Virus record (IMG/VR): IMGVR_UViG_3300025889_000118
Span: 1-62,944 of that record
DNA from: a virus
Lineage: Duplodnaviria > Caudoviricetes
Direction: 5' to 3' (one strand)
DNA: 62,944 nt
The position numbers and the translations under genes were made by a program. Below are positions 1 to 62,944 of the stretch, in pieces (positions within the stretch are counted from its first letter, which is position 1; each line of letters starts with the position of its first letter). The notes below the pieces were generated by a model. The model did no database searches and was not told where the DNA came from. It worked only from the letters and a program-made list of their open reading frames with translations.

Positions 1-68
1 GGTTGTGCTTTGTCGCACAAAACCCCAAGAGGAAAACCGAATTGAATCGGTTTTTGAATGGTCGAAAA

Positions 69-416
69 TCAACAATTTGATTTCCAAATGGTGTAGAATG
101 CCCGTAAAAACTGGCTTCTATCTGGCTCAAATGACTCATTATACAATTGTCTCGTTAATTCAAGTGGTTGTCTAATTGCCCTGCTAACATCACTAATATC
201 AACAGTGTTGATTAAATCCTGCTCTTGAAATTTCTGCATATCCATTTCTTCACTTTCCTTCTGTTTCTGTTCCTCTTCTTCAGTAGTTCCATTAACACAG
301 TAGCCACATTTTACAGTGACACTAATTTCAGTATCATCATGTTCATGCTCGGAATAATATATTCCAAAACTCACATATGTTCCGCATTCTACACATTCTC
401 TTTCAGTCCACGACAT
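69..416 (-). CDS. Hypothetical Zn-ribbon protein
   Basis: CVEC and CGYC pairs; ATG 46 nt from the palindrome at 462. Confidence 0.7.
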   Translation of the reverse strand: MSWTERECVECGTYVSFGIYYSEHEHDDTEISVTVKCGYCVNGTTEEEEQKQKESEEMDMQKFQEQDLINTVDISDVSRAIRQPLELTRQLYNESFEPDRSQFLRAFYTIWKSNC

Positions 417-452
417 ACCCTATTTAACCCATTAAGTATTAGTAGGGTTTTA

Positions 453-484
453 CAAAGTGCAACCATATGGTAGGTTATACTTTG
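453..484. promoter_or_regulatory. Palindromic site A
   Basis: CAAAG-tgca-ACCATATGGT-aggttata-CTTTG. Confidence 0.85.
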
Positions 485-732
485 TTAGAACCTACCTTAG
501 AGGTAAGGAGTTATTTCTAACTCGGAGGAATCGGAGAACCTACCCGTTCTACCCTCTTTTCTTTCATCAGTCTTACAATGCTGGATTTTGGAGAAATCAA
601 CGCGTATTATTTCTCTCCACACCATAACATACGCACCTTTCTGTCGTTGGTAGGCTTCTTTTCGTCAAGGAGAGGAATTCATCACTTGACTACAATAACA
701 GGAGTAGCGTATCGTATTAATATGGGGTTATA

Positions 733-759
733 CAAAGACAACCATATGGTAGTGCTTTG
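733..759. promoter_or_regulatory. Palindromic site B
   Basis: CAAAG-aca-ACCATATGGT-agtg-CTTTG. Confidence 0.85.
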
Positions 760-797
760 GACTACCTTATCATATACTTCAATAGCGAACTAATAGC

Positions 798-1109
798 ATG
801 AGAAAAATAACTCAAGACGCAATAAGAGCCTTTACGAACATGCAACCATTTAAGCGAGGAAACACCGAAGTTAAGATTTTGAAAGATGAGGGTTCACTAA
901 AACCGAACTTTGCCCGTCTTATTCTTCATGGGAATACTATTGCCGAAAAGAGTCACAAAGGGATTCAAATAACTTCGGCAGGTTGGAAAACAAACACCAC
1001 AAAAGAACGCCTTAACGGGTTGCCTAATGTTAATATTACACAAAAGGACTTTGTATGGTATCTAAACGGTCATGCTTGGAATGGAGGTTGGATTAAGATT
1101 ACAGATTAA
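798..1109 (+). CDS. Conserved phage-type hypothetical protein
   Basis: LHGNTIA...GWKTNTTKERLN pattern resembles small early phage proteins; apparently leaderless, 48 nt after site B. Confidence 0.8.
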   Translation: MRKITQDAIRAFTNMQPFKRGNTEVKILKDEGSLKPNFARLILHGNTIAEKSHKGIQITSAGWKTNTTKERLNGLPNVNITQKDFVWYLNGHAWNGGWIKITD

Positions 1110-1145
1110 AGAGGATATTTCCTCGCCCTTCGGGGTTCTATCTAA

Positions 1146-1174
1146 CAAAGTATGAACCATATGGTTGCCCTTTG
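1146..1174. promoter_or_regulatory. Palindromic site C
   Basis: CAAAG-tatga-ACCATATGGT-tgcc-CTTTG. Confidence 0.85.
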
Positions 1175-1211
1175 AGAAACCCCATTATATCCTCTACTTC
1201 GTATTTTAGAT

Positions 1212-1469
1212 ATGGCGTTTTGTAGTTGTCAAGATTGTCTTAGTGCGTTTTACGAAGAAAGAGCAGAAGCATATACCAATGAACATGGGTTAGACCACCA
1301 CCATAGATGTAATCATATAACTGAAAAGGTTAAAGATAAAATCGAGTTTGAAGATGAAGTCTATATTGCTGAATATGATATTTATGTTATGGAAAATGTG
1401 GTTCATTGGGAAGGTTATAGATGCACTTGCGAAGTCGAATATAAGGAAGATGAGGAGGGAGAAGAATAG
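1212..1469 (+). CDS. Acidic Cys/His-rich hypothetical protein
   Basis: CSCQDC, HHHRCNH and CTC motifs; ATG 47 nt after site C. Confidence 0.7.
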   Translation: MAFCSCQDCLSAFYEERAEAYTNEHGLDHHHRCNHITEKVKDKIEFEDEVYIAEYDIYVMENVVHWEGYRCTCEVEYKEDEEGEE

Positions 1470-1490
1470 ACCGTGTAAGGTCGCCAACCA

Positions 1491-1520
1491 CAAAGTTCAC
1501 GACCATATGGTAATGCTTTG
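1491..1520. promoter_or_regulatory. Palindromic site D
   Basis: CAAAG-ttcacg-ACCATATGGT-aatg-CTTTG. Confidence 0.85.
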
Positions 1521-1562
1521 CACTTACCCCGCATTAACGGGGGCAACGGGGGGAATACCGCA

Positions 1563-2069
1563 TCACTCTTCTTCTTGACCTCCTTCATCTGCTTTTACAG
1601 GTGGCGGGGTCATTGTTGGGATATTACCGTTCATAGAACCATCCCATCGGCCATCCTTGTATGCATTAACCAAATTTCTACCTGCTTGATTGGAGAAATA
1701 AGTAGCCATAGCGTCAATATCTGCATATGCACCACCAGTTCTACCATGAGGTAAAATTACTGTCAAAATTAAATCCTGTTCGCCAATATCCGCAAAGACA
1801 TTCTTCACCATTTGAGTCACAGAATCCACATTCAATTGAATATCTGTTGGTAGTGAAGATTGCTGACCTTTGCGAGCCGCAGGAAAATCCTCAAATCCAG
1901 CACCAAACGAGCGAATTGCTGTCCAATACTGACTACGGCCATCGTCATCAGTTGCGTTATTACCAAGAGTAATTGAGAGTTGAATTGCTTCACCACTCGC
2001 TCCTCTATCTTCTTTCTCTAACCATGCCAAAACTTTGTTTGTGTTTGTTATCCAATTATCTTCTTTCAT
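1563..2069 (-). CDS. Hypothetical protein, paralog family member 1
   Basis: MKEDNW start after AAGGAG; shares DDDGRSQYWTAIRSFG, RKGQQSSL, PHGRTGG and RWDG with 3857-4378. Confidence 0.9.
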   Translation of the reverse strand: MKEDNWITNTNKVLAWLEKEDRGASGEAIQLSITLGNNATDDDGRSQYWTAIRSFGAGFEDFPAARKGQQSSLPTDIQLNVDSVTQMVKNVFADIGEQDLILTVILPHGRTGGAYADIDAMATYFSNQAGRNLVNAYKDGRWDGSMNGNIPTMTPPPVKADEGGQEEE

Positions 2070-2161
2070 ATTATCAACTCCTTTAGAATTGTAATGCTTC
2101 ATTCCCCCCGAAGCAACCTATACCTCTCAAGGAGTATTAGGGTTGTAATTCACTTCGTCTG

Positions 2162-2192
2162 CAAAGCAGTTACAACCATATGGTATGCTTTG
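2162..2192. promoter_or_regulatory. Palindromic site E
   Basis: CAAAG-cagttaca-ACCATATGGT-atg-CTTTG. Confidence 0.85.
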
Positions 2193-2268
2193 CATTACCC
2201 TGCCTTCATACGAAGGACTTACGGTTGCCATTGGGAAACTTAATTCCCTAAAGCAAAGGGCGAGCCAA

Positions 2269-2520
2269 TTAATCTCTATCATATTCTCTATCTCTATACT
2301 CTTCATACGCCCTATCTTCTGCATCTGCTTTTACTTGTTCCCAATCTACCCATTCAAACTTTGCACTTGCTATCTCTTCCGCTAACTCATAAACTATGTC
2401 GTCTTTCTCACTTAGAAGTTCTTCTAACAAATCCATAAGGTCATCATAAGTAGTGTGGTTTTTAATCAAATCAAATGCTGAATTATATCCACAATGGTTT
2501 AGTATTTCTTCTAACCCCAT
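2269..2520 (-). CDS. Highly acidic small protein
   Basis: MGLEEILNH start coupled by TAATG to the upstream ORF; very D/E rich. Confidence 0.75.
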   Translation of the reverse strand: MGLEEILNHCGYNSAFDLIKNHTTYDDLMDLLEELLSEKDDIVYELAEEIASAKFEWVDWEQVKADAEDRAYEEYRDREYDRD

Positions 2521-2648
2521 TACTCTTCCTCCTCTAAACTGCTTAACCACTCATCAACTACTTCGGACACATACTTCGGCATTTCAGTCAATACGAGTTC
2601 ATAGCCAAGTGTTGTCACTACTTCTATTCTCCAACCAATATATTTCAT
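2520..2648 (-). CDS. 42-aa micro-protein MKYIGWRIEVV...LEEEE
   Basis: Translated by hand; overlapping stop/start with neighbours; resembles 2752-2910. Confidence 0.65.
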   Translation of the reverse strand: MKYIGWRIEVVTTLGYELVLTEMPKYVSEVVDEWLSSLEEEE

Positions 2649-2749
2649 TCTTTCACCCCATTACAAACGGTGCAACTTCTCAAAACAAACACATGGTTTG
2701 CTCTTTCGCATTCTTCTGTCACTATTCTAATCAATTCTTCTTCTTTCAT
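2645..2749 (-). CDS. 34-aa micro-protein with C/H/CxxC
   Basis: MKEEELIRIVTEECERANHVFVLRSCTVCNGVKE; translationally coupled. Confidence 0.55.
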   Translation of the reverse strand: MKEEELIRIVTEECERANHVFVLRSCTVCNGVKE

Positions 2750-2751
2750 AT

Positions 2752-2910
2752 TTATTCTTCCTCCAATCCTTCTTCTTTCGCCATATATTCAGAAAACTCC
2801 TCTTCTATTTCATTTGCAAGCCAATTGCTAATATCCCAAGCAACTAACTCAATTTCACCATCTTCGTTTTCTTTTTCAATAAATATATTCCAACCTACAA
2901 TCTTCATCAT
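2752..2910 (-). CDS. 52-aa acidic micro-protein MMKIVGWNI...
   Basis: Translated by hand; ATGA overlap with the upstream ORF. Confidence 0.65.
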   Translation of the reverse strand: MMKIVGWNIFIEKENEDGEIELVAWDISNWLANEIEEEFSEYMAKEEGLEEE

Positions 2911-3008
2911 TCTTCTTCACCCCAAAGAGTCATTCCACTTCCACAATAGATACAAACTTCTTTCATATCATCAAATGTCTTTTGTTTGCATCTAATACAT
3001 TCTTTCAT
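2907..3008 (-). CDS. 33-aa Zn-finger micro-protein
   Basis: MKECIRCKQKTFDDMKEVCIYCGSGMTLWGEEE. Confidence 0.6.
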   Translation of the reverse strand: MKECIRCKQKTFDDMKEVCIYCGSGMTLWGEEE

Positions 3009-3736
3009 TCTTTCTCCTCCGCTTTATTTCTTGCATCACGAACTTGTTTGATAATATCGGGTGTGCATTCGCTACGGCTTTCGGTCTTAGCATCAAAGTG
3101 GCAATCAATTTCGGGATATTCTGCAACTTCTGTATAGTTGGTTAAAGCATCTTCAAAAATAGATTGAATTTTACCCATATCATTTAGTGGTGTTTCTACA
3201 ACCATTTCTTCAATAACTTCTTTTCTTTGAACTTTATCGCTTACCCAAGTAATTTCAAAATCAATCCCTATACCCGAATAGTCGTTAAAATAAGTCGCTT
3301 TCATAATAACTTCGTTATCGTATTCATAATTATTTGAATAATACTGTCTAATAATAGCATCTGTTTCTTTCAAACTTAGTCTATTTCCATCGGGTTGAAC
3401 CCATTCGGTTTTAGTGACTGAATCTACATAGGAATCCTTAGTCACTTTATAGACATGTTTTACTTGATTAAACACTTCATCTCTCATACTCGAATATTTG
3501 TGTTCATAAACAATCTTGTTTCGGCTATTTACAATTGTGTGAAGGGTTGTATCTGTTGTGCTTGTTATTTCACCATAAGTCATAACATCACTATATCCCC
3601 AATCCACTACATTCAAGCCACTGTCTTGTAAATCTTTACACAACTTAGCCATCTCTAAATCGGTCAATTTGTCGTCTGCATATTTTATCTTCATTGTTCT
3701 TACATATGTTATTGGCATCTTTCTCACCAAATACAT
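3005..3736 (-). CDS. Hypothetical protein
   Basis: 243-aa ORF starting 42 nt from site F, with a TTATATA box upstream. Confidence 0.8.
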   Translation of the reverse strand: MYLVRKMPITYVRTMKIKYADDKLTDLEMAKLCKDLQDSGLNVVDWGYSDVMTYGEITSTTDTTLHTIVNSRNKIVYEHKYSSMRDEVFNQVKHVYKVTKDSYVDSVTKTEWVQPDGNRLSLKETDAIIRQYYSNNYEYDNEVIMKATYFNDYSGIGIDFEITWVSDKVQRKEVIEEMVVETPLNDMGKIQSIFEDALTNYTEVAEYPEIDCHFDAKTESRSECTPDIIKQVRDARNKAEEKE

Positions 3737-3766
3737 GAGTTATGGGGAGTATATAAGGTAGTAGTG

Positions 3767-3795
3767 CAAAGCATACTACCATATGGTTGGCTTTG
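3767..3795. promoter_or_regulatory. Palindromic site F
   Basis: CAAAG-catact-ACCATATGGT-tgg-CTTTG. Confidence 0.85.
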
Positions 3796-3856
3796 CCTAT
3801 ACCCCAATGAATTCCAAATGGGAATTCAAGGGGCAACAAGGGGTGATGCGTCACAA

Positions 3857-4378
3857 TCATTCTTCTTCTTCAGCCTCCATTTCGGCTCTTGTTGGGGTTG
3901 GTGTGATTTGAGGCACACCCGTTTTGCTGACGGATTCGCCATCCCAACGGTCTTCTTTGATTGAGGTCATCATGTAGTTATGAGCCTTCTTTGTTATGTC
4001 TTCACAGAATGCATTCCAATCTGCAAATACTCCGCCTGTCCTTCCATGAGGCACAATGACGGAAAGTAGTAGTTCGTGGCTTTCAGTAGGGATTCCCGCA
4101 AAAGCACTCATAACGGTTTGCTCCACAGTAGCAAGGACTAATTGTTGTGCCTCGCTTAAGGATGATTGTTGTCCTTTGCGGGCTGATGGAAAACCTTCGA
4201 GCCCGTTTCCGAAAGAACGAATTGCTGTCCAATATTGGCTTCTGCCATCATCGTCACTTGCGTTATCTCCCAATGTCAATGAAAGCATAATTGCTTGAAT
4301 TGATGGGTCTTCTTCATTTTGGGTTTCTGCCCAAAGTCTTACTTTGTTTGCGTTTATATTCCAATTTTCTAATTTCAT
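3857..4378 (-). CDS. Hypothetical protein, paralog family member 2
   Basis: Strong similarity to 1563-2069; AAGGAG RBS. Confidence 0.9.
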   Translation of the reverse strand: MKLENWNINANKVRLWAETQNEEDPSIQAIMLSLTLGDNASDDDGRSQYWTAIRSFGNGLEGFPSARKGQQSSLSEAQQLVLATVEQTVMSAFAGIPTESHELLLSVIVPHGRTGGVFADWNAFCEDITKKAHNYMMTSIKEDRWDGESVSKTGVPQITPTPTRAEMEAEEEE

Positions 4379-4465
4379 TTTTTTTCAACTCCTTTTTGTT
4401 GGTTGTTCTGCTTCACCCCTTGAAGCAATTACAAGAGTTATGCTAAGTATTTAGTAAGGTATGAG

Positions 4466-4492
4466 CAAAGCCATACCATATGGTTGGCTTTG
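4466..4492. promoter_or_regulatory. Palindromic site G, between divergent genes
   Basis: CAAAG-ccat-ACCATATGGT-tgg-CTTTG. Confidence 0.85.
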
Positions 4493-4541
4493 GCAACCTT
4501 AGTTTAGTATGAATATTTAAGGAGTTTTATGGAGGTAAGTT

Positions 4542-4880
4542 ATGACCAACCAAGAAGAAAAACAAGAAGAAATTTGGGAAGATGCACAAACATTACAAGA
4601 GGAAATATACAAGTTAGAAAATTCTCTTGATAAAATCAAGAATGAAAGTGTAAGAAAAGAGGTAGAAAAGACCCTCAAAAAACTGAACAACAAAGTAATA
4701 GAAATGACTAACCAAGCAAGATGCACTTGCGACTGGGAATATGGTGAAAAAGACCCTGACTGTATGGCTTGCTTGAACCAATGGCGTAATGAACGATATG
4801 GCTATGATGTTCACGATGTTGAGTGTTGTTGTAATGATTGCACATATGGAGCATATGGCTACCCAAGAGCAGATTATTGA
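4542..4880 (+). CDS. Coiled-coil, Cys-rich hypothetical protein
   Basis: GGAGGT RBS; CTC, CMAC and CCCNDC motifs. Confidence 0.75.
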   Translation: MTNQEEKQEEIWEDAQTLQEEIYKLENSLDKIKNESVRKEVEKTLKKLNNKVIEMTNQARCTCDWEYGEKDPDCMACLNQWRNERYGYDVHDVECCCNDCTYGAYGYPRADY

Positions 4881-4929
4881 AGCCTAAATAAAAACTGATT
4901 AGATTCAGTTCCCTACGGGGTTTTAGAGT

Positions 4930-4951
4930 CAAAGCCTCCCAACCATATGGT
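4930..4951. promoter_or_regulatory. Palindromic site H (terminal, lacks the right CTTTG arm)
   Basis: CAAAG-cctccca-ACCATATGGT next to the AT-rich non-coding region. Confidence 0.8.
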
Positions 4952-4959
4952 AAGAAACA

Positions 4960-5500
4960 CATCAAAAGAGCGAGTTAAAGTTAGCCAATACATAAAACCA
5001 CCCTAAAAATTAGAACAATTTATTTTCACCCTTTCATAACATTAAAAGCACAATCTATCTTAATTGTTCATATATAAATTATCATAGGTATGTTATATTT
5101 TATATTTGTATATAATATAATATTAATTTCTGCATTTGTCTCATGAAAAAAAAGAAATGAGACGAGACAAATTAGGAGAGGATAGGGGTAGTTATGCAAC
5201 ATAAGTATATATGATTTAATCATATATCTCATTATTCTCATATCTCATATCTCATTCATTCATTCATTATTATTATTATGCATAACTCTCTCTATGAGAG
5301 AGCCTTATAGGAGTATGAGAATGAGAGAGAGTTATAGAAAAGAGAAATGAGACGAGACGAATTATTTTGCGAGTTCTCGACTTCTCAGGGTGAGTTATGT
5401 TGCATAAGGCATTTGTCTCATTTCTGATGAGACGAATCGCCATGAGACGAATCAAAAAACGGGCAAAAACGGGTTTGAATAAGGCTTAACTCCAATTAAA
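4960..5500. repeat. Non-coding AT-rich region with ATGAGAC/GTCTCAT iterons and inverted repeats; putative replication origin
   Basis: No ORF; near-pure AT tract around 5060-5130; ATGAGACGAGAC at 5157 and 5347; ATGAGACGAATC twice (5427, 5442); TTTGTCTCAT twice; inverted repeats ttatgcaacataa/ttatgttgcataa and ataactctctct/agagagagttat. Confidence 0.6.
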
Positions 5501-5521
5501 TTTTATAGCAGTTTAACGAAT

Positions 5522-5537
5522 TAGGGTTATTTAAATA
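5522..5537 (+). promoter_or_regulatory. Archaeal TATA-box promoter TAGGGTTATTTAAATA
   Basis: 15/16 identical to 12447-12462; upstream of an ORF. Confidence 0.6.
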
Positions 5538-5583
5538 GGTTAGAAAATGTAGTATTTTGCCAAGAATGGCAGGAGAAATAAAC

Positions 5584-6042
5584 ATGGATGATGTAAATTG
5601 GAATAGCCTCGTAATAGAGGTTGAAGAATACCTTGAAGCAGACGAAACATTGGAAGAGGGGCTAAAGCAGGTGCTAAGGCTCAATCTACAAATTGGAACA
5701 AATAACACAAGTGAGCGTGAAGCGGCTCGAAATGCACTAAAGGCATTATTGAGAGGTCGTGACGGAACTCCTTTCCGTAAGGGTAAGAAGTCAGCAGTTC
5801 CTACCGCAGTTCGCCTATCAATTGACCGAATTTGTGGAGTTGTAGAAGAAGCATCAGTGCTTTACTTTAACCACGATAGCATTATTGGAGCAATTACCAC
5901 CGCAAGAGGTGGAGCAACTTATGATGATGCAGAAGCCTATGCCTCAAGTGTAGTTAAGAGAACAAGAAGCCAATTGGCTAAAATGTTCAAAGATGGCTCT
6001 TGGGATGGAACAGTAGAATCTCTACTTCCATCAGAAGAGTGA
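5584..6042 (+). CDS. Hypothetical protein, divergent paralog family member 3
   Basis: NWN, LxLxxGxN, PFRKGKKS and KDGSWDG align with the two array paralogs; AGGAG RBS before MDDVNW. Confidence 0.85.
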   Translation: MDDVNWNSLVIEVEEYLEADETLEEGLKQVLRLNLQIGTNNTSEREAARNALKALLRGRDGTPFRKGKKSAVPTAVRLSIDRICGVVEEASVLYFNHDSIIGAITTARGGATYDDAEAYASSVVKRTRSQLAKMFKDGSWDGTVESLLPSEE

Positions 6043-6215
6043 ATTGACTCATGGGGTTTATCCGCTAATAAGAGGTTACTCTCGAATTGGATTAAAATAC
6101 CTCTTTCCCCACCGAGATTCAATGGGAGTTTGTTGGAAGATAAAAAAATCGAAACCCTAAGATGTTCTTGTGTTTTGCATTCGACAAGAACACACCTCCA
6201 AGAGATTTTCTCCCA
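6043..6215 (+). ncRNA. Candidate structured RNA with two long nested stem-loops
   Basis: tgggg/cccca plus aagaggt/acctctt; tgggag/ctccca plus ttgga/tccaa plus tgttcttgt/acaagaaca. Confidence 0.4.
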
Positions 6216-6232
6216 CCCATTTAGGTGATTAA

Positions 6233-6496
6233 ATGAGATTAATTGAAGAAGTTTATATTAAGGCCGAAAAAGATACTATTTGTCAAACCTGCGGAATTGA
6301 TATTCCTGAAGGGGCAAATCATTTACTGGAAACTTATGTTCATCAAGGGGCTCTATTAACAAGCCACTATTGTTTGAACAAGAAGTGTAATCCGCCCAAC
6401 AATGTGAGGCTAAGGTTGTATAAATACGGAAGCCTCTTGTTGATTGGAAGCGTGGTGATTTACCTTTTATGGAGTGAATCATTTCCAATAGGCTAA
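6233..6496 (+). CDS. Zn-finger protein with C-terminal transmembrane helix
   Basis: CQTC...HYC...C; hydrophobic C-terminus; AGGTGA RBS. Confidence 0.75.
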   Translation: MRLIEEVYIKAEKDTICQTCGIDIPEGANHLLETYVHQGALLTSHYCLNKKCNPPNNVRLRLYKYGSLLLIGSVVIYLLWSESFPIG

Positions 6497-6554
6497 ACAA
6501 ATCCTAAAGGTTAGGGGGGGTGACACCCTTAAATACTCCCCGACCCCCTCGCCC

Positions 6555-6694
6555 TTGAGAACAAATGCGAATCCAACGCATTCTCAAACAACTTGAATTG
6601 AAAATCAATTCAAACTTATGGGAGAAGTTGAGGCAGGGGCAACAAAGAAGCATGACACCGTATTCAACTCCTACGGTAGTCGCCTCCTTCTCCC
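6555..6694 (+). ncRNA. Candidate structured leader or ncRNA upstream of the helicase
   Basis: Hairpins 6555-6587 and 6593-6613; nested gggagaag/cttctccc, gaggc/gcctc and accgta/tacggt. Confidence 0.4.
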
Positions 6695-6727
6695 TCCTAT
6701 TCACAATAAAAATATGGAGTAATAAAA

Positions 6728-8161
6728 ATGAAAGCAACACAAGAACAAATAGCAATATACGAAGAAATAGAAAATACGCAAAACCATGTAGTGATTAATG
6801 CAGGTGCGGGAACAGGAAAGACAACAACAATTGTTGAATCAGCAAACAGAATTAACTGTAATGCTGCGTTTCTTGCATTTAACAAATCAATCGCTACGGA
6901 ACTTGGAAACAAATTACCTTCTAATGTAGAAGCAAAGACTTTCCATGCTTTTGGTTTTGCCGCACTTAGAAATGCTGGTATTAAAACGAAAGTAAATAAC
7001 AGAAAGAGCCACCAAGTAATTCAAGAACTTCTTGGTAAAGATTACTATACGGCTCCTTTATCTAAACTCATTAGTTTGGTAAAAGGTAGTTTAGTAGATG
7101 GTAAAGATGTTAAATCAATTAGAAGATTAATTGATGAATATAATATTTCATTTGAGTCGCATAGAGAAGAAGAACAGGCAATTTTAGCAATACCTTCTGT
7201 TCTAACTTTGATGAAAACACAAACCCATCATATTGATTTTGATGATATGGTTTGGCTACCTATTGTAAATAACTACTCACTTCCAACCTATGACATGGTT
7301 TTCGTAGATGAGGCTCAAGACTTCAATGAAGTCCAAAGAGAACTTATTCTAAGAGTTGTTAATGGTGGAAGATGTATTATTGTTGGTGATAAGAACCAAG
7401 CAATTTACGGATTTAGAGGAGCAGATAGCAATTCAATTGCTATGTTTGTTAAGCGATTAGAACAAAGCGATAGGCAAATCACACAACTTCCTTTGAGTAT
7501 TTCTTGGAGATGTCCTAAAGAAGTTGTAAAAGAAGCAAACAGATATGTTGCTCAGTTTAGTTGTCCTGAAACGGCAATTCAAGGGGCAGTATTTGAAAAT
7601 GCTCAATTCAACCCACAGGCAGAAGATATGGTGCTTTGTAGATATAATGCACCGTTAGTATCTGCTTTCTATGATTTAATCAGTGAGGGCAAATCAGCCT
7701 ACATTCTTGGTAGGGATATGACAAAGGGGCTAATTAAAGCCGTTCAAAAGATTACTAAGAATAACCACATGGGCGTAGAAGAATTCAGACAATTGTTCCT
7801 TCAAGACTTTGAATTCACTTATGCTAAACTGGTAAAAGATGACAAGTTAAATCAAGCCTACGCTCTTGAAGATAAGAAAGATTGTATTCTAATCTTCACT
7901 CATAAAGCCACAACTGTTGGTGGAATTATTGAAGAAATCAAGCGTGTGTTTGATGGTAATGATAACGGAGAAATTATGCTTTCTACCGTTCACAAGGCTA
8001 AGGGTCTTGAAGCAAACAATGTATATATTCTCGCAACTGAAAGGATGCCTCATCCAAAAGGAACTCTTGAGGAAAACAACATCTGCTATGTTGCGATAAC
8101 AAGGGCTAAAAAGAATTTATTCTATTGTGGCCCAAAACCAAGTAAAATAGGAGGAATATAA
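6728..8161 (+). CDS. UvrD/Rep-like SF1 helicase
   Basis: AGAGTGKT, VDEAQD, VGDKNQAIYGFRGAD, STVHKAKGLE, YVAITRAK. Confidence 0.95.
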   Translation: MKATQEQIAIYEEIENTQNHVVINAGAGTGKTTTIVESANRINCNAAFLAFNKSIATELGNKLPSNVEAKTFHAFGFAALRNAGIKTKVNNRKSHQVIQELLGKDYYTAPLSKLISLVKGSLVDGKDVKSIRRLIDEYNISFESHREEEQAILAIPSVLTLMKTQTHHIDFDDMVWLPIVNNYSLPTYDMVFVDEAQDFNEVQRELILRVVNGGRCIIVGDKNQAIYGFRGADSNSIAMFVKRLEQSDRQITQLPLSISWRCPKEVVKEANRYVAQFSCPETAIQGAVFENAQFNPQAEDMVLCRYNAPLVSAFYDLISEGKSAYILGRDMTKGLIKAVQKITKNNHMGVEEFRQLFLQDFEFTYAKLVKDDKLNQAYALEDKKDCILIFTHKATTVGGIIEEIKRVFDGNDNGEIMLSTVHKAKGLEANNVYILATERMPHPKGTLEENNICYVAITRAKKNLFYCGPKPSKIGGI

Positions 8162-8162
8162 A

Positions 8163-8456
8163 ATGACTATGAAAAGAGATGAAATAAAACAAGTAAGTGT
8201 ATGGGAACTACAATTGAATGAGTTTCTCGCCATTCCCGAATGGCAAGAGGCTTTTGAAAGAGTGTTCCCGAATGAAGAAGGCGTTAATGAGGAACAATTT
8301 TTAGAAGACCTTGTTGATGAGATTGGTGAATATGAAGTCTTTGAAACTATTCTCAATGAAGATGACAGAATTTGGTCACTTGATTGGGCTGATGAAGACG
8401 ATATTGACAGTCCTATGAGAATTATTCAATGGGAAATTAGAAGCGAAGAGGAATAA
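8163..8456 (+). CDS. Acidic hypothetical protein
   Basis: GGAGG RBS; part of the operon. Confidence 0.75.
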   Translation: MTMKRDEIKQVSVWELQLNEFLAIPEWQEAFERVFPNEEGVNEEQFLEDLVDEIGEYEVFETILNEDDRIWSLDWADEDDIDSPMRIIQWEIRSEEE

Positions 8457-8459
8457 AAT

Positions 8460-8801
8460 ATGGGATATAGAAGTGAAGTGTTAATAGTAACTGATTTAAT
8501 CAATCAAGAGTTAGTCGAGATTTTAGAAAACGAAAACGACTATTCGGAAAAGTTGCAATTCCAAATAACTGATGTTAGGACAAATAAAGAAATTGATTGT
8601 CTTATGATAAAGTGGGATTATGCCAAGTGGTATGATGGCTACGAAGATGTTGATAGAATAATGAATGCTATTAACAAAATAGAAGATGAAGATTCTTTTG
8701 GATTTATTAGAATCGGTGAAGAATTTGTTGATGTTGAAGTTATAGGCAACCCTTATGACTTTAATTATGTAATAACAAGAAAAATAGAGTGTGTGGTGTA
8801 A
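8460..8801 (+). CDS. Conserved phage hypothetical protein
   Basis: MGYRSEV...KWY...FIRIGEE pattern. Confidence 0.8.
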   Translation: MGYRSEVLIVTDLINQELVEILENENDYSEKLQFQITDVRTNKEIDCLMIKWDYAKWYDGYEDVDRIMNAINKIEDEDSFGFIRIGEEFVDVEVIGNPYDFNYVITRKIECVV

Positions 8802-8805
8802 TAAT

Positions 8806-9015
8806 ATGTGTAATCATGAAAATTATGAAATGGTCGGTGACGATTATTATACAAATGCAAATCAAGATTTGGTAGAAGTGACTAAATTCTTATGTTTAGA
8901 TTGTGGATTAGAAGGCTACAAAGAAGTAGTCTATCCTGTAAATGTGACATGGAAAGACCCTTACCAAACAAAACTTTTGGTGAGGAAAGGTGAAAGTGAA
9001 GGAAACGAAAACTAA
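8806..9015 (+). CDS. Small Zn-binding hypothetical protein
   Basis: MCNH...CLDCG. Confidence 0.6.
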   Translation: MCNHENYEMVGDDYYTNANQDLVEVTKFLCLDCGLEGYKEVVYPVNVTWKDPYQTKLLVRKGESEGNEN

Positions 9016-9153
9016 CCCTCACATTTGGAAGACAGATTATCTTAACTTAGATGTAAAGATAGCAGAAAAAAGAAAAGAATATTGTAGATTACAGACCAAA
9101 CTTGGTCGTAAAGATTCTTACGATATTTTCTTAGAAGCAAAGAGGAGATACAA

Positions 9154-9285
9154 ATGAAATATGAGAAATTAAAATGTAAAAACGGCCATGCTAAACTAGC
9201 GGCAACCATAATTAACAAAGAAGAAAATTGGGTAGAGATTTACTGCCCTACTTGTTGCTATACCATTTGGTATAATGGAGCATGA
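9154..9285 (+). CDS. Zn-ribbon micro-protein
   Basis: CKNGH...CPTC; AGGAG RBS; translated by hand. Confidence 0.6.
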   Translation: MKYEKLKCKNGHAKLAATIINKEENWVEIYCPTCCYTIWYNGA

Positions 9286-9289
9286 TAGT

Positions 9290-9925
9290 ATGAATATATT
9301 CGCACTATCAAAAAGCCCGCTGAAATCAGCACAACAAATGATAAACAAGCATGTAGTAAAAATGCCGACAGAAACTTGTCAAATGCTACATACTAATGCT
9401 CTATACTTTGAGTATGTAGATGCTTACAATAATGAACCTACGCTGAAAGAACTAAAACAGTTTCACAAAGAAACAAATTCTATCTTAATGAAACCTGCCA
9501 TGTTGAATCATCCTTCAACTATTTGGGCAAGGCGAACTAAAGATAATGGAACTTGGTTATACCATCATGGATTATCTCTATGTTGGGAATATACTCACAG
9601 ATATGGTAAAGAACATGGTTCGTATAGAAGAATTAGAGCAGTAGATGAAGTATATCTTTCGGGTGACTGGAAACAAGCAACGCCCGTAACTATTGCTATG
9701 GATGACTCTTATCGCATCGAAAATACTTTTTCAGATGCATGGGAATTTGTAATTCAGTCTTATCGTCATTATTACCTTGAAGGTAAGTGGCGTTTTGCTG
9801 AATGGTATAAGAATCGCAGACCCAATTGGTTTCCAAACAATTGGTATGCAGTAAAGTATAACGAAGGGGTTAGGAGATATAATGCGTCTTTTCCTAAATA
9901 CCCTATGACGCTATTGGAGGAATAA
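9290..9925 (+). CDS. Pyrimidine-dimer glycosylase/T4 endonuclease V-like family protein
   Basis: MNIF...KHVVKMPTETCQML, NHPSTIWA, YTHRYGKEH, YRHYY. Confidence 0.75.
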   Translation: MNIFALSKSPLKSAQQMINKHVVKMPTETCQMLHTNALYFEYVDAYNNEPTLKELKQFHKETNSILMKPAMLNHPSTIWARRTKDNGTWLYHHGLSLCWEYTHRYGKEHGSYRRIRAVDEVYLSGDWKQATPVTIAMDDSYRIENTFSDAWEFVIQSYRHYYLEGKWRFAEWYKNRRPNWFPNNWYAVKYNEGVRRYNASFPKYPMTLLEE

Positions 9926-9927
9926 AA

Positions 9928-10032
9928 ATGAGAATAAAAATACAACACAGATGTTTAGCCTGTAATAAAATAACAAGCAAAAAACGACCATATTGTTATG
10001 GTTGTTTAACGGAATTAGGTGAAGAAGAATGA
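9928..10032 (+). CDS. Zn-finger micro-protein
   Basis: CLAC...CYGC; GGAGG RBS. Confidence 0.6.
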   Translation: MRIKIQHRCLACNKITSKKRPYCYGCLTELGEEE

Positions 10033-10322
10033 CTTGCGAATGTGACGGAAGCGGTTGGTATTTACAAGCAAATTATCACCATGAAGTTATGGAGTGGGTT
10101 CAATGCTACTCCTGTTTAGCAGAAGAAAAAGAAAAGCAAGACTTGAGTTTAGCCTGTTCTAAGTTATTAAAACAAGCAAGCCATGAAAAACTATGTTTTA
10201 TTTTAGGTGATTTCTTAGTATCTCACTTTGAGAAAAGTGATGACTTAAATAGGCTAAATGAAATGGTAGATTCAAAGGACTTCGTGAATCTTATGACCTA
10301 CTTAGAAGTCCACTTACAATGA
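10029..10322 (+). CDS. Hypothetical Zn-binding protein
   Basis: CECDGSG...CYSC. Confidence 0.7.
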   Translation: MTCECDGSGWYLQANYHHEVMEWVQCYSCLAEEKEKQDLSLACSKLLKQASHEKLCFILGDFLVSHFEKSDDLNRLNEMVDSKDFVNLMTYLEVHLQ

Positions 10323-10331
10323 GGAATAAAA

Positions 10332-10574
10332 ATGAATGTAGAATTTAGATTAGTAAATACGCCCGAATTACCGCCAATTGTCATCAGTCAAAATGAGGCT
10401 GATGAGCCTAAAGTTGTGATAAACACTTATCATAGGCTTTGGATTAGTTTGAATAGGCGAACTATTGCTGGCATTATTGAAGCCTTGCAGGAAAAAATGG
10501 ATATGGTTTTGACAGGTTATCTCCAAGAACAATATGCCTTTGAACAAGAAGATAAAATGTTTAATGAGGAATAA
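10332..10574 (+). CDS. Hypothetical protein
   Basis: RBS; part of the operon. Confidence 0.75.
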   Translation: MNVEFRLVNTPELPPIVISQNEADEPKVVINTYHRLWISLNRRTIAGIIEALQEKMDMVLTGYLQEQYAFEQEDKMFNEE

Positions 10575-10576
10575 AA

Positions 10577-10987
10577 ATGTTAGTTAAGTGTGAAAAATGT
10601 GGTGTAGAATTTCGACCCCGTTCTTTACTTTGGGCAAAGAATCAAAGAAGAATTAAATGCGATACTTGTTATAATAAAAATAAAACTCCTAAAATGTTAA
10701 AATCTTTGAATGTAGATACACAGAACATTATTATGTCTTTAGAAGATAGAATTGATAGAGTTGAAGAAAAAGCAAATATGATTGATGTTATTGTGAATAC
10801 AATTATTCAAGATAAAATGACTGAAATGGAAAGTAAGTTAAAGAAAATAACAGAAGAAATTATTGAAAATGCTCATATTACTATTAATGAACATTTAGAT
10901 AAAGAATTTGAAAAGAGGTTTGAAAAACTACAAAAACAAATTATTACACTTAATAATAAAATAATAAAAATAGAGGAATCAAAATGA
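10577..10987 (+). CDS. Zn-finger plus coiled-coil protein
   Basis: CEKC...CDTC followed by heptad repeats. Confidence 0.75.
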   Translation: MLVKCEKCGVEFRPRSLLWAKNQRRIKCDTCYNKNKTPKMLKSLNVDTQNIIMSLEDRIDRVEEKANMIDVIVNTIIQDKMTEMESKLKKITEEIIENAHITINEHLDKEFEKRFEKLQKQIITLNNKIIKIEESK

Positions 10988-12267
10988 GAGAATTAGGAAC
11001 AGGTCATTGGGATAGAAAACTGATGGAACGGATGGTTGAATTATCTGTTGCTGATAACTATGAAGAGGCTAAAGAAGAATGGATTGCTACGGGCGAAGTA
11101 TGGTGGAGAGGAAATGGTGATATTCCCGAATGGGTTTCATCAAATAATCATCCCGAATATTGTCTATGCGGTCACGGTATTGTCTATCATTTTCATATTC
11201 TAAATACTGAAAATGGTCATGAGGATATTGTTGGTAGTGACCATATCAATTCATACTTGATTATGAGGCAAATTGCACAGGAAAAGAAAGTTGATATTGG
11301 AACAGTCACAGAAGAAGAAGTAGAACGCTGGCTAAAAGTTAGAGTTGGTTCTATGAAAGCAGAAGCATGGTGGAAAGTTAATGGTGATTCTTTTCAGCAA
11401 ATGTTTGACAAAGTGAAAGAATTAGATTGTTGGTTAAATGCTTATGAAAGGGATTGGGTGTATAAACATGATACTCAATGGAATGAACCCATTAGAGTTC
11501 TAAGGAAAAAAGGAAAAGGAACTCCATTTACTGATAATTACCGAATGGCTTCAATTGTTTGGAGATGGAATCATCCCGATAATCCAAAGAATCAATTTAC
11601 TGTTCATGGCTACCCTAATGACAAATTGATGCAAGATTTGTCTTTATTATTTGTTCAATCCGACCCTCTTCTTGAGAAATTTCACGCTTACAAAGAGAAA
11701 AGAAAGGCAAGAGTAGAAGAAGTAGCCCGTATGCGAGCAGAAAGAGAAGAACGACAACGCTTGGCTCGTATTGAAAGAGAAGCAAGAATGGAAAGAGAAA
11801 GGCTCGAAAGAGAAGCAATCCAAGCAGAAAAACTTCGCATCTATAATCTTCCCGAAAATGTAGAAAAGAGAAGATTAGAGGCCGAAAGAAGAGAAGCAGA
11901 ACGCTTAGAAAGAGAAGAACATATAAGAATTGCAAACGAAAAAGCGGAGGCTGAACGAATTAGAGTAATGAATTTAACTTTTGATTCTGAACCAAACGAG
12001 TTTCTTATCAATAATCTACAATTAGCAGGACTACCTATGCTTTCAAGAAGAGTATGTGAAGATATGAATGATTTAAGAGTCATTAGTTCTATCATGGCGG
12101 CTTTATCTAATGCAAATAAAGACCCTTCGGACTATTTTAGAAACTTAAGAGCAATTATGTTTGCATATCCAACAGTTGAACAAGTAGAGTTGATTAAAGA
12201 GTTGGGTTTAGAAGTGCCAAAAAATAGATTAGAAGCAGAACAACTATTACAGGAGAGAGAATTATGA
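10984..12267 (+). CDS. Hypothetical protein with Zn-binding domain and E/R-rich helix
   Basis: CLCGH...VGSDHI motif; long ER-rich segment. Confidence 0.85.
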   Translation: MRELGTGHWDRKLMERMVELSVADNYEEAKEEWIATGEVWWRGNGDIPEWVSSNNHPEYCLCGHGIVYHFHILNTENGHEDIVGSDHINSYLIMRQIAQEKKVDIGTVTEEEVERWLKVRVGSMKAEAWWKVNGDSFQQMFDKVKELDCWLNAYERDWVYKHDTQWNEPIRVLRKKGKGTPFTDNYRMASIVWRWNHPDNPKNQFTVHGYPNDKLMQDLSLLFVQSDPLLEKFHAYKEKRKARVEEVARMRAEREERQRLARIEREARMERERLEREAIQAEKLRIYNLPENVEKRRLEAERREAERLEREEHIRIANEKAEAERIRVMNLTFDSEPNEFLINNLQLAGLPMLSRRVCEDMNDLRVISSIMAALSNANKDPSDYFRNLRAIMFAYPTVEQVELIKELGLEVPKNRLEAEQLLQEREL

Positions 12268-12449
12268 ATGAAACAGAAATAGATTTTACTAAAATTAAAA
12301 ACAATATTAAGCAATTCAATAAAGGGTTGTTGAAGGTTGGTGGTAAATTGGTTAAATTTACTGCTATTACTTCAATAGGATTAGCCACAGGACTGATAGG
12401 AATAGGTCTTTTGGAAAAAATAAATGAACAGGATTACCCTCTCGAATAG
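12264..12449 (+). CDS. Small membrane-associated protein
   Basis: Hydrophobic AITSIGLATGLIGIGLL. Confidence 0.6.
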   Translation: MNETEIDFTKIKNNIKQFNKGLLKVGGKLVKFTAITSIGLATGLIGIGLLEKINEQDYPLE

Positions 12450-12462
12450 GGTGATTTAAATA
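12447..12462 (+). promoter_or_regulatory. Archaeal TATA-box promoter TAGGGTGATTTAAATA
   Basis: Near-identical to 5522-5537; 40 nt upstream of the Ubl gene. Confidence 0.6.
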
Positions 12463-12501
12463 TAGCAAGGAATGTAGGAGAATACAACAGGAAGTGAAAA
12501 T

Positions 12502-12708
12502 ATGATTAAACTAAGAATTTTGAATGAAACAGGACACACAGAACTGATGCTTTCGGGCTCAGAAATTATTGAGCAAATTGACCGCCACCCGACCCATTGG
12601 TGTTTTATTGATGGAGAAATGGTAGCAAGGGAAGATATTACAGAAATCAATTGGGATGATGTCACATCAGTAGATTTGACTCCCGCTATTGTAGGAGGAG
12701 ACTACTAA
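12502..12708 (+). CDS. Ubiquitin-like (ThiS/MoaD/SAMP beta-grasp) protein with a GG-DY C-terminus
   Basis: 68 aa; MIKLRI first strand, FIDGEMV, VDLTPAIVGG then DY. Confidence 0.8.
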   Translation: MIKLRILNETGHTELMLSGSEIIEQIDRHPTHWCFIDGEMVAREDITEINWDDVTSVDLTPAIVGGDY

Positions 12709-12786
12709 TCTTAGATTAGTGTCTCCTTTTTCCTTGCAAACTTTCGGGGGAGTCGTTGTTTCCTATCCAACGGCTTCCCCTTTTTT
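12696..12786 (+). terminator. Tandem hairpin plus T-tract terminators
   Basis: ggagac-t-actaatct/agattagt-gtctcc then TTTTT; ggggagtcgttg/caacggcttcccc then a T run. Confidence 0.7.
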
Positions 12787-13175
12787 GGGTGATGTCACTC
12801 GATAAAATGGTTTTTATTGAAGAACCCACCCTTCAACTTTTTATGAGTCAATTTGATTGGAAAGTTGTAAAACCCAAATTACACAATAATTTAGTTATAT
12901 TCAAAGCAGACTTTTATGATGATGGTCATGTCTTTGCCATAGATGGTAAAGGTAAATGGGCGTTTTGTAGCGGTAATAGTCTTATCAAATATAAGAATGA
13001 AACCTTTAATTCAGTAGAAAAAATACTTGAGAGGTATGGAAATGATTGTATCAATGATTATGCTAATTGGGAATTTCTTGAAGAAAAAGAATGGGTAGTT
13101 ACAAAACATACCTGCCAGTTCTTAGGTTCTTTTAGTTCCTTAGATACAGTTCGTAAAAGTAGCAAATACAGGTGA
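12756..13175 (+). CDS. Hypothetical protein (true start probably about 12792)
   Basis: ORF; GGGTG before MSLDK. Confidence 0.65.
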   Translation: MFPIQRLPLFWVMSLDKMVFIEEPTLQLFMSQFDWKVVKPKLHNNLVIFKADFYDDGHVFAIDGKGKWAFCSGNSLIKYKNETFNSVEKILERYGNDCINDYANWEFLEEKEWVVTKHTCQFLGSFSSLDTVRKSSKYR

Positions 13176-13179
13176 TATT

Positions 13180-13518
13180 TTGTTAGGCAAAATATCATAT
13201 TCTGAATTTCTTGAGGCTCTTGTTCTCTTTATGAAGGAATTTGATAATGTATCTATAAACGACTTGGGGCAATCGTATCGTATTGCCTCTCTCTACGAAG
13301 ATAGAGAAAAAAAATTTATTTTAAAAACTAAATTATACGATATATTTTGGAAAATACCAAAAGCAATAGAAGATGGTTTTAATGTTTATTTAGAAAACAA
13401 AATAGACTATTATTACCATTTATCTAAATACCATATGAACAATTGCGAAGGTTATTGTGACATTTGCAAATTAAGAATTAAAAACTATGACTATTTATTT
13501 CACGGAGGAATAGAATGA
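13180..13518 (+). CDS. Hypothetical protein with HxxxCxxxCxxC
   Basis: TTG start after AGGTGA. Confidence 0.65.
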   Translation: MLGKISYSEFLEALVLFMKEFDNVSINDLGQSYRIASLYEDREKKFILKTKLYDIFWKIPKAIEDGFNVYLENKIDYYYHLSKYHMNNCEGYCDICKLRIKNYDYLFHGGIE

Positions 13519-13676
13519 AAGAAAAAGACCCCAAACATACTATAAATAACAGGCGTAATAGCCAAGTAGCGACCCAATGTAGAATATGCGGTGGAAAATT
13601 ATACACACCACAGGATATGAAAATAGAAATGCACGAATCTTGCAATAAAGATAATAAAAATATATATTTGATGTGA
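13515..13676 (+). CDS. Zn-finger micro-protein
   Basis: CRICG...HESC; GGAGG RBS. Confidence 0.6.
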   Translation: MKEKDPKHTINNRRNSQVATQCRICGGKLYTPQDMKIEMHESCNKDNKNIYLM

Positions 13677-13680
13677 TTAA

Positions 13681-14835
13681 ATGAATTTAAGAATAAGAAA
13701 ACCAGATGATAGCCATACTTTTTGGGAAACAGAAGTAGCCCTTAACGGACATATTTCTAATCGAACTGTTAGTATTAGCGGAATTTTGAACGCTAAAGAC
13801 CCTATTCATGAGGGGCTAAAACAACTACTTCAACGGTCTATTTCTGACCGTAGAGGGCAGAAGTTGTTCTATGGCCTTAGACAAGGAGATAACACTCTTA
13901 TGATTGGCGAGACTCCTTTTTTAATACATAAAAGTTCTCGCTATTATATTAACGGCCAACTAATGAAATTAGAAGAAATGTGCCATGCTCTCGCAAGAGT
14001 TTTGTTTAAGAGTTGTTTTGAAAAAGACCCTGCTAAATTATTACCTTACTTGTATTCTACGATGCAACTACCCGAATCAGTGAAGTATGTTATTGAGAAT
14101 AGAGTTCCATATTTCTTTTATGATGCATTTGATAGACATGATGTTAGACTAAATGTTCAGCAAATTTCTGATGAAGAATGTGCTATTGAAATAGGAGATG
14201 GAGTTTGGGGAAATATCACAGTGAGAGATTTAGAGTCATTTTGCAGGTTCTATGTTTCTCAAAAGAAAAGCAAATGGGAGTATATTTCTCCACAGAATCT
14301 TTATGAAAGACTTATTGGTAGAAAACCAAGCGTTTCAGATACGAAGGTTTTAGTCGCCTTTCTAAAACAGAATAGAAAAGAGGCTATTGTTGAAGAAAGA
14401 GCAGAACAACTGGTAAAAGAAATGTTAGAACAATATTCTGACAGGCTAAGAGCAGAATTTAAAGACGGCAAACTAAGTGATTTGTTTATCAAAGGAAACA
14501 GATTTGATTGGAAATTATCTCATAGAGGGGGAGGTGGTGGAACACAGAATGTTTCTACTTTCATTCATCAACCTTTAAGACAAAAGGTTCTCGATGACGA
14601 GGGTAAGGCCTTGAAAGATGAAGAAGGTAACTATATTACAACATTGTCCGAATATGATTGGAGAGGCCCAATTTGCATTGATAATATGGGCAATACTCCC
14701 GTTGGCGACCAATTCGCAAGTAGAGCATTGGCTCTATTAAATGATAATTTTACAATAAAGGCAGTTAGCACAATAAATAGTTATATTACTACTAATGAAA
14801 ATGAAAATAGAGTTGATTGGAATGAAGTGCGATGA
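13681..14835 (+). CDS. Hypothetical protein with C-terminal GPICID motif (possible E2-like Cys)
   Basis: 384-aa ORF between the Ubl and E1 genes; the CDS is secure, the function is speculative. Confidence 0.8.
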   Translation: MNLRIRKPDDSHTFWETEVALNGHISNRTVSISGILNAKDPIHEGLKQLLQRSISDRRGQKLFYGLRQGDNTLMIGETPFLIHKSSRYYINGQLMKLEEMCHALARVLFKSCFEKDPAKLLPYLYSTMQLPESVKYVIENRVPYFFYDAFDRHDVRLNVQQISDEECAIEIGDGVWGNITVRDLESFCRFYVSQKKSKWEYISPQNLYERLIGRKPSVSDTKVLVAFLKQNRKEAIVEERAEQLVKEMLEQYSDRLRAEFKDGKLSDLFIKGNRFDWKLSHRGGGGGTQNVSTFIHQPLRQKVLDDEGKALKDEEGNYITTLSEYDWRGPICIDNMGNTPVGDQFASRALALLNDNFTIKAVSTINSYITTNENENRVDWNEVR

Positions 14836-15676
14836 GTGTAATAGTTTAGATAATTACTTTGATGAGCGACTTGGTGAAAGAGTTTGTTCTTCTTGTGGAT
14901 TAGTTTTAGTCAATCATTTATTTGAAGAAACAACACATATCCTAAATTCAGTAGGAGAAGTAGTTCATAATGCTGATAATGATAAACTTGGTTCCGTAAT
15001 AACAGGAAAGGGCTCTTTCAAATACAATAGGTTTCAAAATCCAGTAGTTCCAAAACACATTACTAATGGATTGATGTATTGTAATATGGTATTAAGTAAT
15101 ATTACAACCTCTCAAGATACTAAAGATAGGGTAGAAAAAGTCTATACTGAATTGTGTTCTTCTTTAAGTAGTTTTACTCGATATACTTATGAAAATAGAG
15201 CAACTGCGGTAGTTTTCTATGTGCTAAGAGAAGCAGGAACTCCTGCTACAATGAAAGAAGTTTGTTCTGAATTCGAGGTAGAGATTAAGTTAGTTAGGAG
15301 AATATTAAGAAAAATAAATAGTTTTTACAAAAACAAATCTAATACACATATAGTAAGTCCTGTCTTTTATATGAATAAAACTGTAAATTCAATTGCTAAT
15401 GATTTATCTTTTCAGAATCAGTGCAGAATGGTTCTTGAAAAGTTTGAGTCTATTATAGCAAATAGCGACTTTAATAAAAGCAAATCTTATTATGCAAGTA
15501 TTTGTTGGATAACTTCTAATATATATGTTAGAGAATATACAAGAACATTGATTGCAGAAAAGACAGGATATAATGAAAAGTGTATCTATTTGCAAACAAA
15601 ATCACTGTTAAGTCTATTTGGGCTAAAAGATGTAAATGATGTAAAAGGTATAGATATAAATAAATTAGGTGTTTAA
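14822..15676 (+). CDS. tfb: Transcription factor B (TFIIB)-like protein
   Basis: CDEC...DERLGERVCSSCGLV Zn ribbon plus two cyclin-like repeats. Confidence 0.85.
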   Translation: MKCDECNSLDNYFDERLGERVCSSCGLVLVNHLFEETTHILNSVGEVVHNADNDKLGSVITGKGSFKYNRFQNPVVPKHITNGLMYCNMVLSNITTSQDTKDRVEKVYTELCSSLSSFTRYTYENRATAVVFYVLREAGTPATMKEVCSEFEVEIKLVRRILRKINSFYKNKSNTHIVSPVFYMNKTVNSIANDLSFQNQCRMVLEKFESIIANSDFNKSKSYYASICWITSNIYVREYTRTLIAEKTGYNEKCIYLQTKSLLSLFGLKDVNDVKGIDINKLGV

Positions 15677-15825
15677 ATGAAAGATGAAAAAAAAGTATTA
15701 ATGTGGTTGAATAAATATATTGATGATATTACTGATGTAGAAATAGATGGTGATAAACTGAGTCTATATGTTCATGGTAATTTAATTGGAATAATTACTC
15801 ACCAAAAAATAAGGAGGAAATAAAA

Positions 15826-16089
15826 ATGTTGAATAATAAAAATGGAAAATTGTATGTAGGAGATAAAGAAGTCATAAAAGGGTATGAATCGTTTAGCGGT
15901 TGGTATTGGTTTGTGACCGAAATAGAAGAAGAAGATTATGGAGGACACCCGTTGTATTTTGGATATGTTCAAGGATTTGAAGATGAATGGGGAACTTTTT
16001 GGTTGGGCGAATTACAACCACTAATTGATAAAGGTAAAGTTTGGGAAATTAATGAAGAAGATTTGTCACATGCAGGAAGGAGAGATTAA
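15826..16089 (+). CDS. DUF2958-like protein
   Basis: WYWFVTE...FGYVQGFEDEWGTFWLGEL. Confidence 0.7.
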   Translation: MLNNKNGKLYVGDKEVIKGYESFSGWYWFVTEIEEEDYGGHPLYFGYVQGFEDEWGTFWLGELQPLIDKGKVWEINEEDLSHAGRRD

Positions 16090-16090
16090 A

Positions 16091-16648
16091 ATGAGAAAAG
16101 TATTAGTTATTGGAGCAGGGGGAATTGGAAGTTTTCTAATTCCTCTTTTAGATAAAGTAGGATTGTATGATATTACAGTTGCAGACCCCGATAAAGTAGA
16201 AACTAAGAATCTATCATATCAAAACTTTAGAGAGGGTGATGTTAATTTATACAAAGTAGGTAGTATGAAGGCTCGATTTAATAGTGTTAAATTGATTAGT
16301 AAATATCCTATCCTAACTGAAAAACAAATGCAAGGATATGACTTGGTTATTTGTTGTGTAGATAATATTGGTCTTAGAAGAACCTTATACAACACAAGTG
16401 TTAAATGGCTTGATTTGAGGGCTCAAGGTAGAAACGCAGCACTTGTGAGTCATAACGCAGACCCTAAGATGTATGATACGCTATTAGCAGGAGAAGAAGG
16501 TTCATTCAGTTGTCAAGGAGATTCTTGGGATGGTTCAAATAAAGGAGTTCATTTTATGCAAGTAGCAATTGCTGGATTAGGGGCTCAATGGATTCAAAGA
16601 TGGTTTAACGGTGAAGAAGTTAAAGAATATACAGTTATCAATATGTGA
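16091..16648 (+). CDS. ThiF/MoeB/E1-like activating enzyme
   Basis: VIGAGGIGS, DPDKVETKNLSYQ, DLVICCVDN; candidate catalytic Cys in SFSCQ. Confidence 0.9.
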   Translation: MRKVLVIGAGGIGSFLIPLLDKVGLYDITVADPDKVETKNLSYQNFREGDVNLYKVGSMKARFNSVKLISKYPILTEKQMQGYDLVICCVDNIGLRRTLYNTSVKWLDLRAQGRNAALVSHNADPKMYDTLLAGEEGSFSCQGDSWDGSNKGVHFMQVAIAGLGAQWIQRWFNGEEVKEYTVINM

Positions 16649-16653
16649 TTATT

Positions 16654-16866
16654 ATGAAATATACAGAAGAAGATATTGGAATGGTTTTAGATATTGATAC
16701 AGATAACGGTTCATCTTATGATGAAAGAATAGTATTGGTGTATTGCCAAGTATGTAGTTCAAGATTTATTGGCCCAATTAAAGAGGCAGGAGGATTTCTT
16801 GCAAGACATGAATTCTTTCATACTTGGGAATTTAAAATGGAAATGCAAACAGAATTGGAGGCTTAA
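16654..16866 (+). CDS. C2H2-like Zn-finger protein
   Basis: CQVC...HEFFH. Confidence 0.65.
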   Translation: MKYTEEDIGMVLDIDTDNGSSYDERIVLVYCQVCSSRFIGPIKEAGGFLARHEFFHTWEFKMEMQTELEA

Positions 16867-16868
16867 TT

Positions 16869-17177
16869 ATGAGTAAAAAATGGAATAAAGAAAAAGAATT
16901 AGATTTGTTAGTTAATTTTTATGAGTTGTCTATTGATGAAGCAAGGGAAAGATACGATGCTTCATACAAGACAATTGCAGGAAGATTAGAACAATTATTT
17001 GATGCAACAGAACCCGAACAGATAGCACTACTTATGGAGGCTTCTGAGGAGGTAAAAAGGCGTAAGGGTGTATCGCTTAATAGCACCCCAAAAAGTCGCA
17101 AGGAGCAACGCTTATTGCGTAAAATAAACAAATTACAGAACAAGTTAGAAGAATTAAGGAGAGATAATAATGAGTAG
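16869..17177 (+). CDS. Possible HTH/Myb-like plus coiled-coil protein
   Basis: KWNKEKELDLL...ARERYDASYKTIAGRL. Confidence 0.65.
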   Translation: MSKKWNKEKELDLLVNFYELSIDEARERYDASYKTIAGRLEQLFDATEPEQIALLMEASEEVKRRKGVSLNSTPKSRKEQRLLRKINKLQNKLEELRRDNNE

Positions 17178-17775
17178 AAGTGGAGATTGGTTTATTAGAA
17201 CCTATGGAGATGATATATTTGATGATTCGGAATATGAGATTTGGAGAGCAGAAAAAGAAATAGATTTGTTAGAAAAGAGACAAGAAGCGGAAGAGTATAT
17301 TCTACGCTCTTTTGTGAAAATTTCAGAAGAAACTGCTAATAGTTGTGGAGGAAATTTTGAAGACATTGAAGATATTGCTCAACACGATTTAGAATTCCAT
17401 GAAGCCATTTGGTATGCTTCTACACAAATACTGCCCGAACTCGAAGTTCAAGTTGTTATTGACGGCAAAAATAATTGTTTTGTCACAACAGGTTCAGCAG
17501 GTTATGTAGAATTTGGAATGAGGCCACCAATCGGAATGACACTACCGATTAGATGTTGGATTCATACTCATCCTTTTGGTAGTGCTTATTTTAGTGGAAC
17601 AGATATTAGAACTGTTTCTATTTGGGAACCTAATATGGAATGTGCTTATGTTCTTGGTGGAATAGGTCATTCGGGTTTTTGGTCTAATAGAAACCCTAAA
17701 CAATTAGAAATTTTCAGAAACAATGAATATGAAAGAACTCAAACATGGGGGATAACAGATGATAGCGAAGAATAA
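17170..17775 (+). CDS. JAB/MPN+ metallopeptidase (Ubl processing)
   Basis: E...WIHTHPFGSAYFSGTD matches JAMM HxH-x7-S-x2-D. Confidence 0.9.
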   Translation: MSRSGDWFIRTYGDDIFDDSEYEIWRAEKEIDLLEKRQEAEEYILRSFVKISEETANSCGGNFEDIEDIAQHDLEFHEAIWYASTQILPELEVQVVIDGKNNCFVTTGSAGYVEFGMRPPIGMTLPIRCWIHTHPFGSAYFSGTDIRTVSIWEPNMECAYVLGGIGHSGFWSNRNPKQLEIFRNNEYERTQTWGITDDSEE

Positions 17776-17980
17776 TTATGTAATTGTAGAACAAGAAACA
17801 CAGGGTAGTGGTTTAATTACCATGAAAGAAAATAATGTTGGAAGAGTAGTATCTTGTGCTATTGAGCCTGAACTTGAAGGCAAAGTAGTAATCTTTTCTA
17901 CGGCTAAAGCCATTCAAGAATATGACGGGTTCAAATTTGTGCCTCACGAATTCATTATGGCCGTTATGGAGGAACAGTAA
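17759..17980 (+). CDS. groES: GroES-like co-chaperonin
   Basis: NYVIVE...SGLI...GRVVS...IMAVME; upstream of GroEL. Confidence 0.7.
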   Translation: MIAKNNYVIVEQETQGSGLITMKENNVGRVVSCAIEPELEGKVVIFSTAKAIQEYDGFKFVPHEFIMAVMEEQ

Positions 17981-18058
17981 TGTGTGGAGCAATACCAGTT
18001 CCTTGTGAATATTGTGGTAAGTATTGGAGAATAAAGAAATTATGCGAGTGTGATAAAA

Positions 18059-18274
18059 ATGAATGATATAGAAAGATATGAAGAATTACTTAGTGAAATG
18101 ATTAATCTCACCGAAAATGGAGATTATTTTAGAGAAGAAATTAATGATAGGCTCTTAATTGGGGAATTGGAGTTTTTACTTAATGTTATTAAAATGATGT
18201 TAAGCAGTATTCCCGAAAAGAAAAGAGCATATGATTTATGGAAAGGCTATCAAACAAGGTTGGTGGAAGAATGA
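18059..18274 (+). CDS. Hypothetical protein
   Basis: ORF within the operon. Confidence 0.6.
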   Translation: MNDIERYEELLSEMINLTENGDYFREEINDRLLIGELEFLLNVIKMMLSSIPEKKRAYDLWKGYQTRLVEE

Positions 18275-18407
18275 AAGGTTTTTCTACTTTTAAAGGCAAA
18301 AGACAATGCAATAATTGTGGAATTATCAAATATCAAGTTGGTAGAAATCACGAATACAAGGTTGATGGCGTTAGAACTTATTGTGGATATATGAGGTTGG
18401 TGAAAGA

Positions 18408-19898
18408 ATGATTATACAAGGAAAAGAAGTTAAAGAAAAATTACTAAAAGGAATTAATTTAGTGGCTGATACGGTTAAGCCGACATTAGGCCCACAAGCA
18501 AAGACAGTCATATTGCAGAATAACCCGCCTATTATTGTTAATGATGGTGTGACTATTACAAAACATATTTCCCATGAAGACCCTTATGTTCAAATGGGAA
18601 TTCAAATGGTTCAAAACTTAGCAAGTAAAGCCCAAGATAGTTCGGGAGATGGAACAACAACTGCTTGTGTTTTAGCCCAAGCACTTTGTAATGCTATGTT
18701 TGAAAGAATCAATAATGTTATGACTACTCATGAAGTATATCATACTCTTGAGCAGTTTAAATCAGACATGATAGAGAAATTAGATGAACTTTCTAATGAA
18801 GTGGGGGATGAAGATATAATTAATGTGGCTACAATAGCAGCAAATAATGATTATTCTCTTGGTAATCTAATTAATGAGGCTATTAATAAAGTAGGTAGAG
18901 AAGGAATTATTACAGTAGAAGAGTCTAACTCTCATCTAACCTCTTTGGTTTTAAGAGAAGGAATGCAACTAACAGAAGGCTACATTAGTCATTTAATGGT
19001 AAATACAGAAGATGGTAAAACTGTATATCAAAAACCATTGATATTTATGTCTAATTTATCTTTTAGGAACTTTAAGGATTTAATGCCCATGTTAGAATTT
19101 GCCGCCACCAACAATAGACCCCTATTGATTTTCTGTAAAGGAATGGATGGTTCAGCACTGAATAACTTGTTGATGAATGTAATGAATAAGACTGTTGAAT
19201 GTGTTGTGTGTCTCGCTCCTAATTTTGGCGACCAACAATTAGATGAGTTAGGAGACATACAGGCTAAGGTTGGCGGAACTATTTTTACAACAGAAAGTAA
19301 AGATGACCCAACTTCTTTTGTGGAAACAGACTTTGGAACTTGTGAAAGCGTTATTGTCTCAAAAGAAAGAACCATTATTGTTGGAGCAGAAGGCGACACT
19401 ACTGATAGAATCAATTCGCTAAAAGGAATGCTTGAACATATGGAAGGTTTTGAATCAGCAAGGGTTAAATCAAGAATTGCGAGACTAAAGGGGGGAGTTG
19501 CAACAATTAAAGTTGGAGCCTCTTCTTCTATGGAAATGTTAGAGAAGAAAGAAAGACTCGATGATGCTCTAAATGCTACAAGAGCCGCCTTATCAGAAGG
19601 TATTGTAGCAGGAGGAGGATTGGCATTAATGGAATGTAGTAGGCAAATAAATGCTCCTAATTGGCTAACACAACCAATGCAAGCCCCATACAGAACATTA
19701 TTTGAAAATAGTAATGCTCCTTACAAGAGTTATACTGAATATCCTATTGGCTCTAACGCTCTCACAGGAGATATTTCTAATTTAGAAGTAATGGGCGTAT
19801 TTGACCCAGTTAAAGTTACTAAGAATAGTTTCTTAGCCGCCATGTCAATTGCCCAGTTGTTTTATTCAACAGATGTAGCAGTATTAGTGGAGGAATGA
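18408..19898 (+). CDS. groEL: Group I chaperonin GroEL
   Basis: TLGP, NDGVT, GDGTTT, EKKERLDDALNATRAA, GGG, DPVKV. Confidence 0.95.
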   Translation: MIIQGKEVKEKLLKGINLVADTVKPTLGPQAKTVILQNNPPIIVNDGVTITKHISHEDPYVQMGIQMVQNLASKAQDSSGDGTTTACVLAQALCNAMFERINNVMTTHEVYHTLEQFKSDMIEKLDELSNEVGDEDIINVATIAANNDYSLGNLINEAINKVGREGIITVEESNSHLTSLVLREGMQLTEGYISHLMVNTEDGKTVYQKPLIFMSNLSFRNFKDLMPMLEFAATNNRPLLIFCKGMDGSALNNLLMNVMNKTVECVVCLAPNFGDQQLDELGDIQAKVGGTIFTTESKDDPTSFVETDFGTCESVIVSKERTIIVGAEGDTTDRINSLKGMLEHMEGFESARVKSRIARLKGGVATIKVGASSSMEMLEKKERLDDALNATRAALSEGIVAGGGLALMECSRQINAPNWLTQPMQAPYRTLFENSNAPYKSYTEYPIGSNALTGDISNLEVMGVFDPVKVTKNSFLAAMSIAQLFYSTDVAVLVEE

Positions 19899-20194
19899 AT
19901 ATGTTTGACGATAAAACAATTGTAAGAATGACTATTGTTTATGAAGATGGTTCTATGACCATACTAAAAAAAGAAAAAGATGGTCGTCTTAGCGTAGAGA
20001 GGAGAGAGAAATGATATGTCCGATTTGTGAAGAAGTAGTAATGCTTCCTTATGAAGCAAGAAGATGGGGAAACTGCATTAAGTGTGCAAGAGAGGAGGAA
20101 TAAGTATGGAATGTAGCATATGTCTTAGAAGTATGCTAAGAGAACATCTTATTGATGGAGACTTTTGTGTTGATTGTTATAAGGAGGAAGAATA

Positions 20195-20590
20195 GTGAAA
20201 AAAGCCGTAACAGTGACTTTACCTGCTCCTCATAAAGCACAGATTAAATGTCCTATTTGTGAAGGAAACAAATGTAATGTTTGTAAAATGACAGGTAATA
20301 TTGCTATTGATGTAGCACCAAAAATACCTATTCAAAGAGCCCATATTATCAAGTATGTTGTTGATAACATACATGAAGTAGCAAATGAGATTACTAAAAA
20401 ATATGGATTAACACCCGAAATACATACTATTGAAGTTACAGAAATAAATAACGGTCAATTTGAAGTTGTTCAAGTATCTTCTTTGGGTGGGGCTTGTTGG
20501 GTAGTAAATCGTTTAGATGAATTAGATACACCAAGATATTTTACTTCAAGACAGGAACTTGAGAAATTTAAACAGGGGTGGTTTAATTGA
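20195..20590 (+). CDS. Hypothetical protein with DnaJ-like Zn motif
   Basis: CPICEG..CNVCKMTG. Confidence 0.7.
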   Translation: MKKAVTVTLPAPHKAQIKCPICEGNKCNVCKMTGNIAIDVAPKIPIQRAHIIKYVVDNIHEVANEITKKYGLTPEIHTIEVTEINNGQFEVVQVSSLGGACWVVNRLDELDTPRYFTSRQELEKFKQGWFN

Positions 20591-20784
20591 CAGAATTAGA
20601 AATAGTTGGCAGAATTGTAAGAAACTCTACTGATGAAGTTATTGTTAAAACGGGAACTTATTGGAATATAGAAGTAGTAGATATTAGATGGTTTAAGAAT
20701 AATAAACCAACAAAAGGAATTAGATTAAATAAAGAAGAAGCAAAATTATTGTTAGATATATTAAGGAGAGAATTAGATGACTAA
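20587..20784 (+). CDS. PC4/YdbC-like ssDNA-binding protein
   Basis: VDIRWF...KPTKGIRL signature. Confidence 0.75.
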   Translation: MTELEIVGRIVRNSTDEVIVKTGTYWNIEVVDIRWFKNNKPTKGIRLNKEEAKLLLDILRRELDD

Positions 20785-21055
20785 AGTATTAAAGAAACAC
20801 GCAGAAGCATTTCTAAGAGAGGCTTCTATTATTAATGGAAATAAAGGTAGAAGTATGAATTATGAAGCAGTTGGTTCTATGGCTCGTCATAGTGCGAGAA
20901 TAGTAGAACTTTTTGCATTATATGTAGAACGGTCTTTACCCGAAAAACACGGTAGAGGAAGCCGAATACAAAAACACCATGTAGAATTAGCATATCTGCG
21001 ATTCTACGAAGCCATTAGAGAATTTATGGATAATGAAGGAGAGGAAGAGGAATGA
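20777..21055 (+). CDS. Putative histone-fold protein 1
   Basis: RSMNYEAV, a long helix, then RIQKHHVELA; parallels archaeal histone RVSxDA...TIKxEDIELA. Confidence 0.55.
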   Translation: MTKVLKKHAEAFLREASIINGNKGRSMNYEAVGSMARHSARIVELFALYVERSLPEKHGRGSRIQKHHVELAYLRFYEAIREFMDNEGEEEE

Positions 21056-21414
21056 ATAAATTATATTTAATTACAACAAACAACAACAAGTTCAATGAAT
21101 GGGCTAAACAAAAGAAAAAGAAACTAAAAGGTGGGGCATTAGAACACTTTAACGGTGGTTATAATGAAGTTGCTAACGGCAATTATCTTGCAAGGGCTTC
21201 TTTTGTTTGTTATTGGGAAATATATTCTCAAGGTAGTTTAGCGAAACTTGCTCCCTCTATTACCCAAGCAACTATGATTCATATGCTTCATAGATTTATT
21301 GAAATGGATGCTACCGAAGAAGTAGAAATTGTAAGTATGATGATGCAGAATTTTTTGCGACTTCTAACTAAGTTAGATAAAAATGAAAACGGTGAGTCCA
21401 GTGAAGAAGAGTGA
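21052..21414 (+). CDS. Hypothetical protein
   Basis: Translationally coupled ORF. Confidence 0.75.
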   Translation: MNKLYLITTNNNKFNEWAKQKKKKLKGGALEHFNGGYNEVANGNYLARASFVCYWEIYSQGSLAKLAPSITQATMIHMLHRFIEMDATEEVEIVSMMMQNFLRLLTKLDKNENGESSEEE

Positions 21415-21530
21415 ATGGATTTACTTGGCAAGAAATATGTGGGCTTTTGCCGACACCAATGAGGGCAAACTTAGTCCTCTAATTAAAGAATTAATTTATT
21501 GTATAAATCAAAATATGGAAGTGATTGTAG

Positions 21531-23057
21531 ATGACTTGGGCGAGGATGAGTAGATTATTAGAATCAACAGATGGAATAGCCCCTACTCAACAAATAAATA
21601 GAATAGCAAGAGAATTAGAAAACTTTGATGCTCCTAATTTATTGAAGATTTTATCTCTTCAATATGAAGTTAATAACATTGGCTTAGTAAGAGCAAAAAA
21701 ATGGATGGCTAAAATATTCAATGTATTTGATGATGAAATAGATGGTTATGTAAATGCACATAATGATTTAGGAGAAGCGATATATTATTTGGATTTTTCA
21801 AAAGAAGAAGAAAGCACATTTACATTACAAGGAGTAGTTAGATTATTAGAAATAGATTGTTCTAAAATTGATTCTAACCAATTTAAATTGATTGAAGAAG
21901 CAATACTACATATGTCTCCTAACGAGAGAAGATGGTTTATTCGCTATTGGTTGAGAACTCCTCGAAATGGGATTAATGAAGGTTTAGTTGCTAAAATTAT
22001 GGCTAAACACTACGATAAGAAATTAGCAGAAGTCAAGAAACATTTGACTTTTAACAGCATTAGTATTGTAGCATCCCATTATGATATGAAAGAGAACCCA
22101 CCAACTAATTTATTTCATGGAACATTTGTTGCTCCTATGTTAGCAAAAGAAGTTCCTATGAAAAAGTGGCCGACCAATAAAATTGTAGATTACAAATATG
22201 ATGGCAATAGGTATCAGATTCACAAACAAGATGATAATGTTATTATCTTTAATAGAAAAGGAAAGGTAGTCACTTCTCAATTTCCCGATGTGGTTGAAGT
22301 TGTTAGAAACTATGAAATTAAAAGCGTTATTCTTGACGGAGAAATATATCCAATTGATAACTACGGTAATCCTATTGAACATAAACATATGGGAACAAGA
22401 GTTCATTCTAAAAATGTAGCAGAAGCCGTAGATAAAGTAAAAGTAAAGTGGGTTATTTTTGATTGTCTTAAACTAAACGATAGAACAATTATGGATTTAC
22501 CTTATGTTGATAGATTGGGGTCTTTCAAAGATTTACCCGACCAAGCACATAGAATGACAGAAGGAGAAGATGTATTAGCATTTTACAATAGAGCAATCAA
22601 TGATGGCTTTGAGGGAATTATTGTCAAAGACTCTTCTTTACCCTATGAAGCAGGTAAAAGAAGTATTGGGTGGGCTAAATATAAACCACCCCGAATTGAA
22701 TTAGATGTTGTTATTACAGGAGCAAGATACGGTGAAGGAGCAAAGGCAAATGTGTTTGCTTCTTTTGATATTGCCGTATCAAGCCCTAATGGTTTCATTG
22801 GAGTCGGTTCAGTAGGAACAGGATTTAGTGATGGGGATTTAATTAAACTAACAAATACTCTAAGAAGAAATGTTGAAAATTATGATAACAAAACCTATCA
22901 TGTTTCACCAGTGGTTGTTTTAGAAGTATCAGCAGACTTAGTAAGTAGAGACTCACAGGGAAACTTGGGATTAAGATTCCCAAGATGCAAAAGAATTCGT
23001 GATGATAAGTTTGTTGCAGACATTAACACCTTAGAAGATGTAGAGGCATTAGAATGA
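21531..23057 (+). CDS. lig: ATP-dependent DNA ligase
   Basis: KYDGNR, ILDGE, FEGIIVK, YEAGKR..WAKYK, LRFPR. Confidence 0.95.
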   Translation: MTWARMSRLLESTDGIAPTQQINRIARELENFDAPNLLKILSLQYEVNNIGLVRAKKWMAKIFNVFDDEIDGYVNAHNDLGEAIYYLDFSKEEESTFTLQGVVRLLEIDCSKIDSNQFKLIEEAILHMSPNERRWFIRYWLRTPRNGINEGLVAKIMAKHYDKKLAEVKKHLTFNSISIVASHYDMKENPPTNLFHGTFVAPMLAKEVPMKKWPTNKIVDYKYDGNRYQIHKQDDNVIIFNRKGKVVTSQFPDVVEVVRNYEIKSVILDGEIYPIDNYGNPIEHKHMGTRVHSKNVAEAVDKVKVKWVIFDCLKLNDRTIMDLPYVDRLGSFKDLPDQAHRMTEGEDVLAFYNRAINDGFEGIIVKDSSLPYEAGKRSIGWAKYKPPRIELDVVITGARYGEGAKANVFASFDIAVSSPNGFIGVGSVGTGFSDGDLIKLTNTLRRNVENYDNKTYHVSPVVVLEVSADLVSRDSQGNLGLRFPRCKRIRDDKFVADINTLEDVEALE

Positions 23058-23494
23058 TAGAACAAGGGCAACTTACAATGATAGGAAGTAATACTTACCG
23101 TTGCATAAAAGTAAAAGAAGGATATGCGTATTTGAAAAACATACTTCATGAGCAAGGTAGGGCAACTAAGGTAAAGGTAGAAGAATGCCCTTATATTGAA
23201 AATGATGTTCTAATAGTTCCCGAAAAGAAAGTAGAAAAGAAACCAAGAACAAGAAGCAAACTGAACCTCTCTAATCTTATGAAAGAGCATACTGATTTAC
23301 AAATATCTCGTTCAGCAAAGAACTTTTTGATGGAATGGGTTGAAACTGCTATTGCAAATCAAATTGCTTCTGCCGAGAGAAACGCTATAAGACTTGGGCA
23401 TGGTAGATTAACTGCGGCTCATTTCTATTGGCTTGAAACAAATCACGATGTCGAAGGCTATTGGAAAGAACATGAGGAATATATTAACGGGTGA
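23054..23494 (+). CDS. Histone-fold protein 2 with N-terminal beta domain and basic linker
   Basis: LSNLMKEHTDLQISRSAKNFLMEWVE...AERNAIRLGHGRLTAAHF. Confidence 0.65.
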   Translation: MIEQGQLTMIGSNTYRCIKVKEGYAYLKNILHEQGRATKVKVEECPYIENDVLIVPEKKVEKKPRTRSKLNLSNLMKEHTDLQISRSAKNFLMEWVETAIANQIASAERNAIRLGHGRLTAAHFYWLETNHDVEGYWKEHEEYING

Positions 23495-23498
23495 TTCT

Positions 23499-23894
23499 AT
23501 GGATTATAACTTTGAATATAAGATAGATTCTTTAGATAACTACATAAATACTCATAGTAAGACCTATTTGCACAAAGTTATGATATACGGAAAACCAACA
23601 GAAGAAGAACTTCATCTTCTAATAAGAGGAATAGCATTCATGATGCTTAAAACTAAACAGTTAGATTTAATCGCAACAACAGAAAAAGGTGGAATGGCGT
23701 TAGGTGTAGATTTTATTGGAGAAAAGGAAGCAGTAGCCTTTAATGGCTATCAAGGAACTCTTTTACAAATAATCCTATTAGATTCTAATAAAGAATTAGA
23801 TGAAACTATTCAGTTCTTACTTTGTGACGGGCTTGATTTTTTAAGATATAAATATGATTATTTAGGAATGTTTGAGCGTGTTTCAGATGTTTAG
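23499..23894 (+). CDS. Hypothetical protein
   Basis: GGTGA RBS. Confidence 0.7.
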   Translation: MDYNFEYKIDSLDNYINTHSKTYLHKVMIYGKPTEEELHLLIRGIAFMMLKTKQLDLIATTEKGGMALGVDFIGEKEAVAFNGYQGTLLQIILLDSNKELDETIQFLLCDGLDFLRYKYDYLGMFERVSDV

Positions 23895-24282
23895 TAAAGA
23901 TATGGTAATAGGAATTCTTTTGTCTTCTGCTAAAATGAATTTAAGTATTTCATTGAATGAAGAAGCCAAAATAGGATATAGTGTTAAGTTATCTTTAGAC
24001 ATAAGAGGTAAAAAAGAATTCTTAGTCGGACTACATCGTAGTCTAATTATGCAAGGAATAGAGAGTAATCTAAAAGATAAAGAACAATTATCAAGGCCAA
24101 AGCCTATATTAAAAATAACAGGAAAATATAATCTTTGGAAAGTCAAAGAATTAGTTCCTAACTTACCAGATTCAAATGGTGAGTGGAAAGATTTTGTAAG
24201 GTGCGTAGAATTAATGAATGAAAATAAACACCTAACTCTTGATGGGTTAGAAATAATAATGAAAATAAAGGGAGTATTATAA
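23887..24282 (+). CDS. Single-motif LAGLIDADG-like protein, catalytic motif degenerate
   Basis: C-terminal KHLTLDGLEIIMKIK typical of the family; N-terminal IGILLSSA lacks the acidic residues. Confidence 0.65.
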   Translation: MFSKDMVIGILLSSAKMNLSISLNEEAKIGYSVKLSLDIRGKKEFLVGLHRSLIMQGIESNLKDKEQLSRPKPILKITGKYNLWKVKELVPNLPDSNGEWKDFVRCVELMNENKHLTLDGLEIIMKIKGVL

Positions 24283-25151
24283 TGGGATTTACCAATCTAA
24301 AAACAATAAGACCAATTTTACTTACAGGAAAAACAGGAACAGGAAAATCAACAAAGGCTAAGACCTTTGTTAAAGACCCAGTTATCTTTTATGCTGATGA
24401 TATTAATTTTGATATTGGTTCAATACCAATTGACAACGGTATTATTATTGAAGATATACACATCAAGCCCGATAAAGAAAACATCTTATCTATTTTAAGA
24501 ACTTACAAAGGGCAAATTGTGATTACTTCGATAAATGAAAAGAGCGTTCCAAAAGAAATTAAAGCCATGTGCCAAATTAAGAGGGCAGGGTCTAAAAATT
24601 TCTTAGAAGAACAGATGAAAGAAATCGCACCGAGAAGTGAGAAGCCTTTCTCTTATGAAAGAGACACTTATTCTTTAGTGTATGAGTATCTTAAATCTAA
24701 AGATAGGGAATTAATTAGAGAATTATTACAATTCAATAAGCCATCAGATACTCAATTACTAACTTGGTTAGTAGAAAACATACACCCTAACAGGTTATTG
24801 TTTATTGATGGTAGAGTTCGTAGAAGGTGGAGTCAAGAATACTTTTACGATATGTTAGCCTATACCCACATGGGTAGTTTTAGTGGTAGATTAAATATGC
24901 CAAAACGAGGGCAATATAGTAAAATTCCTTCTTTAGCAAGAAGATTAGGAATTAAAAATGTAAATGTTCTTCATCAGTTGTTGAAGGATGATGAGTTTAG
25001 AAGTTGGGCTATGACCAAATTAAATAATGCAGAATGCCGCCTTCTAAAATTGGGTGAAAAAAGAAAAAGAAAGAAGTTAGACCCAATAAAAATACAACAA
25101 ACTTCTTTATTCCATTTTGGAGGAAATAAAAATGAAAACAGTAGAATATAA
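24282..25151 (+). CDS. Replication factor C large-subunit-like AAA+ protein
   Basis: LLTGKTGTGKST, IIIEDI; near the RFC small subunit. Confidence 0.7.
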   Translation: MGFTNLKTIRPILLTGKTGTGKSTKAKTFVKDPVIFYADDINFDIGSIPIDNGIIIEDIHIKPDKENILSILRTYKGQIVITSINEKSVPKEIKAMCQIKRAGSKNFLEEQMKEIAPRSEKPFSYERDTYSLVYEYLKSKDRELIRELLQFNKPSDTQLLTWLVENIHPNRLLFIDGRVRRRWSQEYFYDMLAYTHMGSFSGRLNMPKRGQYSKIPSLARRLGIKNVNVLHQLLKDDEFRSWAMTKLNNAECRLLKLGEKRKRKKLDPIKIQQTSLFHFGGNKNENSRI

Positions 25152-25455
25152 AACAATTAAAGGTTTTTTAAGAGAAGTAAAAATAACAACAGAAGAGACA
25201 ATAAAATTGAATACAGGCAAAAACAATTGGATAGATGCAGATTATATAGAATTGCTTTTACATCTCGATGAGGTTTGGAAAACCCCTCGAAAGATTTTGA
25301 AGTATCTAACTATTGATAAATCTCAAGCAGAAGTCTTAATGTTTCTAAGATTTTTAGTAGATTCGGGGCTTGTCGAAAGAAGAAAGATAAATAATAAACA
25401 TACTGAATATAGAAGAACCTTTTCTAACCCTAAACATTATTTTGGTGAGATATGA
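25132..25455 (+). CDS. Winged-helix-like DNA-binding protein
   Basis: LRFLVDSGLVERRK...TEYRR. Confidence 0.6.
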   Translation: MKTVEYKTIKGFLREVKITTEETIKLNTGKNNWIDADYIELLLHLDEVWKTPRKILKYLTIDKSQAEVLMFLRFLVDSGLVERRKINNKHTEYRRTFSNPKHYFGEI

Positions 25456-25585
25456 TGATAGAATGTAGTTGTAAAAGTATAAATGTAAATATAACAGAAG
25501 CAAAGTATAAAAAATCTTTACTTTGTTGTAAGTGTAGAGATTGTAGTAGGCTTTGGTATTACCAAACTTATACGGAGGAATGAAA

Positions 25586-26011
25586 ATGATTGATTATGAA
25601 AAAATAAGAATGCGTTCACTGACAGGTTTCTTTGTATGCCAAATATGGATATTTTGGTTTTATCTTGTTTTGGTGTTTGATAACTTAGATGTGGATTGTT
25701 GGCAAAGCACATGGGGAGATGAAGATATTTATTGTGGTGCTTATCTTTACGGTGATGTTGATATTATCCTAATTCTGTTGCCAATACTTCATTCAGTATC
25801 TTTTCCTTTATTTTATTATATATTCTATAAACCTCAAGTATGGTATGCTGAAATGAAAGAAGGAAACACGAAAGAGGTAATCAAAGAAGTGGAAGTAGTA
25901 AAGGAAGTCTTTAGAGAACCCTTACCAATCCCTCAACCCCTACCACAACATCAAGGAATTGTAATTAAAAATTATCAAGTAAAAGATGGAGTAGTAACGG
26001 AGGAATTATAA
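25586..26011 (+). CDS. Membrane protein with two TM helices
   Basis: Two hydrophobic segments; KEVIKEVEVVKEV tail. Confidence 0.7.
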   Translation: MIDYEKIRMRSLTGFFVCQIWIFWFYLVLVFDNLDVDCWQSTWGDEDIYCGAYLYGDVDIILILLPILHSVSFPLFYYIFYKPQVWYAEMKEGNTKEVIKEVEVVKEVFREPLPIPQPLPQHQGIVIKNYQVKDGVVTEEL

Positions 26012-26108
26012 TGAAATTTGATTATGAGAAATGGTATTGGATATTGAGAGAATACATCGGAGAAGAAGCCATGACCGACTTATATGAAATATATGCGGAG
26101 GAAGAATA

Positions 26109-27020
26109 ATGTTATGGACTGAAAAATATAGACCAAATAAATTATCAGAATTATACGGACAAGAACAATTTGTAATGGATGCAACTTCTTGGAAAGAAGA
26201 AGGCAACATGCCTAATGTTTTGCTTTATGGTAATTCGGGTAATGGTAAAACTGCCGCCTCTATCGTATTAGGTAAAGAAATTCTTAAAGAAGGATTCAAA
26301 GATAACTTTGTAGAAATAAATGCTTCTGATGATAGGCGATTAGAGACTGTTAGAACTACAATCAAAAATATTGCCCAAAGTGGAACTATGGGCGATGTTC
26401 CTTTTAGAATCATTTTATTAGATGAAATGGATGGAATGACTACTGATGCTCAAAATGCATTAAAGAGAATTATGGAAAGATATTCTAATAACATTCGTTT
26501 TATCATAACTTGTAATGATAAAAATAAAATTATCTTTGCATTACAAAGTAGATGTGCTAATTATCACTTTAAGCCTATTTCAAACGAAAGTATGTTGGAT
26601 ATGGTGAAGTCCGTTCTTTCAAGAGAAAACATTACTCGATTCTCCGATGAAGAATTAGGGGGCTTTTTATACACCATGAATGGTGATATGAGGAGAGCAA
26701 TTACTGAACTCCAAGCGGCCAAGTCAAGTAATACGACTCTCAAGAAACAAGTTGAAATATCGCTAAGTGAATACAACGAATTACTATTAAAAATTACAAA
26801 TAAGAATCTAAATGTGTTGGGTGAATTTCATGATTTATTGTATCAAGGCAAAACCATTAGAGAAATTTGTAATGGATTGCACGATGTTGTTGTCAGTTCG
26901 GAGGGACTTGATAGCAATATGAAATTTAAACTGTTAAGAACAGTAGGAGAAACAGAATGGCGTTCCAATAGTATGACCCCTAAAGTGCTAATATCATGGA
27001 TGGTGGGACAACTATTGTAA
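26109..27020 (+). CDS. rfcS: Replication factor C small subunit
   Basis: WTEKYRP, GNSGNGKT, EINASD, LDEMD, AQNAL, LQSRC, GDMR. Confidence 0.95.
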   Translation: MLWTEKYRPNKLSELYGQEQFVMDATSWKEEGNMPNVLLYGNSGNGKTAASIVLGKEILKEGFKDNFVEINASDDRRLETVRTTIKNIAQSGTMGDVPFRIILLDEMDGMTTDAQNALKRIMERYSNNIRFIITCNDKNKIIFALQSRCANYHFKPISNESMLDMVKSVLSRENITRFSDEELGGFLYTMNGDMRRAITELQAAKSSNTTLKKQVEISLSEYNELLLKITNKNLNVLGEFHDLLYQGKTIREICNGLHDVVVSSEGLDSNMKFKLLRTVGETEWRSNSMTPKVLISWMVGQLL

Positions 27021-27049
27021 AAATAAAAAACAAAAAAAGGTGAAAAACT

Positions 27050-28261
27050 ATGGAAGAAAATACGAAGAATGAAATAATGAAAGGAGCAGAAGTCTTGGGA
27101 ATATCTCAAGAAGATGCTATGACGAAGTTCGCTGAACTTTGTCAGCAGAACGGAATAGAAGAAACAAATCCTATCGGTTTGGGTCTTTGGCGAAACTATG
27201 TAGCAAATGCAAAGAGAAGCCAAAAGAGTGGTAATGCCTCTTCTAATGACTCTTACTACCGAGCAGCGTTTGGGTTCTTTGTTTCCCTTGATGCACCAAG
27301 AGATATGATGAGTTGGAACAGAAACAAAGCAAAAGAAGAGTATTTGCGTGATGAAGATAATGCCCTACAAAACGGCATTGTTGCAGTAGCAAATCAAAAT
27401 GCTTTGGGTAAGTGGTCTGTATCAAGATACTTTAATGGCGAATACCAAGAAAAGATTGTTGCAGATTTACCCGAAGGAGCAGAAACTCTTGAAGATGGCA
27501 GAATCTATATTCCTTTAGATAGCACCGCCAGTTATATGAATGGCGGAAAGAATGCTAACTATGGAAAGCCACTACCTAAAGAACAGTTTAGAAGAACAGG
27601 TATCTTCTTTGGTTCTGTTGGTGGAAGTGAAAATAAAGCATGGTTCTTCTCTTACAAGAATCAAGCAGGAGTAGATTTTGCTCCTAATACTTTTGAATGG
27701 GTTCATTTCCTATGCATTGAGGGTTCTAATGGAACAGATATTTATGGAGCAAAGGACTTGACTTTGAACAGTCTAACCTTGAATAGTTCTCTTGACCCAG
27801 AAAATGAAGTATATCGTGATATGAGTTCATTTGACTTTGAACAAGCGTTGAAGGATAACTTCATGTCAAACATCGTTTCTCTTGTAGAGTTGGATAAAGA
27901 ACATATCCAAAGGCAAGCAATTGCTTCTAAAGAGAGATATGTTATTACAGATGGAACAGTATGTAATATGAATATGACACCGACTTCAAACGGTAATAGA
28001 ATTATCAACATTACCGATTTGAATGCCGAATTAGATTATGATAACGATTCGGGAATGGTAACTTGTTGGATTCCCGAACATCTAACTCTTGATTTCGGTA
28101 TTGGTTCATCAGTTATTGTTGTTGGTAGAACAAGTCAAAGAACTGTTGATGGTGAAGTAGAGCCTGTGACAATTAATGCATCGGGTCTTTTATGCACTGT
28201 TAAACACGGTTCTTCGGTTGAAGTTTCACAACCAATGGAGGAAGACTTTGATTGGTTTTGA
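27050..28261 (+). CDS. RPA-like ssDNA-binding (OB-fold) protein
   Basis: C-terminal OB-like segment; acidic/aromatic tail EEDFDWF; replication context. Confidence 0.65.
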   Translation: MEENTKNEIMKGAEVLGISQEDAMTKFAELCQQNGIEETNPIGLGLWRNYVANAKRSQKSGNASSNDSYYRAAFGFFVSLDAPRDMMSWNRNKAKEEYLRDEDNALQNGIVAVANQNALGKWSVSRYFNGEYQEKIVADLPEGAETLEDGRIYIPLDSTASYMNGGKNANYGKPLPKEQFRRTGIFFGSVGGSENKAWFFSYKNQAGVDFAPNTFEWVHFLCIEGSNGTDIYGAKDLTLNSLTLNSSLDPENEVYRDMSSFDFEQALKDNFMSNIVSLVELDKEHIQRQAIASKERYVITDGTVCNMNMTPTSNGNRIINITDLNAELDYDNDSGMVTCWIPEHLTLDFGIGSSVIVVGRTSQRTVDGEVEPVTINASGLLCTVKHGSSVEVSQPMEEDFDWF

Positions 28262-28263
28262 AG

Positions 28264-28370
28264 CCTAATTTATAATCCATCGGGTTAGGTTCTTTCGCCC
28301 GAACTCAGCAAGTGTAAGCATAAACTTGTGGATAAAATTGATGCTCGAAAGGGTGCGAAGCCCTATTAGG
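28264..28370 (+). ncRNA. Candidate multi-branched structured RNA
   Basis: cctaat/attagg closes atcca/tggat, tcggg/cccga, caagt/acttg and aggg-tgcgaag-ccct. Confidence 0.45.
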
Positions 28371-28377
28371 TGATATT

Positions 28378-28593
28378 ATGAATGAAATATATGCAAATGC
28401 AATAAAAACAAAAAGAGCATTTATCCATTTTGATATGATTCAACATTTTAGTTGGAATATCATTGGGGATAATAATTACGAATTAAAGATATATTCTCAA
28501 GCAGGATATATTATTGAAAACTTTAACAAACCTTTCTTTGAATACTTTCTAAAGTTATACAAAGAATACAAAGAAGTAGGTGAACAACAATGA
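28378..28593 (+). CDS. Hypothetical protein
   Basis: AGGTGA RBS. Confidence 0.7.
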   Translation: MNEIYANAIKTKRAFIHFDMIQHFSWNIIGDNNYELKIYSQAGYIIENFNKPFFEYFLKLYKEYKEVGEQQ

Positions 28594-28790
28594 ATGAAAA
28601 ATTTATGGATTATGAAAATAAATGGATTGTTGATTTATCAAAGGTTGATTTCATTACAATGAAAGAAAACTGGGAAAACAACAACATCCACATTAAACTC
28701 CATTTAGGAACTAAAGAAGTTAGATTAGAACTTTCTTCTTTAGAAGAAGTGGAAGAATTAAAAATGAACTGGCAAAAAGCAAATAGGTGA
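28590..28790 (+). CDS. Hypothetical protein
   Basis: AGGTGA RBS; translationally coupled. Confidence 0.7.
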   Translation: MNEKFMDYENKWIVDLSKVDFITMKENWENNNIHIKLHLGTKEVRLELSSLEEVEELKMNWQKANR

Positions 28791-28795
28791 TAAAA

Positions 28796-29617
28796 ATGGG
28801 ATTGACAAGCAATAAAAATACACAAGCAACAAGTTTGGAAGCACAAGGTAATGCAAGAGTAATTGCCTTTGCTGATAAACTAAAGAAACAGACAGAAAGT
28901 AGATTAGCAAGAGAAAACCGATTAGTATGCGGTATTTGGGGAGAACCTAAAACTGTAAAAAGCGGATTGGCACTTGATTTTCCAAATAAACAAATTTATG
29001 TTTTAGATTGGGATGATGGTTGCGAGCCTACTTGGAGACAAAATCATGAAATGACTGATAGGATTACTCTTTGGAATCCCGAAGTTAGAAATCAAAATGG
29101 TGAATTAGATATACAAAAGTCCGAAGCAAATTCAGAAGACTTTGTTCTTTATGTCAAATCTAAGATTGAAGAAGGCGAAGATGTAGTCTTTGTTTTTGAT
29201 GGAGTAGATAAGTGGCTTGATTGTTGCACACTTCATGTCACTGGTAGTTCAAAGATTGGAAAACCACAAAAGATGAAGTTTGAATGGGGTAAAAGAAACG
29301 CTCCTTTCTATTCTTTACTTCTTATGTGTAAGAATCTAAATTGTGACCAAGTGTATATTACTCACGCTAAGGCTGATTATGGAGCAACAGGAGAAGTAAT
29401 TGGGAACAAACCTAATTGGCATAATTGGGGCGATTACTTGCATCAGATTATTACAACAAGAAGAACACTCCGTAAAGGAGATGTGGTCTATAAGGCTGAA
29501 CTACTTAGCAGTAAAACAAATACCGAACTCGTAGGAAAGGTTTGGGAATCTTTAGAAATAAAAAATGGAAATGTAAATTGGAATGGTATTCCCGAATTGC
29601 GAGATGGTAAGGTATGA
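28796..29617 (+). CDS. RecA-fold (Sak4/AAA_24-like) ATPase
   Basis: WGEPKTVKS, VLDWDDG, VFDGVD, YITH. Confidence 0.75.
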   Translation: MGLTSNKNTQATSLEAQGNARVIAFADKLKKQTESRLARENRLVCGIWGEPKTVKSGLALDFPNKQIYVLDWDDGCEPTWRQNHEMTDRITLWNPEVRNQNGELDIQKSEANSEDFVLYVKSKIEEGEDVVFVFDGVDKWLDCCTLHVTGSSKIGKPQKMKFEWGKRNAPFYSLLLMCKNLNCDQVYITHAKADYGATGEVIGNKPNWHNWGDYLHQIITTRRTLRKGDVVYKAELLSSKTNTELVGKVWESLEIKNGNVNWNGIPELRDGKV

Positions 29618-30381
29618 AATTTAATGTAAATAGCAACGAACTAAAAGAAGCATTAGAAAGCCTACAAGTAAAAGGTAAGCATCTAACAAATAATGGATTC
29701 AGTAGTAGTAATTTTGGGAGTATCTTTTACGCTCATATCTATGAAAATACTCTATCATTATACAATGGTGACTCTACTTTTATGCTAAAGATTACTTTGC
29801 AGGTAGAAGAAGGAGAGAACGGTAGTTTTGTTGCCGATTCTTCTCTTATTCTGCCTTATTTGAAATCATTTGGCGATACAGTAAATGTTGTTGTAGGCGA
29901 CTACATATCAATGTCAAGTGGCACAAAGAAAGCCAATGTGCCTAAACTTGTAGAACACCCCTCTAACGATGCATTACAAAGACTAATCCAAATGACCAAT
30001 CATGTTAGATATGAACCAAACCCACAAACAATGTTTGCATTTGGTAATTCTAACTTTGAAGGAGCATTTACTCTTAGTCAAAATGTTTTCAAAGATTGTA
30101 TTAAGAATGCCGAATTAGTAAAGTCGGGTATTTACAATCTTAACTTCCATGAGGGAGTAGTTAAGATTACTTCAACTACAAACGCAACTACTTCTTATGA
30201 AGAGAGTATTACTCCTACATTTTTAACAGGAGATTCAGCAACACTGGACTTTAGTTCTCCATTGTATTCTTTCTTTGAGAAAGACCAAATGTTAAACTTC
30301 TATGTAAAAGATGAGTTCCCTATGTTAATCGTAGCAAATGATAGGTTAGTTTTGAAAGCCCCTTATGTCGGTGGTAATTGA
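29614..30381 (+). CDS. PCNA-like sliding clamp
   Basis: About 255 aa; two-domain beta-alpha-beta pattern; C-terminal FPM...LKAP; precedes PolB. Confidence 0.7.
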   Translation: MKFNVNSNELKEALESLQVKGKHLTNNGFSSSNFGSIFYAHIYENTLSLYNGDSTFMLKITLQVEEGENGSFVADSSLILPYLKSFGDTVNVVVGDYISMSSGTKKANVPKLVEHPSNDALQRLIQMTNHVRYEPNPQTMFAFGNSNFEGAFTLSQNVFKDCIKNAELVKSGIYNLNFHEGVVKITSTTNATTSYEESITPTFLTGDSATLDFSSPLYSFFEKDQMLNFYVKDEFPMLIVANDRLVLKAPYVGGN

Positions 30382-32039
30382 TGATTATTAGCAAATGTGA
30401 TGATGGTAAAAGTATCTTTTTATCATGGAGAGAGAATGGAGAGAAACAATTTAATATTGTGCCTTTCAGTCCTTATTTCTATATATTGGATAGCCAAGAG
30501 GAAATTCCTTCTTATTCTCCTTCTAAATACATTACAAGAGATTTTGAATATATTAAAGGCGATTTTGTAAATCTTGATAAAGAACCATTAAAGAAAGTTA
30601 TCGTAGAAAATTCTTTTGATTTAAGAAAAGCAAAAGATTTGTTTAAGCAAACTTATGAAGCAGATGTTCCTTATCACTTTAGATATGCAGTTGATAATAT
30701 TCATGAAATGCCCGAATACGATTTAAGAAAATGGTATTGGGATATGGAATGGCAACAAGGCGGAGAATATCACGATTGTATTACTACTATTGTAGCGTAT
30801 GATAACTACGATAAAAAATATTACCAGTGGGTATGGTTTCCTAATGGAGAATCTAATGGATTCTCCACTTTACAATATAAACAAATGTATGCTTTTAATT
30901 CTGAAAAAGATATGCTTGAAAACTTCATGAGAACAATGCTTACTAAAGACCCCGATATGCTAATTGCTTGGTTCGGACAAAGATTCGATTTGCCTCATTT
31001 GATTAAAAGAGCCTGTGCTTTAGGATTAGACCCTCGCATAATGTCTCCTATTGCATCAATTAAGGGCATTTCTAAGGCGAAGGAGGGCTTCAAATTCGCA
31101 TATGGTGAAAAGGGATTCTCGCCAATAGAACAACCAATTGGAGGCCGCATAACTCTTTCTCTTGATTTGGCTTTTGAAAGACAATGGAATGATTCTCAAA
31201 GAGGAACATTACCTTCTTTGTCTTTGGAATATGTTTCTCAATTATTATTTGGGGAAGGTAAAGTAAAAGAAAGTAAATTTACAGATAAGAATGAATTCTT
31301 TCGTAGGGCTTGGTTAGAAGATACAGAAGTGTATCTTGAGTATGCTTTAGTTGATGTAGAATTATTAGTTAGAATAGATGAAACTAATTATTGTAGTGAA
31401 GCAGTTATATCTCTACAAAGACTACTAAAAGCACCATTTGATGCTTGTTTCTATGCTTCTCATATGGGTAGTATTTACTTTATGAGAAATGCTTGGTGGA
31501 AAGCACCAACAGGAGATAAAAGCGTAGAAAGAAAGGATTATGATGGGGCTATGATTTACGACCCGTTAAGTGAAAATACTAATGGGTTACATCTTAATGT
31601 CGCTGCTTTTGATTTCGCAGGTCTATATCCTTCTATGATGATTGCAAGAAATATTTCTTGGGAAACCAAATCCGAAGACCCTACTGAATTTGGTGTAAAT
31701 ATTGCTACACCAAGAGATTTTAGCGAGATAAGTAGAGAAAAAATGCTTTACTATAAAACAGATAAATTAGGTCTTTTGCCAAGAGCAGTATTGGAATTGA
31801 AAGAATTAAGAAATGAATATAAGCGTCTGATGAAAGAAGCAAGAGAAAATAATACTGGGGAATACCAAAAATGGTATAATAATCAAATGGCAGTAAAAAG
31901 ACTAATGGCATCTTTTTATGGTATTGTTGCTTTTCAAGGATTTGGATGGGCTGATGTTGATTTAGCCTCATCAATTACTGCGAGTGCAAGAGAGGCTATT
32001 AGGTTAGCCGCATTTAAGGCAAAGGAGATGGAATCTTGA
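30381..32039 (+). CDS. polB: Family B DNA polymerase, N-terminal part (3'-5' exonuclease, motifs A and B)
   Basis: WDME, FDLP, YALVD, DFAGLYPS, KRLMASFYG; stops just before motif C. Confidence 0.95.
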   Translation: MIISKCDDGKSIFLSWRENGEKQFNIVPFSPYFYILDSQEEIPSYSPSKYITRDFEYIKGDFVNLDKEPLKKVIVENSFDLRKAKDLFKQTYEADVPYHFRYAVDNIHEMPEYDLRKWYWDMEWQQGGEYHDCITTIVAYDNYDKKYYQWVWFPNGESNGFSTLQYKQMYAFNSEKDMLENFMRTMLTKDPDMLIAWFGQRFDLPHLIKRACALGLDPRIMSPIASIKGISKAKEGFKFAYGEKGFSPIEQPIGGRITLSLDLAFERQWNDSQRGTLPSLSLEYVSQLLFGEGKVKESKFTDKNEFFRRAWLEDTEVYLEYALVDVELLVRIDETNYCSEAVISLQRLLKAPFDACFYASHMGSIYFMRNAWWKAPTGDKSVERKDYDGAMIYDPLSENTNGLHLNVAAFDFAGLYPSMMIARNISWETKSEDPTEFGVNIATPRDFSEISREKMLYYKTDKLGLLPRAVLELKELRNEYKRLMKEARENNTGEYQKWYNNQMAVKRLMASFYGIVAFQGFGWADVDLASSITASAREAIRLAAFKAKEMES

Positions 32040-32926
32040 CCGTTCAATTTTGGGTAGCATTGGATAGTCATGATAGAATAACTATCAATAATGCCCTTAG
32101 AGGAAAAGAATATCAGTGTTTAGAATGCAACGGTATTATGATACCGAAAAAAGGCGAAATAAAACAACATCACTTTGCCCATAAATCAGACTATTCTTGT
32201 AGTGGAGAAGGACAAAAACATCTTTACATTAAAGAATTGATTTTTGAAATTCTTCAATTAGACGAATATTTATTAAATGGTGCTAAAATATACATGGAAA
32301 AATCTTTCTTAGGATTAAGACCAGATATTCTAATAAAATGGAATAAAGATAGATATGTTGCGATAGAAGTTTGCGACACATCTGAATCTTCAAAAGATAA
32401 AAAGAAAATATATGGTAAAAATATGATTGAGTTCAAAATCAGTGATTGGAAAGAAGAAGAAATGACTAATCCTATTTACATTTTTAATTCTGTATATCCT
32501 ATTTTATTTAGAAAAATTTTCAACATAACTTTTGAAGAAAAACAAAGGAAACTTAAGGAGTTAAACTTAGAATATAATAAATTGTTAAGTGAATATAAGC
32601 AAGCCCAGTTGATTTTTAACAAAGACTTTTCTTATATTGATGGAAGTTGGGGAGATTTATCAAGAATACAAGATTGCCCACCCCGAACTTATGTAGCCAC
32701 TACTGATTGGTTTGACGATAAGCAGACAAATAAAATAGCAAAACTTACTTCTAAAAGTGGCAAAATTACTTGGGTAAAACTCATAGAATTTTTAGGTGAA
32801 GATGATTATAGAGATTATTATTCTTATGAAAAAATGGAGATTTCAGAAGAATCAAAATCCATTTTACATAAACAATATAATTACAACAAAGTTTGGGATG
32901 AATCTGATTGGGAGGAATTTGAATGA
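32036..32926 (+). CDS. CoiA-like Zn-finger PD-(D/E)xK nuclease
   Basis: YQCLEC...KKGEIKQHHFAH...H...K; RPDI...AIEV. Confidence 0.75.
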   Translation: MTVQFWVALDSHDRITINNALRGKEYQCLECNGIMIPKKGEIKQHHFAHKSDYSCSGEGQKHLYIKELIFEILQLDEYLLNGAKIYMEKSFLGLRPDILIKWNKDRYVAIEVCDTSESSKDKKKIYGKNMIEFKISDWKEEEMTNPIYIFNSVYPILFRKIFNITFEEKQRKLKELNLEYNKLLSEYKQAQLIFNKDFSYIDGSWGDLSRIQDCPPRTYVATTDWFDDKQTNKIAKLTSKSGKITWVKLIEFLGEDDYRDYYSYEKMEISEESKSILHKQYNYNKVWDESDWEEFE

Positions 32927-33030
32927 AATGTAGAATGTGTAAAAAACAAGTATCTGCACTTCATCCCATTGAGAACATCTGTTTAAAGTGTTTTAATAAG
33001 GTAAAAATGTGGAGGAAAAGAAATGAATAA
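32923..33030 (+). CDS. Zn-finger micro-protein
   Basis: CRMC...CLKC; translated by hand. Confidence 0.55.
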   Translation: MKCRMCKKQVSALHPIENICLKCFNKVKMWRKRNE

Positions 33031-33232
33031 AATATTTAGAAGATGGATAATAGAAGCAGTAAATTCTACCAATGGTGAGATATTTACATCAAGTATGATA
33101 TTAGATAAAATCATACATAAACACGGGGCTTCTGCAAGTATTGGAACTGCTTCTGCTATTGGTTGGTTAGTTACAAGACTACCTAATGTAGAAAAAGTAA
33201 AGGAAGGGCAATATAGGAGGAAAATCATATGA
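33023..33232 (+). CDS. Small winged-helix-like protein
   Basis: FTSSMILDKI...IGWLV...GQYR. Confidence 0.6.
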   Translation: MNKIFRRWIIEAVNSTNGEIFTSSMILDKIIHKHGASASIGTASAIGWLVTRLPNVEKVKEGQYRRKII

Positions 33233-33399
33233 TGACTAAATATGTGACCGTAGAAGTGACATACGATACAGAAGAAACATGGGATATAACTTTACAAGAA
33301 GTAAATGAAATATTTCAAATGATGAACAATTTGAAGCGTCATGCTAAAATTATAGATATTAAATTTGCAGAAGAAGTGGATAGAAATGATGATGGATAA
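33229..33399 (+). CDS. Small hypothetical protein
   Basis: MMTKYVTVEVTYD...; GGAGG RBS. Confidence 0.55.
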   Translation: MMTKYVTVEVTYDTEETWDITLQEVNEIFQMMNNLKRHAKIIDIKFAEEVDRNDDG

Positions 33400-33517
33400 A
33401 ACAAATGAATTACTTGAGGAGTTATTGGATATGATAGCAAAATCAAATAGAATACTAATGATGGTAAATATAGTTAATATTATTACAATTATAACAATAG
33501 TGACGGTGGTATTATGA
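33386..33517 (+). CDS. Small TM protein
   Basis: ILMMVNIVNIITIITIVTVVL. Confidence 0.5.
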   Translation: MMMDKTNELLEELLDMIAKSNRILMMVNIVNIITIITIVTVVL

Positions 33518-33714
33518 ATGCTGAACAAATGAAAAAGAAAATTGAAGAATTAGAAATAAAAATTAAAGGATTAGAAAACGACTTAGATGTTTTGTATCAA
33601 ACAGACAACAGAAAACTCGCAAGAGCAATACATGAGATACAAGAACATCTTAGAAAAGAAGGACTTTATATCATAAATGATATTTATGCTCCTACAATGG
33701 TGGGAATGTCATGA
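33514..33714 (+). CDS. Small coiled-coil protein
   Basis: Heptad repeats; overlaps the PolB-C start (ATGA). Confidence 0.65.
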   Translation: MNAEQMKKKIEELEIKIKGLENDLDVLYQTDNRKLARAIHEIQEHLRKEGLYIINDIYAPTMVGMS

Positions 33715-34625
33715 AAGTAGTTTATGGGCATACAGACTCAATCTATGTTCAGATTGATTCTGTTGAAAAAGCCCAAAACTGTATTAAAGAAATAGAAGCA
33801 AGTGTTAGAGAACATTTTCCAAATATTCTTGGTTTAGAGCAACACCCCGTAGTTCTTGAATTTGAAAAATACTATTCTGCTTTAGGTGTAGGAACAACAA
33901 AGAATAGAAATGCAGGTATGATAACTTGGGAAGATGGAGTATGGCTCGATGAACCTAAATTTACAATGACGGGTTTTACTGCTAAAAGAGTAAGTGTGAC
34001 CCAATTAGAAAAAGAAGTTCAAACTGAAACACTCAAACTTTGGGTGAACAATAAAAGCATGGCTGAAATAACGAAGTATTTGCATTCTATGTATAATGAA
34101 GTTCTTCAAGGAAAGATTGACAAAACGCTTCTTATTAAAAGAAGTCGTCTTAAAGAAGCAAGATTCATGGTTCAATGTCAAAAGTGTAAAAGAAAATATC
34201 ACTTGAATGATATTACTGAACTGAATGTTTGTGGAGAAAATGAAGGTAGAGCAGGAACCCATAAGTGTGGTAATGGAGTATCTAACTTCTTAACGATAGA
34301 ACAGAAGAAACCATCAATCGGTTCGGGTATTGCAGGAGTTTTATATTGCTGGCAAAAGAAAAATATTTCTTTTGATGACTCTTATCTATTCCTTAAGGTA
34401 AAGGGAGTAAATGATTACTATACCCATCCTTTAACAAAAGAAAAAAGAGAAGTGGAATATATGGCAGGAAACATCAATACTGATTTTGATAATTATACTC
34501 CCGATTGGGAACACTATGCGGAACAGGTTCTAAAGAAAGCAAAGCCTATTTACGAATCTATGGGATGGGATATTTCAAGTATTAGAAGCGGTAGGATTCA
34601 AACCTCACTAACGGAGTGGTTCTAA
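33711..34625 (+). CDS. polB: Family B DNA polymerase, C-terminal part (motif C, thumb)
   Basis: MKVVYGHTDSIYV, LEFEK, KNRNAG, DWEHYAEQ; C-terminal PIP-box-like QTSLTEWF. Confidence 0.95.
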   Translation: MKVVYGHTDSIYVQIDSVEKAQNCIKEIEASVREHFPNILGLEQHPVVLEFEKYYSALGVGTTKNRNAGMITWEDGVWLDEPKFTMTGFTAKRVSVTQLEKEVQTETLKLWVNNKSMAEITKYLHSMYNEVLQGKIDKTLLIKRSRLKEARFMVQCQKCKRKYHLNDITELNVCGENEGRAGTHKCGNGVSNFLTIEQKKPSIGSGIAGVLYCWQKKNISFDDSYLFLKVKGVNDYYTHPLTKEKREVEYMAGNINTDFDNYTPDWEHYAEQVLKKAKPIYESMGWDISSIRSGRIQTSLTEWF

Positions 34626-34831
34626 TGGTTAGCGAACTGTGCGAAATGTGTGAAAGCCGATTCAATTTAAGACCTAAATCTCGTTGTTTAGGCAAAATAA
34701 TAATTTGCGGAAAATGTAGAAATGAGACTCCTCCATCTATTTTTAGATGCATTTCTAAAAACAATAGAAACAATAGATGTAAAAATTGGAGAATGCCAAA
34801 TGAACTAAGTTGTTCATATCATGGAAGGTGA
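34625..34831 (+). CDS. Cys-rich Zn-binding protein
   Basis: CEMC, CGKC, RC...RCKN...CSYH. Confidence 0.6.
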   Translation: MVSELCEMCESRFNLRPKSRCLGKIIICGKCRNETPPSIFRCISKNNRNNRCKNWRMPNELSCSYHGR

Positions 34832-34837
34832 ATAAAA

Positions 34838-35746
34838 ATGAATATAGATGAAAAATATGAAGCAAGATTGAAAACAATGAAAGAATATACATATGATTGG
34901 AAACCCGAAAATTATGATGACCCATCAAAACCTATTTTGAAGATTACAAAATCTTCAATGATGAGTTATCTTTGGTGTCCTAAAAAGTATGACTTTGCCT
35001 ATCCGCAAAGATTACCTCAAGACCAAACAGAAGCCATGCGTAAAGGAACTATTCTACATAATCATAGAGAGAATTTCTTTAAGGATTTTGAGATACAAAA
35101 GGCAAGAAAAATGAATAATTCAGAAATTATGGAATACTGCACATCATTGATGCCAGTAGATGAATACTTTGATGTTTCATTAAATGTCGCTGCTTTTGAG
35201 GCTCAAAGGTTTATTGAATCAGTATCAGAAGATAAAGTTGAAGAATACCTACCAATAATTAATGAAGAACTTTTTGATTGTGAATTTACAGTTAGGGCAG
35301 ATACTAACCCCAAGTATAAACTCTCAAGGGATTATGTAGTTCATCTTCAAGGAATTATTGATAGGGTGTTTATTGAGAATGGTGGTTTAATTCCATTTGA
35401 GTATAAAACAGGTGGATGGAAAGATAGTAAGAAAAGCGATATGAGGAAAGAAATGGCTTTCTATCAACTTATGATTGAAAACTCTCCCGAAGAAGTTTTA
35501 GAAAAACATGGCCTAACTAAAGATATGAAAGTCACCCATTGGGGTTGGTATTATCCTGCTTCTAACTATGTTTATGCAGAAAAAGTAAAGCAAGCCTCAA
35601 TGACTTCTGTTCTCAAAACTATTGCTAAAATGATATGGTCTTATGAAAACGAACAGTTTCCAGTTTCGTTTTTCTTTAAGACCTGTTCTCAATACTGTTC
35701 TTATTTTGGTATTTGTGAAGGGGCTCAAGAAGATAGTTGGTTGTGA
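34838..35746 (+). CDS. Cas4/AddB-like PD-(D/E)xK exonuclease
   Basis: WCPKKY, KGTILH, GIIDR, EYKTG; C-terminal CxxxCxYxxxC. Confidence 0.85.
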   Translation: MNIDEKYEARLKTMKEYTYDWKPENYDDPSKPILKITKSSMMSYLWCPKKYDFAYPQRLPQDQTEAMRKGTILHNHRENFFKDFEIQKARKMNNSEIMEYCTSLMPVDEYFDVSLNVAAFEAQRFIESVSEDKVEEYLPIINEELFDCEFTVRADTNPKYKLSRDYVVHLQGIIDRVFIENGGLIPFEYKTGGWKDSKKSDMRKEMAFYQLMIENSPEEVLEKHGLTKDMKVTHWGWYYPASNYVYAEKVKQASMTSVLKTIAKMIWSYENEQFPVSFFFKTCSQYCSYFGICEGAQEDSWL

Positions 35747-35751
35747 TATAT

Positions 35752-36018
35752 ATGATACAATGGATGATTAGAAAAACAATAAAAGTAATGGGAACTGTAT
35801 ATGTAATTTTAGATAAATTTCTAAAACACGAAACGGGAGATATATTAGGAACGCCTATTGATGATGATTTTGAATCTATGTCAAGAAAAGAACTATGCAG
35901 ATATATTGAACATAAATTTGGTTGGGAAGATGATGCTTTTTGGAATTTAGAATCCACACAAAAGATTCGGCTTTGTTGTCAAATTGCAAGAAATAATAAA
36001 TTTAAGGTGAAGAAATGA
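35752..36018 (+). CDS. Hypothetical protein
   Basis: ORF within the operon. Confidence 0.6.
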   Translation: MIQWMIRKTIKVMGTVYVILDKFLKHETGDILGTPIDDDFESMSRKELCRYIEHKFGWEDDAFWNLESTQKIRLCCQIARNNKFKVKK

Positions 36019-36386
36019 AAGAAGATATTGAACAAAAAGTTAGAAGTAGAGAATGGACTTTCAATGAAATTTCTAATCTAAAATCTACAATAGAAACTCT
36101 ATCAAATGACCTATTTATAGAAATGGATTTTATGAGTAGGTTTCAATTAGTCCGAGAAGTGAAGATAAACGAATCTCATATTGGTAGGGCTTTTGAAGAT
36201 ATTATGAGAGAAATTGCTATGATACAAATACAATCAGATGTTGCTGGAACTATTAAAAATATGTTAGGTAATGCTACAATTAATTTTGGAGGTAATAAAA
36301 ATGAAGTTTCCGAGAGAAGTATGGGCGGGGAGTCACATCAAGAACGCTCCACAGATGAGAAGGAAGATAGTGTTCACGAAGAATGA
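36015..36386 (+). CDS. Hypothetical protein
   Basis: AGGTGA RBS; overlaps the primase start. Confidence 0.65.
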   Translation: MKEDIEQKVRSREWTFNEISNLKSTIETLSNDLFIEMDFMSRFQLVREVKINESHIGRAFEDIMREIAMIQIQSDVAGTIKNMLGNATINFGGNKNEVSERSMGGESHQERSTDEKEDSVHEE

Positions 36387-37341
36387 ATATATTGATTTTG
36401 TAAATGCTCAAAACAATAAAACTAATGTATATACAACGGTTTATGATTTTGGTCAATTTAGTGAAAATGCTAAAATTGATTCTACTGTAATAATAGATAG
36501 AATCTTTTTAGACTTTGATGCCCACGAAGAAGATTTAGATAAAGCATGGCGTGATGTTAAAACAGTAATGAATTATGTAATTGAAAAAGATTACCAATAC
36601 ACTCTTTTCTTTTCTGGAAGAGGATTCCATTTATTTTTATTCGGAGAAAAAACAGATAATATGAGAAATGTTCAAACGCTCTTTAGAGAAATTAAAGAGT
36701 ATTTGATTTTAAAAGTAGGTAAAGATATAACTCTTGATGAAAGAGTAGGCCAAACAACCCGATTACGAAGAGTTCCCAATACTGTTAATATGTCGTCTTC
36801 TGATGGAAGAGGAAATGCTCGGTTTTGTATTCCTTTATTGGTTTCAGACCTTAATCTTACGATTGAGCAAATACTCACATTAGCAGAAAAGCCCCGCCAA
36901 ATACCCTTTCAAAAGGGAGGAAAAAGAAAGGTAATATTTCCCGAAGCACCCCCTATACAAGAAGTAGAGGGAGAAGTTTCTGTTCCCGACACCATAGGTA
37001 GCCTCCCTATGCTTCCCTGCTTACACAATGCTATCATGACCGAAAATCCTTCACATTTAGCAAGAGCATATCTTGTATCTTGGTATCGGGATTTGATTTC
37101 GGGCTATCAAGATTTAGCCACTTTAGAAGAAAAGTCAAAAACACTTGACTTAGTGGTAGAAGAGTTAGAGAGGGTCTTTGCTGAATCCGACACCGTTTGG
37201 TTAGATTGGGATAAGAACACAACTAAGAAACACGCCAAATTTACAGTGTATAATAATTATAATACGCCCCATTGTGACAAATTAATCAGTGAAGGATTTT
37301 GTATAGGAAAATGTTGGAGGTATCACAATGCTAATAATTGA
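36301..37341 (+). CDS. Archaeo-eukaryotic primase: PriS catalytic domain fused to a PriL-CTD-like domain
   Basis: FLDFD, FSGRGFH, RLRRVPNT; C-terminal LPC...PHC...FC...C. Confidence 0.85.
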   Translation: MKFPREVWAGSHIKNAPQMRRKIVFTKNEYIDFVNAQNNKTNVYTTVYDFGQFSENAKIDSTVIIDRIFLDFDAHEEDLDKAWRDVKTVMNYVIEKDYQYTLFFSGRGFHLFLFGEKTDNMRNVQTLFREIKEYLILKVGKDITLDERVGQTTRLRRVPNTVNMSSSDGRGNARFCIPLLVSDLNLTIEQILTLAEKPRQIPFQKGGKRKVIFPEAPPIQEVEGEVSVPDTIGSLPMLPCLHNAIMTENPSHLARAYLVSWYRDLISGYQDLATLEEKSKTLDLVVEELERVFAESDTVWLDWDKNTTKKHAKFTVYNNYNTPHCDKLISEGFCIGKCWRYHNANN

Positions 37342-38017
37342 TTCAAGAGAAAACTCTAAACTTTCTGAATTAGTAGAAAAGAAAGCCAAAGCACTGAATA
37401 TCTCTTGTGAAAAAAGATGGATAGAGATAGGAGATTATGTATTTGATGATGTTTGTTTTGAAGCAAAATCTTCTATTGATTTTTTAGGGTCTGTTATGTC
37501 TAAAAGACTTTGGACTCAATTAGACAATATGGATAGGCATTATCAAACAAATGTAGTTATTATTTATGGTTCTTTAGATGAAGCAATACTTAGTATCATT
37601 GAGAATTCAAAAAGCAAATTACAACCACATAGCAGAAAAATTATGCTAAATAACAAATTCTTGGGAGCAATCGGTAGAATTATTTTAGATACCGATATAA
37701 AACCCATATGGGTTAGTAGTGAAGAAGAAGCATCAGCAATTATTACTGGTGTTTCTAAAATGAAGCCCATAGAAAGAAAAACAATTCGCCCACAAGTATT
37801 CAAAAGAATATCAACGGATGATTTGAGAATTGATGTTTTAACAAGCATCAAAGGAGTTTCCATTAAGAAAGCAGAAGACTTGATTAAGGAGTTTGGCTCG
37901 GTTATGGAAATAGGCGAATGCTCGGAGTATCAACTCCAAGTGATTGAGGGGATTGGAGATACCCTTGCCAAAAGAATACTCTCCACATTAAACTCGGAAG
38001 AGAAGGTGAAAATATGA
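37328..38017 (+). CDS. ERCC4/XPF-family nuclease with HhH motifs
   Basis: IDSRE, IGDY, FEAKS..DF; IKGVS and IEGIG HhH. Confidence 0.9.
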   Translation: MLIIDSRENSKLSELVEKKAKALNISCEKRWIEIGDYVFDDVCFEAKSSIDFLGSVMSKRLWTQLDNMDRHYQTNVVIIYGSLDEAILSIIENSKSKLQPHSRKIMLNNKFLGAIGRIILDTDIKPIWVSSEEEASAIITGVSKMKPIERKTIRPQVFKRISTDDLRIDVLTSIKGVSIKKAEDLIKEFGSVMEIGECSEYQLQVIEGIGDTLAKRILSTLNSEEKVKI

Positions 38018-39486
38018 ATGAAAATTATGATGAAGAATATGAGGATTATTCCTTTGAAGAAGATGCAAAAGCAGTTAGACAAGCCCTACCATTCGTGGTA
38101 AGAGAATTTGAAAAGTCGGCATTAGAAGTGTCACATAGGAATGGTATTCCTGCTTCTATTGCTTACTTTGTTCTCTTAGGACAGGTTTGTAAAGACTTTA
38201 TTAGAATCCCAAATGGGAGAAATATCGAAGATAGTAGAATTCATTTCTGTTGGGTTCAAACAAGCGGAACAGGTAAATCTACCCTATGGAACTTTGTTGG
38301 TAGAGTAGCAGATAAAACCTTTAAACAGATAAACGAAATGAATCAGCACCCTCCTTTTATCAATAGAGATAACATTCCAATCACTCGGACTTTCAACACC
38401 TTTTCGGTCACTGATTATACTGATTCGGTATTGATTGGTAAATATGTAAAAGAAGCAAATGAAGATGCCGATGATGGATTTGAATGGCGAAGAAGGGCAG
38501 GTATTCTTGAAGGAAGCGGTTTAGCCCATTGGGATGAGTTTGAATATTCGGGGGTGTTTAAGCAATCTCAACACAAAGAGCAAAGTATTGTTTATCTAAA
38601 TACTCTTATGAATTCATTGGCAGGTGAGTCTTGGATTATCTCTAAGGCTCTTGATTCAATGGATGGTCAAACTATGGAATGTTATTGTGAGCGTTCAGTA
38701 TTGGCTATGACTTATCCACCTAATAATTTGAACAATGTTATGGCAGAAAAGGGTGTTCTACAAAGAATGCTTCTGTATGTTTGGGAAGTTCCTCAATATA
38801 TTCAAGATGAAATGAGGTTAGAGCAAATTGGCAAAGCAGGTATCGTAGAAGAAGTAAATGCCCCAATTGATAAGTTTGCTACCTCTCTCGTTAAGATTTA
38901 CAGTCTTGTAAAAGAAAGATATGATGCAGTAGGGCAAGACCCATTGAAAACTATTCGATATAGTGAAGACTTTAGACAGGCTCTAAAATTAGAATACACT
39001 AAAATGAATATGTATCTACAAAACACAAGACCCGATGTTGCTAAGATATGTTCTAACTTTACCACTCGGTTGATGAAGATATTGATTAAAATGTCAGTAT
39101 TGTGTTCAGTTGCTTCTGCTCCATCAATTACTAACGAAGATGACCGATTTATCGTAACAGGCTCTCATGTAGGTCAGTCAGCAGTAATTGTGCAACAATG
39201 TTATAAGACATTGGTTATGTGGTTAGAACAATCCCTAAAGGCGAAGCGTCAAAGTTTGTCGGAAAATTCATTAGAACCACTATTTATATCAGCATATGAC
39301 AGAATCAAAAAAGATGAAAAGGGATATGTAAATAAATCACTATATCTTAACGAAATTAGAACTAAAGCAAAAAAGTCAAGAGCCCAAGTTTATAGACACT
39401 ATGATATGATTAGACACAAGTTTGAGGAGTTAAAAGAAGGTAGAAGCACCTATGTTAAATTAATAATGCGAGGCGATGAAGAATGA
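38014..39486 (+). CDS. MCM-like AAA+ ATPase (putative replicative helicase)
   Basis: SGTGKST, GILEGSGLAHWDEF, LQRM, TTRL. Confidence 0.7.
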   Translation: MNENYDEEYEDYSFEEDAKAVRQALPFVVREFEKSALEVSHRNGIPASIAYFVLLGQVCKDFIRIPNGRNIEDSRIHFCWVQTSGTGKSTLWNFVGRVADKTFKQINEMNQHPPFINRDNIPITRTFNTFSVTDYTDSVLIGKYVKEANEDADDGFEWRRRAGILEGSGLAHWDEFEYSGVFKQSQHKEQSIVYLNTLMNSLAGESWIISKALDSMDGQTMECYCERSVLAMTYPPNNLNNVMAEKGVLQRMLLYVWEVPQYIQDEMRLEQIGKAGIVEEVNAPIDKFATSLVKIYSLVKERYDAVGQDPLKTIRYSEDFRQALKLEYTKMNMYLQNTRPDVAKICSNFTTRLMKILIKMSVLCSVASAPSITNEDDRFIVTGSHVGQSAVIVQQCYKTLVMWLEQSLKAKRQSLSENSLEPLFISAYDRIKKDEKGYVNKSLYLNEIRTKAKKSRAQVYRHYDMIRHKFEELKEGRSTYVKLIMRGDEE

Positions 39487-39707
39487 AATGGGAAAATACA
39501 TACTTAGTATTTGATGTGCAAAAAGGGCCAAAAGTAATTATAGAAACATTAGACACCTATGGAAATGATGGTTGGGAATGTTGTTCTATGCTTATTGTAG
39601 CAGGAACTCAAATTGTTGCTTTCTTAAAGAGAGCAGTTGATGTTCCTGTTAAAGCCAATAAGGAAGAAGAAAAGATTACTAAACTTTGGTCAAACGAAAA
39701 GGAATGA
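39483..39707 (+). CDS. DUF4177-like protein
   Basis: MKWE...LDTYGNDGWE...FLKR. Confidence 0.7.
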   Translation: MKWENTYLVFDVQKGPKVIIETLDTYGNDGWECCSMLIVAGTQIVAFLKRAVDVPVKANKEEEKITKLWSNEKE

Positions 39708-39712
39708 TATTC

Positions 39713-40309
39713 ATGTCTAATGTTTTAGCGTTAGACATAGAAACCAAAAATATGTCTTATGAAATAGGCGGTTTCTCTAATACTCATATGTTTCAAGTTT
39801 CTACTGTTGCTACATGGGATGGAGATATTGGAACTGTTTATTTAGACGAAGGTTTAGATAGTATCAACAAATCTAACTTAATTGTAAAATCTCTTAGAGA
39901 ACTTAAATATGATTTAGATGAACATTTTGAAAAAGGTGGCGTTTTATTAGGCCATAACATAGTTGCTTTTGATTTACCCATTTTAAGAGATTCATTAGAT
40001 ATTTACTGTATTAGAAAGTATTTGGATGAAAAGAAATATATTGATACATCTAAAGTTTTATTAAAAGAACATGGAGAAAGATTTCAATTAAAGAATTTAG
40101 TCAAATGCACAATGCAAGATGCTAAACTAATGGATAGTGCTGATGCTCCTAAACTTTGGAAAATGGGAAGATATAATGAAGTGGTGGATTATTGTATGAA
40201 AGATACACAATTAGTTTATGACCTTTGGAAATATGGTCAAGATAATGGAATTGTAAAAGCATTTTCAATAGAAGAAGAAATAGAAAAGAATTTGGAGGTA
40301 GATTGGTAA
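39713..40309 (+). CDS. DEDD/DnaQ-like 3'-5' exonuclease
   Basis: ALDIET, GHNIVAFDLP, YCMKDT. Confidence 0.85.
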   Translation: MSNVLALDIETKNMSYEIGGFSNTHMFQVSTVATWDGDIGTVYLDEGLDSINKSNLIVKSLRELKYDLDEHFEKGGVLLGHNIVAFDLPILRDSLDIYCIRKYLDEKKYIDTSKVLLKEHGERFQLKNLVKCTMQDAKLMDSADAPKLWKMGRYNEVVDYCMKDTQLVYDLWKYGQDNGIVKAFSIEEEIEKNLEVDW

Positions 40310-40455
40310 TGACTGGTTGGGAATGGTTCGGCTTGTTTGTTTTTATCGTCATCTTGATGCTTCTATTTTTTGCCGCTTTTGGAGGAACTTCGGTGACTGA
40401 TGAAAGCGTAGAAGAATACATGAAGCGTTTGATGAGTGAAAAAGGCGGAAAGTAA
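40309..40455 (+). CDS. Small membrane protein
   Basis: MTGWEWFGLFVFIVILMLLFFAAF; translated by hand. Confidence 0.6.
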   Translation: MTGWEWFGLFVFIVILMLLFFAAFGGTSVTDESVEEYMKRLMSEKGGK

Positions 40456-40601
40456 TGCTAAAACAAGTTTGTCCGTATTGTAAAGAACAAACAATAGCCA
40501 AAAGAATACTTGGCTTTTATGTTGGTTCTAAAGAACAGATTAAACTTTGGGAATGTAGAAACTGCTTAGGTGTTTGGTCATTAAAGGGGGAGAAGGTGTA
40601 A
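40455..40601 (+). CDS. Zn-ribbon micro-protein
   Basis: CPYC...WECRNC..VW. Confidence 0.6.
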   Translation: MLKQVCPYCKEQTIAKRILGFYVGSKEQIKLWECRNCLGVWSLKGEKV

Positions 40602-40625
40602 AAGCCTTCTCCCTCGATTTTTTTT
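40586..40625 (+). terminator. Terminator where the two gene arms converge
   Basis: gggagaagg/ccttctccc hairpin followed by a T8 tract. Confidence 0.75.
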
Positions 40626-40676
40626 ACGCTTTTTGAAAATAGCGTCAATTTTGAAATTTGTTCGGCAATAACCACA

Positions 40677-42902
40677 TCAATTTCCTATAATATACCATCC
40701 AGTAACTAAAGGAGCAACGCTATCTGTCATGGCTTGTATAGTAATATGTTGTCCTACTGCTAAATCTATTTGATTAGGAATATTAACATAAGCATGGTCT
40801 AATAGTGCTTCGTCAATTGGTTGGCCTAATGTTGGAACTATGGTTATAGCATTTGGCCCTAAATTCCTAAATGTAAATATATTTTGACTAACTATGGAAG
40901 CATCAGGTAAATCTATTTGATTAGGAGTAGGTGCGGTGCTAATATCTTTTACATAAATTACACTTTGTAATCCCGACATAATAGGAGCAGTTGTTATATC
41001 TAATGCTTCGGGAGTAATAGCAAATAAGCCGTTAGATTGAACTTGTGTAGTTCCAGTCACTACTGTTCCTGCCGTCATAGAAGTTCCTGCCGTCATAGAA
41101 GTTCCAGAATTAATTGTCGTAGAAGCCCCAATACTTCCAGTTACATCTAATGTAGCAGAAGGAGAAGCATTAGCAATACCTATGGCATTAAGACCAGCAT
41201 CAACAAAGAGCATATTTTCATTACCATTACTTTCAACTCTAAAATTACTATCTATGCTATCTTCATTAATTACTACTTCATTTTTAGTAATATCTATTCT
41301 TCTTGTAATGTCTCCACTATGAATGGTTCTTAAGAAAATTTCACCACTTTCACTACCCGCAGTATTATCATTAATACCTGCATATAAGTCAGCATATTCT
41401 TGTTCAGCCGCCCCACTATCTAATCCTAAAAATCTTATATTTCCTAATTCTTCTGATGCAACACTTGTATTTCTTTTTAATACTAAATCAGGTGCTAAAC
41501 CTCCCCCACCTGTATCAGTTGATTCTATAATTACCGCATCTCCTGTGCCACTTGTTTCAACATGAAGTGGTGCATCGGGTGAAGTAGTCCCAATGCCGAC
41601 TTTACCATCCATTGTCATCATGTGAGCCGTTCCGTCTTTATCCGAATATACATTAAAAACATCTGTGTTAGTTCCGACTTGTTTAACTCTAAAATTACCA
41701 TCAATTCCACTTCTTGATTCTCTAAAGATTCTAACCTCTTGTGAAGTTCCCGTTGAAGGATTACACTTTGGATTTATGTCAAGTATAACACCTTCCGAAG
41801 CAGTTTCATTAACTACTTCTATTCTTGCTTGAGAATCAACAACCGAACTATATGTAGTATAACCCGTCTGTCCTGTTTCCTGTAATCTTAATGTTGGGTT
41901 AGCCGAGCCTTCAATATGTAATTCGGAGAGAGGCGTAGCAGTTCCAATACCCACATTACCACCATCAGTTATTCTCATTCTTTCTGCCAAAGTTCCAGCA
42001 TCAGCCGTTGATATTACTAAACTCCCGTCATCAACACCTGTTGCCTCATTAACTGCACTTATTCTTGCCCCCACATATGAAGTAGGGCCGTGAGAATCAT
42101 AGTTCTTCAAATCTATTCTAGCGTAATCAGTTCCCGTTGTATTTCTAGCACCCTCAATACTTAGTGTTCTAGTTTGACCTAAGTCAACACTTCTTGATAT
42201 TGTGGTATCTCCGCTAACTTCTAATTTGGTGGCGGGTGCATCAGTTCCAATTCCAACTCTTGCTACATCACTATCAATCCTCATTACTTCTGTTGTGCTA
42301 CCACCATCATTTACTTTGAAAATAATATCTTTATCTTGTTCTTTTGCTTCTATTTCCACATCACCAGCATTACTTTTAACAGTTAATCCTTCGGTATATC
42401 CCGAATCATCTCTACCAATGCTTAATGAATTTTCTGTTTTATTTACAGTTAAATATTGAACTTGTAGAGGGTCATTTCCAGTATAAACAACTATCGCTAT
42501 AATTACATCTCCATCAGTATAGGCAGGAACTCTATCTGCTGCGGTTGGTGGCCTTACTGAAAGAGTAGTAGTTCCAGTAGCATTTACGACTAAATGGTAG
42601 CCATCTGTATAAGATTTCGTAGTTCCTGCGGTTGTTCCAATGACTATTGTAGAACCTGTGACATCTATTTTTTCTCCATCTCTAAACACTACTCCATCTG
42701 CAAAAGTTATATCATCATCAGTTGTATTAGTCACATTAAATCCTGTTGTAGCGTAGTTTCCTTTCATACCAAGACTTAATGCCTTAATTAATCCAGTATG
42801 GGGATAATCGCTATTATCTGTTATCTGATTAGGTGAAATAGCAGGATTTTCGGGCTCGTCTTGAGTAGAGAAAGCATTTGGGTTATTTAGCGATTTAGTC
42901 AT
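40677..42902 (-). CDS. Tail fiber / receptor-binding protein
   Basis: Repeated VGIGTxxP modules; G/T/S rich; end of the tail operon. Confidence 0.8.
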   Translation of the reverse strand: MTKSLNNPNAFSTQDEPENPAISPNQITDNSDYPHTGLIKALSLGMKGNYATTGFNVTNTTDDDITFADGVVFRDGEKIDVTGSTIVIGTTAGTTKSYTDGYHLVVNATGTTTLSVRPPTAADRVPAYTDGDVIIAIVVYTGNDPLQVQYLTVNKTENSLSIGRDDSGYTEGLTVKSNAGDVEIEAKEQDKDIIFKVNDGGSTTEVMRIDSDVARVGIGTDAPATKLEVSGDTTISRSVDLGQTRTLSIEGARNTTGTDYARIDLKNYDSHGPTSYVGARISAVNEATGVDDGSLVISTADAGTLAERMRITDGGNVGIGTATPLSELHIEGSANPTLRLQETGQTGYTTYSSVVDSQARIEVVNETASEGVILDINPKCNPSTGTSQEVRIFRESRSGIDGNFRVKQVGTNTDVFNVYSDKDGTAHMMTMDGKVGIGTTSPDAPLHVETSGTGDAVIIESTDTGGGGLAPDLVLKRNTSVASEELGNIRFLGLDSGAAEQEYADLYAGINDNTAGSESGEIFLRTIHSGDITRRIDITKNEVVINEDSIDSNFRVESNGNENMLFVDAGLNAIGIANASPSATLDVTGSIGASTTINSGTSMTAGTSMTAGTVVTGTTQVQSNGLFAITPEALDITTAPIMSGLQSVIYVKDISTAPTPNQIDLPDASIVSQNIFTFRNLGPNAITIVPTLGQPIDEALLDHAYVNIPNQIDLAVGQHITIQAMTDSVAPLVTGWYIIGN
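41065..41100. repeat. Exact 18-bp tandem duplication (SMTAGT x2)
   Basis: gttcctgccgtcatagaa twice. Confidence 0.9.
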
Positions 42903-42903
42903 A

Positions 42904-43281
42904 TTATTCTACCTCCAATGTTAAGTAAATTTGTAGCGTTTCTGTTGATGAAAATGGGCCAACTCCTGTAAAACTAATCCTATCTAACATATTTCCTGCA
43001 CTATCAAATATGCCCATTTCTCTAATAACTTGCCCTGTTATTGAACTTCCTACTTGTTCTACAAATACTTGAATTACATTTTCATTTGATTTTTCTGCTC
43101 GGATAGTTGGAGAAGCCCCGCTATCTACATCAATATCAAGTGCCATTGGACTTGTAGAATTACCACCCAAACCAATTTTTGCACTCCCCGCACTTATTGT
43201 TCCGCTTCCTCCAATACTGCCTCCGTTGATTAGGAGGGTTAGATAGTCTGCTAATTGTTTTCGTAGTTCATCAGTAATCAT
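42904..43281 (-). CDS. Tail fiber-associated / baseplate protein
   Basis: IGLG...IREMGIFDSAGNMLDR, typical of fiber N-terminal-like domains. Confidence 0.65.
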   Translation of the reverse strand: MITDELRKQLADYLTLLINGGSIGGSGTISAGSAKIGLGGNSTSPMALDIDVDSGASPTIRAEKSNENVIQVFVEQVGSSITGQVIREMGIFDSAGNMLDRISFTGVGPFSSTETLQIYLTLEVE

Positions 43282-46200
43282 AGTTCTTCCTCCAAGAGTT
43301 TAGTGATAGTGATGTTCCCACCAAATCCAAATGGGCTGGTGTTGGTATTTAACGGTGTTGAGAAACCAAGTAGAGCCCCAGTGCCTTCTCTTTTTCTTAT
43401 GAGCAAGTGCATTTCTTTTATTTTGAAATTATCAAAGAAATCAAAGGTGTTTTCGTTTTCGTTAAATTCTTTTTTACGGAGATAAGAATTAGTTTGGCTA
43501 TTAGAAATAAGAAGTTCTGAAAGAGCATCTTCTAAGCCTTTAATGTATTGGCCCAATTTCAATTCTATTGCCCCACTATAAGAATGACTCATTTCTAAAA
43601 CCAAGTAAGAATTTCTTTCTATCCCTGAAGCCTTCGATTCTAATTGAACTACATCTCCAACACTTAGCGTTTTAATTTCTGAATGGGCTAATTTAATATT
43701 TATTACGGTGTTGGCTTTAGTGTGTAAAACTAATAACCTATATGCTTCTTTATCTACATCTTCTTGAGTCGTTAATTTATTTTGAAAAACTTCTAAGGTC
43801 TTTTTTCCATTTGCTTTTATTTCTCTAAAGTTCTTTCTTACTGCTTTATGGCTTTGACCATAAACAGTCACATGATTAAAATAATCAAATTTAGACTTGG
43901 TTGTTTTTATTTCTGTAATATTGTCATCTGTAAAAGTATATTTAGAAATAAAATCAGTAGAATCATAATTTTGTATGTTAATATTTCCAGAAACATTTAC
44001 TAATTTTTTATCTTTTAGTCTTAACAAATAGTTAATTACATCAAATAAATTTCCTCCTTGAAAATCAGGAGCAGCGAAAATATTGTAATTTTCTTTTGTT
44101 AAAGTAAAATCAATATCATTTTCTATTAACAGTTCATTAACAGTTTCTTCTATTTCCTTTGTTATACTAACTGTTGTTCCAATAAGGGCTCTTTTTGCAT
44201 CGGGAGAAATCCCGCCATTTACTTCTAATTCAAATGTTTCTGAAAAAGAAACCACTCCATCTAATTTTTGCATTTCTCCAAATTCTAAGTAGTGTCCGAT
44301 ATTATCCTCATTATCTATTCCTTTTGCTGATGTAATCAAAACTGTTTCTCCATCAGATAGACAATATTCTCCATTAATTCCATTTAGAATAGTTTCTCTT
44401 CCAGTAGAAGTTTTTACAATAGTGTTTCCTTCTGCACTTAAATTATCCATATCTACTATAACATACATAGATTGCACCCCTTCTAAATTAGATAGGGTAT
44501 CTTGTGTTTCTGTTCTTTTGCCACTATTGAATGAAGGAAATGCCCCATACATATCATTAGAATCCATCAATTTAGTATATTCACTACTAAGAGTATTTAA
44601 GCGAATAGTAGTTGGGGAGTTATCCCAAAAACAAATAGGGTTAGGTTGCATAACTTTGTATGTGATATTAGCCAATTGTTCGTCTGTAATAAAATAACAC
44701 TTAGGATTTGTAGTAGTGACAGTCAAATCGTATTCATGAGAAACAATGTAAATGATTTCATTATCGTAAGGTGTCGCTTTATGAATACTTTCACTGGCAG
44801 TTGTCACATCGTTTTTATTGTAATATTTTCCTCTTTCTGCTGGAACTAAATAACACCCAGTTAAATCAATATTTTTTAAGAATTTATTATCTCCTATTAA
44901 ATCAAGAGAGTTATAATAAAGAGTGTTGTTATTTGTAGATTTAACTGTATTATTTGTGACCGAACTAAAAGTCACATGGGGTTTAAATCCTAAGTATGCC
45001 CCTACTGTTTTATCTTCATCTGTTGAATAAGTTTGTGAAGTATTAAAAGAAGGATAGGTTATGAAATTGCCATAATACGGCTCAGAAGAACCACTAAGAT
45101 TCATATATCTAAAAACATAGTTTAGAGAGGCATCTGTTAAAAATGGTGTTGTTGTTCCTTGAGATGAACTACCGCTTTCATTGGTGGTAAATTCTTTTAA
45201 AATAACAGTCTTAAGAGAGCCTATTTTTGTATCATTAGAAGAACTGCCTCCGCTATTAGAAGGCTCTAAATTCATGAAAAAATTAGCAAATTCTGTTTGA
45301 TAGTGTGTGAAGGGAGAAGTTGCAGCAACGCCCCAAGTATTACTACCGCCAGTAGAATAAAAATCACTAAATGTTAAAAGAGATTCTGTAATTGGGTCAA
45401 TAGAAGAATCTAAAAGATAATGTGATTGGAATTGGGTAAATGCTATTGGTAAAATTATAGTATTTTTACCGTAGTCTGTTCCTTTTTGCAAATTCTTGAA
45501 ATGTTGAGGTATGGTAGAAGGACTTCCCGAATCTATGTAGTAATTTTCCCACTTAGTAGGTGATGCTTGATTAGTCAAAAGCCCTTTTAGCATATGAATA
45601 TTATTTACTTCGGTATTTCCTCCTTCATCTAAAGTAAATAGCATTGTTTCTTCTACATCTCTACCAATTACACTTAATTTATTGCTAATTTCAGAATACT
45701 TGGCAAACCTAATGGTGTCTCCTGTGCCGTATTTTAACGCCCCGTTGTCTGTCAAGTATAGTGTATTAAAATTCAAAGTATCATTAGTTACATCTGTGGT
45801 AGATAGAGCCGTAACAACTCCAATAACTCTATTGTTATCTAAATCTAATATTACATCTTTAACTCCTACATTGTCAATAGTGCCGTTCATTTTTATTGTT
45901 GTAAGAGAAGGATAATTTACTACTGTTAAGTTAGTAGAACTACTATCTTGAACCAAGTAATTGTCAAAATAAGATAATTGAGAGGCTTCTATAACCCTAT
46001 CATTAGGGACATCGAATTCTGGATTTATTTGATTAAATGCCCAATCATATACTACATCTGTTAATCGCATAATTCCCATTCGTTTTAAATTAGAAAGAGT
46101 TTTATTGCTACTAAGAATATTAGAATGAATATAATCAGAATCTTTATTTGTTATTGTATTGGTATTCCCGATAGTTGCATCTTTTGTAGAACTTGTTGTT

Positions 46201-49200
46201 GTTTTTAGTGGGGCGTTCAAAGACAATAAACCATATCCTTCTAATGTTCTATTATCACTATTCATTAAACTATCCTTTCTTGTAGAACTATACAAAAGCC
46301 TATCAGAATTACAAAATAAAAACAATCTTGCCGCTTTAGAATCAATTTGATAAAATTTATCTTTTAATTCTAAAGGAGAAATAAAATCCGCATCTAAAGC
46401 ACCTGCAACTCTTTTGTTAGGAGTAATGGCTTGAATAATTGGGTTTGAATCTATGGCACTCACAAATTTTCTATCAACATAATTAGAACCAATAATCGGC
46501 ATAAAGCCTCTTTGCTCTATTGGATAATGATTATTTTTTGTAGTTCCAGTCTTACTTGATAATGATAGTCCTAATGGGGATTCGGGATTTCCTTTATAGA
46601 ATTCTGCATAATAATTTAAAATAGGAGTGGTTCCATAATACGGAATTAATCTTCCAGTATCAGTATCTTGTTTTAAAGAATATATTTTTTCTTTTCCTAT
46701 TTTTCCTTTTTCTATATTATCTAATCGAATAATATCCGCACCAAATTTTTCTTTGTATTTATATTCTGATATACCACCATGATGAGTTAAAAGTTGATAG
46801 TCAATTGGTAAGCGACTACTCCCTACCATGTTTATTATCTTACCACCGTGTAAATGAGCCCCGTTAGTTAAATGTAAGGTTCTTCTTTTTTTACCTGTGC
46901 TAATTTGAAAACTTTTTCCATTAGAATTAGCAGACAAATCTCTATCGAGATATATGTCTAAAAAGGCAGGAGAAGTATTTCTAATATTATAGCCAATAAA
47001 ATACCCAACAAATTCTTCTTCTATGTATAACGGTGTTCCTATTTCTAAATTATACTCACTAAATGAAGAAGCATCACAAAGAACATTTGGGTCTGTGCCA
47101 GTTGTTATAATGTCGGCTAAAGTAGTAAATGCAGAATCTTCGGAGTAAGGATTGATTTCTTCTCTACCTAAAGTTAGTGGCATATACGGTGCAAGTTTTA
47201 CTGTTTTTATGTTGTTATTTTCTTTAACTTCTAATACAGTAAAATCAATAAGAGTATTTACTATATCATCCTCAAAGGAACTTATTTCTAATTGAAAATC
47301 TAAATCAGTATCTATATTTTTAATTTTATTAATGTTAAATCCAGTAGCATTAGCATTATTATCTTCGCTAAGACCCACTAAGGTTTCGCCTTCTACTAAT
47401 GAATCAAAATCTCCTGTGAATTTGTAGCCATCTCTAAAAAAGAATCCTTTGTCACTTGCCCCTGTCAAACTTGTGACGCTATTTACTTTATTAGTGGAAG
47501 CAAGAGACTTATTAAGAATATACAATTTACTATTTTCTTTATACACTGTTTTGGCAGTATAAGTAGAAGAATAAGGGAAATCATGAAGGGTAGCGGTTGT
47601 GGAAGAAGTTGTTGCTCCATCTACTTGACCAATATAACCAAATTCACACCAAAGATGAGTATTGTGGGCTAAACTAACACTTGTAGAAAAAGTAATGGTT
47701 TTGCTATCAAAATCCCATGTGGCAGTAGTGCCTACTGTTGTTAAATCATTATATGGGCTATTGCTACTATAAATAATATCATGGCTAAATAAAGTATCTT
47801 TGTTTATGGTAATATCTATTAATTTCGATAAAGTATTTCTTCCCTTCAATTCAAAAATAGTTTGATTATTTTCTAAACTTTTATTTATTTCTTCTATCTT
47901 ACCATAAAATATTTCATAGTATAATAAAAATGCTCCTATTGCTCTTTCTAAGGAACTGTTGGAATCTAATAAATTGTTTTGAAAATCAATCGTTAGTAAG
48001 CCATATGTTTCATCTACATTTGTAATAAAAGAACCTATATTACAATAATAATTATTATACTGCTTAGTAGATAATATTCCACATAGCCTCGATAACTTAT
48101 CTCCGTCAAAATCAGAATTTGTATAGTAGGTAGAGTCTAAGGGGTTTAATCTTCTTCTATATACTTTATCTCCATCAGAAAAAGTAATTAAAGAAGTAGT
48201 GTTAGTAAAAACACCTTCACTTTCTAATCTACTATATTCTTTTAAGACAACATTTACATTCCCAGAAACCGAATCTACAATACAAACTCTATTGCCTATT
48301 TTTATTTCCATATTTGCTACAAAATAAAGATTAGGCTTTGGTAATAAAGAAGCCAAAGAGTAGGTTCTTGTTGCCGAATCAAATAATGATTCTATTTCAC
48401 CAACTTCTACCCACTCATTCAAATCGTCTTCTGCTATTTTTTGTTTTGCCATTAGCCTATCGTTATTAAATATCTTATTGCCTAAATTTTTAGTAATATC
48501 AACTAATTTAATTTCTGCAATACCGCTTTTGGCATCAAAAGTGTCTTCTATTGAAGCACTATAAGTATTAGGAATATAGTTATTATTTTCAGGAGAGTCA
48601 TTGTAAAATATGTATCTTTTATTACCTGTAAAATCTAAAGAAGAAACATCATCATTAGCATCTCTTCTTGCATTTACAAAACAATCGTTATAATCAGTAT
48701 AAGTTGTGTATGTTCCTGCTAAAACTGAACTTTCATTACTTGTAGCGGTATCGGGGTCATCTTTTTCTCTCAAATTATCAGTTAATTTAATGTTGTATGT
48801 GAATTTACTGTAATCAATTATTCTATTTCTGTAATCGCTAATAGTAATAAAAGTAGTATTGTCTCCTGTATTGAGAGTGACCGAAGTAGCAGTAGATACC
48901 CCGCTAATGTTTTCAGTTCTTAAGAAATATTTTGTATTGTGGTTAAGTTCTTCCTTTTTATCTAATTTAGAATCATAAAAGTAAAACAACGGCCTTGCAC
49001 ATATCATTTTAGAAACATCAGCCAATATTCCACAAGAAATGGCTAAAATATTATTTGATACAGTTGGCCCTTTAAATACCATAAATTTTACATCTTTTGC
49101 TATTTCATTTCCTAATCTTGGAGAAAATTCAAACTTATCTCCTAATTGGTCAGCACTCACTAATTTTGTAATCTTAGCAAAATGATGCATATTTGAATCA

Positions 49201-49541
49201 TCAGAATGAATTAGAACAAAGTAATCGTGGGTAGAAGGAACTCCTGCACTATCTACTGTAATTGAAGATAAGTCTAAGCCAATGTTATTAAATGCATCAA
49301 AACATCGAATAGAAAACCCATCAGTAGCATGTAAGTTAGAATATTCTCCTAATAGTGTTTTAGTAGAAACTGCCTCTTCGATAGTTGTTGTAGCAGTATC
49401 ATCTTCATAAACAATAGAAAATACCCTATTAGTTGAAGTAATAGCAGGACTAAAACTAAGCAAAGGATTAGTAGGAGTATCGTAATTATTGTTCGCTGGA
49501 CTGTTATATGAAGTCACTAAGCCCCCTAATGAAACCGTCAT
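43278..49541 (-). CDS. Large tail tip/hub protein (2087 aa)
   Basis: Size, position and a C-terminal hub-like segment (FNHVTVYG...LSVGDVVQL). Confidence 0.75.
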   Translation of the reverse strand: MTVSLGGLVTSYNSPANNNYDTPTNPLLSFSPAITSTNRVFSIVYEDDTATTTIEEAVSTKTLLGEYSNLHATDGFSIRCFDAFNNIGLDLSSITVDSAGVPSTHDYFVLIHSDDSNMHHFAKITKLVSADQLGDKFEFSPRLGNEIAKDVKFMVFKGPTVSNNILAISCGILADVSKMICARPLFYFYDSKLDKKEELNHNTKYFLRTENISGVSTATSVTLNTGDNTTFITISDYRNRIIDYSKFTYNIKLTDNLREKDDPDTATSNESSVLAGTYTTYTDYNDCFVNARRDANDDVSSLDFTGNKRYIFYNDSPENNNYIPNTYSASIEDTFDAKSGIAEIKLVDITKNLGNKIFNNDRLMAKQKIAEDDLNEWVEVGEIESLFDSATRTYSLASLLPKPNLYFVANMEIKIGNRVCIVDSVSGNVNVVLKEYSRLESEGVFTNTTSLITFSDGDKVYRRRLNPLDSTYYTNSDFDGDKLSRLCGILSTKQYNNYYCNIGSFITNVDETYGLLTIDFQNNLLDSNSSLERAIGAFLLYYEIFYGKIEEINKSLENNQTIFELKGRNTLSKLIDITINKDTLFSHDIIYSSNSPYNDLTTVGTTATWDFDSKTITFSTSVSLAHNTHLWCEFGYIGQVDGATTSSTTATLHDFPYSSTYTAKTVYKENSKLYILNKSLASTNKVNSVTSLTGASDKGFFFRDGYKFTGDFDSLVEGETLVGLSEDNNANATGFNINKIKNIDTDLDFQLEISSFEDDIVNTLIDFTVLEVKENNNIKTVKLAPYMPLTLGREEINPYSEDSAFTTLADIITTGTDPNVLCDASSFSEYNLEIGTPLYIEEEFVGYFIGYNIRNTSPAFLDIYLDRDLSANSNGKSFQISTGKKRRTLHLTNGAHLHGGKIINMVGSSRLPIDYQLLTHHGGISEYKYKEKFGADIIRLDNIEKGKIGKEKIYSLKQDTDTGRLIPYYGTTPILNYYAEFYKGNPESPLGLSLSSKTGTTKNNHYPIEQRGFMPIIGSNYVDRKFVSAIDSNPIIQAITPNKRVAGALDADFISPLELKDKFYQIDSKAARLFLFCNSDRLLYSSTRKDSLMNSDNRTLEGYGLLSLNAPLKTTTSSTKDATIGNTNTITNKDSDYIHSNILSSNKTLSNLKRMGIMRLTDVVYDWAFNQINPEFDVPNDRVIEASQLSYFDNYLVQDSSSTNLTVVNYPSLTTIKMNGTIDNVGVKDVILDLDNNRVIGVVTALSTTDVTNDTLNFNTLYLTDNGALKYGTGDTIRFAKYSEISNKLSVIGRDVEETMLFTLDEGGNTEVNNIHMLKGLLTNQASPTKWENYYIDSGSPSTIPQHFKNLQKGTDYGKNTIILPIAFTQFQSHYLLDSSIDPITESLLTFSDFYSTGGSNTWGVAATSPFTHYQTEFANFFMNLEPSNSGGSSSNDTKIGSLKTVILKEFTTNESGSSSQGTTTPFLTDASLNYVFRYMNLSGSSEPYYGNFITYPSFNTSQTYSTDEDKTVGAYLGFKPHVTFSSVTNNTVKSTNNNTLYYNSLDLIGDNKFLKNIDLTGCYLVPAERGKYYNKNDVTTASESIHKATPYDNEIIYIVSHEYDLTVTTTNPKCYFITDEQLANITYKVMQPNPICFWDNSPTTIRLNTLSSEYTKLMDSNDMYGAFPSFNSGKRTETQDTLSNLEGVQSMYVIVDMDNLSAEGNTIVKTSTGRETILNGINGEYCLSDGETVLITSAKGIDNEDNIGHYLEFGEMQKLDGVVSFSETFELEVNGGISPDAKRALIGTTVSITKEIEETVNELLIENDIDFTLTKENYNIFAAPDFQGGNLFDVINYLLRLKDKKLVNVSGNINIQNYDSTDFISKYTFTDDNITEIKTTKSKFDYFNHVTVYGQSHKAVRKNFREIKANGKKTLEVFQNKLTTQEDVDKEAYRLLVLHTKANTVINIKLAHSEIKTLSVGDVVQLESKASGIERNSYLVLEMSHSYSGAIELKLGQYIKGLEDALSELLISNSQTNSYLRKKEFNENENTFDFFDNFKIKEMHLLIRKREGTGALLGFSTPLNTNTSPFGFGGNITITKLLEEEL

Positions 49542-50689
49542 AAATCTACCTCCTCAAATCTTAGATATAATAGAGTTTCATCATAAAAAGGAAATAGAGT
49601 ATTAGTATAAAGAATTGATTTCTTTGCTCCTTTTTCTATTGAAAGTTCATGAATTTCTCCCATATATTGCATATCAGTAGAAGCATCATTATCAGAAGTT
49701 GTATTTTTACCTAAGATGCAATCTGTTCGAGCAAAAGAAAAATCAGAAGTTTCTGTATGAACACCACTAAAAACAGGTTGTCTATTATAAAACATAGTTA
49801 TAGAGTTTTTAGTGGCATTAAATACTACTGCTATATGATGCATATTTTCTGCATATTTAGGTTCTTTGAAAGTTTCTGTGTAAATATCTTCTCCCGATAC
49901 TAACGGAAGTGCCGAACCCGTATATGCTGAATTTAAAGTTATGCTTGTTGAAGAAGCCGAAGCCACTGTTCCGACTTCTACGAATTCTAAATCTCTTCTC
50001 ACATATACTTTTTGTCCTTGATAAAATATATCTGTAATGGCTCTTGAACCGTGATTAGTTGTATTTACTGCAATATTGCTACCTATCAAATAAGTAGTTG
50101 TGACTTCTGCAATACTATCATATTCTAATCTTCCATTAGAAGTAAATCCACTAAAATTATTTTTGACATGGGAATCACCAAAAGACCAAGATTTAGATAC
50201 TGATGGAGATATTATTACTGGGCTCTCAAAGGTTTCTTGAACTCCATTAATTGTAACATAAGCCTTTAATTTATATTCAGCAGGTTGATTATTATTAGTT
50301 GTTGTAGAATTTACTAAAGTTAATCTAAAATTATCATTATGAAATATGCACATTTCATGACCATATCTATCTGCTACTGGTAGATATGCCTCGCTTATTT
50401 TTCCACTTGTTCCTTGAGGCATTACATATTGACTTGTCTGTATGGCACTTCTTCCTCGTAGGCCTTTTTCTCCTGTTCCATTAATATCATACGGAGTCAC
50501 TATTGCTTCAAAAGTAAAAGAACCTGTATGTGACCAAATTCCATAAGGAACATCATCAGTTGTATCAGAAGCAGTATTTTCTATATCGGGAACATTATCA
50601 GCATACCCTATTGTAATGTGAGCATTACACATAATAGGAAAAACAATGCTTTGTTGCTTTCCAATATAAATATCATACATTACTATCAC
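49538..50689 (-). CDS. Tail protein with LamG/ConA-like domain
   Basis: SFTFEA, HHIAVVF, YMGEIHEL. Confidence 0.7.
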   Translation of the reverse strand: MIVMYDIYIGKQQSIVFPIMCNAHITIGYADNVPDIENTASDTTDDVPYGIWSHTGSFTFEAIVTPYDINGTGEKGLRGRSAIQTSQYVMPQGTSGKISEAYLPVADRYGHEMCIFHNDNFRLTLVNSTTTNNNQPAEYKLKAYVTINGVQETFESPVIISPSVSKSWSFGDSHVKNNFSGFTSNGRLEYDSIAEVTTTYLIGSNIAVNTTNHGSRAITDIFYQGQKVYVRRDLEFVEVGTVASASSTSITLNSAYTGSALPLVSGEDIYTETFKEPKYAENMHHIAVVFNATKNSITMFYNRQPVFSGVHTETSDFSFARTDCILGKNTTSDNDASTDMQYMGEIHELSIEKGAKKSILYTNTLFPFYDETLLYLRFEEVDL

Positions 50690-51334
50690 CTATGGGAAAA
50701 TTCTTGCTACCTTAAAACTCATACTAAATTCTATTTCTGTTGGAGATTCTGCACTAATAGTAAAATCAAAATTTTCTATAAATCCTGTCACTCCCGTTGA
50801 TGTTTCTTCTGTTGGAAAAGCACTTGGTAGTGGCACTCTTTCATTATCTAATTCTAAGGCACTTCCTCTTGAAGCAAAAGTAAATGGGATTCTTTCTACT
50901 GTCGGTCTTTCGGAATAGTTTTCATCAATATTGGATTCTATCAGAAAAACCAATTCATTAAAATTTTGATAGTGGGCTAAACCCGAAGAATCTACTCCCG
51001 ATGCAATTAATTGAGCCATCTCTTGAGCCGTCATTTTTATTTCATCAAATGTTGCACCTGTTTTAGTGTGGCTTCTTTTGATAGTAGTATTGGTTATAAA
51101 TCCGCTAAGATTAATTGATTTACTTCCCATTCCTAAATCAACTGCAATTGTTTCTGCTTCTCCTCTTGCAATACTTGATAATGGAACAGGTAAATTAGGA
51201 ACAGACCTACTTACATTTACTCCTATTTGAGTGACCTTAAGAGGAATAGTATCTACTAAATTTCCATTATCCGAATCAAAGGCGTTTATTTTTAGATAAA
51301 CATAATGTTGAGTATCATTCACTTCTATTGTCAT
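50690..51334 (-). CDS. Distal tail-like protein
   Basis: Follows the tape measure gene; DLGMGSKSINLSG. Confidence 0.6.
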   Translation of the reverse strand: MTIEVNDTQHYVYLKINAFDSDNGNLVDTIPLKVTQIGVNVSRSVPNLPVPLSSIARGEAETIAVDLGMGSKSINLSGFITNTTIKRSHTKTGATFDEIKMTAQEMAQLIASGVDSSGLAHYQNFNELVFLIESNIDENYSERPTVERIPFTFASRGSALELDNERVPLPSAFPTEETSTGVTGFIENFDFTISAESPTEIEFSMSFKVARIFP

Positions 51335-51338
51335 AGTA

Positions 51339-53042
51339 TCACCTTATTGTAGAAAAACTTCCTGTTTTTCTTGTTATACTTTGCATCACTTGTTGCCCTA
51401 TTACTTTTGATATTCTCTTCAATTCTGCATCGGAAGTATCTCTTGCATTAATTGTAATGTTAATTGTGTTCCCACCTTCATTTAACATTCTTCTGCTCTT
51501 AGCATTAGAAACAACATTAGAGCCTCTATTTCCTACTAATATTTCTGGGCCACTTTCTCCTACTACTGTTAATGGAGTATTTATTCTTCCACCACTTGCT
51601 TTAAAACCAAAGAATGATTTAAATTTACCATAAATCCATTTTGCAGCAACTAATACAACACCTACTCCAATAGCAACAAGCATAGCAGGAAGTCCGAAAA
51701 AGAAACCAATTAGAAGAACAATTCCTAAAGCAATCTTTCCTGCGTTCTTTTTGATGCTTTCTACACTTGTAAAAGTAGTAGAAATCCAATTTATTAGTTT
51801 GTCAAAGCCTGTCTTAACAAATGTAAATGCCAATGTAAATAATGCTCCCGCAGCAATCCATAGGAGTCCTAAAGCAACTTTTACTACTCCCCATGCTAAA
51901 TCAAATATTCCCATAACTACTTGAACAAAATCACCCGACATTATTCCTTCCCATATTGTGCCTATTGCTCCCCATATAGTTGCTAAACCATCTAAGAAAA
52001 GACCTGAATTTTCTTTAACAAAAGTCCACGCCTCATTTAAAGCAGGTAAAAGAGCCTCTTTGAATAACATAACTATCACCATTATTCCTGTCATGTATAG
52101 CATAACTGTAAGTAAGAAATTCATTAGAGGAGTCTTTAGAAGTTTCATTAACAAAGTTATAGGATTCAAGGCAGAAAGTATTTGTTTTCCAGTAGGTAAT
52201 TTTTTGAACTGTTTTCCCCAAAAAGCCTTTGAAAATAAAGCAGAACCGAATTTTTTAGTGACACTAAATAGGCTTTTACCTATTGCCATTGTTTTGCTTC
52301 CAAATGCAAGGGCTTGGCTTTTTCTTCTTTCAAGGGTTGAAGGTGTTAATTTTCTCGCTTTTAATTTTTCAAACACTTCTTGTTGAGAATCGCTTAATGT
52401 TTCTCCACCCGCAATTCTGTCTTCAAAAGATTTTATTCTTGCTTGAGTTTGTTTTCTTTCTGTTTTTTTAAGTGTGCCTTCTTTAAATATATTACTTGCT
52501 CTATATTTCCCAAATAACTTTAAAGTCGTAGTAAATATATTATTCGCTTCTTGACTTTCATCTGACATAGCCCTCATAGACTGTGAAACAAATCTAATTC
52601 CCGTAGAAAGTTGATTAAAAAGCCTAAAAGTCCCAGGCGGTAAAAACCCGTAAAAGATTTTACGAGCAGTAGCAACTTCTACTCCAAATATTTTCAAACT
52701 TTGAGAGTTATTACTCAATAATAAATCAGCATATTCTAATGCTGAAATAAAATTGCCTTGTCCTGTTACTGTTTTAAAATTCTTAAAAGTCTCATAAGAT
52801 AGTAAATTAACTTGTTTATTTTGTTCTTCTAAACTTTTAGTTAGCATAGTTGCTGCTTGGCTTCTTGTTTTCGCAACCTTTTTCTCTACTTGTTCTGTTT
52901 TTTGTAGAGTTTCTTTGTATTGTTTTTGTTGTTTTTCAGCAGCCGACATTGTGTTTTGTAATTGGCTTAACACTGTTCTCATATTATTAAGGGCAAAAGT
53001 ATTGTTCTTAATAATAACAGAAACATCAGCCGCCAACCCCAT
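51339..53042 (-). CDS. Tape measure protein
   Basis: Helical, hydrophobic W/F repeats; C-terminal ASGG...VVGESGPE. Confidence 0.8.
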   Translation of the reverse strand: MGLAADVSVIIKNNTFALNNMRTVLSQLQNTMSAAEKQQKQYKETLQKTEQVEKKVAKTRSQAATMLTKSLEEQNKQVNLLSYETFKNFKTVTGQGNFISALEYADLLLSNNSQSLKIFGVEVATARKIFYGFLPPGTFRLFNQLSTGIRFVSQSMRAMSDESQEANNIFTTTLKLFGKYRASNIFKEGTLKKTERKQTQARIKSFEDRIAGGETLSDSQQEVFEKLKARKLTPSTLERRKSQALAFGSKTMAIGKSLFSVTKKFGSALFSKAFWGKQFKKLPTGKQILSALNPITLLMKLLKTPLMNFLLTVMLYMTGIMVIVMLFKEALLPALNEAWTFVKENSGLFLDGLATIWGAIGTIWEGIMSGDFVQVVMGIFDLAWGVVKVALGLLWIAAGALFTLAFTFVKTGFDKLINWISTTFTSVESIKKNAGKIALGIVLLIGFFFGLPAMLVAIGVGVVLVAAKWIYGKFKSFFGFKASGGRINTPLTVVGESGPEILVGNRGSNVVSNAKSRRMLNEGGNTINITINARDTSDAELKRISKVIGQQVMQSITRKTGSFSTIR

Positions 53043-53251
53043 CACCTCATAGTTTGCTTTGTTGCTTTGTCTAATTCTTCGGATTTAATTTTTTCCATTT
53101 CTGAATGAACTACCAATAAATCTGTCACTAACTTTGCTGGCATTTTATACACTTCTAAAGGACTTATGCCTAAAGCCTTTGAAAGAGAATAAACGACTAT
53201 GAGAGAAACTGTTTCGGGGTTTCCTCCCCCGCCTTTTAGTGTTTCTCTCAC
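53042..53251 (-). CDS. Tail assembly chaperone T-part, reached by -1 frameshift
   Basis: In the -1 frame of the upstream chaperone; LGISPLEVYKMP. Confidence 0.75.
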   Translation of the reverse strand: MRETLKGGGGNPETVSLIVVYSLSKALGISPLEVYKMPAKLVTDLLVVHSEMEKIKSEELDKATKQTMR

Positions 53252-53263
53252 TAATCGTTTTTT
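53200..53263 (-). other. Programmed -1 frameshift signal
   Basis: A AAA AAC at 53263-53257, 6-nt spacer, then a 10-bp stem tgagagaaac/gtttctctca with an inner cgggg/ccccg. Confidence 0.8.
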
Positions 53264-53613
53264 TCGCCATCTTCCTCCATAGCCATAAACGGATTAGGAA
53301 GAATTTCTTTAATTTGATTACCCACAAAAGGAGTTAATCTGAGAATATCAATCGCTGAAAGACTTGGTTCAGTCTTTACAATAAAATTTTCAACCATGAA
53401 TTTAAACATAGCATTCAAATCTATATCCATGTCTTGACGCTTCGCATCAATCTTCATCATGCTATTCATGGCTTTATCTACCTCAAGCCATGTAGGTTCT
53501 TTTACCCACACTTTGAGGTATTCTTCTGTTTCGGGTGCTACTTTAATATAATGTAGCGTAGGCTCATTTAGTGCAAAAAGCACACTCTTATCTGTTACAA
53601 TTTTCTTTTCCAT
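53251..53613 (-). CDS. Tail assembly chaperone G-part
   Basis: Between the tail tube and tape measure genes. Confidence 0.8.
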   Translation of the reverse strand: MEKKIVTDKSVLFALNEPTLHYIKVAPETEEYLKVWVKEPTWLEVDKAMNSMMKIDAKRQDMDIDLNAMFKFMVENFIVKTEPSLSAIDILRLTPFVGNQIKEILPNPFMAMEEDGEKND

Positions 53614-53663
53614 TTTTCTCCACCTTCTATACCAACAAACAAACTAACGGTGTTGGTGGAATA

Positions 53664-53765
53664 TTATTCTGCTAATTTGGATTTTTTCTTTTTAGGAGTT
53701 TTCTTTTTTACCTCTTTTAGTTTTTCTTGAATCACTCGTAGATTCTTTTCATACCTTGAAACCAA
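53664..53765 (-). CDS. 33-aa Lys-rich micro-protein
   Basis: TTG start after GGGGTGA; ...KKKTPKKKKSK. Confidence 0.45.
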   Translation of the reverse strand: MVSRYEKNLRVIQEKLKEVKKKTPKKKKSKLAE

Positions 53766-53769
53766 AATA

Positions 53770-55770
53770 TCACCCCTGTAAAATCCAATGAGTTTTAACT
53801 GTGCAAGCACTTAGATTTCTTGGCATAACTGTTGCTTCTATTGCAATTGGCCCTTTATCATCGGGAATAGGAAAATTATTTGCAGTAATGAAGTAGTCTG
53901 TAAAGTTAAGTGTAATTGCTTCTCCGTTTGATTTAGTAAATACTAATTCAATTGTTTGTGTTGTATTTTCAGAATCATTTAGAAGTGCTTGATATAGCCT
54001 ATCATCAGTCACATGACCTGTAAATTGAATTTCATAAGTTCTTTGTGCAGGAATTCCTTCTTGAATATTCTTTCCACCTGCACCTAAGAATCTTCTGTCT
54101 TGTAGGTTATTATTCATAGTTAAAGTCAAAGTATTGATTTTAAGGAAAGAGTGGTCAAGAACCTTAAATGTTCCATCTGAGAAAAAGAACGGTTCTCTCA
54201 TATCATCACTATTATTTGTAGTATCAAAATTAAAGAAAGTAGTTTCTGATTCAATGCCTCTTCGAGCGTCATAAGATTCTGTTTGAGTTAAGTTGTGAAC
54301 ATTTCTTGTATTTAGGTCAAGTGTCATTTTAACTTCTTCATTTTCATTAGCGGTCATGGTTAGAGTATTTACTCTATTACCTCTTGCTATTGTTGTAAAG
54401 TTTAAGTCTTCATTATCTGCACCTGTGTTAGTTCTATAAATATTAGAAGAACCTGCTAATTTGCTAAAGTTTCTTTCAAGAGCAAAAGAAGGCAATAGGT
54501 CGCCATTTTGTTCTTCAAAAGTATAGGTAATTGGCTTGGTCATAGTTCCGCTTACAGTAGTGGGTCGGTCTAAAGAAACCATATTTGCTAATGTAATAAC
54601 ATTGGGTGGAAGAGGAGGACAAAAGACTCCATTGGAACTATCGTTTAAAACACTTCTAATAAAAATTGGGCCTGTTTCTGGAAAATCAGTAGTAGTAATT
54701 CCTGCTCCTCCCGAACTTTCGCCACTATCTCCCTCTAAGAAAATTTTATTTTTATCAGCACTATCGGGTGCAAAATTTGTTGGAGTAGTCACTGATGCAG
54801 TATCGCATTCAACTTCGGTGCATTTTCCTAAGAAATAATAAAGCCATGCACCATGATTAGCAACAAATCCTAAATTTCCGCCTGTAAAAGAAGTAATTCC
54901 TTTATATTGGTAAGTAAAGTTTCTTGAACCACCGAGAGAAAGATTAGTTTGTTTCATTTCAACTTCGGTATTAGGAAATGTAGCCGATTCAGTAATTCCT
55001 AACCATTGGTCAGAAAGAAGTCTTTTAGCGGCAGTTGTGGTAGAAGTTCCACCCGCAGTTGATTGAGAAACTAAAATAATAGAAGAAGCACTTGTTGTAG
55101 TTGCTGCGGAATTAGCACCACCATAAGCATTTGTGACAGTCACGACATTACCGCTTCTTGTTGCTGAAATATTAGAAACTCCGTTAATTACAGTTGTAAA
55201 TGCTGCTGCATATTCTTCTTTTGTGACTAAACCTGCATCAAAGATAGAAACTTCACTATCAGCATCAGCACTCGTTGTCGGTGCAGTATCTCCATCAGTG
55301 TCATCAAACCAAACTCCTCTTGTTGAGGCAGCACCACCAGCACTTGCTAAAATAGTAAATACCAAATAAATACCATCATAATCAGTTTTATCATCACTTA
55401 AGAAAGTTACAGTTGTCACTTCTGCTACATTTACAGTTGCACCCGCTACTTTAGGAGCAGGAACAGGAGTTCCATATGACTTTATAATGAAATAATTACC
55501 ACTTGCAACAGTTTGGGAAGGAGAGAATGTAATTGTAGTAGAATCATTAGAAGTAATTCTTGCAGTTGTTTGCAGTTCATCACTTGAATTATATCTTTCA
55601 ATTAAACAACCAACATACAAATCATCAATTAATGAAAAATTATCTGTAAAATCAGAATGAGCAGTAATCGTATCTACTGTTCCTGTTGTTGATGTTTTAA
55701 CATAAATATCCTGTTCAGGAATAAATGTTATACTCGCTCCGCTTCCTAAAAATATATCAGTATTTGCCAT
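53770..55770 (-). CDS. Major tail tube protein with inserted domains
   Basis: LPSFALE, VNTLTMTA, LTMNNNL tube-like pattern; upstream of the chaperones. Confidence 0.75.
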   Translation of the reverse strand: MANTDIFLGSGASITFIPEQDIYVKTSTTGTVDTITAHSDFTDNFSLIDDLYVGCLIERYNSSDELQTTARITSNDSTTITFSPSQTVASGNYFIIKSYGTPVPAPKVAGATVNVAEVTTVTFLSDDKTDYDGIYLVFTILASAGGAASTRGVWFDDTDGDTAPTTSADADSEVSIFDAGLVTKEEYAAAFTTVINGVSNISATRSGNVVTVTNAYGGANSAATTTSASSIILVSQSTAGGTSTTTAAKRLLSDQWLGITESATFPNTEVEMKQTNLSLGGSRNFTYQYKGITSFTGGNLGFVANHGAWLYYFLGKCTEVECDTASVTTPTNFAPDSADKNKIFLEGDSGESSGGAGITTTDFPETGPIFIRSVLNDSSNGVFCPPLPPNVITLANMVSLDRPTTVSGTMTKPITYTFEEQNGDLLPSFALERNFSKLAGSSNIYRTNTGADNEDLNFTTIARGNRVNTLTMTANENEEVKMTLDLNTRNVHNLTQTESYDARRGIESETTFFNFDTTNNSDDMREPFFFSDGTFKVLDHSFLKINTLTLTMNNNLQDRRFLGAGGKNIQEGIPAQRTYEIQFTGHVTDDRLYQALLNDSENTTQTIELVFTKSNGEAITLNFTDYFITANNFPIPDDKGPIAIEATVMPRNLSACTVKTHWILQG

Positions 55771-55800
55771 ATTGTTCTCCCCCTTCTCCTACAAACTTAC

Positions 55801-56310
55801 TTAGGGAATGCTCAAATTGAATCTCTTTGCTTCTAAACTCACCTTATATCCAAATAATTTTTTTGCTCGGTCATTACTTTCGCTTCTTGCTCCTACGAAT
55901 AATTGGGTAAATCTTGAACCATCAGTTGCAGTATAACCTTTACGGCTACCTTCAAGCACCCTACGAAGTATCAAGTATATAGCCCTTAGCCTGTCTTTGC
56001 CGTATGAAGAATCAAAGCCCGACCTTTCATCATGAAGGACTCTAATGTGTAAAGTGAAGGTATATGACTCATTTCTAATATCAAAATGAATCGTAGGATA
56101 TTCAATATTTTGTGAATCTTCAAAAACTACAATTGTAGCGGGGTATCTTCCCAAATCTACTCTTGATGCTTTATTTGCAGTAATACTTCTAATATCAATT
56201 ACTTCGGGAGTTACCGCATGAGAAGCACTAATAGTTCCATCACTTACTAAAGCAGTAGCATTAGTTGACCAATTTGTATTGATGAGGTCTATGAGAAGGC
56301 TGACTTCATC
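55801..56310 (-). CDS. Tail terminator/completion-like protein
   Basis: Size and position before the tail tube gene. Confidence 0.55.
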   Translation of the reverse strand, partial: DEVSLLIDLINTNWSTNATALVSDGTISASHAVTPEVIDIRSITANKASRVDLGRYPATIVVFEDSQNIEYPTIHFDIRNESYTFTLHIRVLHDERSGFDSSYGKDRLRAIYLILRRVLEGSRKGYTATDGSRFTQLFVGARSESNDRAKKLFGYKVSLEAKRFNLSIP

Positions 56311-56492
56311 CATGAATCTACCTCCTTCATTACATACTTATCAAGGTATTTACCATACTCTTCCATAGCATTATCAAAAACTTCTTGTTCGGAAAAAGAA
56401 ATATCTACTCCTAATACTGCTGAAAGTTCTTGCATGGCTAATTGTCTTTCCTTTTGAATCTCTAAAAAATCTTGAAATTTTTTTAGATTCAT
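56289..56492 (-). CDS. Small hypothetical protein
   Basis: ORF within the neck operon. Confidence 0.6.
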   Translation of the reverse strand: MNLKKFQDFLEIQKERQLAMQELSAVLGVDISFSEQEVFDNAMEEYGKYLDKYVMKEVDSWMKSAFS

Positions 56493-56500
56493 AAAATCCC

Positions 56501-57817
56501 TCAATCAATAAAATAAACAATGTCTGATTTACCACCAAGTATATCCATAGCCTCTTTTCTAAGAATATCATATTTCTCTTTTGTGGAAATATTAGCACCT
56601 GTTTCGGTAATTAATACGCTTTGGTCATCATGTCTAATTAATTCCGAAGCAACTAATTTTGTGGCTGCTTCGTGAACTGCTGCGGGAACTCTTGAATTAC
56701 CTGCAATATAAGAAACAAAGATTGAGTTTCGAGTATGGTATGGATAATCTTGCAAAAAGAAAATTCTGCCCTCTTCATTGAGTAGCCAATAATCTCCTGT
56801 TCTTTTCATGTCTTCTTTATCAGTAAATCTTGTCACACCACATACAGTAGGAACAGAACTATTTGATGCAATAAATGTTCCAGTTCCACTTCCTGTATTA
56901 GTAGCGGATTGACTCATAGTAATCGTAGTCGAATCAACAATTGCAGAAATAGTAGTTCCAGTAGGAATGTGATTGTTATTATCTTCTATTTCCATACCAA
57001 CTGCTAATTTACTGGAATCTGCCACTGTCAAAGTCGCACTTGCATTAGTGTGGGTGATTGCTTGTTGGGTCTTTATTTTAACTACACAATCCGACCCATC
57101 ATCCCCCGAAAGTAGGGATGAAACGAGGATTTTTGCTCCATTTCCTTCCTCTTTTTGAGCAAAGAAAAAGTCTGAAAGCGACAATTGAGAACTTGTTAGA
57201 CTTTTTGGTGCATTAGCACCTGTATATTGAGAAGTTGATGGAAATTCTTCATTAATTAAAGCAACAATATCATTAACAGTTGTTTTAACTCCAAAGGTAT
57301 TACAAAATTCATCATTCCCTAAATTGTTTAATGTGTCTTCTGCAATCATTTCAAATTCAACGCCACTATTCGGTAATTGTAAAACAATAGAATAAATATC
57401 TCTAAAATTATCTAATAATTCTATTTGTGCTTGAGCAGAAGCAATCTCTTTATATCCACTACCAGACCAAACTTGTAGAGAAACAATCTTTTGAACTTTC
57501 ATTTGCCTTAATTGAATAAAACCAACATAACCGCCATAAAGCGTCATTCCAGGCCTATTTGTGTATTCAAAGTTATGAACTTCTTTTTTAGTTATTATTG
57601 GTCTATAACTTCTTTTAAGTTTATCATCAACTATTCCTTCTACTCTTTTTATTATGTTTCCAACTTGGGCTCTTGTTGGATAAGTTGCAGAAGCATCAAA
57701 ACGAGGAACTTGTAATAAATCAGCAACTTGTATATAATCCGTATAATAGCCAATACCTTCTGAATAGTCAGGAGTTCCTGCTAAAGTATAATCACTTGGG
57801 GAGGAAGTAATTGACAT
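56501..57817 (-). CDS. Head-tail adaptor-like protein with insertions
   Basis: YTDYIQVADLL...; YIAGNSRVPAAVHEAATKLVA. Confidence 0.7.
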   Translation of the reverse strand: MSITSSPSDYTLAGTPDYSEGIGYYTDYIQVADLLQVPRFDASATYPTRAQVGNIIKRVEGIVDDKLKRSYRPIITKKEVHNFEYTNRPGMTLYGGYVGFIQLRQMKVQKIVSLQVWSGSGYKEIASAQAQIELLDNFRDIYSIVLQLPNSGVEFEMIAEDTLNNLGNDEFCNTFGVKTTVNDIVALINEEFPSTSQYTGANAPKSLTSSQLSLSDFFFAQKEEGNGAKILVSSLLSGDDGSDCVVKIKTQQAITHTNASATLTVADSSKLAVGMEIEDNNNHIPTGTTISAIVDSTTITMSQSATNTGSGTGTFIASNSSVPTVCGVTRFTDKEDMKRTGDYWLLNEEGRIFFLQDYPYHTRNSIFVSYIAGNSRVPAAVHEAATKLVASELIRHDDQSVLITETGANISTKEKYDILRKEAMDILGGKSDIVYFID

Positions 57818-59175
57818 CAAATACCCCCTTTAACTCCTTCATAACCTAATCCAATAATTTTAGTTCTTATTTCGTTAAGATGGTCATTCATCTTATCTTT
57901 CTTTATTTCACCTGCTTTGGAATAATAACTGAAATCATAATTACCAAATATGGCGACTCTTGTTTCTATTGCTAATTTAATATTCTTAAACGGTTTCATT
58001 AACAAAGCATCTGTTTTAGAGGTATCTATTTTTTCTTTCAAAGCAGTTTTCCATTCTTTTTTATTAGGAGAAGGAATACCAACATTGAAATTTAATTCAT
58101 ATGCTTTCAATTCTTTTAGATTTTCAAGGCTATCTAATAAATTATTTAAGTAATCCAATCTTTGAATATTTACTATTACTTCCTTAGTAATGTCTTCACT
58201 ATAAATATTGATTTCTTCTGATTTTAAATCTTCTAAATTATTAAAGACTTCATTAAAAATAAAATTAGTATCTATATTGAATTCTTTACCCATATTTAAA
58301 TTAATAACTAATTCTCTTAAAGGAGAAAATTCTGTTTTTATTTCTGCTTTTCTCGAAGCAAATTCAGAAGGTCTTGAAGTTCTTGTATATTTTTGACCAT
58401 AAGGAACAAACCCTCCACTTGCTATACCTAATTCTCTTCTAATGTAATCTACATAATATTCTCTAAATTTATCTGAAAATTTATTTAACCCATCTGGAAT
58501 TTCGGGAATATAACCAACAATGTCTTTTTTTTCCTCAGTTTCGGTCTTAATAAAATACTTAATATTCAATTCTTTTACAAATGTAGTATTTGCAAATAAT
58601 ATTTCTTTAGTTAAACCAATTTCTTCCACTACTTTTAATTGTTCAAGTGCAGACTTCGTGAACTTTCCAATATTTATACCAAAGGTTATTGTTCCCATTT
58701 CTTCTAAATACACTGGGTCTAAATTCTCTTGTTCTAAAAAAGTATCTAAATCAAAATCGGGTAAATTTTCTAAATCCCTACCAAGTTCTAAAGAAGTTGC
58801 ACCAACCAATTGAAAGTATTTTTTACTATCCGTAAAAGCATCAAATAAACTTATATTTTTTGCTTTCTCAATTCTTTCTTCTTTATTTTCTCCCCTCAAG
58901 TATTCAGACCAAGCCTCGACATCTTCTTTGTATGCTTGTAAAGATAAATCTTTGTCTTTAAGAGCCTCTTCTAAAACTTCTGAAAGTTTTTCTTGTATTT
59001 TTTGTCTATCAGAACCCGCACTCTTAAGTGCTTTATCCAATACATACTCAAGTTGTGCTTCATCCATATCTTTAGAAAGATATTCTATAAAGTCATTTTT
59101 TATTAATTTTGTAGTATTTGGATTAGAAAAAGATTTCATTCCGTTCCACTGAATAGAAATATCTTCTTCGACCAA
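57817..59175 (-). CDS. Hypothetical protein
   Basis: 452-aa charged ORF. Confidence 0.75.
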   Translation of the reverse strand: MVEEDISIQWNGMKSFSNPNTTKLIKNDFIEYLSKDMDEAQLEYVLDKALKSAGSDRQKIQEKLSEVLEEALKDKDLSLQAYKEDVEAWSEYLRGENKEERIEKAKNISLFDAFTDSKKYFQLVGATSLELGRDLENLPDFDLDTFLEQENLDPVYLEEMGTITFGINIGKFTKSALEQLKVVEEIGLTKEILFANTTFVKELNIKYFIKTETEEKKDIVGYIPEIPDGLNKFSDKFREYYVDYIRRELGIASGGFVPYGQKYTRTSRPSEFASRKAEIKTEFSPLRELVINLNMGKEFNIDTNFIFNEVFNNLEDLKSEEINIYSEDITKEVIVNIQRLDYLNNLLDSLENLKELKAYELNFNVGIPSPNKKEWKTALKEKIDTSKTDALLMKPFKNIKLAIETRVAIFGNYDFSYYSKAGEIKKDKMNDHLNEIRTKIIGLGYEGVKGGI

Positions 59176-59187
59176 ATATAATCACTC

Positions 59188-59832
59188 TCACATTAACCAT
59201 TTAGCCCAAGCAGCACCTTTTTGAATTGCTGAACCCAAACCTAATCCGCTACTTGGAGGTTCATAACTCATTTGACCAGTTTGAGGGTCAATCCAATATG
59301 GGCGACCATATCCATCTGTGCCGTTTGGTGGGATAGGGTAGCCACTACCATTATTCATAGCACCATGCATTTGGTTGTATTGTTGAGTATTGCCAGTTAA
59401 TCCTGCAATAGCCATCCCTGCCGATGGTTGCCCTCCATTAAATCCTTGTGATTCGAGATATTGTTGTTTAGCCATCTTTCTTTGATTAATAACTTCTGCA
59501 TTTAACGCAGCCCCAAGAATCTTTTGAATATCTAAATCAATGTTTTCTTGAGTAATTCTTTCGTATTCTCTCATACATTCTGAATTTAATTCAATAGCAC
59601 CGCCCGAAGTAGTGAAAGATAACTTAGAAAGCATTTGTGAAACTACTCTTTCTATTACATCTTCCATTAGTTGCTCTATCGCTTCAAAAAACATCTGTCC
59701 GTGATATTGAAAAAATTCCTCAACATGATTGTCTTGTAAAGATAATAGATTATTTACAGTTTTAAAATTAGCATCATTTTGTTGCTGAACTGCGTTCAAT
59801 ACTGTTCCATTACTTGTTCCTAATATGCCCAT
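59188..59832 (-). CDS. Hypothetical helical protein with Q/G-rich region, WW-like motif and amphipathic C-terminus
   Basis: YGRPYWIDPQTGQMSYEPP; LGSAIQKGAAWAKWLM. Confidence 0.8.
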   Translation of the reverse strand: MGILGTSNGTVLNAVQQQNDANFKTVNNLLSLQDNHVEEFFQYHGQMFFEAIEQLMEDVIERVVSQMLSKLSFTTSGGAIELNSECMREYERITQENIDLDIQKILGAALNAEVINQRKMAKQQYLESQGFNGGQPSAGMAIAGLTGNTQQYNQMHGAMNNGSGYPIPPNGTDGYGRPYWIDPQTGQMSYEPPSSGLGLGSAIQKGAAWAKWLM

Positions 59833-59834
59833 AT

Positions 59835-60497
59835 TTATTCCTCTTTTTGTTCTTCGGGTAGTGGCTTAGTCACCTTAACTCCTTCTTGTATCATTAGGTA
59901 ATTCAATCTATCTGTTAATATATTGATTTCCCCGACTATTTCAATCGCCTCATTCGTGGCTGACCTATTATCACGCATGGTAGGTGGCTTAATAAAATAA
60001 CCTACTGATGTAAGAGAAGCAATATCAGTCTTACTTAAACTTGTAATTGGGCCACTTTTTAGTATATTAGGAACTCTCGGTTTAAATCCCTTATACTCCA
60101 AACCATGTTTTTCTGCCAACATCTGTTGGTCTAACACTTCTAATTGATTGAAAATAGAAGCATGTTTAGGACAATATGTTCCAAAAAGAGGCCGACCCTT
60201 TACTACTTTTTCTAATGGTATTGGTGGTCTTAGATAATCCCCTGCTTCCCAAATGTGATGAAATCCACATACAACACATCTTTCTTTCATGTTGAATTTT
60301 TTTCCAAATTTTATAAAAAGAAATTTTTTGGGTTCGGGTAATAGGATTTTAATTAATTCCTGTTTTTGTTTTTTTGGCTTAATCGCCATTGGTTTATATT
60401 CTGCTACAACTCCTGTTGCCCTTGCTTGTTGAATTGGATTCAAAAGCGGGTTAAATTGTTGTGGGGCAGTTTGTCCTATAATTTGTTGTTGATACAT
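59835..60497 (-). CDS. Hypothetical Zn-binding protein
   Basis: CVVCG...YCPKH; Q-rich N-terminus. Confidence 0.8.
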   Translation of the reverse strand: MYQQQIIGQTAPQQFNPLLNPIQQARATGVVAEYKPMAIKPKKQKQELIKILLPEPKKFLFIKFGKKFNMKERCVVCGFHHIWEAGDYLRPPIPLEKVVKGRPLFGTYCPKHASIFNQLEVLDQQMLAEKHGLEYKGFKPRVPNILKSGPITSLSKTDIASLTSVGYFIKPPTMRDNRSATNEAIEIVGEINILTDRLNYLMIQEGVKVTKPLPEEQKEE

Positions 60498-60500
60498 TTT

Positions 60501-60845
60501 TCATTCCTCTTTATATAAGTCTCGAAATTTATTATTAAATTTAGGTCTTTCTTTATATTCATCAATTATGTTAGACAAGTGTTCCTCAAAATCAAAATCT
60601 TCATCTTTTATTTGGTCTAAAGTAAGTTTAGCATAATATTCTTCAACTATTTCATTAAATGCTCTTTCTATTTCTTCATCTGGTATTTCTGGACTAAGAT
60701 GTTCATACTTCGTTTCTTCAAAATTACCTATTGTCATTGAGGCTAATGGATATTCGTTATGAATCCAAAGTTCTTCATTAAATGGTTCATTTTGCATTCT
60801 ATCTAAAATATCATCAATATCTTTTTTTAATATTCTTTTCCACAT
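60501..60845 (-). CDS. Acidic hypothetical protein
   Basis: ORF within the operon. Confidence 0.65.
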   Translation of the reverse strand: MWKRILKKDIDDILDRMQNEPFNEELWIHNEYPLASMTIGNFEETKYEHLSPEIPDEEIERAFNEIVEEYYAKLTLDQIKDEDFDFEEHLSNIIDEYKERPKFNNKFRDLYKEE

Positions 60846-60850
60846 AGTAA

Positions 60851-61513
60851 TCAGTAGTCCTTTATCATTGTAAGTATTCCTTTATACACCATTTCTGAAT
60901 CCGATTTTGCCGAAACTATATACTTGAAACAAGGTATTCCTTTATCATTTAATTTTCTCATTCCATAACTAAAGGGCTCAAATATTTCATGTTTCTCTAT
61001 TGGTTTGTCATTTTTGTATTTCTCTCCCCAAATATCATATTTATTTGCCCAAATACCTATTGCTAATGGATAGTCTATATCTTTTTTCTTTTTACCATCC
61101 GACCAAACATTAGAAGTCACTGTATCTACTAAATATTTCCATGCTACTTGGTGGTCTAAATTTGAAGTATTATCTAAGTGTCTATGGTCTATCATAAAAA
61201 TAATATATTTTGGTTTTCGGGTTTTCATGTCTTTTTCCCATTCTTTCCAATAGATTGCTTCTCCTCCTAAATCAGCACTCCTAATTGTATGAGAATCCCC
61301 ATCTAATTTAATATTTTTTCTTGTGGCTCTACCTCTACCAACTGTTCTATCATTTATTTGTGGAACTTCTCCTCTTGTTCTTAATTGGTGACTCATAGTT
61401 GTCTTTCCAACCATTGTTGCTCCATATATTCCAAAATTAATAGCATGAACTTTTTTATAAAACCCAACAACTGCTTCGGTTATTAGTATTGCGAAGCCCG
61501 TCATTAATGACAT
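60851..61513 (-). CDS. Ras-superfamily (Arf/Sar-like) small GTPase
   Basis: G1 GATMVGKT, G2 RTVG, G3 DLGG, IFMID, G4 NKYD, G5 SAK; N-terminal hydrophobic helix. Confidence 0.9.
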   Translation of the reverse strand: MSLMTGFAILITEAVVGFYKKVHAINFGIYGATMVGKTTMSHQLRTRGEVPQINDRTVGRGRATRKNIKLDGDSHTIRSADLGGEAIYWKEWEKDMKTRKPKYIIFMIDHRHLDNTSNLDHQVAWKYLVDTVTSNVWSDGKKKKDIDYPLAIGIWANKYDIWGEKYKNDKPIEKHEIFEPFSYGMRKLNDKGIPCFKYIVSAKSDSEMVYKGILTMIKDY

Positions 61514-61526
61514 ACATATCTCCCAC

Positions 61527-61745
61527 CTAATGTTTGAATAATCCTTTAATAGAATCAATAATCCATCCCATTATATTTATATCAAAAACTCCCAAAATAT
61601 TTCCTATAAGCAAGGCAGAAAGAGTTGCACAAGAACCCCAAAACCATGCTCTCATTTTCAAAAAGAAAACATCAGCAGAATGGGCTCTTTGTTGATTATA
61701 CACAAAGTCGTTATCAGAAAATCCCATTAAATCAGTCAAGCCCAT
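61527..61745 (-). CDS. Small membrane protein
   Basis: TM segment plus amphipathic C-terminus; AGGTGG RBS. Confidence 0.75.
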   Translation of the reverse strand: MGLTDLMGFSDNDFVYNQQRAHSADVFFLKMRAWFWGSCATLSALLIGNILGVFDINIMGWIIDSIKGLFKH

Positions 61746-61755
61746 TTAACCACCT

Positions 61756-62142
61756 TCATTGTAATGTGGCTAAAAACTCACTCCCAACGGTGTTCTCTTC
61801 ATCTTGAACTCTCGGTGCATAGAAAGCAGGAACACCAAATTGTTTTGCACTTTCTCGCATCTTTTGGCGTTGTTGCTCATCTCTTGATTTTCTTTCCCAA
61901 TATGCTTGTATTTTTCTATCAAGAAGCCACATTTCTATTTTATCATTCAAAGCCAAATCAAATAGGGCTTTCATGACCATAATAGACCCTATTGTTCCTA
62001 ACCCAAACAAAAATGAATGGGCTAATGGCCCATAAGGAAATCCTGTTCCAAATTGAGCGTAAGCAAATACATTTGCTCCGCTTAATGCTCCGACAAAAAG
62101 AATAGTCATTACTAATCTTGTATCTTGATTTAATGCTGCCAA
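61756..62142 (-). CDS. Membrane protein (2 TM plus charged tail)
   Basis: TTG start after AGGTGA; two hydrophobic helices. Confidence 0.8.
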   Translation of the reverse strand: MAALNQDTRLVMTILFVGALSGANVFAYAQFGTGFPYGPLAHSFLFGLGTIGSIMVMKALFDLALNDKIEMWLLDRKIQAYWERKSRDEQQRQKMRESAKQFGVPAFYAPRVQDEENTVGSEFLATLQ

Positions 62143-62152
62143 ATAATCACCT

Positions 62153-62470
62153 TCATGAGAACTCTACTGAAAGAGAAGCAGAAGAAGAACCACCCGCAGT
62201 TATTTGAACATAAATACCGTTATCACAAACTACATTGTGCATATCATATTCAACACTGTGAGTAAGAGCAGGATTAGTAGCAGCATAAACAAATCTTGTT
62301 ATTTCTGTTTTGCCCGTTGTTGTAGTATTATCAGAATCCCATATTTTGATTGTCACATCATTAGCACCATCATGTGTTGCTACAATATGCAAACTTGTCA
62401 ATAGGCTCCTAACTTTAGAAACTACTGTGCTACTACTAATTACTCCACTTGTCCTACAAACGCCACCCAT
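62153..62470 (-). CDS. Putative virion beta-sandwich protein
   Basis: TIKIWDS...CDNGIYVQI. Confidence 0.65.
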   Translation of the reverse strand: MGGVCRTSGVISSSTVVSKVRSLLTSLHIVATHDGANDVTIKIWDSDNTTTTGKTEITRFVYAATNPALTHSVEYDMHNVVCDNGIYVQITAGGSSSASLSVEFS

Positions 62471-62518
62471 AGTATCGCCTCATTCAATTGTTGAGAGCCA
62501 AGACTCTTAACAGTTTCT

Positions 62519-62857
62519 CTATTCCTCGACTACTTCTTTATCTTCTGATTTCTTTTTTGGTTTTGAAATCTTTGGTTTTGAAATAACTTTCTTCTTAGGC
62601 AAGAGTAGGGATGAGAGGGAAGAAGCGTCAGCCAATTCCTCTCCCATTACCCTACTAAGTATGCTTAGAGTCTTTTCATCAGTGTTTAAAACATCTTCTC
62701 TATCAGATTCTTCAAAGACAAACATTAGATTAGGGTCTTTAATTCGCATTAGAGCCCAATTAACTGGAACGCTAATTGGGACTCTTTTGCGAATTACACC
62801 GTATGGCGTGTCAAGACGACCAATGTTTGCTCTATCGCTTATAGTGACTTGAGGCAA
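62519..62857 (-). CDS. Hypothetical protein with Lys-rich tail
   Basis: TTG start after GAGGTG. Confidence 0.7.
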   Translation of the reverse strand: MPQVTISDRANIGRLDTPYGVIRKRVPISVPVNWALMRIKDPNLMFVFEESDREDVLNTDEKTLSILSRVMGEELADASSLSSLLLPKKKVISKPKISKPKKKSEDKEVVEE

Positions 62858-62866
62858 TTGAACACC

Positions 62867-62944
62867 TCAAAGATTACCATAAACTCTAATTCTAACTGCT
62901 CCTACATCGGTTGCGGTTAGTTCTACTCCTGTTGCTCTAACAAC
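62867..62944 (-). CDS. 3' end of a putative capsid-associated protein (partial)
   Basis: ...GVELTATDVGAVRIRVYGNL* runs off the window edge. Confidence 0.5.
   Translation of the reverse strand, partial: VVRATGVELTATDVGAVRIRVYGNL

What the first reader, a model, noticed from the sequence alone, without database searches (positions are those of the whole stretch)
1..4951. Array of gene cassettes delimited by a conserved bipartite palindrome (integron- or shufflon-like, or hairpin-promoter array)
Seen: eight perfect ACCATATGGT cores plus a ninth half-site at the window edge, all intergenic. Seven of the eight complete cores have both arms, CAAAG and CTTTG, with variable spacers (left/right 4/8, 3/4, 5/4, 6/4, 8/3, 6/3, 4/3). 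Each interval holds one gene or one small operon in either orientation (one interval has no clear ORF), and two intervals carry duplicated paralogs. The last site (4942) lacks its right arm and abuts an AT-rich leader-like region. Rough chance expectation for this 10-mer in 63 kb is well below one copy. Inference: variable spacers between conserved complementary arms fit recognition as an extruded hairpin (as for integron attC sites or N4 early promoters) better than a rigid operator. The sites may mediate shuffling, inversion or acquisition of early genes, and/or co-regulate them. No recombinase is visible in the window.
Basis: partly seen in the sequence, partly recalled or inferred. Interest (0 to 1): 0.88.

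Follow-up and report, generated by a model that had tools for sequence, protein, structure and literature searches.

The report
Shuffled gene cassettes in magrovirus
A marine archaeal virus keeps a block of small genes as separate cassettes, each bounded by the same ten-letter palindrome, and related viruses have gained, lost, moved and flipped these cassettes exactly at that palindrome.

Summary
ACCATATGGT occurs 8 times, only in 462-4951 (0.03 expected), and there is a half-site at the window edge. The window matches a group B/B1 magrovirus by gene content.

Each site is two separate stem-loops, GGT-stem-CTTTG loop-stem-ACC, on either side of ATAT. The stems co-vary. The two sides of a site do not match each other.

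Where a gene starts, the stem foot is followed by a TATA-like box, and the ATG lies 29-34 nt after the foot, preceded by a pyrimidine. This is the geometry of an archaeal leaderless promoter.

The motif is family-wide. There were 513 cores in 119 IMG/VR stretches, always as one 3-5 kb array per genome.

Cassette content, order and orientation differ between relatives. Three events are resolved at or near nucleotide level. One is a near-identical strain that lacks cassette 1166-1501, with the crossover inside the core.

No known recombinase was found. The closest known system is the PeSL cassette of T4-type phages. I file it as a new variant of a known kind. Promoter function, early timing and the enzyme are inferred, not shown.

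The parts
1..24 (.). Right half of a ninth site, cut by the window start: GGT, stem-loop with CTTTG loop, ACC foot
   Evidence: L095:6516 has a full core with the same right flank. A contig of run X4 runs 2,753 nt further left than the window.
69..416 (-). Cassette C0 gene (115 aa, no family). Its ATG lies about 50 nt from the centre of core 462.
   Evidence: Found inverted relative to the backbone in L120/L121 (family I).
446..496 (.). Site 1: left stem-loop 446-464, core 462-471, right stem-loop 469-492 (extendable to 496)
472..740 (.). Interval C1 without a convincing ORF. There is a promoter-like ACCCCATATTAATAC next to site 741, pointing left.
   Evidence: no Rfam match. Absent from L095.
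726..766 (.). Site 2: stem-loops 726-743 and 748-766, core 741-750
   Evidence: The DNA fold gives two local hairpins.
798..1109 (+). Cassette C2 gene (103 aa, Pfam Kyano_Gp96, phrog_554, function unknown)
   Evidence: (E = 6e-17). Its orientation relative to the backbone is opposite in 9 of the 12 relatives' arrays.
1134..1181 (.). Site 3: stem-loops 1134-1158 and 1163-1181, core 1156-1165. This is one crossover partner of the X4 deletion.
1212..1469 (+). Cassette C3 gene (85 aa). The whole cassette 1166-1501 is absent from a near-identical strain.
   Evidence: joint 1155 to 1502, skips 346, 10 shared letters. The gene is about 93% identical but inverted in L101.
1479..1528 (.). Site 4: stem-loops 1479-1504 and 1509-1528, core 1502-1511. 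It lies between two convergent gene ends, with no promoter on either side.
1563..2069 (-). Cassette C4 gene, family A paralog (168 aa from the second ATG, 179 aa from the first)
   Evidence: A contig from an RNA library covers 1550-2063 with 0 differences.
2141..2199 (.). Site 5: stem-loops 2141-2177 and 2182-2199, core 2175-2184
2269..3736 (-). Cassette C5: an operon of abutting small genes plus a 243-aa gene, with no internal cores
   Evidence: Family F varies in length between relatives (1593, 1075 and 807 nt), so internal changes do not occur at cores.
3757..3803 (.). Site 6: stem-loops 3757-3780 and 3785-3803, core 3778-3787
3857..4378 (-). Cassette C6 gene, family A paralog (173 aa). Confident all-helical model with no match among solved folds.
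4458..4498 (.). Site 7: stem-loops 4458-4477 and 4482-4498, core 4475-4484. It lies between divergent genes.
4542..4880 (+). Cassette C7 gene (112 aa, coiled-coil N-terminus, Cys-rich C-terminus)
4919..4951 (.). Site 8, the terminal site next to the backbone: inner stem-loop 4919-4944 and core 4942-4951, with no outer stem-loop
   Evidence: The same one-sided form is seen in 11 of 13 arrays.

Best explanation
The region is the hyperplastic, probably early, gene region of a group B/B1 magrovirus. It is built from self-contained cassettes. Each cassette carries its own promoter-like end and its own terminator-like end.

- Promoter-like end: the stem-loop foot ACC(Y)(Y), then a TATA-like box, then a leaderless ATG about 30 nt after the foot.
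- Terminator-like end: often a small GC hairpin that reads CCC-UUCG-GGG in the mRNA sense.
- Each cassette end finishes in a short stem-loop with an invariant GGT/ACC foot and an invariant CTTTG loop.
- Neighbouring cassettes meet at ACC-ATAT-GGT, the invariant 10-bp palindromic core.

Recombination between two cores deletes or inserts a cassette, presumably through a circle. It can move a cassette to another core. Because the core is its own reverse complement, it can also invert a cassette. Every cassette keeps its own expression signals through these events. This is the logic of the PeSL 'mobile regulatory cassettes' of T4-type phages, realised with archaeal promoter geometry and a symmetric site.

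Shown: the anatomy, the family-wide conservation, the co-varying stems, and cassette gain or loss, relocation and changes of orientation at the cores.

Inferred: promoter and terminator activity, early timing, a circular intermediate, and that the virus's general recombination or replication machinery does the joining rather than a dedicated enzyme.
For: Statistics and specificity:
- 8 cores against 0.03 expected.
428 of the 513 lie outside crude ORFs, which cover 73% of the DNA.
- 12 of 12 relatives found through the helicase alone, with at least 5 kb upstream, have 6-9 cores. All lie between -7216 and -1699 from the helicase start and none downstream.
- In 5 complete genomes all 7-9 cores lie in one cluster of 3.1-4.8 kb. 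The control pattern gave 0.
- Prokaryote genomes gave 40 single hits, as chance predicts, plus one contig with 5 sites.

Stem-loops:
- The spacer lengths on the two sides of the CTTTG correlate, r = 0.65.
- The complementarity score is 0.53, against -0.99 +/- 0.064 when the partners are permuted.
- On 45 distinct half-sites, 84.8% of cells are paired against 73.5 +/- 1.8. There are 41 double-sided changes against 21.2. The covariation score is 0.290 against 0.119. For each measure 0 of 500 shuffles reached the observed value.

Promoter geometry:
- 120 of 281 half-sites with an ORF within 120 nt have the ATG 29-34 nt after the ACC foot.
- Position -1 is C or T in 95% of 125 cases. Positions -27 to -22 are A/T-rich, and no Shine-Dalgarno signal is present.
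- Genes outside the array do have GGTGA/GGAGG-like leaders.
- Sigma-70-type promoters are not enriched: 20 found against 18.8 expected.

Shuffling:
- 13 arrays that share both flanks have different cassette order and orientation.
- A run X4 contig with 2 differing letters over about 2.7 kb joins 1155 to 1502 with 10 shared letters.
- L125 and L130 differ by one cassette. Cassette J sits at different cores in L126 and in L127/L132, and the empty sites are simple single cores.
- The terminal sites of the arrays lack the outer stem-loop: 11 of 13 next to the backbone, and 11 of 12 at the far end.

Enzymes:
- 0 of 5 complete relatives have a tyrosine recombinase, a serine recombinase or a Y1 transposase.
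- The window does encode an ERCC4 nuclease, a PD-(D/E)XK nuclease, an ATP-dependent ligase and a UvrD-type helicase.

Published precedent: passages read in PMC2839356 and PMC3950731.
Against: - No transcript ends were mapped. The only RNA data are contigs, which cannot show starts or ends.
- The C-rich ACCYY at the BRE position is not the purine-rich BRE described for other archaea (passage in PMC11065993).
- 90 of 433 sites lie between two gene ends by my crude classification. The bare terminal cores are also perfectly conserved. Promoter function therefore cannot explain why the core is invariant.
- Ten base pairs is very short for ordinary homologous recombination.
- The core is identical in viruses whose helicases are only 65-82% identical. 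That points to recognition by a conserved protein, which this explanation leaves unnamed.
- Not all variation is at cores. None of the 13 loose ends listed lies within 15 nt of a core; the nearest is 37 nt away. Cassette C5 varies internally. The second joint, 2538 to 2901, lies inside C5.
- The C3 gene is about 93% identical to L101 only across the ORF. Its flanks inside the cassette are much more diverged.
- Folded as single-stranded DNA, 5 of the 8 window sites prefer a long cross-core hairpin over two local ones.
Confidence: 0.6

Rival explanations
1. A dedicated site-specific system, an integron analogue without a known integrase. A conserved viral protein, either a new recombinase or a nuclease working with the viral ligase, recognises the core and the cassette-borne stem-loops and cuts and rejoins within ACC-ATAT-GGT. 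Bare cores at the array ends serve as primary insertion sites.
For: - The crossover in the X4 strain lies within only 10 identical bases.
- The core is invariant across viruses with 65-82% helicase identity, and also where there is no promoter.
- Array ends are one-sided sites. This is what is expected if circles carrying two stem-loops insert at a bare core.
- Cassettes occur in both orientations. This fits a symmetric cut site.
- Turnover is fast relative to point mutation: one cassette difference against 2 differing letters on the X4 contig.
- Nucleases and a ligase are encoded.
Against: - No tyrosine recombinase, serine recombinase or Y1 transposase in 5 of 5 complete relatives, and none among the 59 window ORFs scanned.
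- No protein has been linked to the sites.
- The T4-type PeSL system achieves the same outcomes without a dedicated enzyme (PMC2839356, passages).
- Short direct repeats next to hairpin-forming DNA are known hot spots for slippage. This is from recall and was not tested here.
Confidence: 0.22
2. A purely regulatory or insulating element. A dimeric host or viral protein binds every site to switch the whole block on or off, or to block read-through. Rearrangement at the sites is an accidental by-product of repeated sequence.
For: - The distance between site and start codon is fixed.
- A site stands at every unit boundary, whatever the gene orientation.
- Other archaeal viruses have shared early regulatory sequences with inverted repeats at the promoter (PMC11065993, passages). 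HF2 intergenic repeats are promoters (PMC8707807, passages).
- The virus encodes a TFIIB-like protein that is conserved in 5 of 5 relatives.
Against: - A protein that reads double-stranded DNA cannot select for complementary, length-variable stems.
- HF2 repeats keep their position and orientation among relatives. Here the cassettes are shuffled.
- One-sided terminal sites fit insertion history better than regulation.
Confidence: 0.12
3. An RNA-level element. The two stem-loops act in transcripts as a terminator, a stabiliser or a processing site that works in either direction.
For: - Either strand gives the same RNA: a stem-loop with a CAAAG loop, AUAU, then a stem-loop with a CUUUG loop.
- The stems co-vary.
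- Sites follow gene ends.
Against: - Stem-loops on promoter sides lie upstream of the predicted start, yet they are as well formed as those on gene-end sides: 0.14 against -1.59 permuted, and 0.25 against -2.07 permuted.
- Cassette 3' ends have their own GC hairpins before the site: 29% of 189 gene-end sides against 4% of 128 promoter sides.
- No run of U follows the stem-loops.
- G-U pairs are not enriched over permuted controls.
Confidence: 0.05
4. N4-type hairpin promoters read by a virus-encoded RNA polymerase.
For: Stem-loops with conserved loops lie next to gene starts. A 2,087-aa virion-module protein has no family assignment.
Against: The stem-loop ends about 30 nt before the ATG and is followed by a TATA-like box and a pyrimidine-purine start. 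That is the host-type archaeal arrangement. No RNA polymerase domain was found in the 59 ORFs scanned. Sites also occur where no gene starts.
Confidence: 0.02

Closest known systems
PeSL (promoter-early stem-loop) mobile regulatory cassettes of T4-type phages (PMC2839356, passages read; PMC4122927, abstract and outline read)
   Same: - Dense in a hyperplastic region of small orphan genes.
- A composite of promoter and stem-loop flanks each gene.
- Insertions, deletions and replacements between close relatives occur at the motifs.
- No integrase is present.
- Cassettes carry their own expression signals.
   Different: - PeSLs carry sigma-70 promoters and are directional. Their conservation spreads over about 100 bp, and their stem-loop is a tested terminator.
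- Here the promoter geometry is archaeal (TATA, leaderless).
- The site is a symmetric pair of stem-loops around an invariant 10-bp palindrome.
- Cassettes also change orientation.
- Array ends are one-sided sites.
- Minicircles and promoter or terminator activity have not been tested here.
Conserved TATA-plus-inverted-repeat motif before left-end ORFs of haloarchaeal myovirus HGTV-1 (as described in one passage of PMC3950731; the original paper was not seen)
   Same: An archaeal tailed virus. The motif combines a TATA-like box and an inverted repeat before many small ORFs at one side of the genome. Its authors also likened it to PeSLs.
   Different: I could not see its sequence. I saw no report of nucleotide-level cassette exchange, of a palindromic core or of paired stem-loops.
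Integron attC/attI cassette system
   Same: An array of single-gene cassettes. There are precise excision and insertion at a short conserved core, cassette-borne imperfect inverted repeats with variable centres, and a simpler site at the array end.
   Different: No IntI-type tyrosine recombinase (0 of 5 relatives). The cassettes have their own promoters. The site is symmetric and cassettes occur in both orientations. The host is an archaeal virus.
Halovirus HF2 class I/II intergenic repeats (PMC8707807, passages read)
   Same: Repeated intergenic motifs of an archaeal tailed virus that contain BRE/TATA promoters.
   Different: HF2 repeats keep their position and orientation among relatives, and they are not paired stem-loops around a palindrome. 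Here the position and orientation of the flanked genes vary.
Shared early regulatory sequences of anti-defence genes in Sulfolobales viruses (PMC11065993, passages read)
   Same: Many small, singly transcribed early genes share one regulatory sequence around a strong promoter. Some of these sequences have inverted repeats at the BRE.
   Different: Those motifs are promoter-centred, with a purine-rich BRE, and are thought to be repressor sites. In the passages I read, no cassette mobility at the motif is reported.
REP/BIME (REPIN) elements with RAYT transposases
   Same: Short extragenic hairpins with a conserved stem foot, occurring in inverted pairs.
   Different: No Y1 transposase (0 of 5). 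The sites are confined to one array and are tied to gene boundaries.

Membership tests
PeSL-type mobile regulatory cassettes | Motifs are concentrated in a hyperplastic region of small, mostly orphan genes | tested here: met
   All cores lie in one 3-5 kb array. 9 of 10 array-region proteins have no PHROG family and 1 has a family of unknown function. Cassette content differs between relatives.
PeSL-type mobile regulatory cassettes | The motif combines a promoter and a stem-loop | tested here: inconclusive
   The stem-loops co-vary. The promoter is inferred from geometry only. It is of the archaeal type, not sigma-70. Activity was not measured.
PeSL-type mobile regulatory cassettes | Insertions, deletions and replacements between close relatives have their crossovers in the motifs | tested here: met
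   The X4 joint with 10 shared letters. The L125/L130 indel and the relocation of cassette J.
PeSL-type mobile regulatory cassettes | Circular cassette molecules | not testable with these tools
   Only contigs were available, not raw reads.
Integron | IntI-type tyrosine recombinase next to the array | tested here: not met
   PF00589 matched in 0 of 5 complete relatives, while the control genomes matched in 14 of 14. None among the 59 window ORFs.
Integron | Mostly promoterless cassettes read from one common promoter, all in one orientation | tested here: not met
   Cassettes lie on both strands, each with a promoter-like element of its own.
Integron | attC: a single imperfect hairpin whose two arms pair across the site | tested here: not met
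   The left and right halves do not co-vary in length or in sequence. Pairing is within each half.
Shufflon | Rci-type recombinase and inversion of segments within one gene | tested here: not met
   No tyrosine recombinase. The segments are whole genes that are also gained and lost.
REP/RAYT | Y1 (IS200-like) transposase in the genome | tested here: not met
   PF01797 matched in 0 of 5.
N4-type hairpin promoter | Virus-encoded RNA polymerase, and a hairpin that overlaps the start region | tested here: inconclusive
   No polymerase domain was found, but the 2,087-aa protein is unassigned. The hairpin ends about 30 nt before the ATG, with a TATA-like box in between.
Magrovirus group B/B1 | Split family-B DNA polymerase, GroEL-type chaperonin in the replicative block, archaeal-type ATP ligase, genome of 65-100 kb, head-tail structural module | tested here: met
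   PolB lies in two pieces, 30378-32039 and 33711-34625. The chaperonin is GroEL-type. There are a ligase and a tail tube protein. Relatives are 92-97 kb. The features are as listed in passages of PMC5434244. No sequence-level match to a named magrovirus record was available.

The most novel reading that the evidence does not exclude
Magroviruses carry an orientation-free gene-cassette system that works like an integron but uses no known recombinase. A conserved protein cuts and rejoins the symmetric core ACC-ATAT-GGT, guided by the stem-loops that each cassette carries at both ends. The protein could be a new recombinase, or a nuclease acting with the viral ligase. Circles with one complete site insert at bare cores. 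Because the site is its own reverse complement, cassettes can enter or be re-set in either direction without losing expression. This would be a new class of site-specific recombination in archaeal viruses and a main engine of their gene turnover in the ocean.
Probability: 0.2. Interest if true: 0.92.

Novelty: new variant of a known kind. Interest (0 to 1): 0.72.

Why it matters
Magroviruses are described as among the most abundant viruses of surface oceans. Their hosts are uncultured (PMC5434244, passages).

The two magrovirus papers I could search hold no occurrence of the terms promoter, palindrom or repeat in their main text. The 10-mer appears in no virus paper among the 20 of 52 listed.

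This finding gives three things.

1. A sequence signature that marks the variable, probably early, gene block of this virus group and predicts its transcription units. It also gives the first explicit promoter model for viruses of marine group II archaea.
2. Nucleotide-level evidence that archaeal viruses exchange single genes as ready-to-express cassettes at a 10-bp site, including between strains that are otherwise almost identical.
3. A short list of orphan cassette genes that are natural candidates for host take-over or anti-defence functions, by analogy with the Sulfolobales work (PMC11065993).

If a dedicated enzyme is involved, it would be a new recombination system and possibly a useful tool.

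Tried and rejected
Rejected on comparative data. Single-strand DNA folding of 5 of 8 window sites does prefer it, so it is not excluded physically.
- **Sigma-70 promoters.** Not enriched.
- **Known RNA families.** None in 1-6600 at E up to 1. No tRNA genes in the window.
- **Whole-genome search of the window's own genome.** No genome is held.
- **Function of the most widespread cassette family, A.** Pfam, PHROGs and NCBIfam gave nothing. The model is confident (pLDDT 87.9), but the best Foldseek hit in PDB has E = 1.0.
- **A DNA-binding candidate next to the array.** The 158-aa backbone protein proved to be a distant relative of family A, with 25-33% tblastn identity to cassette copies. The 87-aa protein looks like a zinc ribbon with a hydrophobic tail. 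Neither is an obvious binder.
- **G-U versus A-C mismatch asymmetry, to tell RNA from DNA stems.** No signal beyond permuted controls.
- **Restriction-site avoidance of the inner CATATG.** Not depleted outside the array: 19 found against 20.5 expected.
- **Named magrovirus records.** The phage collection gave only matches of about 25% identity to the polymerase.
- **Nucleotide-level breakpoints against the closest IMG/VR relative.** That relative has 82% helicase identity and is too diverged.
- **RNA-library contigs of run X15.** They cover parts of C4, C5, C6 and the backbone genes. Contigs cannot prove transcription or its ends, so they are not used as evidence. Parts of the stretch without cover in X4, X5 or X15 are not interpreted.
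- **Literature search.** It returned only unrelated promoter papers.
- **Supplements.** Supplementary files of papers were closed. Supplements of the magrovirus papers and of the HGTV-1 work could describe such motifs without my seeing them.
- **The search of earlier findings.** Closed.

Full report
**The observation**

The 10-mer ACCATATGGT occurs 8 times in the window, at 462, 741, 1156, 1502, 2175, 3778, 4475 and 4942, and nowhere else in 62,944 bases. Dinucleotide-preserving shuffles give 0.03 copies on average. Only two 1-mismatch copies exist outside the array.

The cores lie between plausible genes. Interval 472-740 has no convincing ORF and no Rfam match. The two paralogs are 49% identical.

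**What the window is**

Pfam scans of 59 ORFs found:
- a family-B DNA polymerase in two pieces (30378-32039 and 33711-34625)
- a GroEL-type chaperonin
- an ATP-dependent DNA ligase with an N-terminal domain
- a clamp-loader ATPase
- a UvrD-type helicase
- an ERCC4-HhH nuclease
- a PD-(D/E)XK nuclease
- a pyrimidine-dimer glycosylase
- a ThiF/JAB pair
- a protein with a TFIIB zinc ribbon
- a tail tube protein

Passages of Philosof et al. [quoted passage not shown] So the gene content fits a group B/B1 magrovirus.

That paper infers a host in marine group II archaea but does not prove it. No named magrovirus record was available for a direct match. No whole genome is held for the window.

**The motif belongs to the whole virus group**

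By my count these come from about 102 contigs, mostly 25-100 kb long.
- These stretches hold 513 exact cores in 1.02 Mb. Of these, 428 lie outside crude ORFs that cover 73% of the DNA.
- A search through the helicase alone does not depend on the motif. It gave 13 relatives with 65-82% protein identity.
- All 12 of those with at least 5 kb upstream carry 6-9 cores between -7216 and -1699 from the helicase start, and none downstream. The thirteenth has only 1.9 kb upstream and has no core.
- In 5 relatives rated complete (92-97 kb), all 7-9 cores lie in one cluster of 3.1-4.8 kb. The reversed control pattern occurs 0 times.
- In 596 Gb of prokaryote genomes the composite pattern gave 40 isolated hits in unrelated bacteria. 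My estimate of chance is about 35. There was also one 14.7-kb contig with 5 sites, binned in a MAG labelled Altibacter, which is probably a misplaced virus contig. The motif is therefore not a host-genome motif.

**Anatomy**

The comparative data say otherwise.

- In 325 sites with both arms, the left and right spacer lengths do not correlate (r = -0.19). Equal lengths are as frequent as under independence (16.3% against 16.4%). Equal-length spacers are no more palindromic than spacers from different sites (36% against 35%).
- Within each half, by contrast, the spacer before the CTTTG and the spacer between the CTTTG and the next ACC correlate in length (r = 0.65, n = 534).
- These two spacers are also complementary. 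The score is 0.53, against -0.99 +/- 0.064 when partners are permuted within length classes (n = 595).
- Watson-Crick pairing at the first three positions above the GGT/ACC foot is 72, 52 and 46%, against 41, 28 and 32% when permuted.
- A formal count was made on 45 distinct half-sites of one geometry. It gives 84.8% paired cells against 73.5 +/- 1.8, 41 double-sided changes against 21.2, and a covariation score of 0.290 against 0.119. For each measure 0 of 500 shuffles reached the observed value. All slid controls are lower, at 0.00-0.198.

So each half is a short stem-loop: GGT + stem, a loop that holds CTTTG, then stem + ACC. A site is two such stem-loops on either side of ATAT. The 'core' is the junction ACC-ATAT-GGT. 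All 15 arm-bearing halves in the window fit this. Strict half-sites occur only in the array, 7 against 0.1 expected.

One caveat. Folded alone as single-stranded DNA, 5 of the 8 window sites prefer the long cross-core hairpin, 2 give two local hairpins, and site 4942 gives no significant fold. The cross-core form is therefore physically possible.

**Relation to genes**

- The start codon of the outward-facing gene peaks 50-60 nt from the core centre.
- Measured from the ACC foot, 120 of the 281 half-sites with an ORF within 120 nt have the ATG at 29-34 nt.
- In 125 aligned cases, position -1 is C or T in 95%. Positions -27 to -22 are A/T-rich, positions -32 to -28 are C-rich, and there is no Shine-Dalgarno signal (examples).
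- This is the geometry of an archaeal TATA promoter with a leaderless mRNA. The reading rests on established knowledge of archaeal promoters. HF2 is a measured example in passages of PMC8707807.
- Genes outside the array mostly have GGTGA/GGAGG-like leaders.
- Sigma-70-type promoters are not enriched.
- On gene-end sides the foot is often followed by a small GC hairpin, frequently CCC-UUCG-GGG in the mRNA sense. This holds for 29% of 189 gene-end sides against 4% of 128 promoter sides.
- The stem-loops of the site are equally well formed on promoter sides and on gene-end sides.
- By a crude classification of 433 sites, 142 lie between an end and a start, 90 between two ends, 27 between two starts, and 174 have at least one unclassified side. 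The site is therefore a boundary element of every unit and not merely a promoter part.

**Shuffling**

The 13 helicase-anchored arrays share the backbone on the right. Eleven of the twelve relatives also share a conserved left flank. Between these flanks the cassette families differ in content, order and orientation. For example:
- Window: I . C . A F A .
- L120: B K F A -C -I A G
- L122: B A L M A N D H
- L123: B A E . . A H D
- L126: B D -G -C A E A J A
- L127: B D -G -C A J E A

Family C (the Kyano_Gp96-like gene) points one way in the window and in L129. It points the other way in the 9 other arrays that hold it. Families G and I also occur in both orientations.

Flank matching shows that each cassette keeps its own promoter-side and end-side flanks up to the core, while its neighbour across the core changes.

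Three events are resolved finely.

1. **A near-identical strain lacks one cassette.** A 5,477-nt contig of run X4 comes from a different study than the possible source sample. It lies on window 1-1155 and continues at 1502-3070 with 2 differing letters. It skips 346 nt, and 10 letters fit either side. A nearly identical strain therefore lacks cassette 1166-1501, and the crossover lies inside the core, because the flanks of the two sites differ. A 10-bp repeat is far too short to cause this join in an assembly built from 31-letter words.
2. **One cassette more or less.** L130 has one cassette more than L125. The single L125 site has the left flank of one L130 site and the right flank of the other.
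3. **A cassette at different cores.** Cassette J sits between different cores in L126 than in L127 and L132. The empty site in each genome is a single core with the outer flanks, and in L127 that core carries one mutation.

In addition, the terminal sites of the arrays lack the outer stem-loop. This holds for 11 of 13 arrays next to the backbone and 11 of 12 at the far end. It is what one expects if the stem-loops belong to the cassettes and the backbone supplies only the core.

**Evidence that limits the claim**

- None of the 13 loose ends listed lies within 15 nt of a core. The nearest is 37 nt away.
- A second, weakly supported joint (2538 to 2901) lies inside cassette C5, and C5 varies internally between relatives.
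- The C3 gene is about 93% identical to L101 only across the ORF, with much more diverged flanks.
- Against the closest IMG/VR relative the junctions are too diverged to place to the base.
- Every unit boundary in the array has a core. At low resolution, 'at a core' and 'between genes' therefore cannot be told apart. Only the three fine-scale events separate them.

**Who does it**

No tyrosine recombinase, serine recombinase or Y1 transposase is found in 5 of 5 complete relatives, while the control genomes respond. None is found among the 59 window ORFs.

The virus has nucleases, a ligase and a helicase. According to PMC5434244, magroviruses also have a RadA-like ATPase and an SSB.

The T4-type PeSL system works without a dedicated enzyme (PMC2839356). 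A haloarchaeal myovirus, HGTV-1, has been reported to have a TATA-plus-inverted-repeat motif that its authors likened to PeSLs (one passage of PMC3950731; original paper not seen). I therefore rate a PeSL-like mechanism as most likely.

Three observations keep a dedicated site-specific mechanism alive, at about 0.2:
- the crossover within only 10 bp
- the perfect conservation of the core across diverged viruses, and at sites without promoters
- the one-sided array ends

**Novelty**

The two magrovirus papers I could search hold none of the terms promoter, palindrom or repeat in their main text. PMC5434244 also holds no motif or intergenic. None of the 20 listed of 52 papers that hold the 10-mer concerns viruses. 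Supplements were closed, and the notes of earlier scans could not be consulted.

The principle of regulatory cassettes that shuffle is known. New here are the archaeal-virus setting with nucleotide-level proof, the symmetric two-stem-loop site with an invariant palindromic junction, the changes of orientation, and the one-sided array ends.

Noticed in passing
window 5000-5550: An AT-rich stretch right after the last site holds direct repeats of ATGAGACGAGAC(A/G)AA at 5157, 5347 and 5442, a 27-nt repeat at 5148 and 5338, and inverted copies. It looks like an iteron-type replication origin next to the cassette array.
   Followed up: partly
window 14795-15676 (+): A 293-aa protein with a TFIIB zinc ribbon (Pfam 29.9 bits, cut-off 29). 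It has a weak match to human TFIIB through the first cyclin repeat (E = 0.015). It is conserved in 5 of 5 complete relatives at 44-63% identity. A virus-encoded TFB-like factor could read virus-specific promoters.
   Followed up: partly
whole window: CCATGG is absent (0 against 9.6 expected outside the array) and CATG is depleted (131 against 205). This suggests avoidance of a restriction site. CATATG is not depleted.
   Followed up: no
L120-L132, 33-230 nt left of the first core (e.g. L123:3977): A variant site, GCCATATGGT, lies within a strongly conserved A/T-rich context (AAATAAAAAATTTTGAAACAAA before it, TGT after it). It is present in 11 of 12 relatives at the far boundary of the array. 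Its role is unknown. The corresponding place lies outside the window.
   Followed up: partly
window 5566-6042 (+) and cassette family A (1563-2069, 3857-4378): The fixed backbone gene next to the array is a distant relative of cassette family A. Family A occurs 1-3 times in almost every array and almost always in the same orientation. Its members have acidic C-terminal tails. The model is all-helical with no solved relative.
   Followed up: partly
cassette 3' ends, e.g. window 1121-1135, 4904-4915, 1527-1543: Small GC hairpins, often CCC-UUCG-GGG in the mRNA sense, sit between the stop codon and the site. Their last G's overlap the GGT foot of the site's stem-loop.
   Followed up: partly
L162 (contig NZ_NZTP01000027.1): A 14.7-kb contig with 5 complete sites is binned in a bacterial MAG labelled Altibacter. 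It is probably a magrovirus contig placed in the wrong bin.
   Followed up: no
window 32036-32926 (+), between the two polymerase pieces: An ORF whose N-terminus matches the CoiA N-terminal domain (E = 1.7e-5) lies between the two halves of the split DNA polymerase.
   Followed up: no
window 43278-49541 (-): A 2,087-aa ORF in the structural module has no Pfam family.
   Followed up: no
window 16052-17775 (+): A ThiF-family protein lies two genes upstream of a JAB-domain protein, which suggests a ubiquitin-like modification pair.
   Followed up: no
window 2538-2901: One contig of run X2 skips 362 nt inside cassette C5. Support is weak (21 letters on the shorter side) and the joint is not at a core.
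   Followed up: no

Follow-up and report, generated by a model that had tools for sequence, protein, structure and literature searches.

A magrovirus locus encoding a candidate ubiquitin-like protein conjugation pathway

RESULTS

The DNA analyzed here (the window, 62,944 nucleotides) is that of a magrovirus, a virus of Poseidoniales; magroviruses are abundant in the ocean and infect archaea. The initial annotation had placed a ubiquitin-like protein (Ubl), an E1, and a JAB protease within 5.3 kb, and all three open reading frames were found there, spanning 5274 bases from the start of the Ubl gene to the end of the JAB gene (ORF coordinates 12502 to 17775). The same span holds genes for a conserved neighbor of the Ubl, a candidate E2-like carrier, a divergent TFB/TFIIB-like protein, and a small CxxC...HxxxH protein.

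The Ubl precursor (positions 12502 to 12708, + strand; 68 aa) was recognized from its open reading frame, its homologues, and a fold model. It ends in PAIVGGDY, with Gly-Gly followed by a presumably removable DY tail. We found 391 homologues, and the invariant columns were the A-I/V-V-G-G end together with His12, His29, His32, and Trp33. The Gly-Gly was kept in 117 of 120 representatives and was followed by 28 different tails. Of 51 viral loci, 37 had a tail of two residues, 6 a single residue, and 8 none. A conserved diglycine with a hypervariable tail (0 to 2 residues in the viral loci) has the appearance of the signature of a processed modifier. The AlphaFold2 model (42 sequences; mean pLDDT, 86.9) has the order beta-beta-alpha-beta-beta-beta. 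With this model, the best 50 Foldseek rows were all ubiquitin, SUMO, NEDD8, or ISG15, with a best E value of only 8.1e-3, and the best VIA matches (Z 5.4 to 5.0) included MoaD (Z 5.4), ISG15 (Z 5.2), and a bacterial BilA-type Ubl (8tyz_B; Z 5.2). CysO, ThiS, and SAMP1 were also listed by VIA. No Pfam family scored above its cut-off, and there was no sequence match to PDB families. The beta-grasp fold proposed earlier for this protein agrees with the predicted model and with both structure searches. The model is as near to MoaD as to the ubiquitin-type modifiers, and every fold score is modest.

The MoaD match, the best in VIA, bears on an alternative in which the Ubl is a sulfur carrier of the ThiS/MoaD/QbsE kind. 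The JAB would expose the Gly-Gly, the E1 would adenylate it, and a host persulfide donor would yield a thiocarboxylate for a host pathway (e.g., tRNA 2-thiolation or cofactor synthesis), with no protein conjugates at all. In quinolobactin synthesis, a two-residue cap is removed by a JAMM enzyme, which counts for this alternative. Triads of Ubl, E1, and JAB also occur in bacterial sulfur/siderophore operons (PMC1779556, Table 1 rows 4a to 4e). Like the viral genes, ThiS/MoaD-type operons with a JAB, such as the PdtH/PdtF/PdtG siderophore clusters described there, combine a beta-grasp carrier with a C-terminal glycine, an E1-like adenylating enzyme, and a JAB peptidase. However, the magrovirus window differs from these operons in its lack of sulfur-transfer genes. 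ThiG, MoaE, rhodanese, CysM, and PP-loop thiolase were absent at the Pfam level among its 102 scanned ORFs (18 + 35 + 49), in agreement with the lack of sulfur-transfer genes noted from the sequence at the outset. We regard the sulfur carrier role as unlikely.

The E1 open reading frame extends from position 16025 to 16648, and its homologues begin at the ATG at 16091. The resulting protein (16091 to 16648, + strand; 185 aa) is a minimal E1 consisting only of a ThiF/MoeB-type adenylation domain (Pfam ThiF, E 1.3e-18 and 67.4 bits, with a cut-off of 28.1). A profile search of the PDB returned ThiF-type proteins, Cap2, UBA5, MccB, MoeB, and Uba4. Its Rossmann region was matched by the PADLOC "E1-E2" models of Cap2 (best E 1.1e-10) and by chains of Cap2 in the PDB (E 1.1e-9); these matches are limited to residues 2 to 124. 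The cysteine of the SFSCQ motif, previously put forward as catalytic, is the invariant Cys141, and in a MAFFT alignment it coincided with C187 of Escherichia coli MoeB and C184 of ThiF. The [S/T]-S-C-Q cysteine was kept in 16 of the 17 E1 relatives read, the exception being P0378. In the alignment with MoeB, Asp91, Arg96, and Lys55 corresponded to D130, R135, and K86, and the invariant Tyr43 stood at R73. The viral protein lacks the N-terminal ~30 residues, and with them an equivalent of MoeB Arg14, as well as the four zinc cysteines. Because the equivalents of Arg14 and Arg73 and the zinc site are missing, its adenylation competence is only assumed.

The architecture of this E1 bears on the sulfur carrier alternative in two ways. 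It has a single MoeB/ThiF-type domain, without a separate catalytic-cysteine domain as in BilD or the eukaryotic E1s, and its sole candidate cysteine is at the position shared with the sulfur-carrier E1s ThiF and MoeB, which favors that role. However, it carries no rhodanese domain, in contrast to the operons in rows 4a and 4b of that table (PMC1779556), and none of the NCBIfam ThiF, MoeB, and UbaA models reached its cut-off (best, 52.2 bits versus 275).

Structure prediction of the Ubl with the E1, which had been suggested as a check, gave a positive result of restricted meaning. The complex of Ubl residues 1 to 66 with the E1 scored 0.44 versus 0.21 for the best control. Overall, 116 of 157 solved complexes and 2 of 215 mismatched pairs attained this mark; in the range where the present pair lies (0.60 or below), only 18 of the 157 did so, together with the two passing mismatches. 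The runs shared at least 97% of contacts, with a partner pLDDT of at least 82. The alignments were prepared within this analysis and there are solved E1-Ubl complexes, so that the pass may show nothing beyond likeness, and we consider this prediction weak support for the pathway.

A candidate E2 had been included in the initial annotation, and the gene at positions 13681 to 14835 (+ strand; 384 aa) is suited to this role, with modest fold matches. Every locus with an upstream flank of 4 kb or more (55 of 55) carried it, and in the family (58 sequences) no cysteine is invariant except Cys332, in the motif ..P-I-C-I-D-N... The predicted structure (pLDDT, 86.2) has a C-terminal domain at about residues 233 to 384, for which about 40 of the best 50 rows in a VIA-wide search were E2, UEV, or RWD/FANCL domains. 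The best matches were to FANCL (Z 6.1) and E2S (Z 5.6; rmsd 4.1, 112 aligned), values lower than the 7 to 8 that the best chance match usually reaches. Foldseek gave no match for the protein, and neither a Pfam or PADLOC E2 match nor an HPN motif was found. The same Cys motif recurs in phage operons, in the protein whose gene precedes that of the Ubl (hhalign probability 81.6%, E 1.1e-5; BLASTP E 5e-4). The 384-aa protein is a probable E2-like carrier with a predicted UBC/RWD-like C-terminal domain, and such a conserved partner with an invariant cysteine speaks against a sulfur carrier.

The JAB/JAMM metalloprotease (17170 to 17775, + strand; 201 aa) was recognized from its invariant E...HxH...S..D motif. 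Glu92, His132, His134, Ser142, and Asp145 were invariant in 25 aligned homologues, consistent with the earlier description of an intact protease, and a conserved acidic C-terminal tail was also present. Pfam Prok-JAB gave only 20.4 bits, under its cut-off of 25, and the JAB profile matched AMSH-like proteases in the PDB (E 2.3e-4). The DY cap had been thought to tie the Ubl, E1, and JAB genes together. The tie itself was borne out by co-occurrence, fusions, and a phage operon (see below), but trimming cannot be the sole role of the JAB, since 8 of the 51 viral Ubls stop exactly at Gly-Gly and each of their loci retains an intact JAB, which points to a second role, for instance deconjugation.

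Retention of the JAB where the Ubl needs no trimming also counts toward an interference explanation, in which the JAB strips host SAMP-like modifiers while the E1 and Ubl act as decoys or competitors, or in which the activated Ubl goes to a nonprotein acceptor. The large family of mini-E1 proteins (~190 to 205 aa) outside magroviruses, with 1095 clusters at E < 1e-10 in a profile search, points in the same direction. We nevertheless hold this explanation to be quite improbable. The complete, co-evolving set of Ubl, E1, E2-like protein, and JAB is more than pure interference needs, and the invariant Ubl Gly-Gly, E1 Cys141, and E2-like Cys332 point to catalysis rather than decoy binding.

The conserved neighbor directly 3' of the Ubl gene (12756 to 13175, + strand) was recognized from its jackhmmer homologues, which are ~125 aa long and present in 32 of 81 sources. 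It matched no Pfam family above the cut-off and was rejected as an E2 candidate, as it has no conserved internal cysteine; its membership in the Ubl system is uncertain. The TFB/TFIIB-like protein (14795 to 15676, + strand) has an N-terminal zinc ribbon (Pfam Zn_Ribbon_TF, E 4.1e-7 and 29.9 bits, with a cut-off of 29) and scored 25.8 bits on the NCBIfam TFIIB model (cut-off, 384). All 61 magrovirus loci whose upstream flank reached 2.6 kb kept its gene. That the TFB is a target of the viral Ubl is speculation. The small CxxC...HxxxH protein (16645 to 16866, + strand), encoded between the E1 and JAB genes, was present in 19 of 81 sources and had no Pfam family match. In the most divergent lineages, its gene starts right at the end of the E1 gene. 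It is possibly an accessory component, and its membership is likewise uncertain.

Among 80 related viral loci, none of the 42 whose upstream flank reached 7.9 kb lacked the Ubl, and none of the 77 with 3 kb or more of downstream flank lacked the JAB. Both genes were always on the same strand as the E1, as were the E2-like and TFB-like genes. The co-occurrence across magroviruses proposed as a check was thus found, and it exceeds chance. In magroviruses, the Ubl, E1, and JAB genes lie at distances of 0.5 to 7.8 kb, separated by unrelated genes. Here, the kit is dispersed over 5.3 kb in a generally conserved block of replication genes, and for this reason synteny alone is weak evidence. This spacing, with the whole block syntenic in relatives, favors the view that the genes are unrelated neighbors in a conserved viral segment and that the Gly-Gly end is coincidental. 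However, that view is close to refuted by fusion proteins, and we give it hardly any credence. In P0336, the Ubl family (residues 31 to 93; hhalign probability 98.3%, E 1.1e-14) precedes an E1 domain, and the Ubl part ends in Gly-Gly followed by a Gly/Ser linker. The P0364 cluster (21 members) represents an E1::JAB fusion whose JAB half is homologous to the magrovirus JAB (hhalign probability 98.3%, E 1.8e-14). These natural fusions come from metagenomes.

Coincidence is also contradicted by distant phages. Four viral contigs of 106 to 204 kb carry a contiguous operon encoding a large Cys-motif protein, Ubl, JAB, and E1, in which the JAB scored 41.1 bits on Pfam Prok-JAB and the Ubl matched the magrovirus Ubl with a probability of 95.5%. 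The phages with this tight operon are large and uncultured. In unrelated GC-rich metagenome contigs, the same Ubl adjoins a distant E1::JAB fusion, which is followed by a TFB-like zinc-ribbon gene. These contigs likewise speak against unrelated neighbors, but they may be cellular, which counts toward interference. The magrovirus kit sits in a replication/transcription block, encoded on the other strand from the structural genes, and such blocks host it in viruses of both archaea and bacteria, a setting that argues against a sulfur carrier. At the level of sequence comparison, the Ubl, E1, and JAB are functionally tied, beyond mere synteny.

DISCUSSION

The comparative evidence establishes from sequence that the components of the kit belong together. 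Co-occurrence, fusions, the phage operon, Gly-Gly conservation, and the E2-like neighbor support the original proposal of one system with a candidate E2. We think it reasonably likely that this system is a virus-encoded Ubl protein conjugation pathway, all steps of which we infer from the comparative evidence. The JAB would cut off the two residues after Gly66 of the 68-aa precursor, and the minimal E1 would adenylate the exposed Gly-Gly carboxylate and then probably carry the Ubl as a thioester on Cys141. The Ubl would move to Cys332 of the E2-like protein and from there to lysines of viral or host proteins, and the JAB would also strip the tag from conjugates.

The nearest known systems are bacterial BilABCD and archaeal SAMP; in the viral kit, the Ubl and the E2-like protein are new and the E1 is minimal. 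BilABCD Types I and II (Ubl BilA, E2 BilB, JAB BilC, and E1 BilD; PMC10557695) also have four parts, and their Ubl, like the viral one, extends beyond a conserved C-terminal glycine. The Bil JAB preprocesses the Ubl after this glycine and also cuts conjugates (PMC10557695). As noted above, a Bil-type Ubl ranks with the top VIA matches to the viral Ubl model. However, Bil is a host antiphage system, whereas the magrovirus kit is carried by viruses. BilD combines inactive and active adenylation domains with a distinct catalytic-cysteine domain and a zinc site (PMC10557695), features that are missing from the viral E1, a single domain of 185 aa. The E2-like protein also differs in its large N-terminal part and matches no known E2 family by sequence.

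To our knowledge, SAMPylation needs no E2, whereas an E2-like candidate is conserved in the magrovirus kit. The viral E1 also scored only 32.4 bits on the NCBIfam UbaA model (cut-off, 450) and differs in its missing N-terminal segment and zinc site. Otherwise, the SAMP system (SAMPs, E1 UbaA, and JAMM HvJAMM1) resembles the kit: its setting is archaeal, its small beta-grasp modifiers have Gly-Gly ends, its MoeB-type E1 is a single domain whose cysteine lies in the crossover loop, and a JAMM protease reverses modification (PMC4443979 and PMC4895103). Among the proteins known to be SAMPylated is a TATA-binding protein (PMC4895103). Type II CBASS (Cap2 and the JAB Cap3) is similar in the Cap2 match of the E1 Rossmann region and in the JAB partner, but there the E1 and E2 are fused and the conjugated protein is the CD-NTase itself instead of a free Ubl (PMC10097602).

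Related genes are known from other viruses. In lambda and T1, TAPI, a beta-grasp protein with a conserved C-terminal glycine, adjoins the JAB-containing TAPK, but as presented in the accessible part of PMC1779556, this pair has no E1 and belongs to the tail module, unlike the magrovirus kit. ThiF/E1-like proteins are encoded by Asgard archaeal viruses (Nidhogg), for which hijacking of ubiquitin-like systems has been proposed (10.1101/2021.07.29.454249). The available part of that report describes only E1-like genes, presumed to use host Ubl and E2, whereas the magrovirus has its own Ubl, JAB, and E2-like protein. We found no published description of the magrovirus Ubl/E1/JAB/E2-like kit in the literature. 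As judged from these genes, the magrovirus itself probably tags proteins with its own Ubl, E1, JAB, and E2-like carrier.

Setting of the genes in the viral genome

The 62.9-kb sequence belongs to a magrovirus-type tailed virus of archaea, and one homologue of its small ubiquitin-like protein (Ubl) is listed by NCBI as a protein of Poseidoniales virus YSH_150918. A nucleotide search found no match to the region among deposited phages. A replication block on the plus strand (approximately 4.4 to 40.3 kb) encodes a UvrD-type helicase, an ATP-dependent ligase, an RFC-like ATPase, a family B polymerase, nucleases, and a bacterial-type GroEL (18381 to 19898, plus strand; PHROG chaperonin, E = 3.4e-113), and a structural block that includes a tail-tube protein lies on the minus strand. 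The genes for Ubl (12502 to 12708), a candidate E2 (13681 to 14835), a small E1 (16091 to 16648), and a JAB protease (17170 to 17775) are all situated in the plus-strand replication block. In one metatranscriptome run, a single 376-base contig covered 17148 to 17523, in the JAB gene, with 4 differences, and a 35-base piece fell within E1; such libraries may contain DNA.

Other features of the plus strand were also observed. The family B DNA polymerase is apparently split (30378 to 32039, 32036 to 32926, and 33711 to 34625): the exonuclease domain and Pfam profile positions 38 to 193 fall in the first open reading frame (ORF), positions 222 to 413 fall in a second ORF lying 1.7 kb downstream, and an ORF with a CoiA_N domain sits between the two pieces. 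A Kyanoviridae Gp96-like protein (798 to 1106; E = 6e-17) and a pyrimidine-dimer DNA glycosylase (9275 to 9925; E = 6.4e-7) are encoded on the same strand. A 73-aa ORF (17759 to 17980, plus strand) that overlaps the end of the JAB gene and precedes GroEL is kept in 56 of 81 sources; it may be a co-chaperonin, and it has no Pfam Cpn10 match.

The Ubl family and its C terminus

A search with the 68-aa Ubl recovered 391 homologues at an E value of 0.01 or lower, all of approximately 68 aa and none of them assigned to a Pfam family. The Gly-Gly motif was kept in 117 of the 120 listed cluster representatives, and the tail that follows it was two residues long in 115 of these, five residues long in 1, and absent in 1. 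Gly-Gly was likewise kept in all 51 related viral loci (37 with a two-residue tail, 6 with a single residue, and 8 with no tail). The ten residues ahead of the tail are nearly invariant, and the listed representatives have 28 distinct tails. A conserved end followed by a variable tail is the classic signature of a modifier with a C terminus that is exposed by cleavage.

The initial annotation had described the Ubl as beta-grasp-like, and an AlphaFold2 model built from 42 sequences (pLDDT, 86.9) has the corresponding beta-beta-alpha-beta-beta-beta order, with homogeneous lists of fold matches and modest scores. The best 50 PDB matches by Foldseek were all ubiquitin, SUMO, NEDD8, or ISG15 (best E = 8.1e-3, none reaching 1e-3; TM, 0.36 to 0.49). 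An all-against-all structural search that is independent of Foldseek (VIA) placed MoaD at the top (Z = 5.4; root mean square deviation [rmsd], 3.4; 63 residues aligned), with ISG15 and a bacterial Bil-type Ubl next (Z = 5.2), followed by CysO, SAMP1, and ThiS. These scores indicate a beta-grasp fold and do not separate a modifier from a sulfur carrier. By fold scores, MoaD is as near to the Ubl as ubiquitin is, which favors the main rival explanation, namely, that the Ubl is a sulfur carrier and forms no protein conjugates.

A gene family of approximately 125 aa (12756 to 13175 in the window, plus strand) always follows directly after Ubl and was present in 32 of 81 sources. In relatives, the products terminate with a conserved Y-R-C; the product of the window gene stops one residue short. 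This neighbor of Ubl (139 aa in the window) was considered as an E2 and was dropped for want of a conserved cysteine in its interior. The product of the 427-aa gene that lies upstream of Ubl (10984 to 12267) was considered as a counterpart of the upstream proteins of the phage operon described below, and no similarity was found.

A minimal E1

The E1 gene starts with an ATG at 16091, matching its homologues, and its product matched Pfam ThiF (PF00899) with an E value of 1.3e-18 (67.4 bits; cutoff, 28.1). An E1 profile searched against the PDB matched ThiF-type proteins, Cap2, UBA5, MccB, MoeB, and Uba4. For alignment we used Escherichia coli MoeB and ThiF from the K-12 record as references. 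The GxGxxG loop has invariant glycines (G8, G10, G11, and G13) that correspond to MoeB G38 to G43, and the invariant residues Asp91, Arg96, and Lys55 align with MoeB D130, R135, and K86. Cys141, which had been put forward as the candidate catalytic residue, falls on the crossover-loop cysteine of MoeB (C187) and ThiF (C184) and is invariant in 20 magroviral E1s.

Other parts of MoeB have no counterpart. The N-terminal 30 or so residues are missing, so that MoeB R14 is unmatched, and an invariant tyrosine (Tyr43) occupies the position of MoeB R73 and ThiF R70. R14, in the N-terminal helix, and R73 are reportedly the ATP-phosphate arginines, as said in the paper on the MoeB-MoaD structure. The invariant Lys39 near Tyr43 may substitute for the missing arginine. 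No E1 cysteines align with the structural zinc site of MoeB (C172, C175, C244, and C247), and the C-terminal segment is absent. Since the N-terminal segment, MoeB Arg73, and all four zinc cysteines are missing, the E1 is, as judged from these alignments, a stripped-down enzyme of a single 185-aa domain. No NCBIfam equivalog came near its cutoff for this protein, and its score on the UbaA model NF047750 was 32.4 bits, far below the cutoff of 450, which sets it apart from the SAMP/UbaA system.

A small protein with a CxxC...HxxxH pattern is encoded between E1 and JAB (16645 to 16866, plus strand) in 19 of 81 sources, and in the most divergent lineages its gene begins right at the E1 stop. This protein might stand in for the zinc site absent from the mini-E1.

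The predicted complex of Ubl residues 1 to 66 with E1 scored 0.44, compared with 0.21 for the best control, which we regard as weak support only. Of 157 solved complexes, 116 attained this mark, as did 2 of 215 mismatched pairs; those that attained it with scores no higher than 0.60 comprised only 18 of the 157 solved complexes and both of the passing mismatches. With alignments made for this analysis, the prediction runs shared at least 97% of their contacts, with a partner pLDDT of at least 82. The pass may stem from the likeness of the pair to E1-Ubl complexes of known structure.

The JAB protease

The initial annotation had reported an intact JAMM protease, and its other features of Ubl, E1, and JAB were also found in the sequence as stated. 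The full JAB motif (E...HxH x(7) S xx D), consisting of Glu92, His132, His134, Ser142, and Asp145, is invariant in 25 sequences. A JAB profile matched AMSH-like deubiquitinases across the motif (E = 2.3e-4). The window JAB scored 20.4 bits on the Pfam Prok-JAB family (PF14464), below the cutoff of 25, and JABs of the phage operon pass the same model with 41.1 and 30.2 bits. JAB was intact in all 8 viruses with a Ubl that already ends in Gly-Gly, an observation that speaks for a further role besides trimming. The C terminus of nearly every JAB homologue is a conserved acidic tail of consecutive glutamates (E-E-E).

Linkage of Ubl, E1, and JAB

Co-occurrence across magroviruses had been proposed as a check on the system. 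We collected 80 viral loci by E1 and counted presence only where the flank was sufficient. Of these E1-anchored loci, all 42 with 7.9 kb or more of upstream flank had Ubl on the same strand, and all 77 with 3 kb or more of downstream flank had JAB, also on the same strand; every locus without Ubl or JAB ends too early to include it. Synteny inside one virus group is weak evidence, and we therefore searched more widely. The E1 profile matched 1,095 clusters among 1.84 billion representatives at an E value below 1e-10; beyond approximately 12 magroviral entries, what remains is a large family of mini-E1s that are full length at 190 to 205 aa. The cysteine of the [S/T]-S-C-Q motif was kept in 16 of 17 relatives examined, the exception being the mini-E1 relative P0378.

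Fusions were found among the metagenome relatives. P0336 (329 aa) has a magrovirus-type Ubl at residues 31 to 93 (hhalign probability, 98.3%; E = 1.1e-14), which ends in Gly-Gly and a Gly/Ser linker ahead of the E1 domain. P0364 (407 aa; 21-member cluster) consists of an E1 and then a magrovirus-type JAB (probability, 98.3%; E = 1.8e-14). Neither protein was found in the viral-contig collection. In GC-rich metagenome contigs (L092 to L096), the magrovirus Ubl family (probability, 97.8%) lies just upstream of an E1::JAB fusion, in the order Ubl, 84-aa ORF, E1::JAB fusion, 86-aa ORF, and a gene for a TFB-like zinc-ribbon protein. Two large proteins are encoded on the opposite strand of these contigs, each with a C-I-D/V...A-L-x-N-D motif resembling that of the E2-like protein.

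Contiguous operons were found in four viral contigs of 106 to 204 kb (L086 to L089), with the order 684- to 731-aa Cys-motif protein, 75- to 80-aa Ubl ending in Gly-Gly plus one residue, JAB, and mini-E1; in L089 the Ubl is fused to an extra 150-aa domain after Gly-Gly. These operons are flanked upstream by a WGR-domain protein and downstream, within 2 to 4 kb, by an AAA ATPase, a DUF5131 protein, and a sigma-70 gene. In crAss-like phages of Bacteroides, a weak Prok-JAB protein (20 to 23 bits) is encoded immediately upstream of a ThiF-domain protein (gp77/gp76 of crAss001, locus L091, and gp89/gp88 of DAC15, locus L090). These ThiF-domain proteins have an N-terminal extension of 105 to 160 aa, both genes lie in the replication module, and the pair has been deposited as "metalloprotease" and "thiamine biosynthesis protein." Together, the fusions and the operons of distant lineages render it very likely that Ubl, E1, and JAB are functionally linked.

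Ubl patterns searched in 185,579 species genomes were found on only three contigs, all from one flavobacterial metagenome-assembled genome ("Altibacter sp."). The three contigs (L083 to L085) carry three different magrovirus-type Ubl genes and are most simply explained as virus contigs misbinned into a bacterial genome.

The E2-like candidate

All 55 loci with sufficient flank contained the gene for the 384-aa protein. Cys332, in the motif P-I-C-I-D-N, is the sole invariant cysteine of the family among 58 sequences with identities down to 25%. No window ORF matched a known E2 family in Pfam, NCBIfam, or PADLOC, including UQ_con and Prok-E2, the HPN motif was not found in the 384-aa protein, and the protein atlas placed it only in unnamed clusters (0.76). 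Foldseek of its model (pLDDT, 86.2) against the PDB returned nothing meaningful (best E = 1.6e-2; TM, 0.14). A Foldseek-independent comparison of residues 233 to 384 with known structures returned UBC-superfamily folds almost exclusively, among them FANCL (Z = 6.1), E2S (Z = 5.6; rmsd, 4.1; 112 of 151 residues), numerous further E2s, and one chain from the bacterial BubCD-BubB-BubA complex; approximately 40 of the best 50 matches, including Ube2K and RWD and UEV domains, are E2, UEV, or RWD proteins by title, all with Z values below the usual chance ceiling. Since the Z values are under the safe level of the tool, we consider a UBC-superfamily fold for this region probable only. In the model, Cys332 lies after the last strand (320 to 331) and before a helix (341 to 353), a predicted placement that resembles that of the catalytic cysteine of E2s.

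The large protein of the phage operon shares the Cys motif and the next helix with this family in its C-terminal 190 residues (hhalign probability, 81.6%, E = 1.1e-5; BLASTP E = 5e-4); the full-length profile comparison between the 384-aa family and the 684- to 731-aa phage proteins gave a probability of only 20%. A partial protein of contig L092 with a V-C-I-D-P motif matched the 384-aa family with a probability of 19.6% (E = 1.2e-3), which is suggestive only. For a second L092 protein, the probability was 2.8%.

A putative conjugation pathway and the sulfur-carrier alternative

The best-supported reading, to which we give somewhat better than even credence, is a four-step Ubl conjugation pathway. 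JAB would first cut the terminal DY from Ubl. Gly66 would then be adenylated by the mini-E1, probably with subsequent formation of a thioester on Cys141, and the Ubl would be handed on, first to Cys332 of the E2-like protein and from there to targets. Finally, JAB would reverse the mark. The Bil system provides a precedent in that its JAB, according to a passage in PMC10557695, was shown experimentally both to preprocess a capped Ubl and to strip Ubl from targets.

A sulfur-carrier role, the alternative raised by the fold comparison, would also fit an E1 of the MoeB/ThiF type, and a passage in PMC1779556 describes Ubl-E1-JAB triads in bacterial sulfur and siderophore operons. However, the viral E1 has no rhodanese domain, an E2-like partner is present, and the genes are set among replication and transcription genes. 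The ThiS and MoaD pathways have linked genes for sulfur acceptors or sulfurtransferases; in agreement with the initial annotation, none of ThiG, MoaE, CysM, rhodanese, and thiolase was found at the Pfam level among the 102 window ORFs; such partners may be encoded by the host. We therefore consider a sulfur carrier unlikely and conjugation the better explanation of the gene set.

Transcription factor neighbors

The TFB-like gene within the locus (14795 to 15676), which had been named as a candidate target, has a counterpart in 61 of 61 magrovirus loci. A TFB-like zinc-ribbon gene also lies just downstream of the E1::JAB fusion on the distant contigs, and a sigma-70 gene lies 2 to 4 kb downstream of the phage operon in 4 of 4 contigs. 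P0333, a metagenome protein of 311 aa, is a mini-E1 with an N-terminal helix-turn-helix (HTH) or sigma-70 region-4-like domain (HTH_23; E = 1.6e-6). We take this recurrent tie to transcription initiation factors as a lead. The window TFB and the L092 TFB-like protein were not significantly similar by BLASTP, and by Pfam the zinc ribbon alone is common to both. The protein encoded in the E1-JAB gap (16869 to 17177) was compared with the HTH part of P0333, and the result (probability, 0.8%) gave no support for a relationship.

Since the genes travel with a virus-encoded initiation factor in both domains of hosts, they could constitute a virus-borne switch on the transcription machinery, in which Ubl attached to initiation factors or RNA polymerase would redirect or time transcription during infection. 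We regard this as an improbable reading. If it is true, the switch would be a prokaryotic-virus counterpart of the ubiquitin control of transcription, and common ancestry with host systems may be involved.

Relation to known systems and significance

The four kinds of protein in BilABCD (Ubl, E2, JAB, and E1) are the same as those present in the window, co-occurring in its relatives, and contiguous in the phage operons. However, the BilABCD E1 has inactive and active adenylation domains and a CYS domain, whereas the viral E1 is a single 185-aa domain. BilABCD is also a host-encoded antiphage operon, whereas the viral genes lie on a tailed-virus genome with capsid or tail and replication genes. 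The viral gene set thus belongs to the known prokaryotic Ubl-E1-E2-JAB kind, and its novelty lies in its being virus borne, in the minimal E1, and in Ubl and E2-like families that are both new.

The words ubiquitin, ThiF, and JAB are absent from the main texts of the magrovirus papers examined, and no literature on magroviruses with ubiquitin or JAB was found; supplements may list ThiF-like genes. No description of the gene set was found in the wider literature, and a comparative paper on jumbo phages describes no such system. The nearest published statement, in bioRxiv 10.1101/2021.07.29.454249, concerns E1-like genes encoded by an Asgard virus.

Magroviruses rank third in ocean abundance, behind SAR11 phages and cyanophages, as stated in a passage of PMC5434244. 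They have no cultured host, and the E1-JAB relatives in cultured crAss-like phages of Bacteroides offer a laboratory system. If a self-contained tagging system is confirmed, it would place Ubl conjugation on the viral side of the virus-host conflict and not just in host defenses such as Bil and CBASS. It would also provide the smallest known E1 (185 aa), together with new Ubl and E2-like families, for the study of minimal Ubl-activation chemistry, and it would bear on the origin of ubiquitin-type signaling among archaea and their viruses.

What the first reader, a model, noticed from the sequence alone, without database searches (positions are those of the whole stretch)
59188..62142. Arf-like small GTPase in a membrane-protein cluster within the late operon: candidate egress or membrane-remodelling system
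Seen: complete G1-G5 motifs, with Arf/Sar-type DxGG (followed by E rather than the catalytic Q) and an N-terminal hydrophobic/amphipathic helix. Two small membrane proteins lie upstream. Downstream are an acidic ORF, a Zn-binding Q-rich protein and a helical protein with an amphipathic C-terminus. The block sits between head-associated and neck genes, and no holin/endolysin is recognisable in the window. Established: Arf/Sar GTPases use N-terminal helices to bind and bend membranes, a small GTPase has been linked to vesicle formation in haloarchaea, and lysis by archaeal tailed viruses is poorly understood. Inference: a GTP-switched lysis, vesiculation or assembly-site module.
Basis: partly seen in the sequence, partly recalled or inferred. 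Interest (0 to 1): 0.87.

Follow-up and report, generated by a model that had tools for sequence, protein, structure and literature searches.

The report
Membrane-anchored Arf-like GTPase module in magroviruses
Abundant ocean viruses of marine archaea carry a conserved late gene set built around a membrane-tethered, Arf/Sar-like GTP switch with small membrane proteins and a zinc protein, which may control how these viruses act on the host membrane, perhaps at release.

Summary
Window 60851-61513 (-) encodes a 220-aa small GTPase with complete G1-G5 motifs, DxGGE in G3 and a 20-residue N-terminal hydrophobic helix. Family profiles match Arf/Arl/Sar proteins over their full length. The best full-length match is PDB chain 8OUN, deposited with the Asgard ArfR structures. 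The window protein itself passes no Pfam threshold.

The window is a magrovirus. The gene order m128 (2 TM), m72 (1 TM), GTPase, Zn protein, h214 is kept in essentially every related contig. A sister lineage, with GTPases 30-35% identical, keeps GTPase + Zn protein + h214-like protein + small membrane proteins. There the set lies about 21 kb from the capsid gene, upstream of the terminase, so it moves as a unit.

The GTPase, m128 and h214 are more conserved than the capsid protein. The acidic ORF is a variable insert, not part of the module. No cellular homologue was found, no GenBank phage has one, and no paper mentions it.

The function is inferred, not shown. I read it as a membrane-anchored GTP switch acting late at the host membrane, most likely in egress. 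A role in virion assembly or genome ejection remains a real rival. It is not an ArvABC operon by HMM tests.

The parts
61756..62142 (-). m128: small integral membrane protein with two hydrophobic segments (from about residues 9 and 43) and a charged 60-aa C-terminal tail. It is the first gene of the module.
   Evidence: ORF. Hydropathy scan. Present upstream of the GTPase in 78 of 78 group-1 loci with enough flank. Median identity 77-79%. No Pfam or PHROG family below E 0.03.
61527..61745 (-). m72: small membrane protein with one hydrophobic segment (from about residue 38) and an amphipathic C-terminal 16 residues (moment 0.51).
   Evidence: Present in 78 of 78 loci. Median identity 71-72%. 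Its stop lies 13 nt before the GTPase ATG.
60851..61513 (-). Arf/Sar-like small GTPase, 220 aa. N-terminal hydrophobic helix (residues 3-22), then a Ras-superfamily G domain with G1 GATMVGKT, G3 DLGGE, G4 NKYD and G5 SAK. The mechanical ORF runs to TTG 61558, but the start is ATG 61513.
60501..60845 (-). ac114: acidic 114-aa ORF (pI 4.5). It is a variable accessory insert in the slot between the GTPase and Zn genes, not a conserved module member.
   Evidence: Found only in the near-identical contigs plus 1 of 77 other loci. The slot holds more than 400 nt in 19 of 77 loci and 40 nt or less in 47. pI.
59835..60497 (-). zn220: basic 220-aa protein with a Q-rich N-terminus and a CxxC...(G-R)...TYCPxH putative zinc site. 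It is the conserved partner gene of the GTPase in both virus lineages.
   Evidence: Alignment A3 invariants C74, W83, P92, T107, Y108, C109, P110, H112. hhalign to the sister-lineage protein gives probability 95, E 3.5e-8. Co-occurrence is 64 of 65 and 80 of 80 loci. The GTPase lies upstream in 71 of 71 loci found through the Zn protein. No Pfam, PDB-sequence or fold match.
59188..59832 (-). h214: acidic, Q/N/G-rich protein with a helical N-terminal half, a WW-like GRPYWIDxxGQMSYEPP stretch and a conserved C-terminus AIQKGAAWAKWLM. It is the last conserved gene of the module.
   Evidence: Present in 61 of 61 loci. Median identity 77-78%. Weak PHROG hit phrog_14074 'virion structural protein' in 5 of 23 family members, best E 7.6e-4. 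hhalign to the sister-lineage p210 gives probability 49, E 1.7e-4. Weak WW hit at E 0.029.

Best explanation
The block is a virus-specific late gene module of Magrovirales, the tailed viruses of marine group II archaea. Its core is a strongly diverged Arf/Sar-like small GTPase held at the cytoplasmic face of the host membrane by an N-terminal hydrophobic helix.

Shown here:
- The protein has a GTPase fold and complete nucleotide-binding motifs.
- It carries an N-terminal hydrophobic helix.
- It is tightly packed in an operon with two small integral membrane proteins, a zinc protein and a Q/N-rich helical protein.
- This set is conserved, and moves as a unit, in two deeply diverged virus lineages.

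Inferred:
- The GTPase works as a nucleotide-dependent switch on the membrane, together with m128 and m72.
- The zinc protein is its regulator or effector, by analogy with the zinc-finger partners of Arf-type GTPases.
- The module controls a membrane event late in infection. I take this to be disruption or remodelling of the host membrane for virion release, with the holin-like small membrane proteins as the executing parts and the GTPase as the timer or organiser.

I put about 0.6 on 'membrane-anchored GTP switch acting with these partners' and about 0.3-0.35 on egress specifically. The confidence figure below is for the whole statement.
For: GTPase identity:
- G1-G5 motifs are present in 82 of 82 group-1 ORFs. 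In group 2, 80 of 80 have G1 and G4, and 76 of 80 have a DxGGx G3.
- The AF2 model has pLDDT 87 and pTM 0.84, with a Ras-like fold after a helix at residues 3-22.
- Foldseek against the PDB gives 1407 matches at E<=0.001. The top ones are Ras, Rab and Arl2 at E about 1e-9.

Arf-likeness:
- In the family profile search of the PDB, the full-length matches among the top hits are Arf-family proteins. These are 8oun_A at E 3.4e-10 over profile positions 15-228, Arl3 at 7e-9, and the sister chain 8oum_A. The Arl8, Sar1 and most Arf1 rows are partial, as are the Ras and EngA matches.
- 8OUN is cited in the Asgard ArfR structure paper (listing; passages read).
- Pfam Arf is the top family, above its cut-off and over its full length, for 3 distant family members: P0042 at 57 bits, P0055 at 36.5 and P0035 at 27.
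- A nearly invariant Trp lies 11 residues after the G3 Asp and aligns with the Trp of 8oun.

Membrane link:
- The N-terminal helix has hydrophobicity 0.64-0.66 and moment 0.22 and is followed by KK.
- Distant relatives carry longer N-terminal hydrophobic stretches.
- m128, m72 and the GTPase are the only hydrophobic-segment proteins of the late strand apart from the tape-measure-like protein.

Operon and synteny:
- Gaps between genes are 2-13 nt.
- Group-1 co-occurrence is 78/78, 78/78, 64/65 and 61/61. Group-2 co-occurrence is 72/72, 68/72, 80/80, 66/80 and 73/80.
- The reciprocal check through the Zn protein gives 71 of 71.
- The Zn proteins of the two lineages are homologous (hhalign probability 95).
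- In group 2 the module lies about 21 kb from the capsid gene in 4 of 4 records. In G002 it lies about 7.5 kb upstream of the terminase. It is therefore not tied to head or neck genes.

Selection: GTPase median identity is 78-79%, against 67-68% for the capsid protein, in two differently ascertained locus sets.

Background:
- A review states that the egress machinery of archaeal tailed viruses is uncharacterised (passages of PMC10791045).
- A euryarchaeal small GTPase, ArvA, with an N-terminal amphipathic helix and a Zn-ribbon operon partner, drives vesicle formation (passages of PMC10927574).
Against: - No experiment or tool result shows membrane binding, GTP hydrolysis or an envelope phenotype.
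- The window protein itself matches no Pfam family at E<=1 and only TIGR00231 at E 0.008, below its cut-off.
- The canonical catalytic Gln is Glu in 82 of 82 group-1 proteins, so hydrolysis may be atypical or absent.
- The small membrane proteins match no holin family. They are far more conserved (71-79%) than holins usually are; that comparison is from recall.
- The membrane proteins of the two lineages show no detectable homology.
- OapB and OapC HMMs find nothing in 5 viral records, and zn220 has no ArfGAP or other Pfam hit.
- h214 has a weak but repeated hit to a 'virion structural protein' PHROG, which points towards the virion rather than lysis.
- Other small hydrophobic ORFs exist on the early strand and could be the real lysis genes.
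- In group 1 the module sits in the middle of the structural genes, an unusual place for a lysis cassette.
Confidence: 0.4

Rival explanations
1. Virion morphogenesis or genome-delivery module. The small membrane proteins and h214 would be internal or ejection proteins packed in the virion and inserted into the host membrane at entry. The GTPase and Zn protein would be assembly factors, for example organising capsid or neck assembly at the membrane.
For: - In group 1 the block lies between the capsid and tail-tube genes.
- Conservation equals or exceeds that of the capsid protein.
- h214 and 4 relatives (5 of 23) hit phrog_14074 'virion structural protein', best E 7.6e-4.
- The nearest named Atlas clusters for h214 carry T7_gp14 (23% of members) and P22_gp7 (17%), at scores 0.79-0.80. 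That is below the tool's 0.9 line, so it is a lead only.
Against: - In group 2 the whole set sits about 21 kb from the capsid gene and upstream of the terminase.
- T7_gp14 and P22_gp7 HMMs find nothing at E<=10 in 5 of 5 viral records.
- From recall, no tailed-virus virion is known to need a small GTPase.
- The tape-measure-like protein already carries five hydrophobic segments, as expected for siphovirus-type membrane penetration.
Confidence: 0.25
2. Host-takeover module. A viral Arf-like switch would re-programme a host membrane process, such as vesicle budding, division, secretion or S-layer insertion, or exclude superinfecting viruses. It would not itself open the envelope.
For: - It has the same membrane-anchor and synteny evidence as the main reading.
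- There is precedent that a euryarchaeal small GTPase drives vesicle formation and that viruses might exploit it. The authors of PMC10791045 offer this as speculation (see also PMC10927574).
- Small GTPases in viruses are otherwise seen in giant viruses of eukaryotes: 49 of the top 50 BFVD fold matches, with 1 unnamed. From recall, those are thought to manipulate host trafficking.
Against: - It is co-oriented with and packed among late structural genes in both lineages.
- It is extremely conserved, whereas exclusion and takeover genes are usually variable (recalled generalisation).
- No close cellular homologue from which a mimic could derive was found. The only genome hits are 2 short contigs of one MAG that look misbinned.
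Confidence: 0.15
3. A housekeeping-type GTPase of the Era/EngA/ribosome-associated kind, or a generic P-loop NTPase, that sits next to membrane genes by accident.
For: - The top PDB profile hit by E-value is EngA, at 3.6e-11.
- MMR_HSR1 is the Pfam family matched by most family members, 10 of 17.
- NCBIfam lists EngA, Era and YlqF for a few members.
Against: - The EngA matches cover only the N-terminal half of the profile, in several pieces, whereas Arf-family matches are full length.
- Arf outscores MMR_HSR1 in the members that pass thresholds.
- The protein has no KH or second G domain and carries an N-terminal membrane helix.
- Synteny with the membrane and Zn genes is near-absolute.
Confidence: 0.03

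Closest known systems
Arf/Arl/Sar1 family small GTPases, including the Asgard ArfR proteins (PDB 8OUN/8OUM)
   Same: - Same G-domain fold and the same G1-G5 layout.
- DxGG in G3, followed 11 residues later by a conserved Trp.
- A TxG-type G2.
- An N-terminal membrane-directed helix.
- Full-length profile matches to Arf-family chains: 8OUN, its sister chain 8OUM and several Arl3 chains.
- Pfam Arf is the top hit for three distant family members.
   Different: - The window protein is below every Pfam cut-off.
- Its helix is 20 residues long, very hydrophobic and of low moment, so anchor-like rather than amphipathic.
- Glu replaces the catalytic Gln in all 82 group-1 proteins.
- It has extra loops of low model confidence after the P-loop helix and before G4.
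- A conserved DHRH motif follows strand 4.
- It is encoded only by viruses as far as searched.
ArvA-ArvB-ArvC (OapA/B/C) vesiculation operon of Euryarchaeota
   Same: - A small GTPase with an N-terminal membrane helix.
- It is encoded in an operon with a zinc-ribbon-type protein.
- It occurs in the euryarchaeal world.
- ArvA is required for vesicle budding (PMC10927574 passages).
   Different: - OapC and OapB HMMs find nothing in 5 magrovirus-type records at E<=10; G001 was searched for OapC at E<=1.
- The viral operon has integral membrane proteins and h214, which the passages read do not describe for the Arv operon.
SR-beta, the Arf-like GTPase of the SRP receptor with an N-terminal transmembrane anchor (recalled, not from a call)
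   Same: An Arf-clade G domain tethered by an N-terminal hydrophobic helix. Pfam SRPRB is among the weaker hits of 4 of 17 family members.
   Different: The SRPRB scores are below its cut-off. No SR-alpha-like partner is present. The context is viral and late.
Small GTPases (Rab, Ras, Ran) of giant eukaryotic viruses
   Same: They are virus-encoded Ras-superfamily GTPases and are the best viral fold matches.
   Different: Those viruses infect eukaryotes, and from recall their genes are recent captures of host Rab, Ran or Ras genes. Here the host is an archaeon, the virus is tailed and the family has no close cellular relative. No prokaryotic virus appears among the top 50 BFVD matches: 49 are giant viruses and 1 is unnamed.
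Phage holin/antiholin lysis cassettes
   Same: Two small proteins with 2 TM plus a charged tail and 1 TM respectively, encoded side by side in the late operon. In the sister lineage the cassette lies upstream of the terminase gene, as the lambda lysis genes do (recalled).
   Different: No holin family matches, and no endolysin-like enzyme is adjacent. Conservation is unusually high. A GTPase and a Zn protein are not part of any described holin system (recalled).

Membership tests
Ras-superfamily small GTPase | G1 GxxxxGK[ST], G3 DxxG, G4 NKxD and G5 SA-type motifs, in that order | tested here: met
   The window protein has GATMVGKT, DLGG, NKYD and SAK. All four are present in 82 of 82 group-1 ORFs. 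Invariant columns are G31, G36, K37, D81 and G84.
Ras-superfamily small GTPase | Six-stranded G-domain fold | tested here: met
   AF2 pLDDT 87 and pTM 0.84. Foldseek against the PDB gives 1407 matches at E<=0.001, topped by Ras, Rab and Arl2, with TM-score on the target 0.60-0.70.
Arf family (Pfam PF00025) | Scores above the Pfam Arf gathering cut-off (22.3 bits) | tested here: not met
   The window protein has 0 Pfam families at E<=1. P0001, 61% identical, scores 16.8 bits. The cut-off is passed only by distant family members P0042 (57.2), P0055 (36.5), P0035 (27.2) and P0053 (24.5).
Arf family | N-terminal amphipathic helix that is released to the membrane on GTP binding (the defining feature per bioRxiv 10.1101/2024.02.28.582541; passages read) | tested here: inconclusive
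   A helix at residues 3-22 exists. It has hydrophobicity 0.64-0.66 and moment 0.22, which is transmembrane-like. Group-2 helices are Gly/Ala-rich with moment 0.13-0.28. Nucleotide-dependent release cannot be tested here.
Arf family | Interswitch toggle (two-residue register shift of strands 2-3) | not testable with these tools
   The model shows a strand 2-3 hairpin at residues 64-82. There is only one conformation and no nucleotide states.
Arf family | DxGGQ with catalytic Gln in G3, and a Trp in switch II | tested here: inconclusive
   The Trp is nearly invariant (W92) and aligns with the Trp of 8oun. The Gln is replaced by Glu in 82 of 82 group-1 proteins. In group 2, 54 of 80 have Gln, 15 Glu, 6 Asp, 1 His and 4 no motif.
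ArvA/ArvB/ArvC vesiculation system | Operon partners of the OapB (PF09846) and OapC (PF09845) families | tested here: not met
   Six-frame HMM search found 0 of 5 records for OapB at E<=10. For OapC it found 0 of 4 records at E<=10, and none in G001 at E<=1. Haloferax volcanii rang among the controls.
ArvA/ArvB/ArvC vesiculation system | GTPase groups with ArvA in a phylogeny | not tested
No archaeal genome handle was reached.
ArfGAP-type zinc-finger regulator (for zn220) | Match to the ArfGap domain, a CxxC-x16-CxxC finger with a following Arg (motif recalled) | tested here: not met
   zn220 has 0 Pfam families at E<=1. Its site is CxxC-x31-CxxH. There are no PDB sequence matches with E<0.7 and no fold matches with E<4 (the model has pLDDT of only 67).
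Holins (for m128 and m72) | Small protein with 1-3 TM segments and a charged C-terminus in a lysis cassette, and a match to a holin family | tested here: inconclusive
   The topology fits: 2 TM plus a charged tail, and 1 TM. No Pfam or PHROG holin family matches; the best hits have E 0.039 to unrelated families. No adjacent lytic enzyme is present.
T7 gp14 / P22 gp7 ejection proteins (for h214) | Match to PF24072 or PF25688 | tested here: not met
   0 of 5 viral records match at E<=10 for either family. The only support is an Atlas feature lead at 0.79-0.80.

The most novel reading that the evidence does not exclude
Magroviruses release their progeny with a GTP-timed membrane system of a kind not described for any virus of bacteria or archaea. 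A membrane-anchored Arf-like GTPase, regulated by a dedicated zinc protein, would organise or trigger two holin-like membrane proteins (and h214) to open or bud the host membrane. This would be the missing egress machinery of archaeal tailed viruses. It would also show that Arf-type membrane GTPases operate outside Asgard archaea and eukaryotes, carried by viruses.
Probability: 0.3. Interest if true: 0.9.

Novelty: new variant of a known kind. Interest (0 to 1): 0.72.

Why it matters
[quoted passage not shown] How archaeal tailed viruses leave their hosts is stated to be completely uncharacterised (PMC10791045, passages).

This module gives that question a concrete, bounded candidate. It has five conserved genes, and three of them are membrane-directed. 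It includes a GTP switch whose activity can be assayed and mutated in vitro and in model archaea, even though the natural host is uncultured.

Whatever its function, it is a virus-only, strongly constrained branch of Arf-like GTPases in viruses of Thermoplasmatota-type archaea. From the abstract text returned, the Asgard ArfR group of prokaryotic Arf-family GTPases is reported as almost exclusive to Asgard archaea. The family therefore bears on the history of membrane-remodelling GTPases. It is also a handy, highly conserved marker gene for Magrovirales.

Tried and rejected
- Complex prediction of the GTPase (residues 21-220, with GTP and Mg) and zn220 (residues 30-205): verdict 'no answer', score 0.00. 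This is not evidence either way.
- Structure of zn220: mean pLDDT of only 66.8. Foldseek against the PDB gave 4 matches, all with E>4. The profile search of PDB sequences gave nothing below E 0.7.
- Atlas search for zn220: best score 0.84 with no named family. For h214: best 0.82, with T7_gp14 and P22_gp7 clusters at 0.79-0.80. HMM searches did not confirm these.
- ArvABC membership was rejected at the HMM level.
- Single-sequence searches of the window GTPase gave no Pfam family, PHROG 'guanylate kinase' at E 0.36, and PDB KRas at E 1.1. These are too weak alone. The family profile was needed.
- Context of the distant relatives P0042, P0035 and P0013: no locus found in viral contigs. P0042 is a singleton on a 1578-nt contig. 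Their origin stays unknown.
- Route to host (Poseidoniales) genomes through the viral thermosome gene: no relative found in genome contigs. Host ArvA and Arf content could therefore not be examined.
- GenBank phage collection: tblastn with the GTPase gave no match.
- Similarity between 11 group-1 tail-region and late-operon proteins (fibre to p452) and the group-2 loci: none at E<=1e-4. What lies upstream of the group-2 module is not identified.
- RNA libraries: 4 runs from 4 studies hold short contigs (about 150-260 nt) identical or nearly identical to parts of h214, zn220, ac114, m128/g105 and g112. No contig covers 60940-61924. Contigs cannot show transcription, and DNA carry-over is possible. 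I do not use this as evidence of expression or of its absence.
- One search was a badly set literature search (any term). It told nothing and was replaced.
- Supplementary tables of the magrovirus papers are closed. They may list a GTPase annotation that I could not see. JGI itself names 3 of the 120 listed relatives 'GTPase SAR1 family protein'.

Full report
WHAT THE WINDOW IS. The window carries an archaeal-type replication block on the + strand. It includes a thermosome, UvrD-like helicase, ATP-dependent ligase, RFC-like ATPase and family-B polymerase. A long late operon on the - strand runs from the window's end down to about 40.7 kb. It holds a tail tube gene (PF18906), a tape-measure-like gene and tail-fibre-like genes. 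An identical viral contig (L001) continues upstream with a second ATP-ligase, an S78 prohead protease and an SU10-type major capsid protein. Two ligases, one embedded in the structural module, together with a thermosome and a near-complete replisome, are what Philosof et al. describe for magrovirus groups A and B (PMC5434244, passages read). I therefore treat the window as a magrovirus of that type.

THE OBSERVATION.
- The GTPase ORF is listed from TTG 61558. Relatives mostly align from residue 13-16. ATG 61513 is preceded by GGTGGGAG and follows the m72 stop by 13 nt. The protein is therefore 220 aa (60851-61513).
- It has G1 GATMVGKT, G3 DLGGE, G4 NKYD and G5 SAK, and so do 82 of 82 group-1 ORFs examined.
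- m128 has two hydrophobic segments and m72 has one.
- ac114 has pI 4.5.
- zn220 has three Cys in all, arranged CxxC...CPxH.
- h214 is 18% Q/N.

IS IT A GTPase, AND OF WHICH KIND? Alone, the sequence is too diverged. It matches no Pfam family at E<=1, has a PHROG 'guanylate kinase' hit at E 0.36, and matches KRas at E 1.1 in the PDB. Exhaustive phmmer against 1.84 billion representatives found only 64 proteins at E<=0.001, many of them fragments.

A 17-sequence alignment of full-length hits (A1) has invariant P-loop and G3 residues. As a profile it matches 1195 PDB sequences at E<=1.
- The lowest E-value is EngA (3.6e-11), but only over the N-terminal half and in pieces.
- The matches that span the whole profile are Arf-family proteins. 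These are 8oun_A (E 3.4e-10, positions 15-228), its sister chain 8oum_A and several Arl3 chains (about 7e-9 to 1e-7).
- Arl8, Sar1, most Arf1 and the Ras rows are partial.
- 8OUN is cited in the paper that describes Asgard ArfR structures (listing; passages).

Pfam on the 17 members one by one gives Arf for 7 of them, best E 1.9e-15. Arf is the top family, above its cut-off and full length, for P0042, P0055 and P0035.

The AF2 model (pLDDT 87, pTM 0.84) shows a helix at residues 3-22 followed by a Ras-like G domain. It has two low-confidence loops. Foldseek finds Ras, Rab and Arl2 at E about 1e-9.

A nearly invariant Trp lies 11 residues after the G3 Asp and aligns with the Trp of 8oun. From recall, this spacing is typical of Arf, Sar and G-alpha proteins and not of Ras.

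So 'Arf/Sar-like' is the best description of what it resembles. Membership of the Arf family is not established. The window protein is below the Pfam cut-off. The catalytic Gln is Glu in 82 of 82 group-1 proteins; in group 2 it is Gln in 54 of 80, Glu in 15, Asp in 6 and His in 1, and 4 show no motif. The N-terminal helix has hydrophobicity 0.64-0.66 and moment 0.22, which is the profile of a membrane anchor rather than an amphipathic helix. More distant relatives have even longer N-terminal hydrophobic stretches, so membrane tethering looks like a family trait.

DISTRIBUTION.
- 299 IMG/VR contigs encode a relative of the window protein. The best 80 are 76-100% identical, on contigs up to about 97 kb, apart from one 184.7-kb record (L076).
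- A second set of 127 contigs (group 2) encodes GTPases 30-35% identical to it, on contigs up to 118 kb.
- The capsid proteins of group 2 are 40-47% identical to the group-1 capsid protein in 4 of 4 records searched. Group 2 is therefore a sister lineage of the same virus order.
- In a 5.8-billion-protein collection, the alignment finds 563 proteins at E<=1e-5. The 120 listed are 217-229 aa long, on contigs of at most about 99 kb. Three of them are named 'GTPase SAR1 family protein' by JGI and the rest are unnamed or hypothetical.
- Among 185,579 species genomes, only two short contigs matched. Both belong to one MAG labelled Maricaulis, which I read as misbinned virus contigs.
- GenBank phages give no match.
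- Among viral fold predictions (BFVD), 49 of the top 50 matches are small GTPases of giant eukaryotic viruses and 1 is unnamed. No prokaryotic virus appears.

SYNTENY. In group 1:
- m128 and m72 lie directly upstream in 78 of 78 loci with enough flank.
- zn220 lies downstream in 64 of 65 loci and h214 in 61 of 61 (table).
- In 80 loci found independently through the Zn protein, the GTPase lies upstream on the same strand in 71 of 71 with enough flank.
- ac114 is not conserved. It appears only in the near-identical contigs and in 1 of 77 others. The slot it occupies is empty (40 nt or less) in 47 of 77 loci and holds other ORFs in the rest.

In group 2 the order is:
- a protein of about 190 aa with one hydrophobic segment (72 of 72 loci),
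- a membrane protein of about 85 aa (68 of 72),
- the GTPase,
- a Zn protein of about 320 aa (80 of 80),
- a Q/M/G-rich protein of about 210 aa (66 of 80),
- a two-TM protein of about 85 aa (73 of 80).

Profile-profile comparison of 8 group-1 families against 6 group-2 families gave two pairs above probability 20. These are zn220 with the group-2 Zn protein (95%, E 3.5e-8) and h214 with p210 (49%, E 1.7e-4). The membrane proteins gave nothing.

The place of the module also differs between the lineages. In group 2 it lies about 21 kb from the capsid gene. In record G002 it lies about 7.5 kb upstream of the large terminase, which is followed by the portal, protease and capsid genes. The set therefore travels as a unit and is not bound to head or neck genes, but it stays on the late strand.

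CONSTRAINT. Across 77 loci chosen by GTPase similarity, median identities to the window proteins are as follows:

| Protein | Median identity |
|---|---|
| GTPase | 79% |
| m128 | 77% |
| h214 | 77% |
| p170 | 76% |
| protease | 75% |
| m72 | 71% |
| capsid protein | 68% |
| p439 | 65% |
| zn220 | 64% |
| g105 | 39% |
| p452 | 32% |

That set favours the GTPase by the way it was chosen. I therefore repeated the count on loci chosen by the Zn protein. The result was GTPase 78% (minimum 74%), m128 79%, h214 78%, m72 72%, zn220 70% and capsid protein 67%. The module's core proteins are thus at least as constrained as the capsid protein.

MECHANISM. Shown:
- a G domain with intact nucleotide-binding motifs,
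- an N-terminal hydrophobic helix followed by two lysines,
- operon packing with two integral membrane proteins and a zinc protein,
- co-inheritance over deep divergence.

Inferred: the GTPase sits on the cytoplasmic face of the host membrane, next to or in complex with m128 and m72. An invariant Glu in its helix (E13) might contact their membrane segments, which is speculation. It switches between nucleotide states, and zn220 regulates or reads that switch. Arf-type GTPases are commonly paired with zinc-finger GAPs (recalled). ArvA is paired with the Zn-ribbon protein ArvC, which its authors suggest is a GAP (PMC10927574, passages).

For the process controlled, I favour egress, for four reasons.
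- These are the only integral membrane proteins of the late operon apart from the tape-measure-like protein.
- Their topologies are holin-like.
- In group 2 the cassette lies just upstream of the packaging genes.
- No egress system is known for archaeal tailed viruses (PMC10791045, passages).

The evidence against is real.
- No holin family matches.
- No lytic enzyme is adjacent.
- Conservation is atypically high for holins.
- Other small hydrophobic ORFs exist on the early strand.
- h214 and four relatives give a weak hit to a 'virion structural protein' PHROG (5 of 23 members, best E 7.6e-4).

I therefore keep a morphogenesis or genome-delivery reading at about 0.25 and a host-takeover reading at about 0.15.

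COMPARISON WITH THE KNOWN. The protein works like, and most resembles, Arf/Sar/Arl GTPases. It cannot be filed as a member, because the Pfam threshold is not met, the helix is not amphipathic by my measure, and the Gln is replaced.

The gene set resembles the ArvA-ArvB-ArvC operon in logic: a membrane-helix GTPase plus a Zn protein. It is not that operon, because OapB and OapC HMMs find nothing in five viral records while ringing in the Haloferax control.

No paper in the searchable library holds both 'magrovirus' and 'GTPase'. The main texts of the three magrovirus genome papers I queried contain no 'GTPase', and the same is true of the archaeal Caudoviricetes survey. Their supplements were closed and may list automatic annotations.

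The existence of the gene is thus visible in automatic annotation, but the module, its conservation and its membrane context appear undescribed.

VERDICT. This is a real, strongly conserved, virus-only gene module. Its centre is a membrane-anchored Arf/Sar-like GTPase. Its function is not shown. The best-supported reading is a GTP-switched membrane function late in infection, with egress as the leading specific candidate. Novelty: a new variant of a known kind (a small-GTPase membrane switch) in a context where none has been described, namely tailed viruses of prokaryotes. Interest 0.72.

Noticed in passing
window 60501-60845, and the equivalent slots in L004, L020 and L071: The gaps on either side of the GTPase gene are insertion hot spots for unrelated accessory ORFs. 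More than 400 nt lie between the GTPase and Zn genes in 19 of 77 loci, and between m72 and the GTPase in 11 of 82. ac114 is one such insert.
   Followed up: partly
window 30378-32039 and 32036-32926 (+): A family-B DNA polymerase match ends at the end of a 553-aa ORF. A 296-aa ORF follows, overlapping by 4 nt. This may be the split polymerase reported for one magrovirus subgroup (figure legend in PMC5434244).
   Followed up: no
window 18381-19898 (+): A virus-encoded thermosome (Cpn60_TCP1, E 1e-40). No close relative was found in 185,579 species genomes by the pattern search.
   Followed up: partly
L161 and L162 (genome contigs): Two different magrovirus-type contigs (GTPase 78% and 63% identical to the window's) sit in one MAG labelled Maricaulis, an alphaproteobacterium. 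This is most likely a binning error, not a bacterial host.
   Followed up: no
G002:C1:77343-78530: The capsid-protein match in this complete 115.5-kb group-2 record contains one in-frame TGA. It could be a sequencing error, a frameshift, an insertion or recoding; this was not examined.
   Followed up: no
L163 8948-9796 (G002): An HMGL-like gene (E 1.5e-25) lies about 6.4 kb upstream of the group-2 GTPase module. It is a possible auxiliary metabolic gene.
   Followed up: no
window 43278-49541 (-), and L084 3-6083: Giant ORFs of 2087 aa in the window's tail region and 2026 aa directly upstream of the group-2 module. They have no Pfam family and no detectable similarity to each other by tblastn.
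   Followed up: partly
window 57817-59175 (-): p452 is an acidic protein just after the module. It is highly variable in sequence (median 32% identity, found in 15 of 77 loci) and in length (452-822 aa in relatives).
   Followed up: no
window 12264-12449, 25553-26011 and 40303-40455 (+): Three further small ORFs with hydrophobic segments on the early strand. They are alternative candidates for membrane or lysis functions.
   Followed up: no
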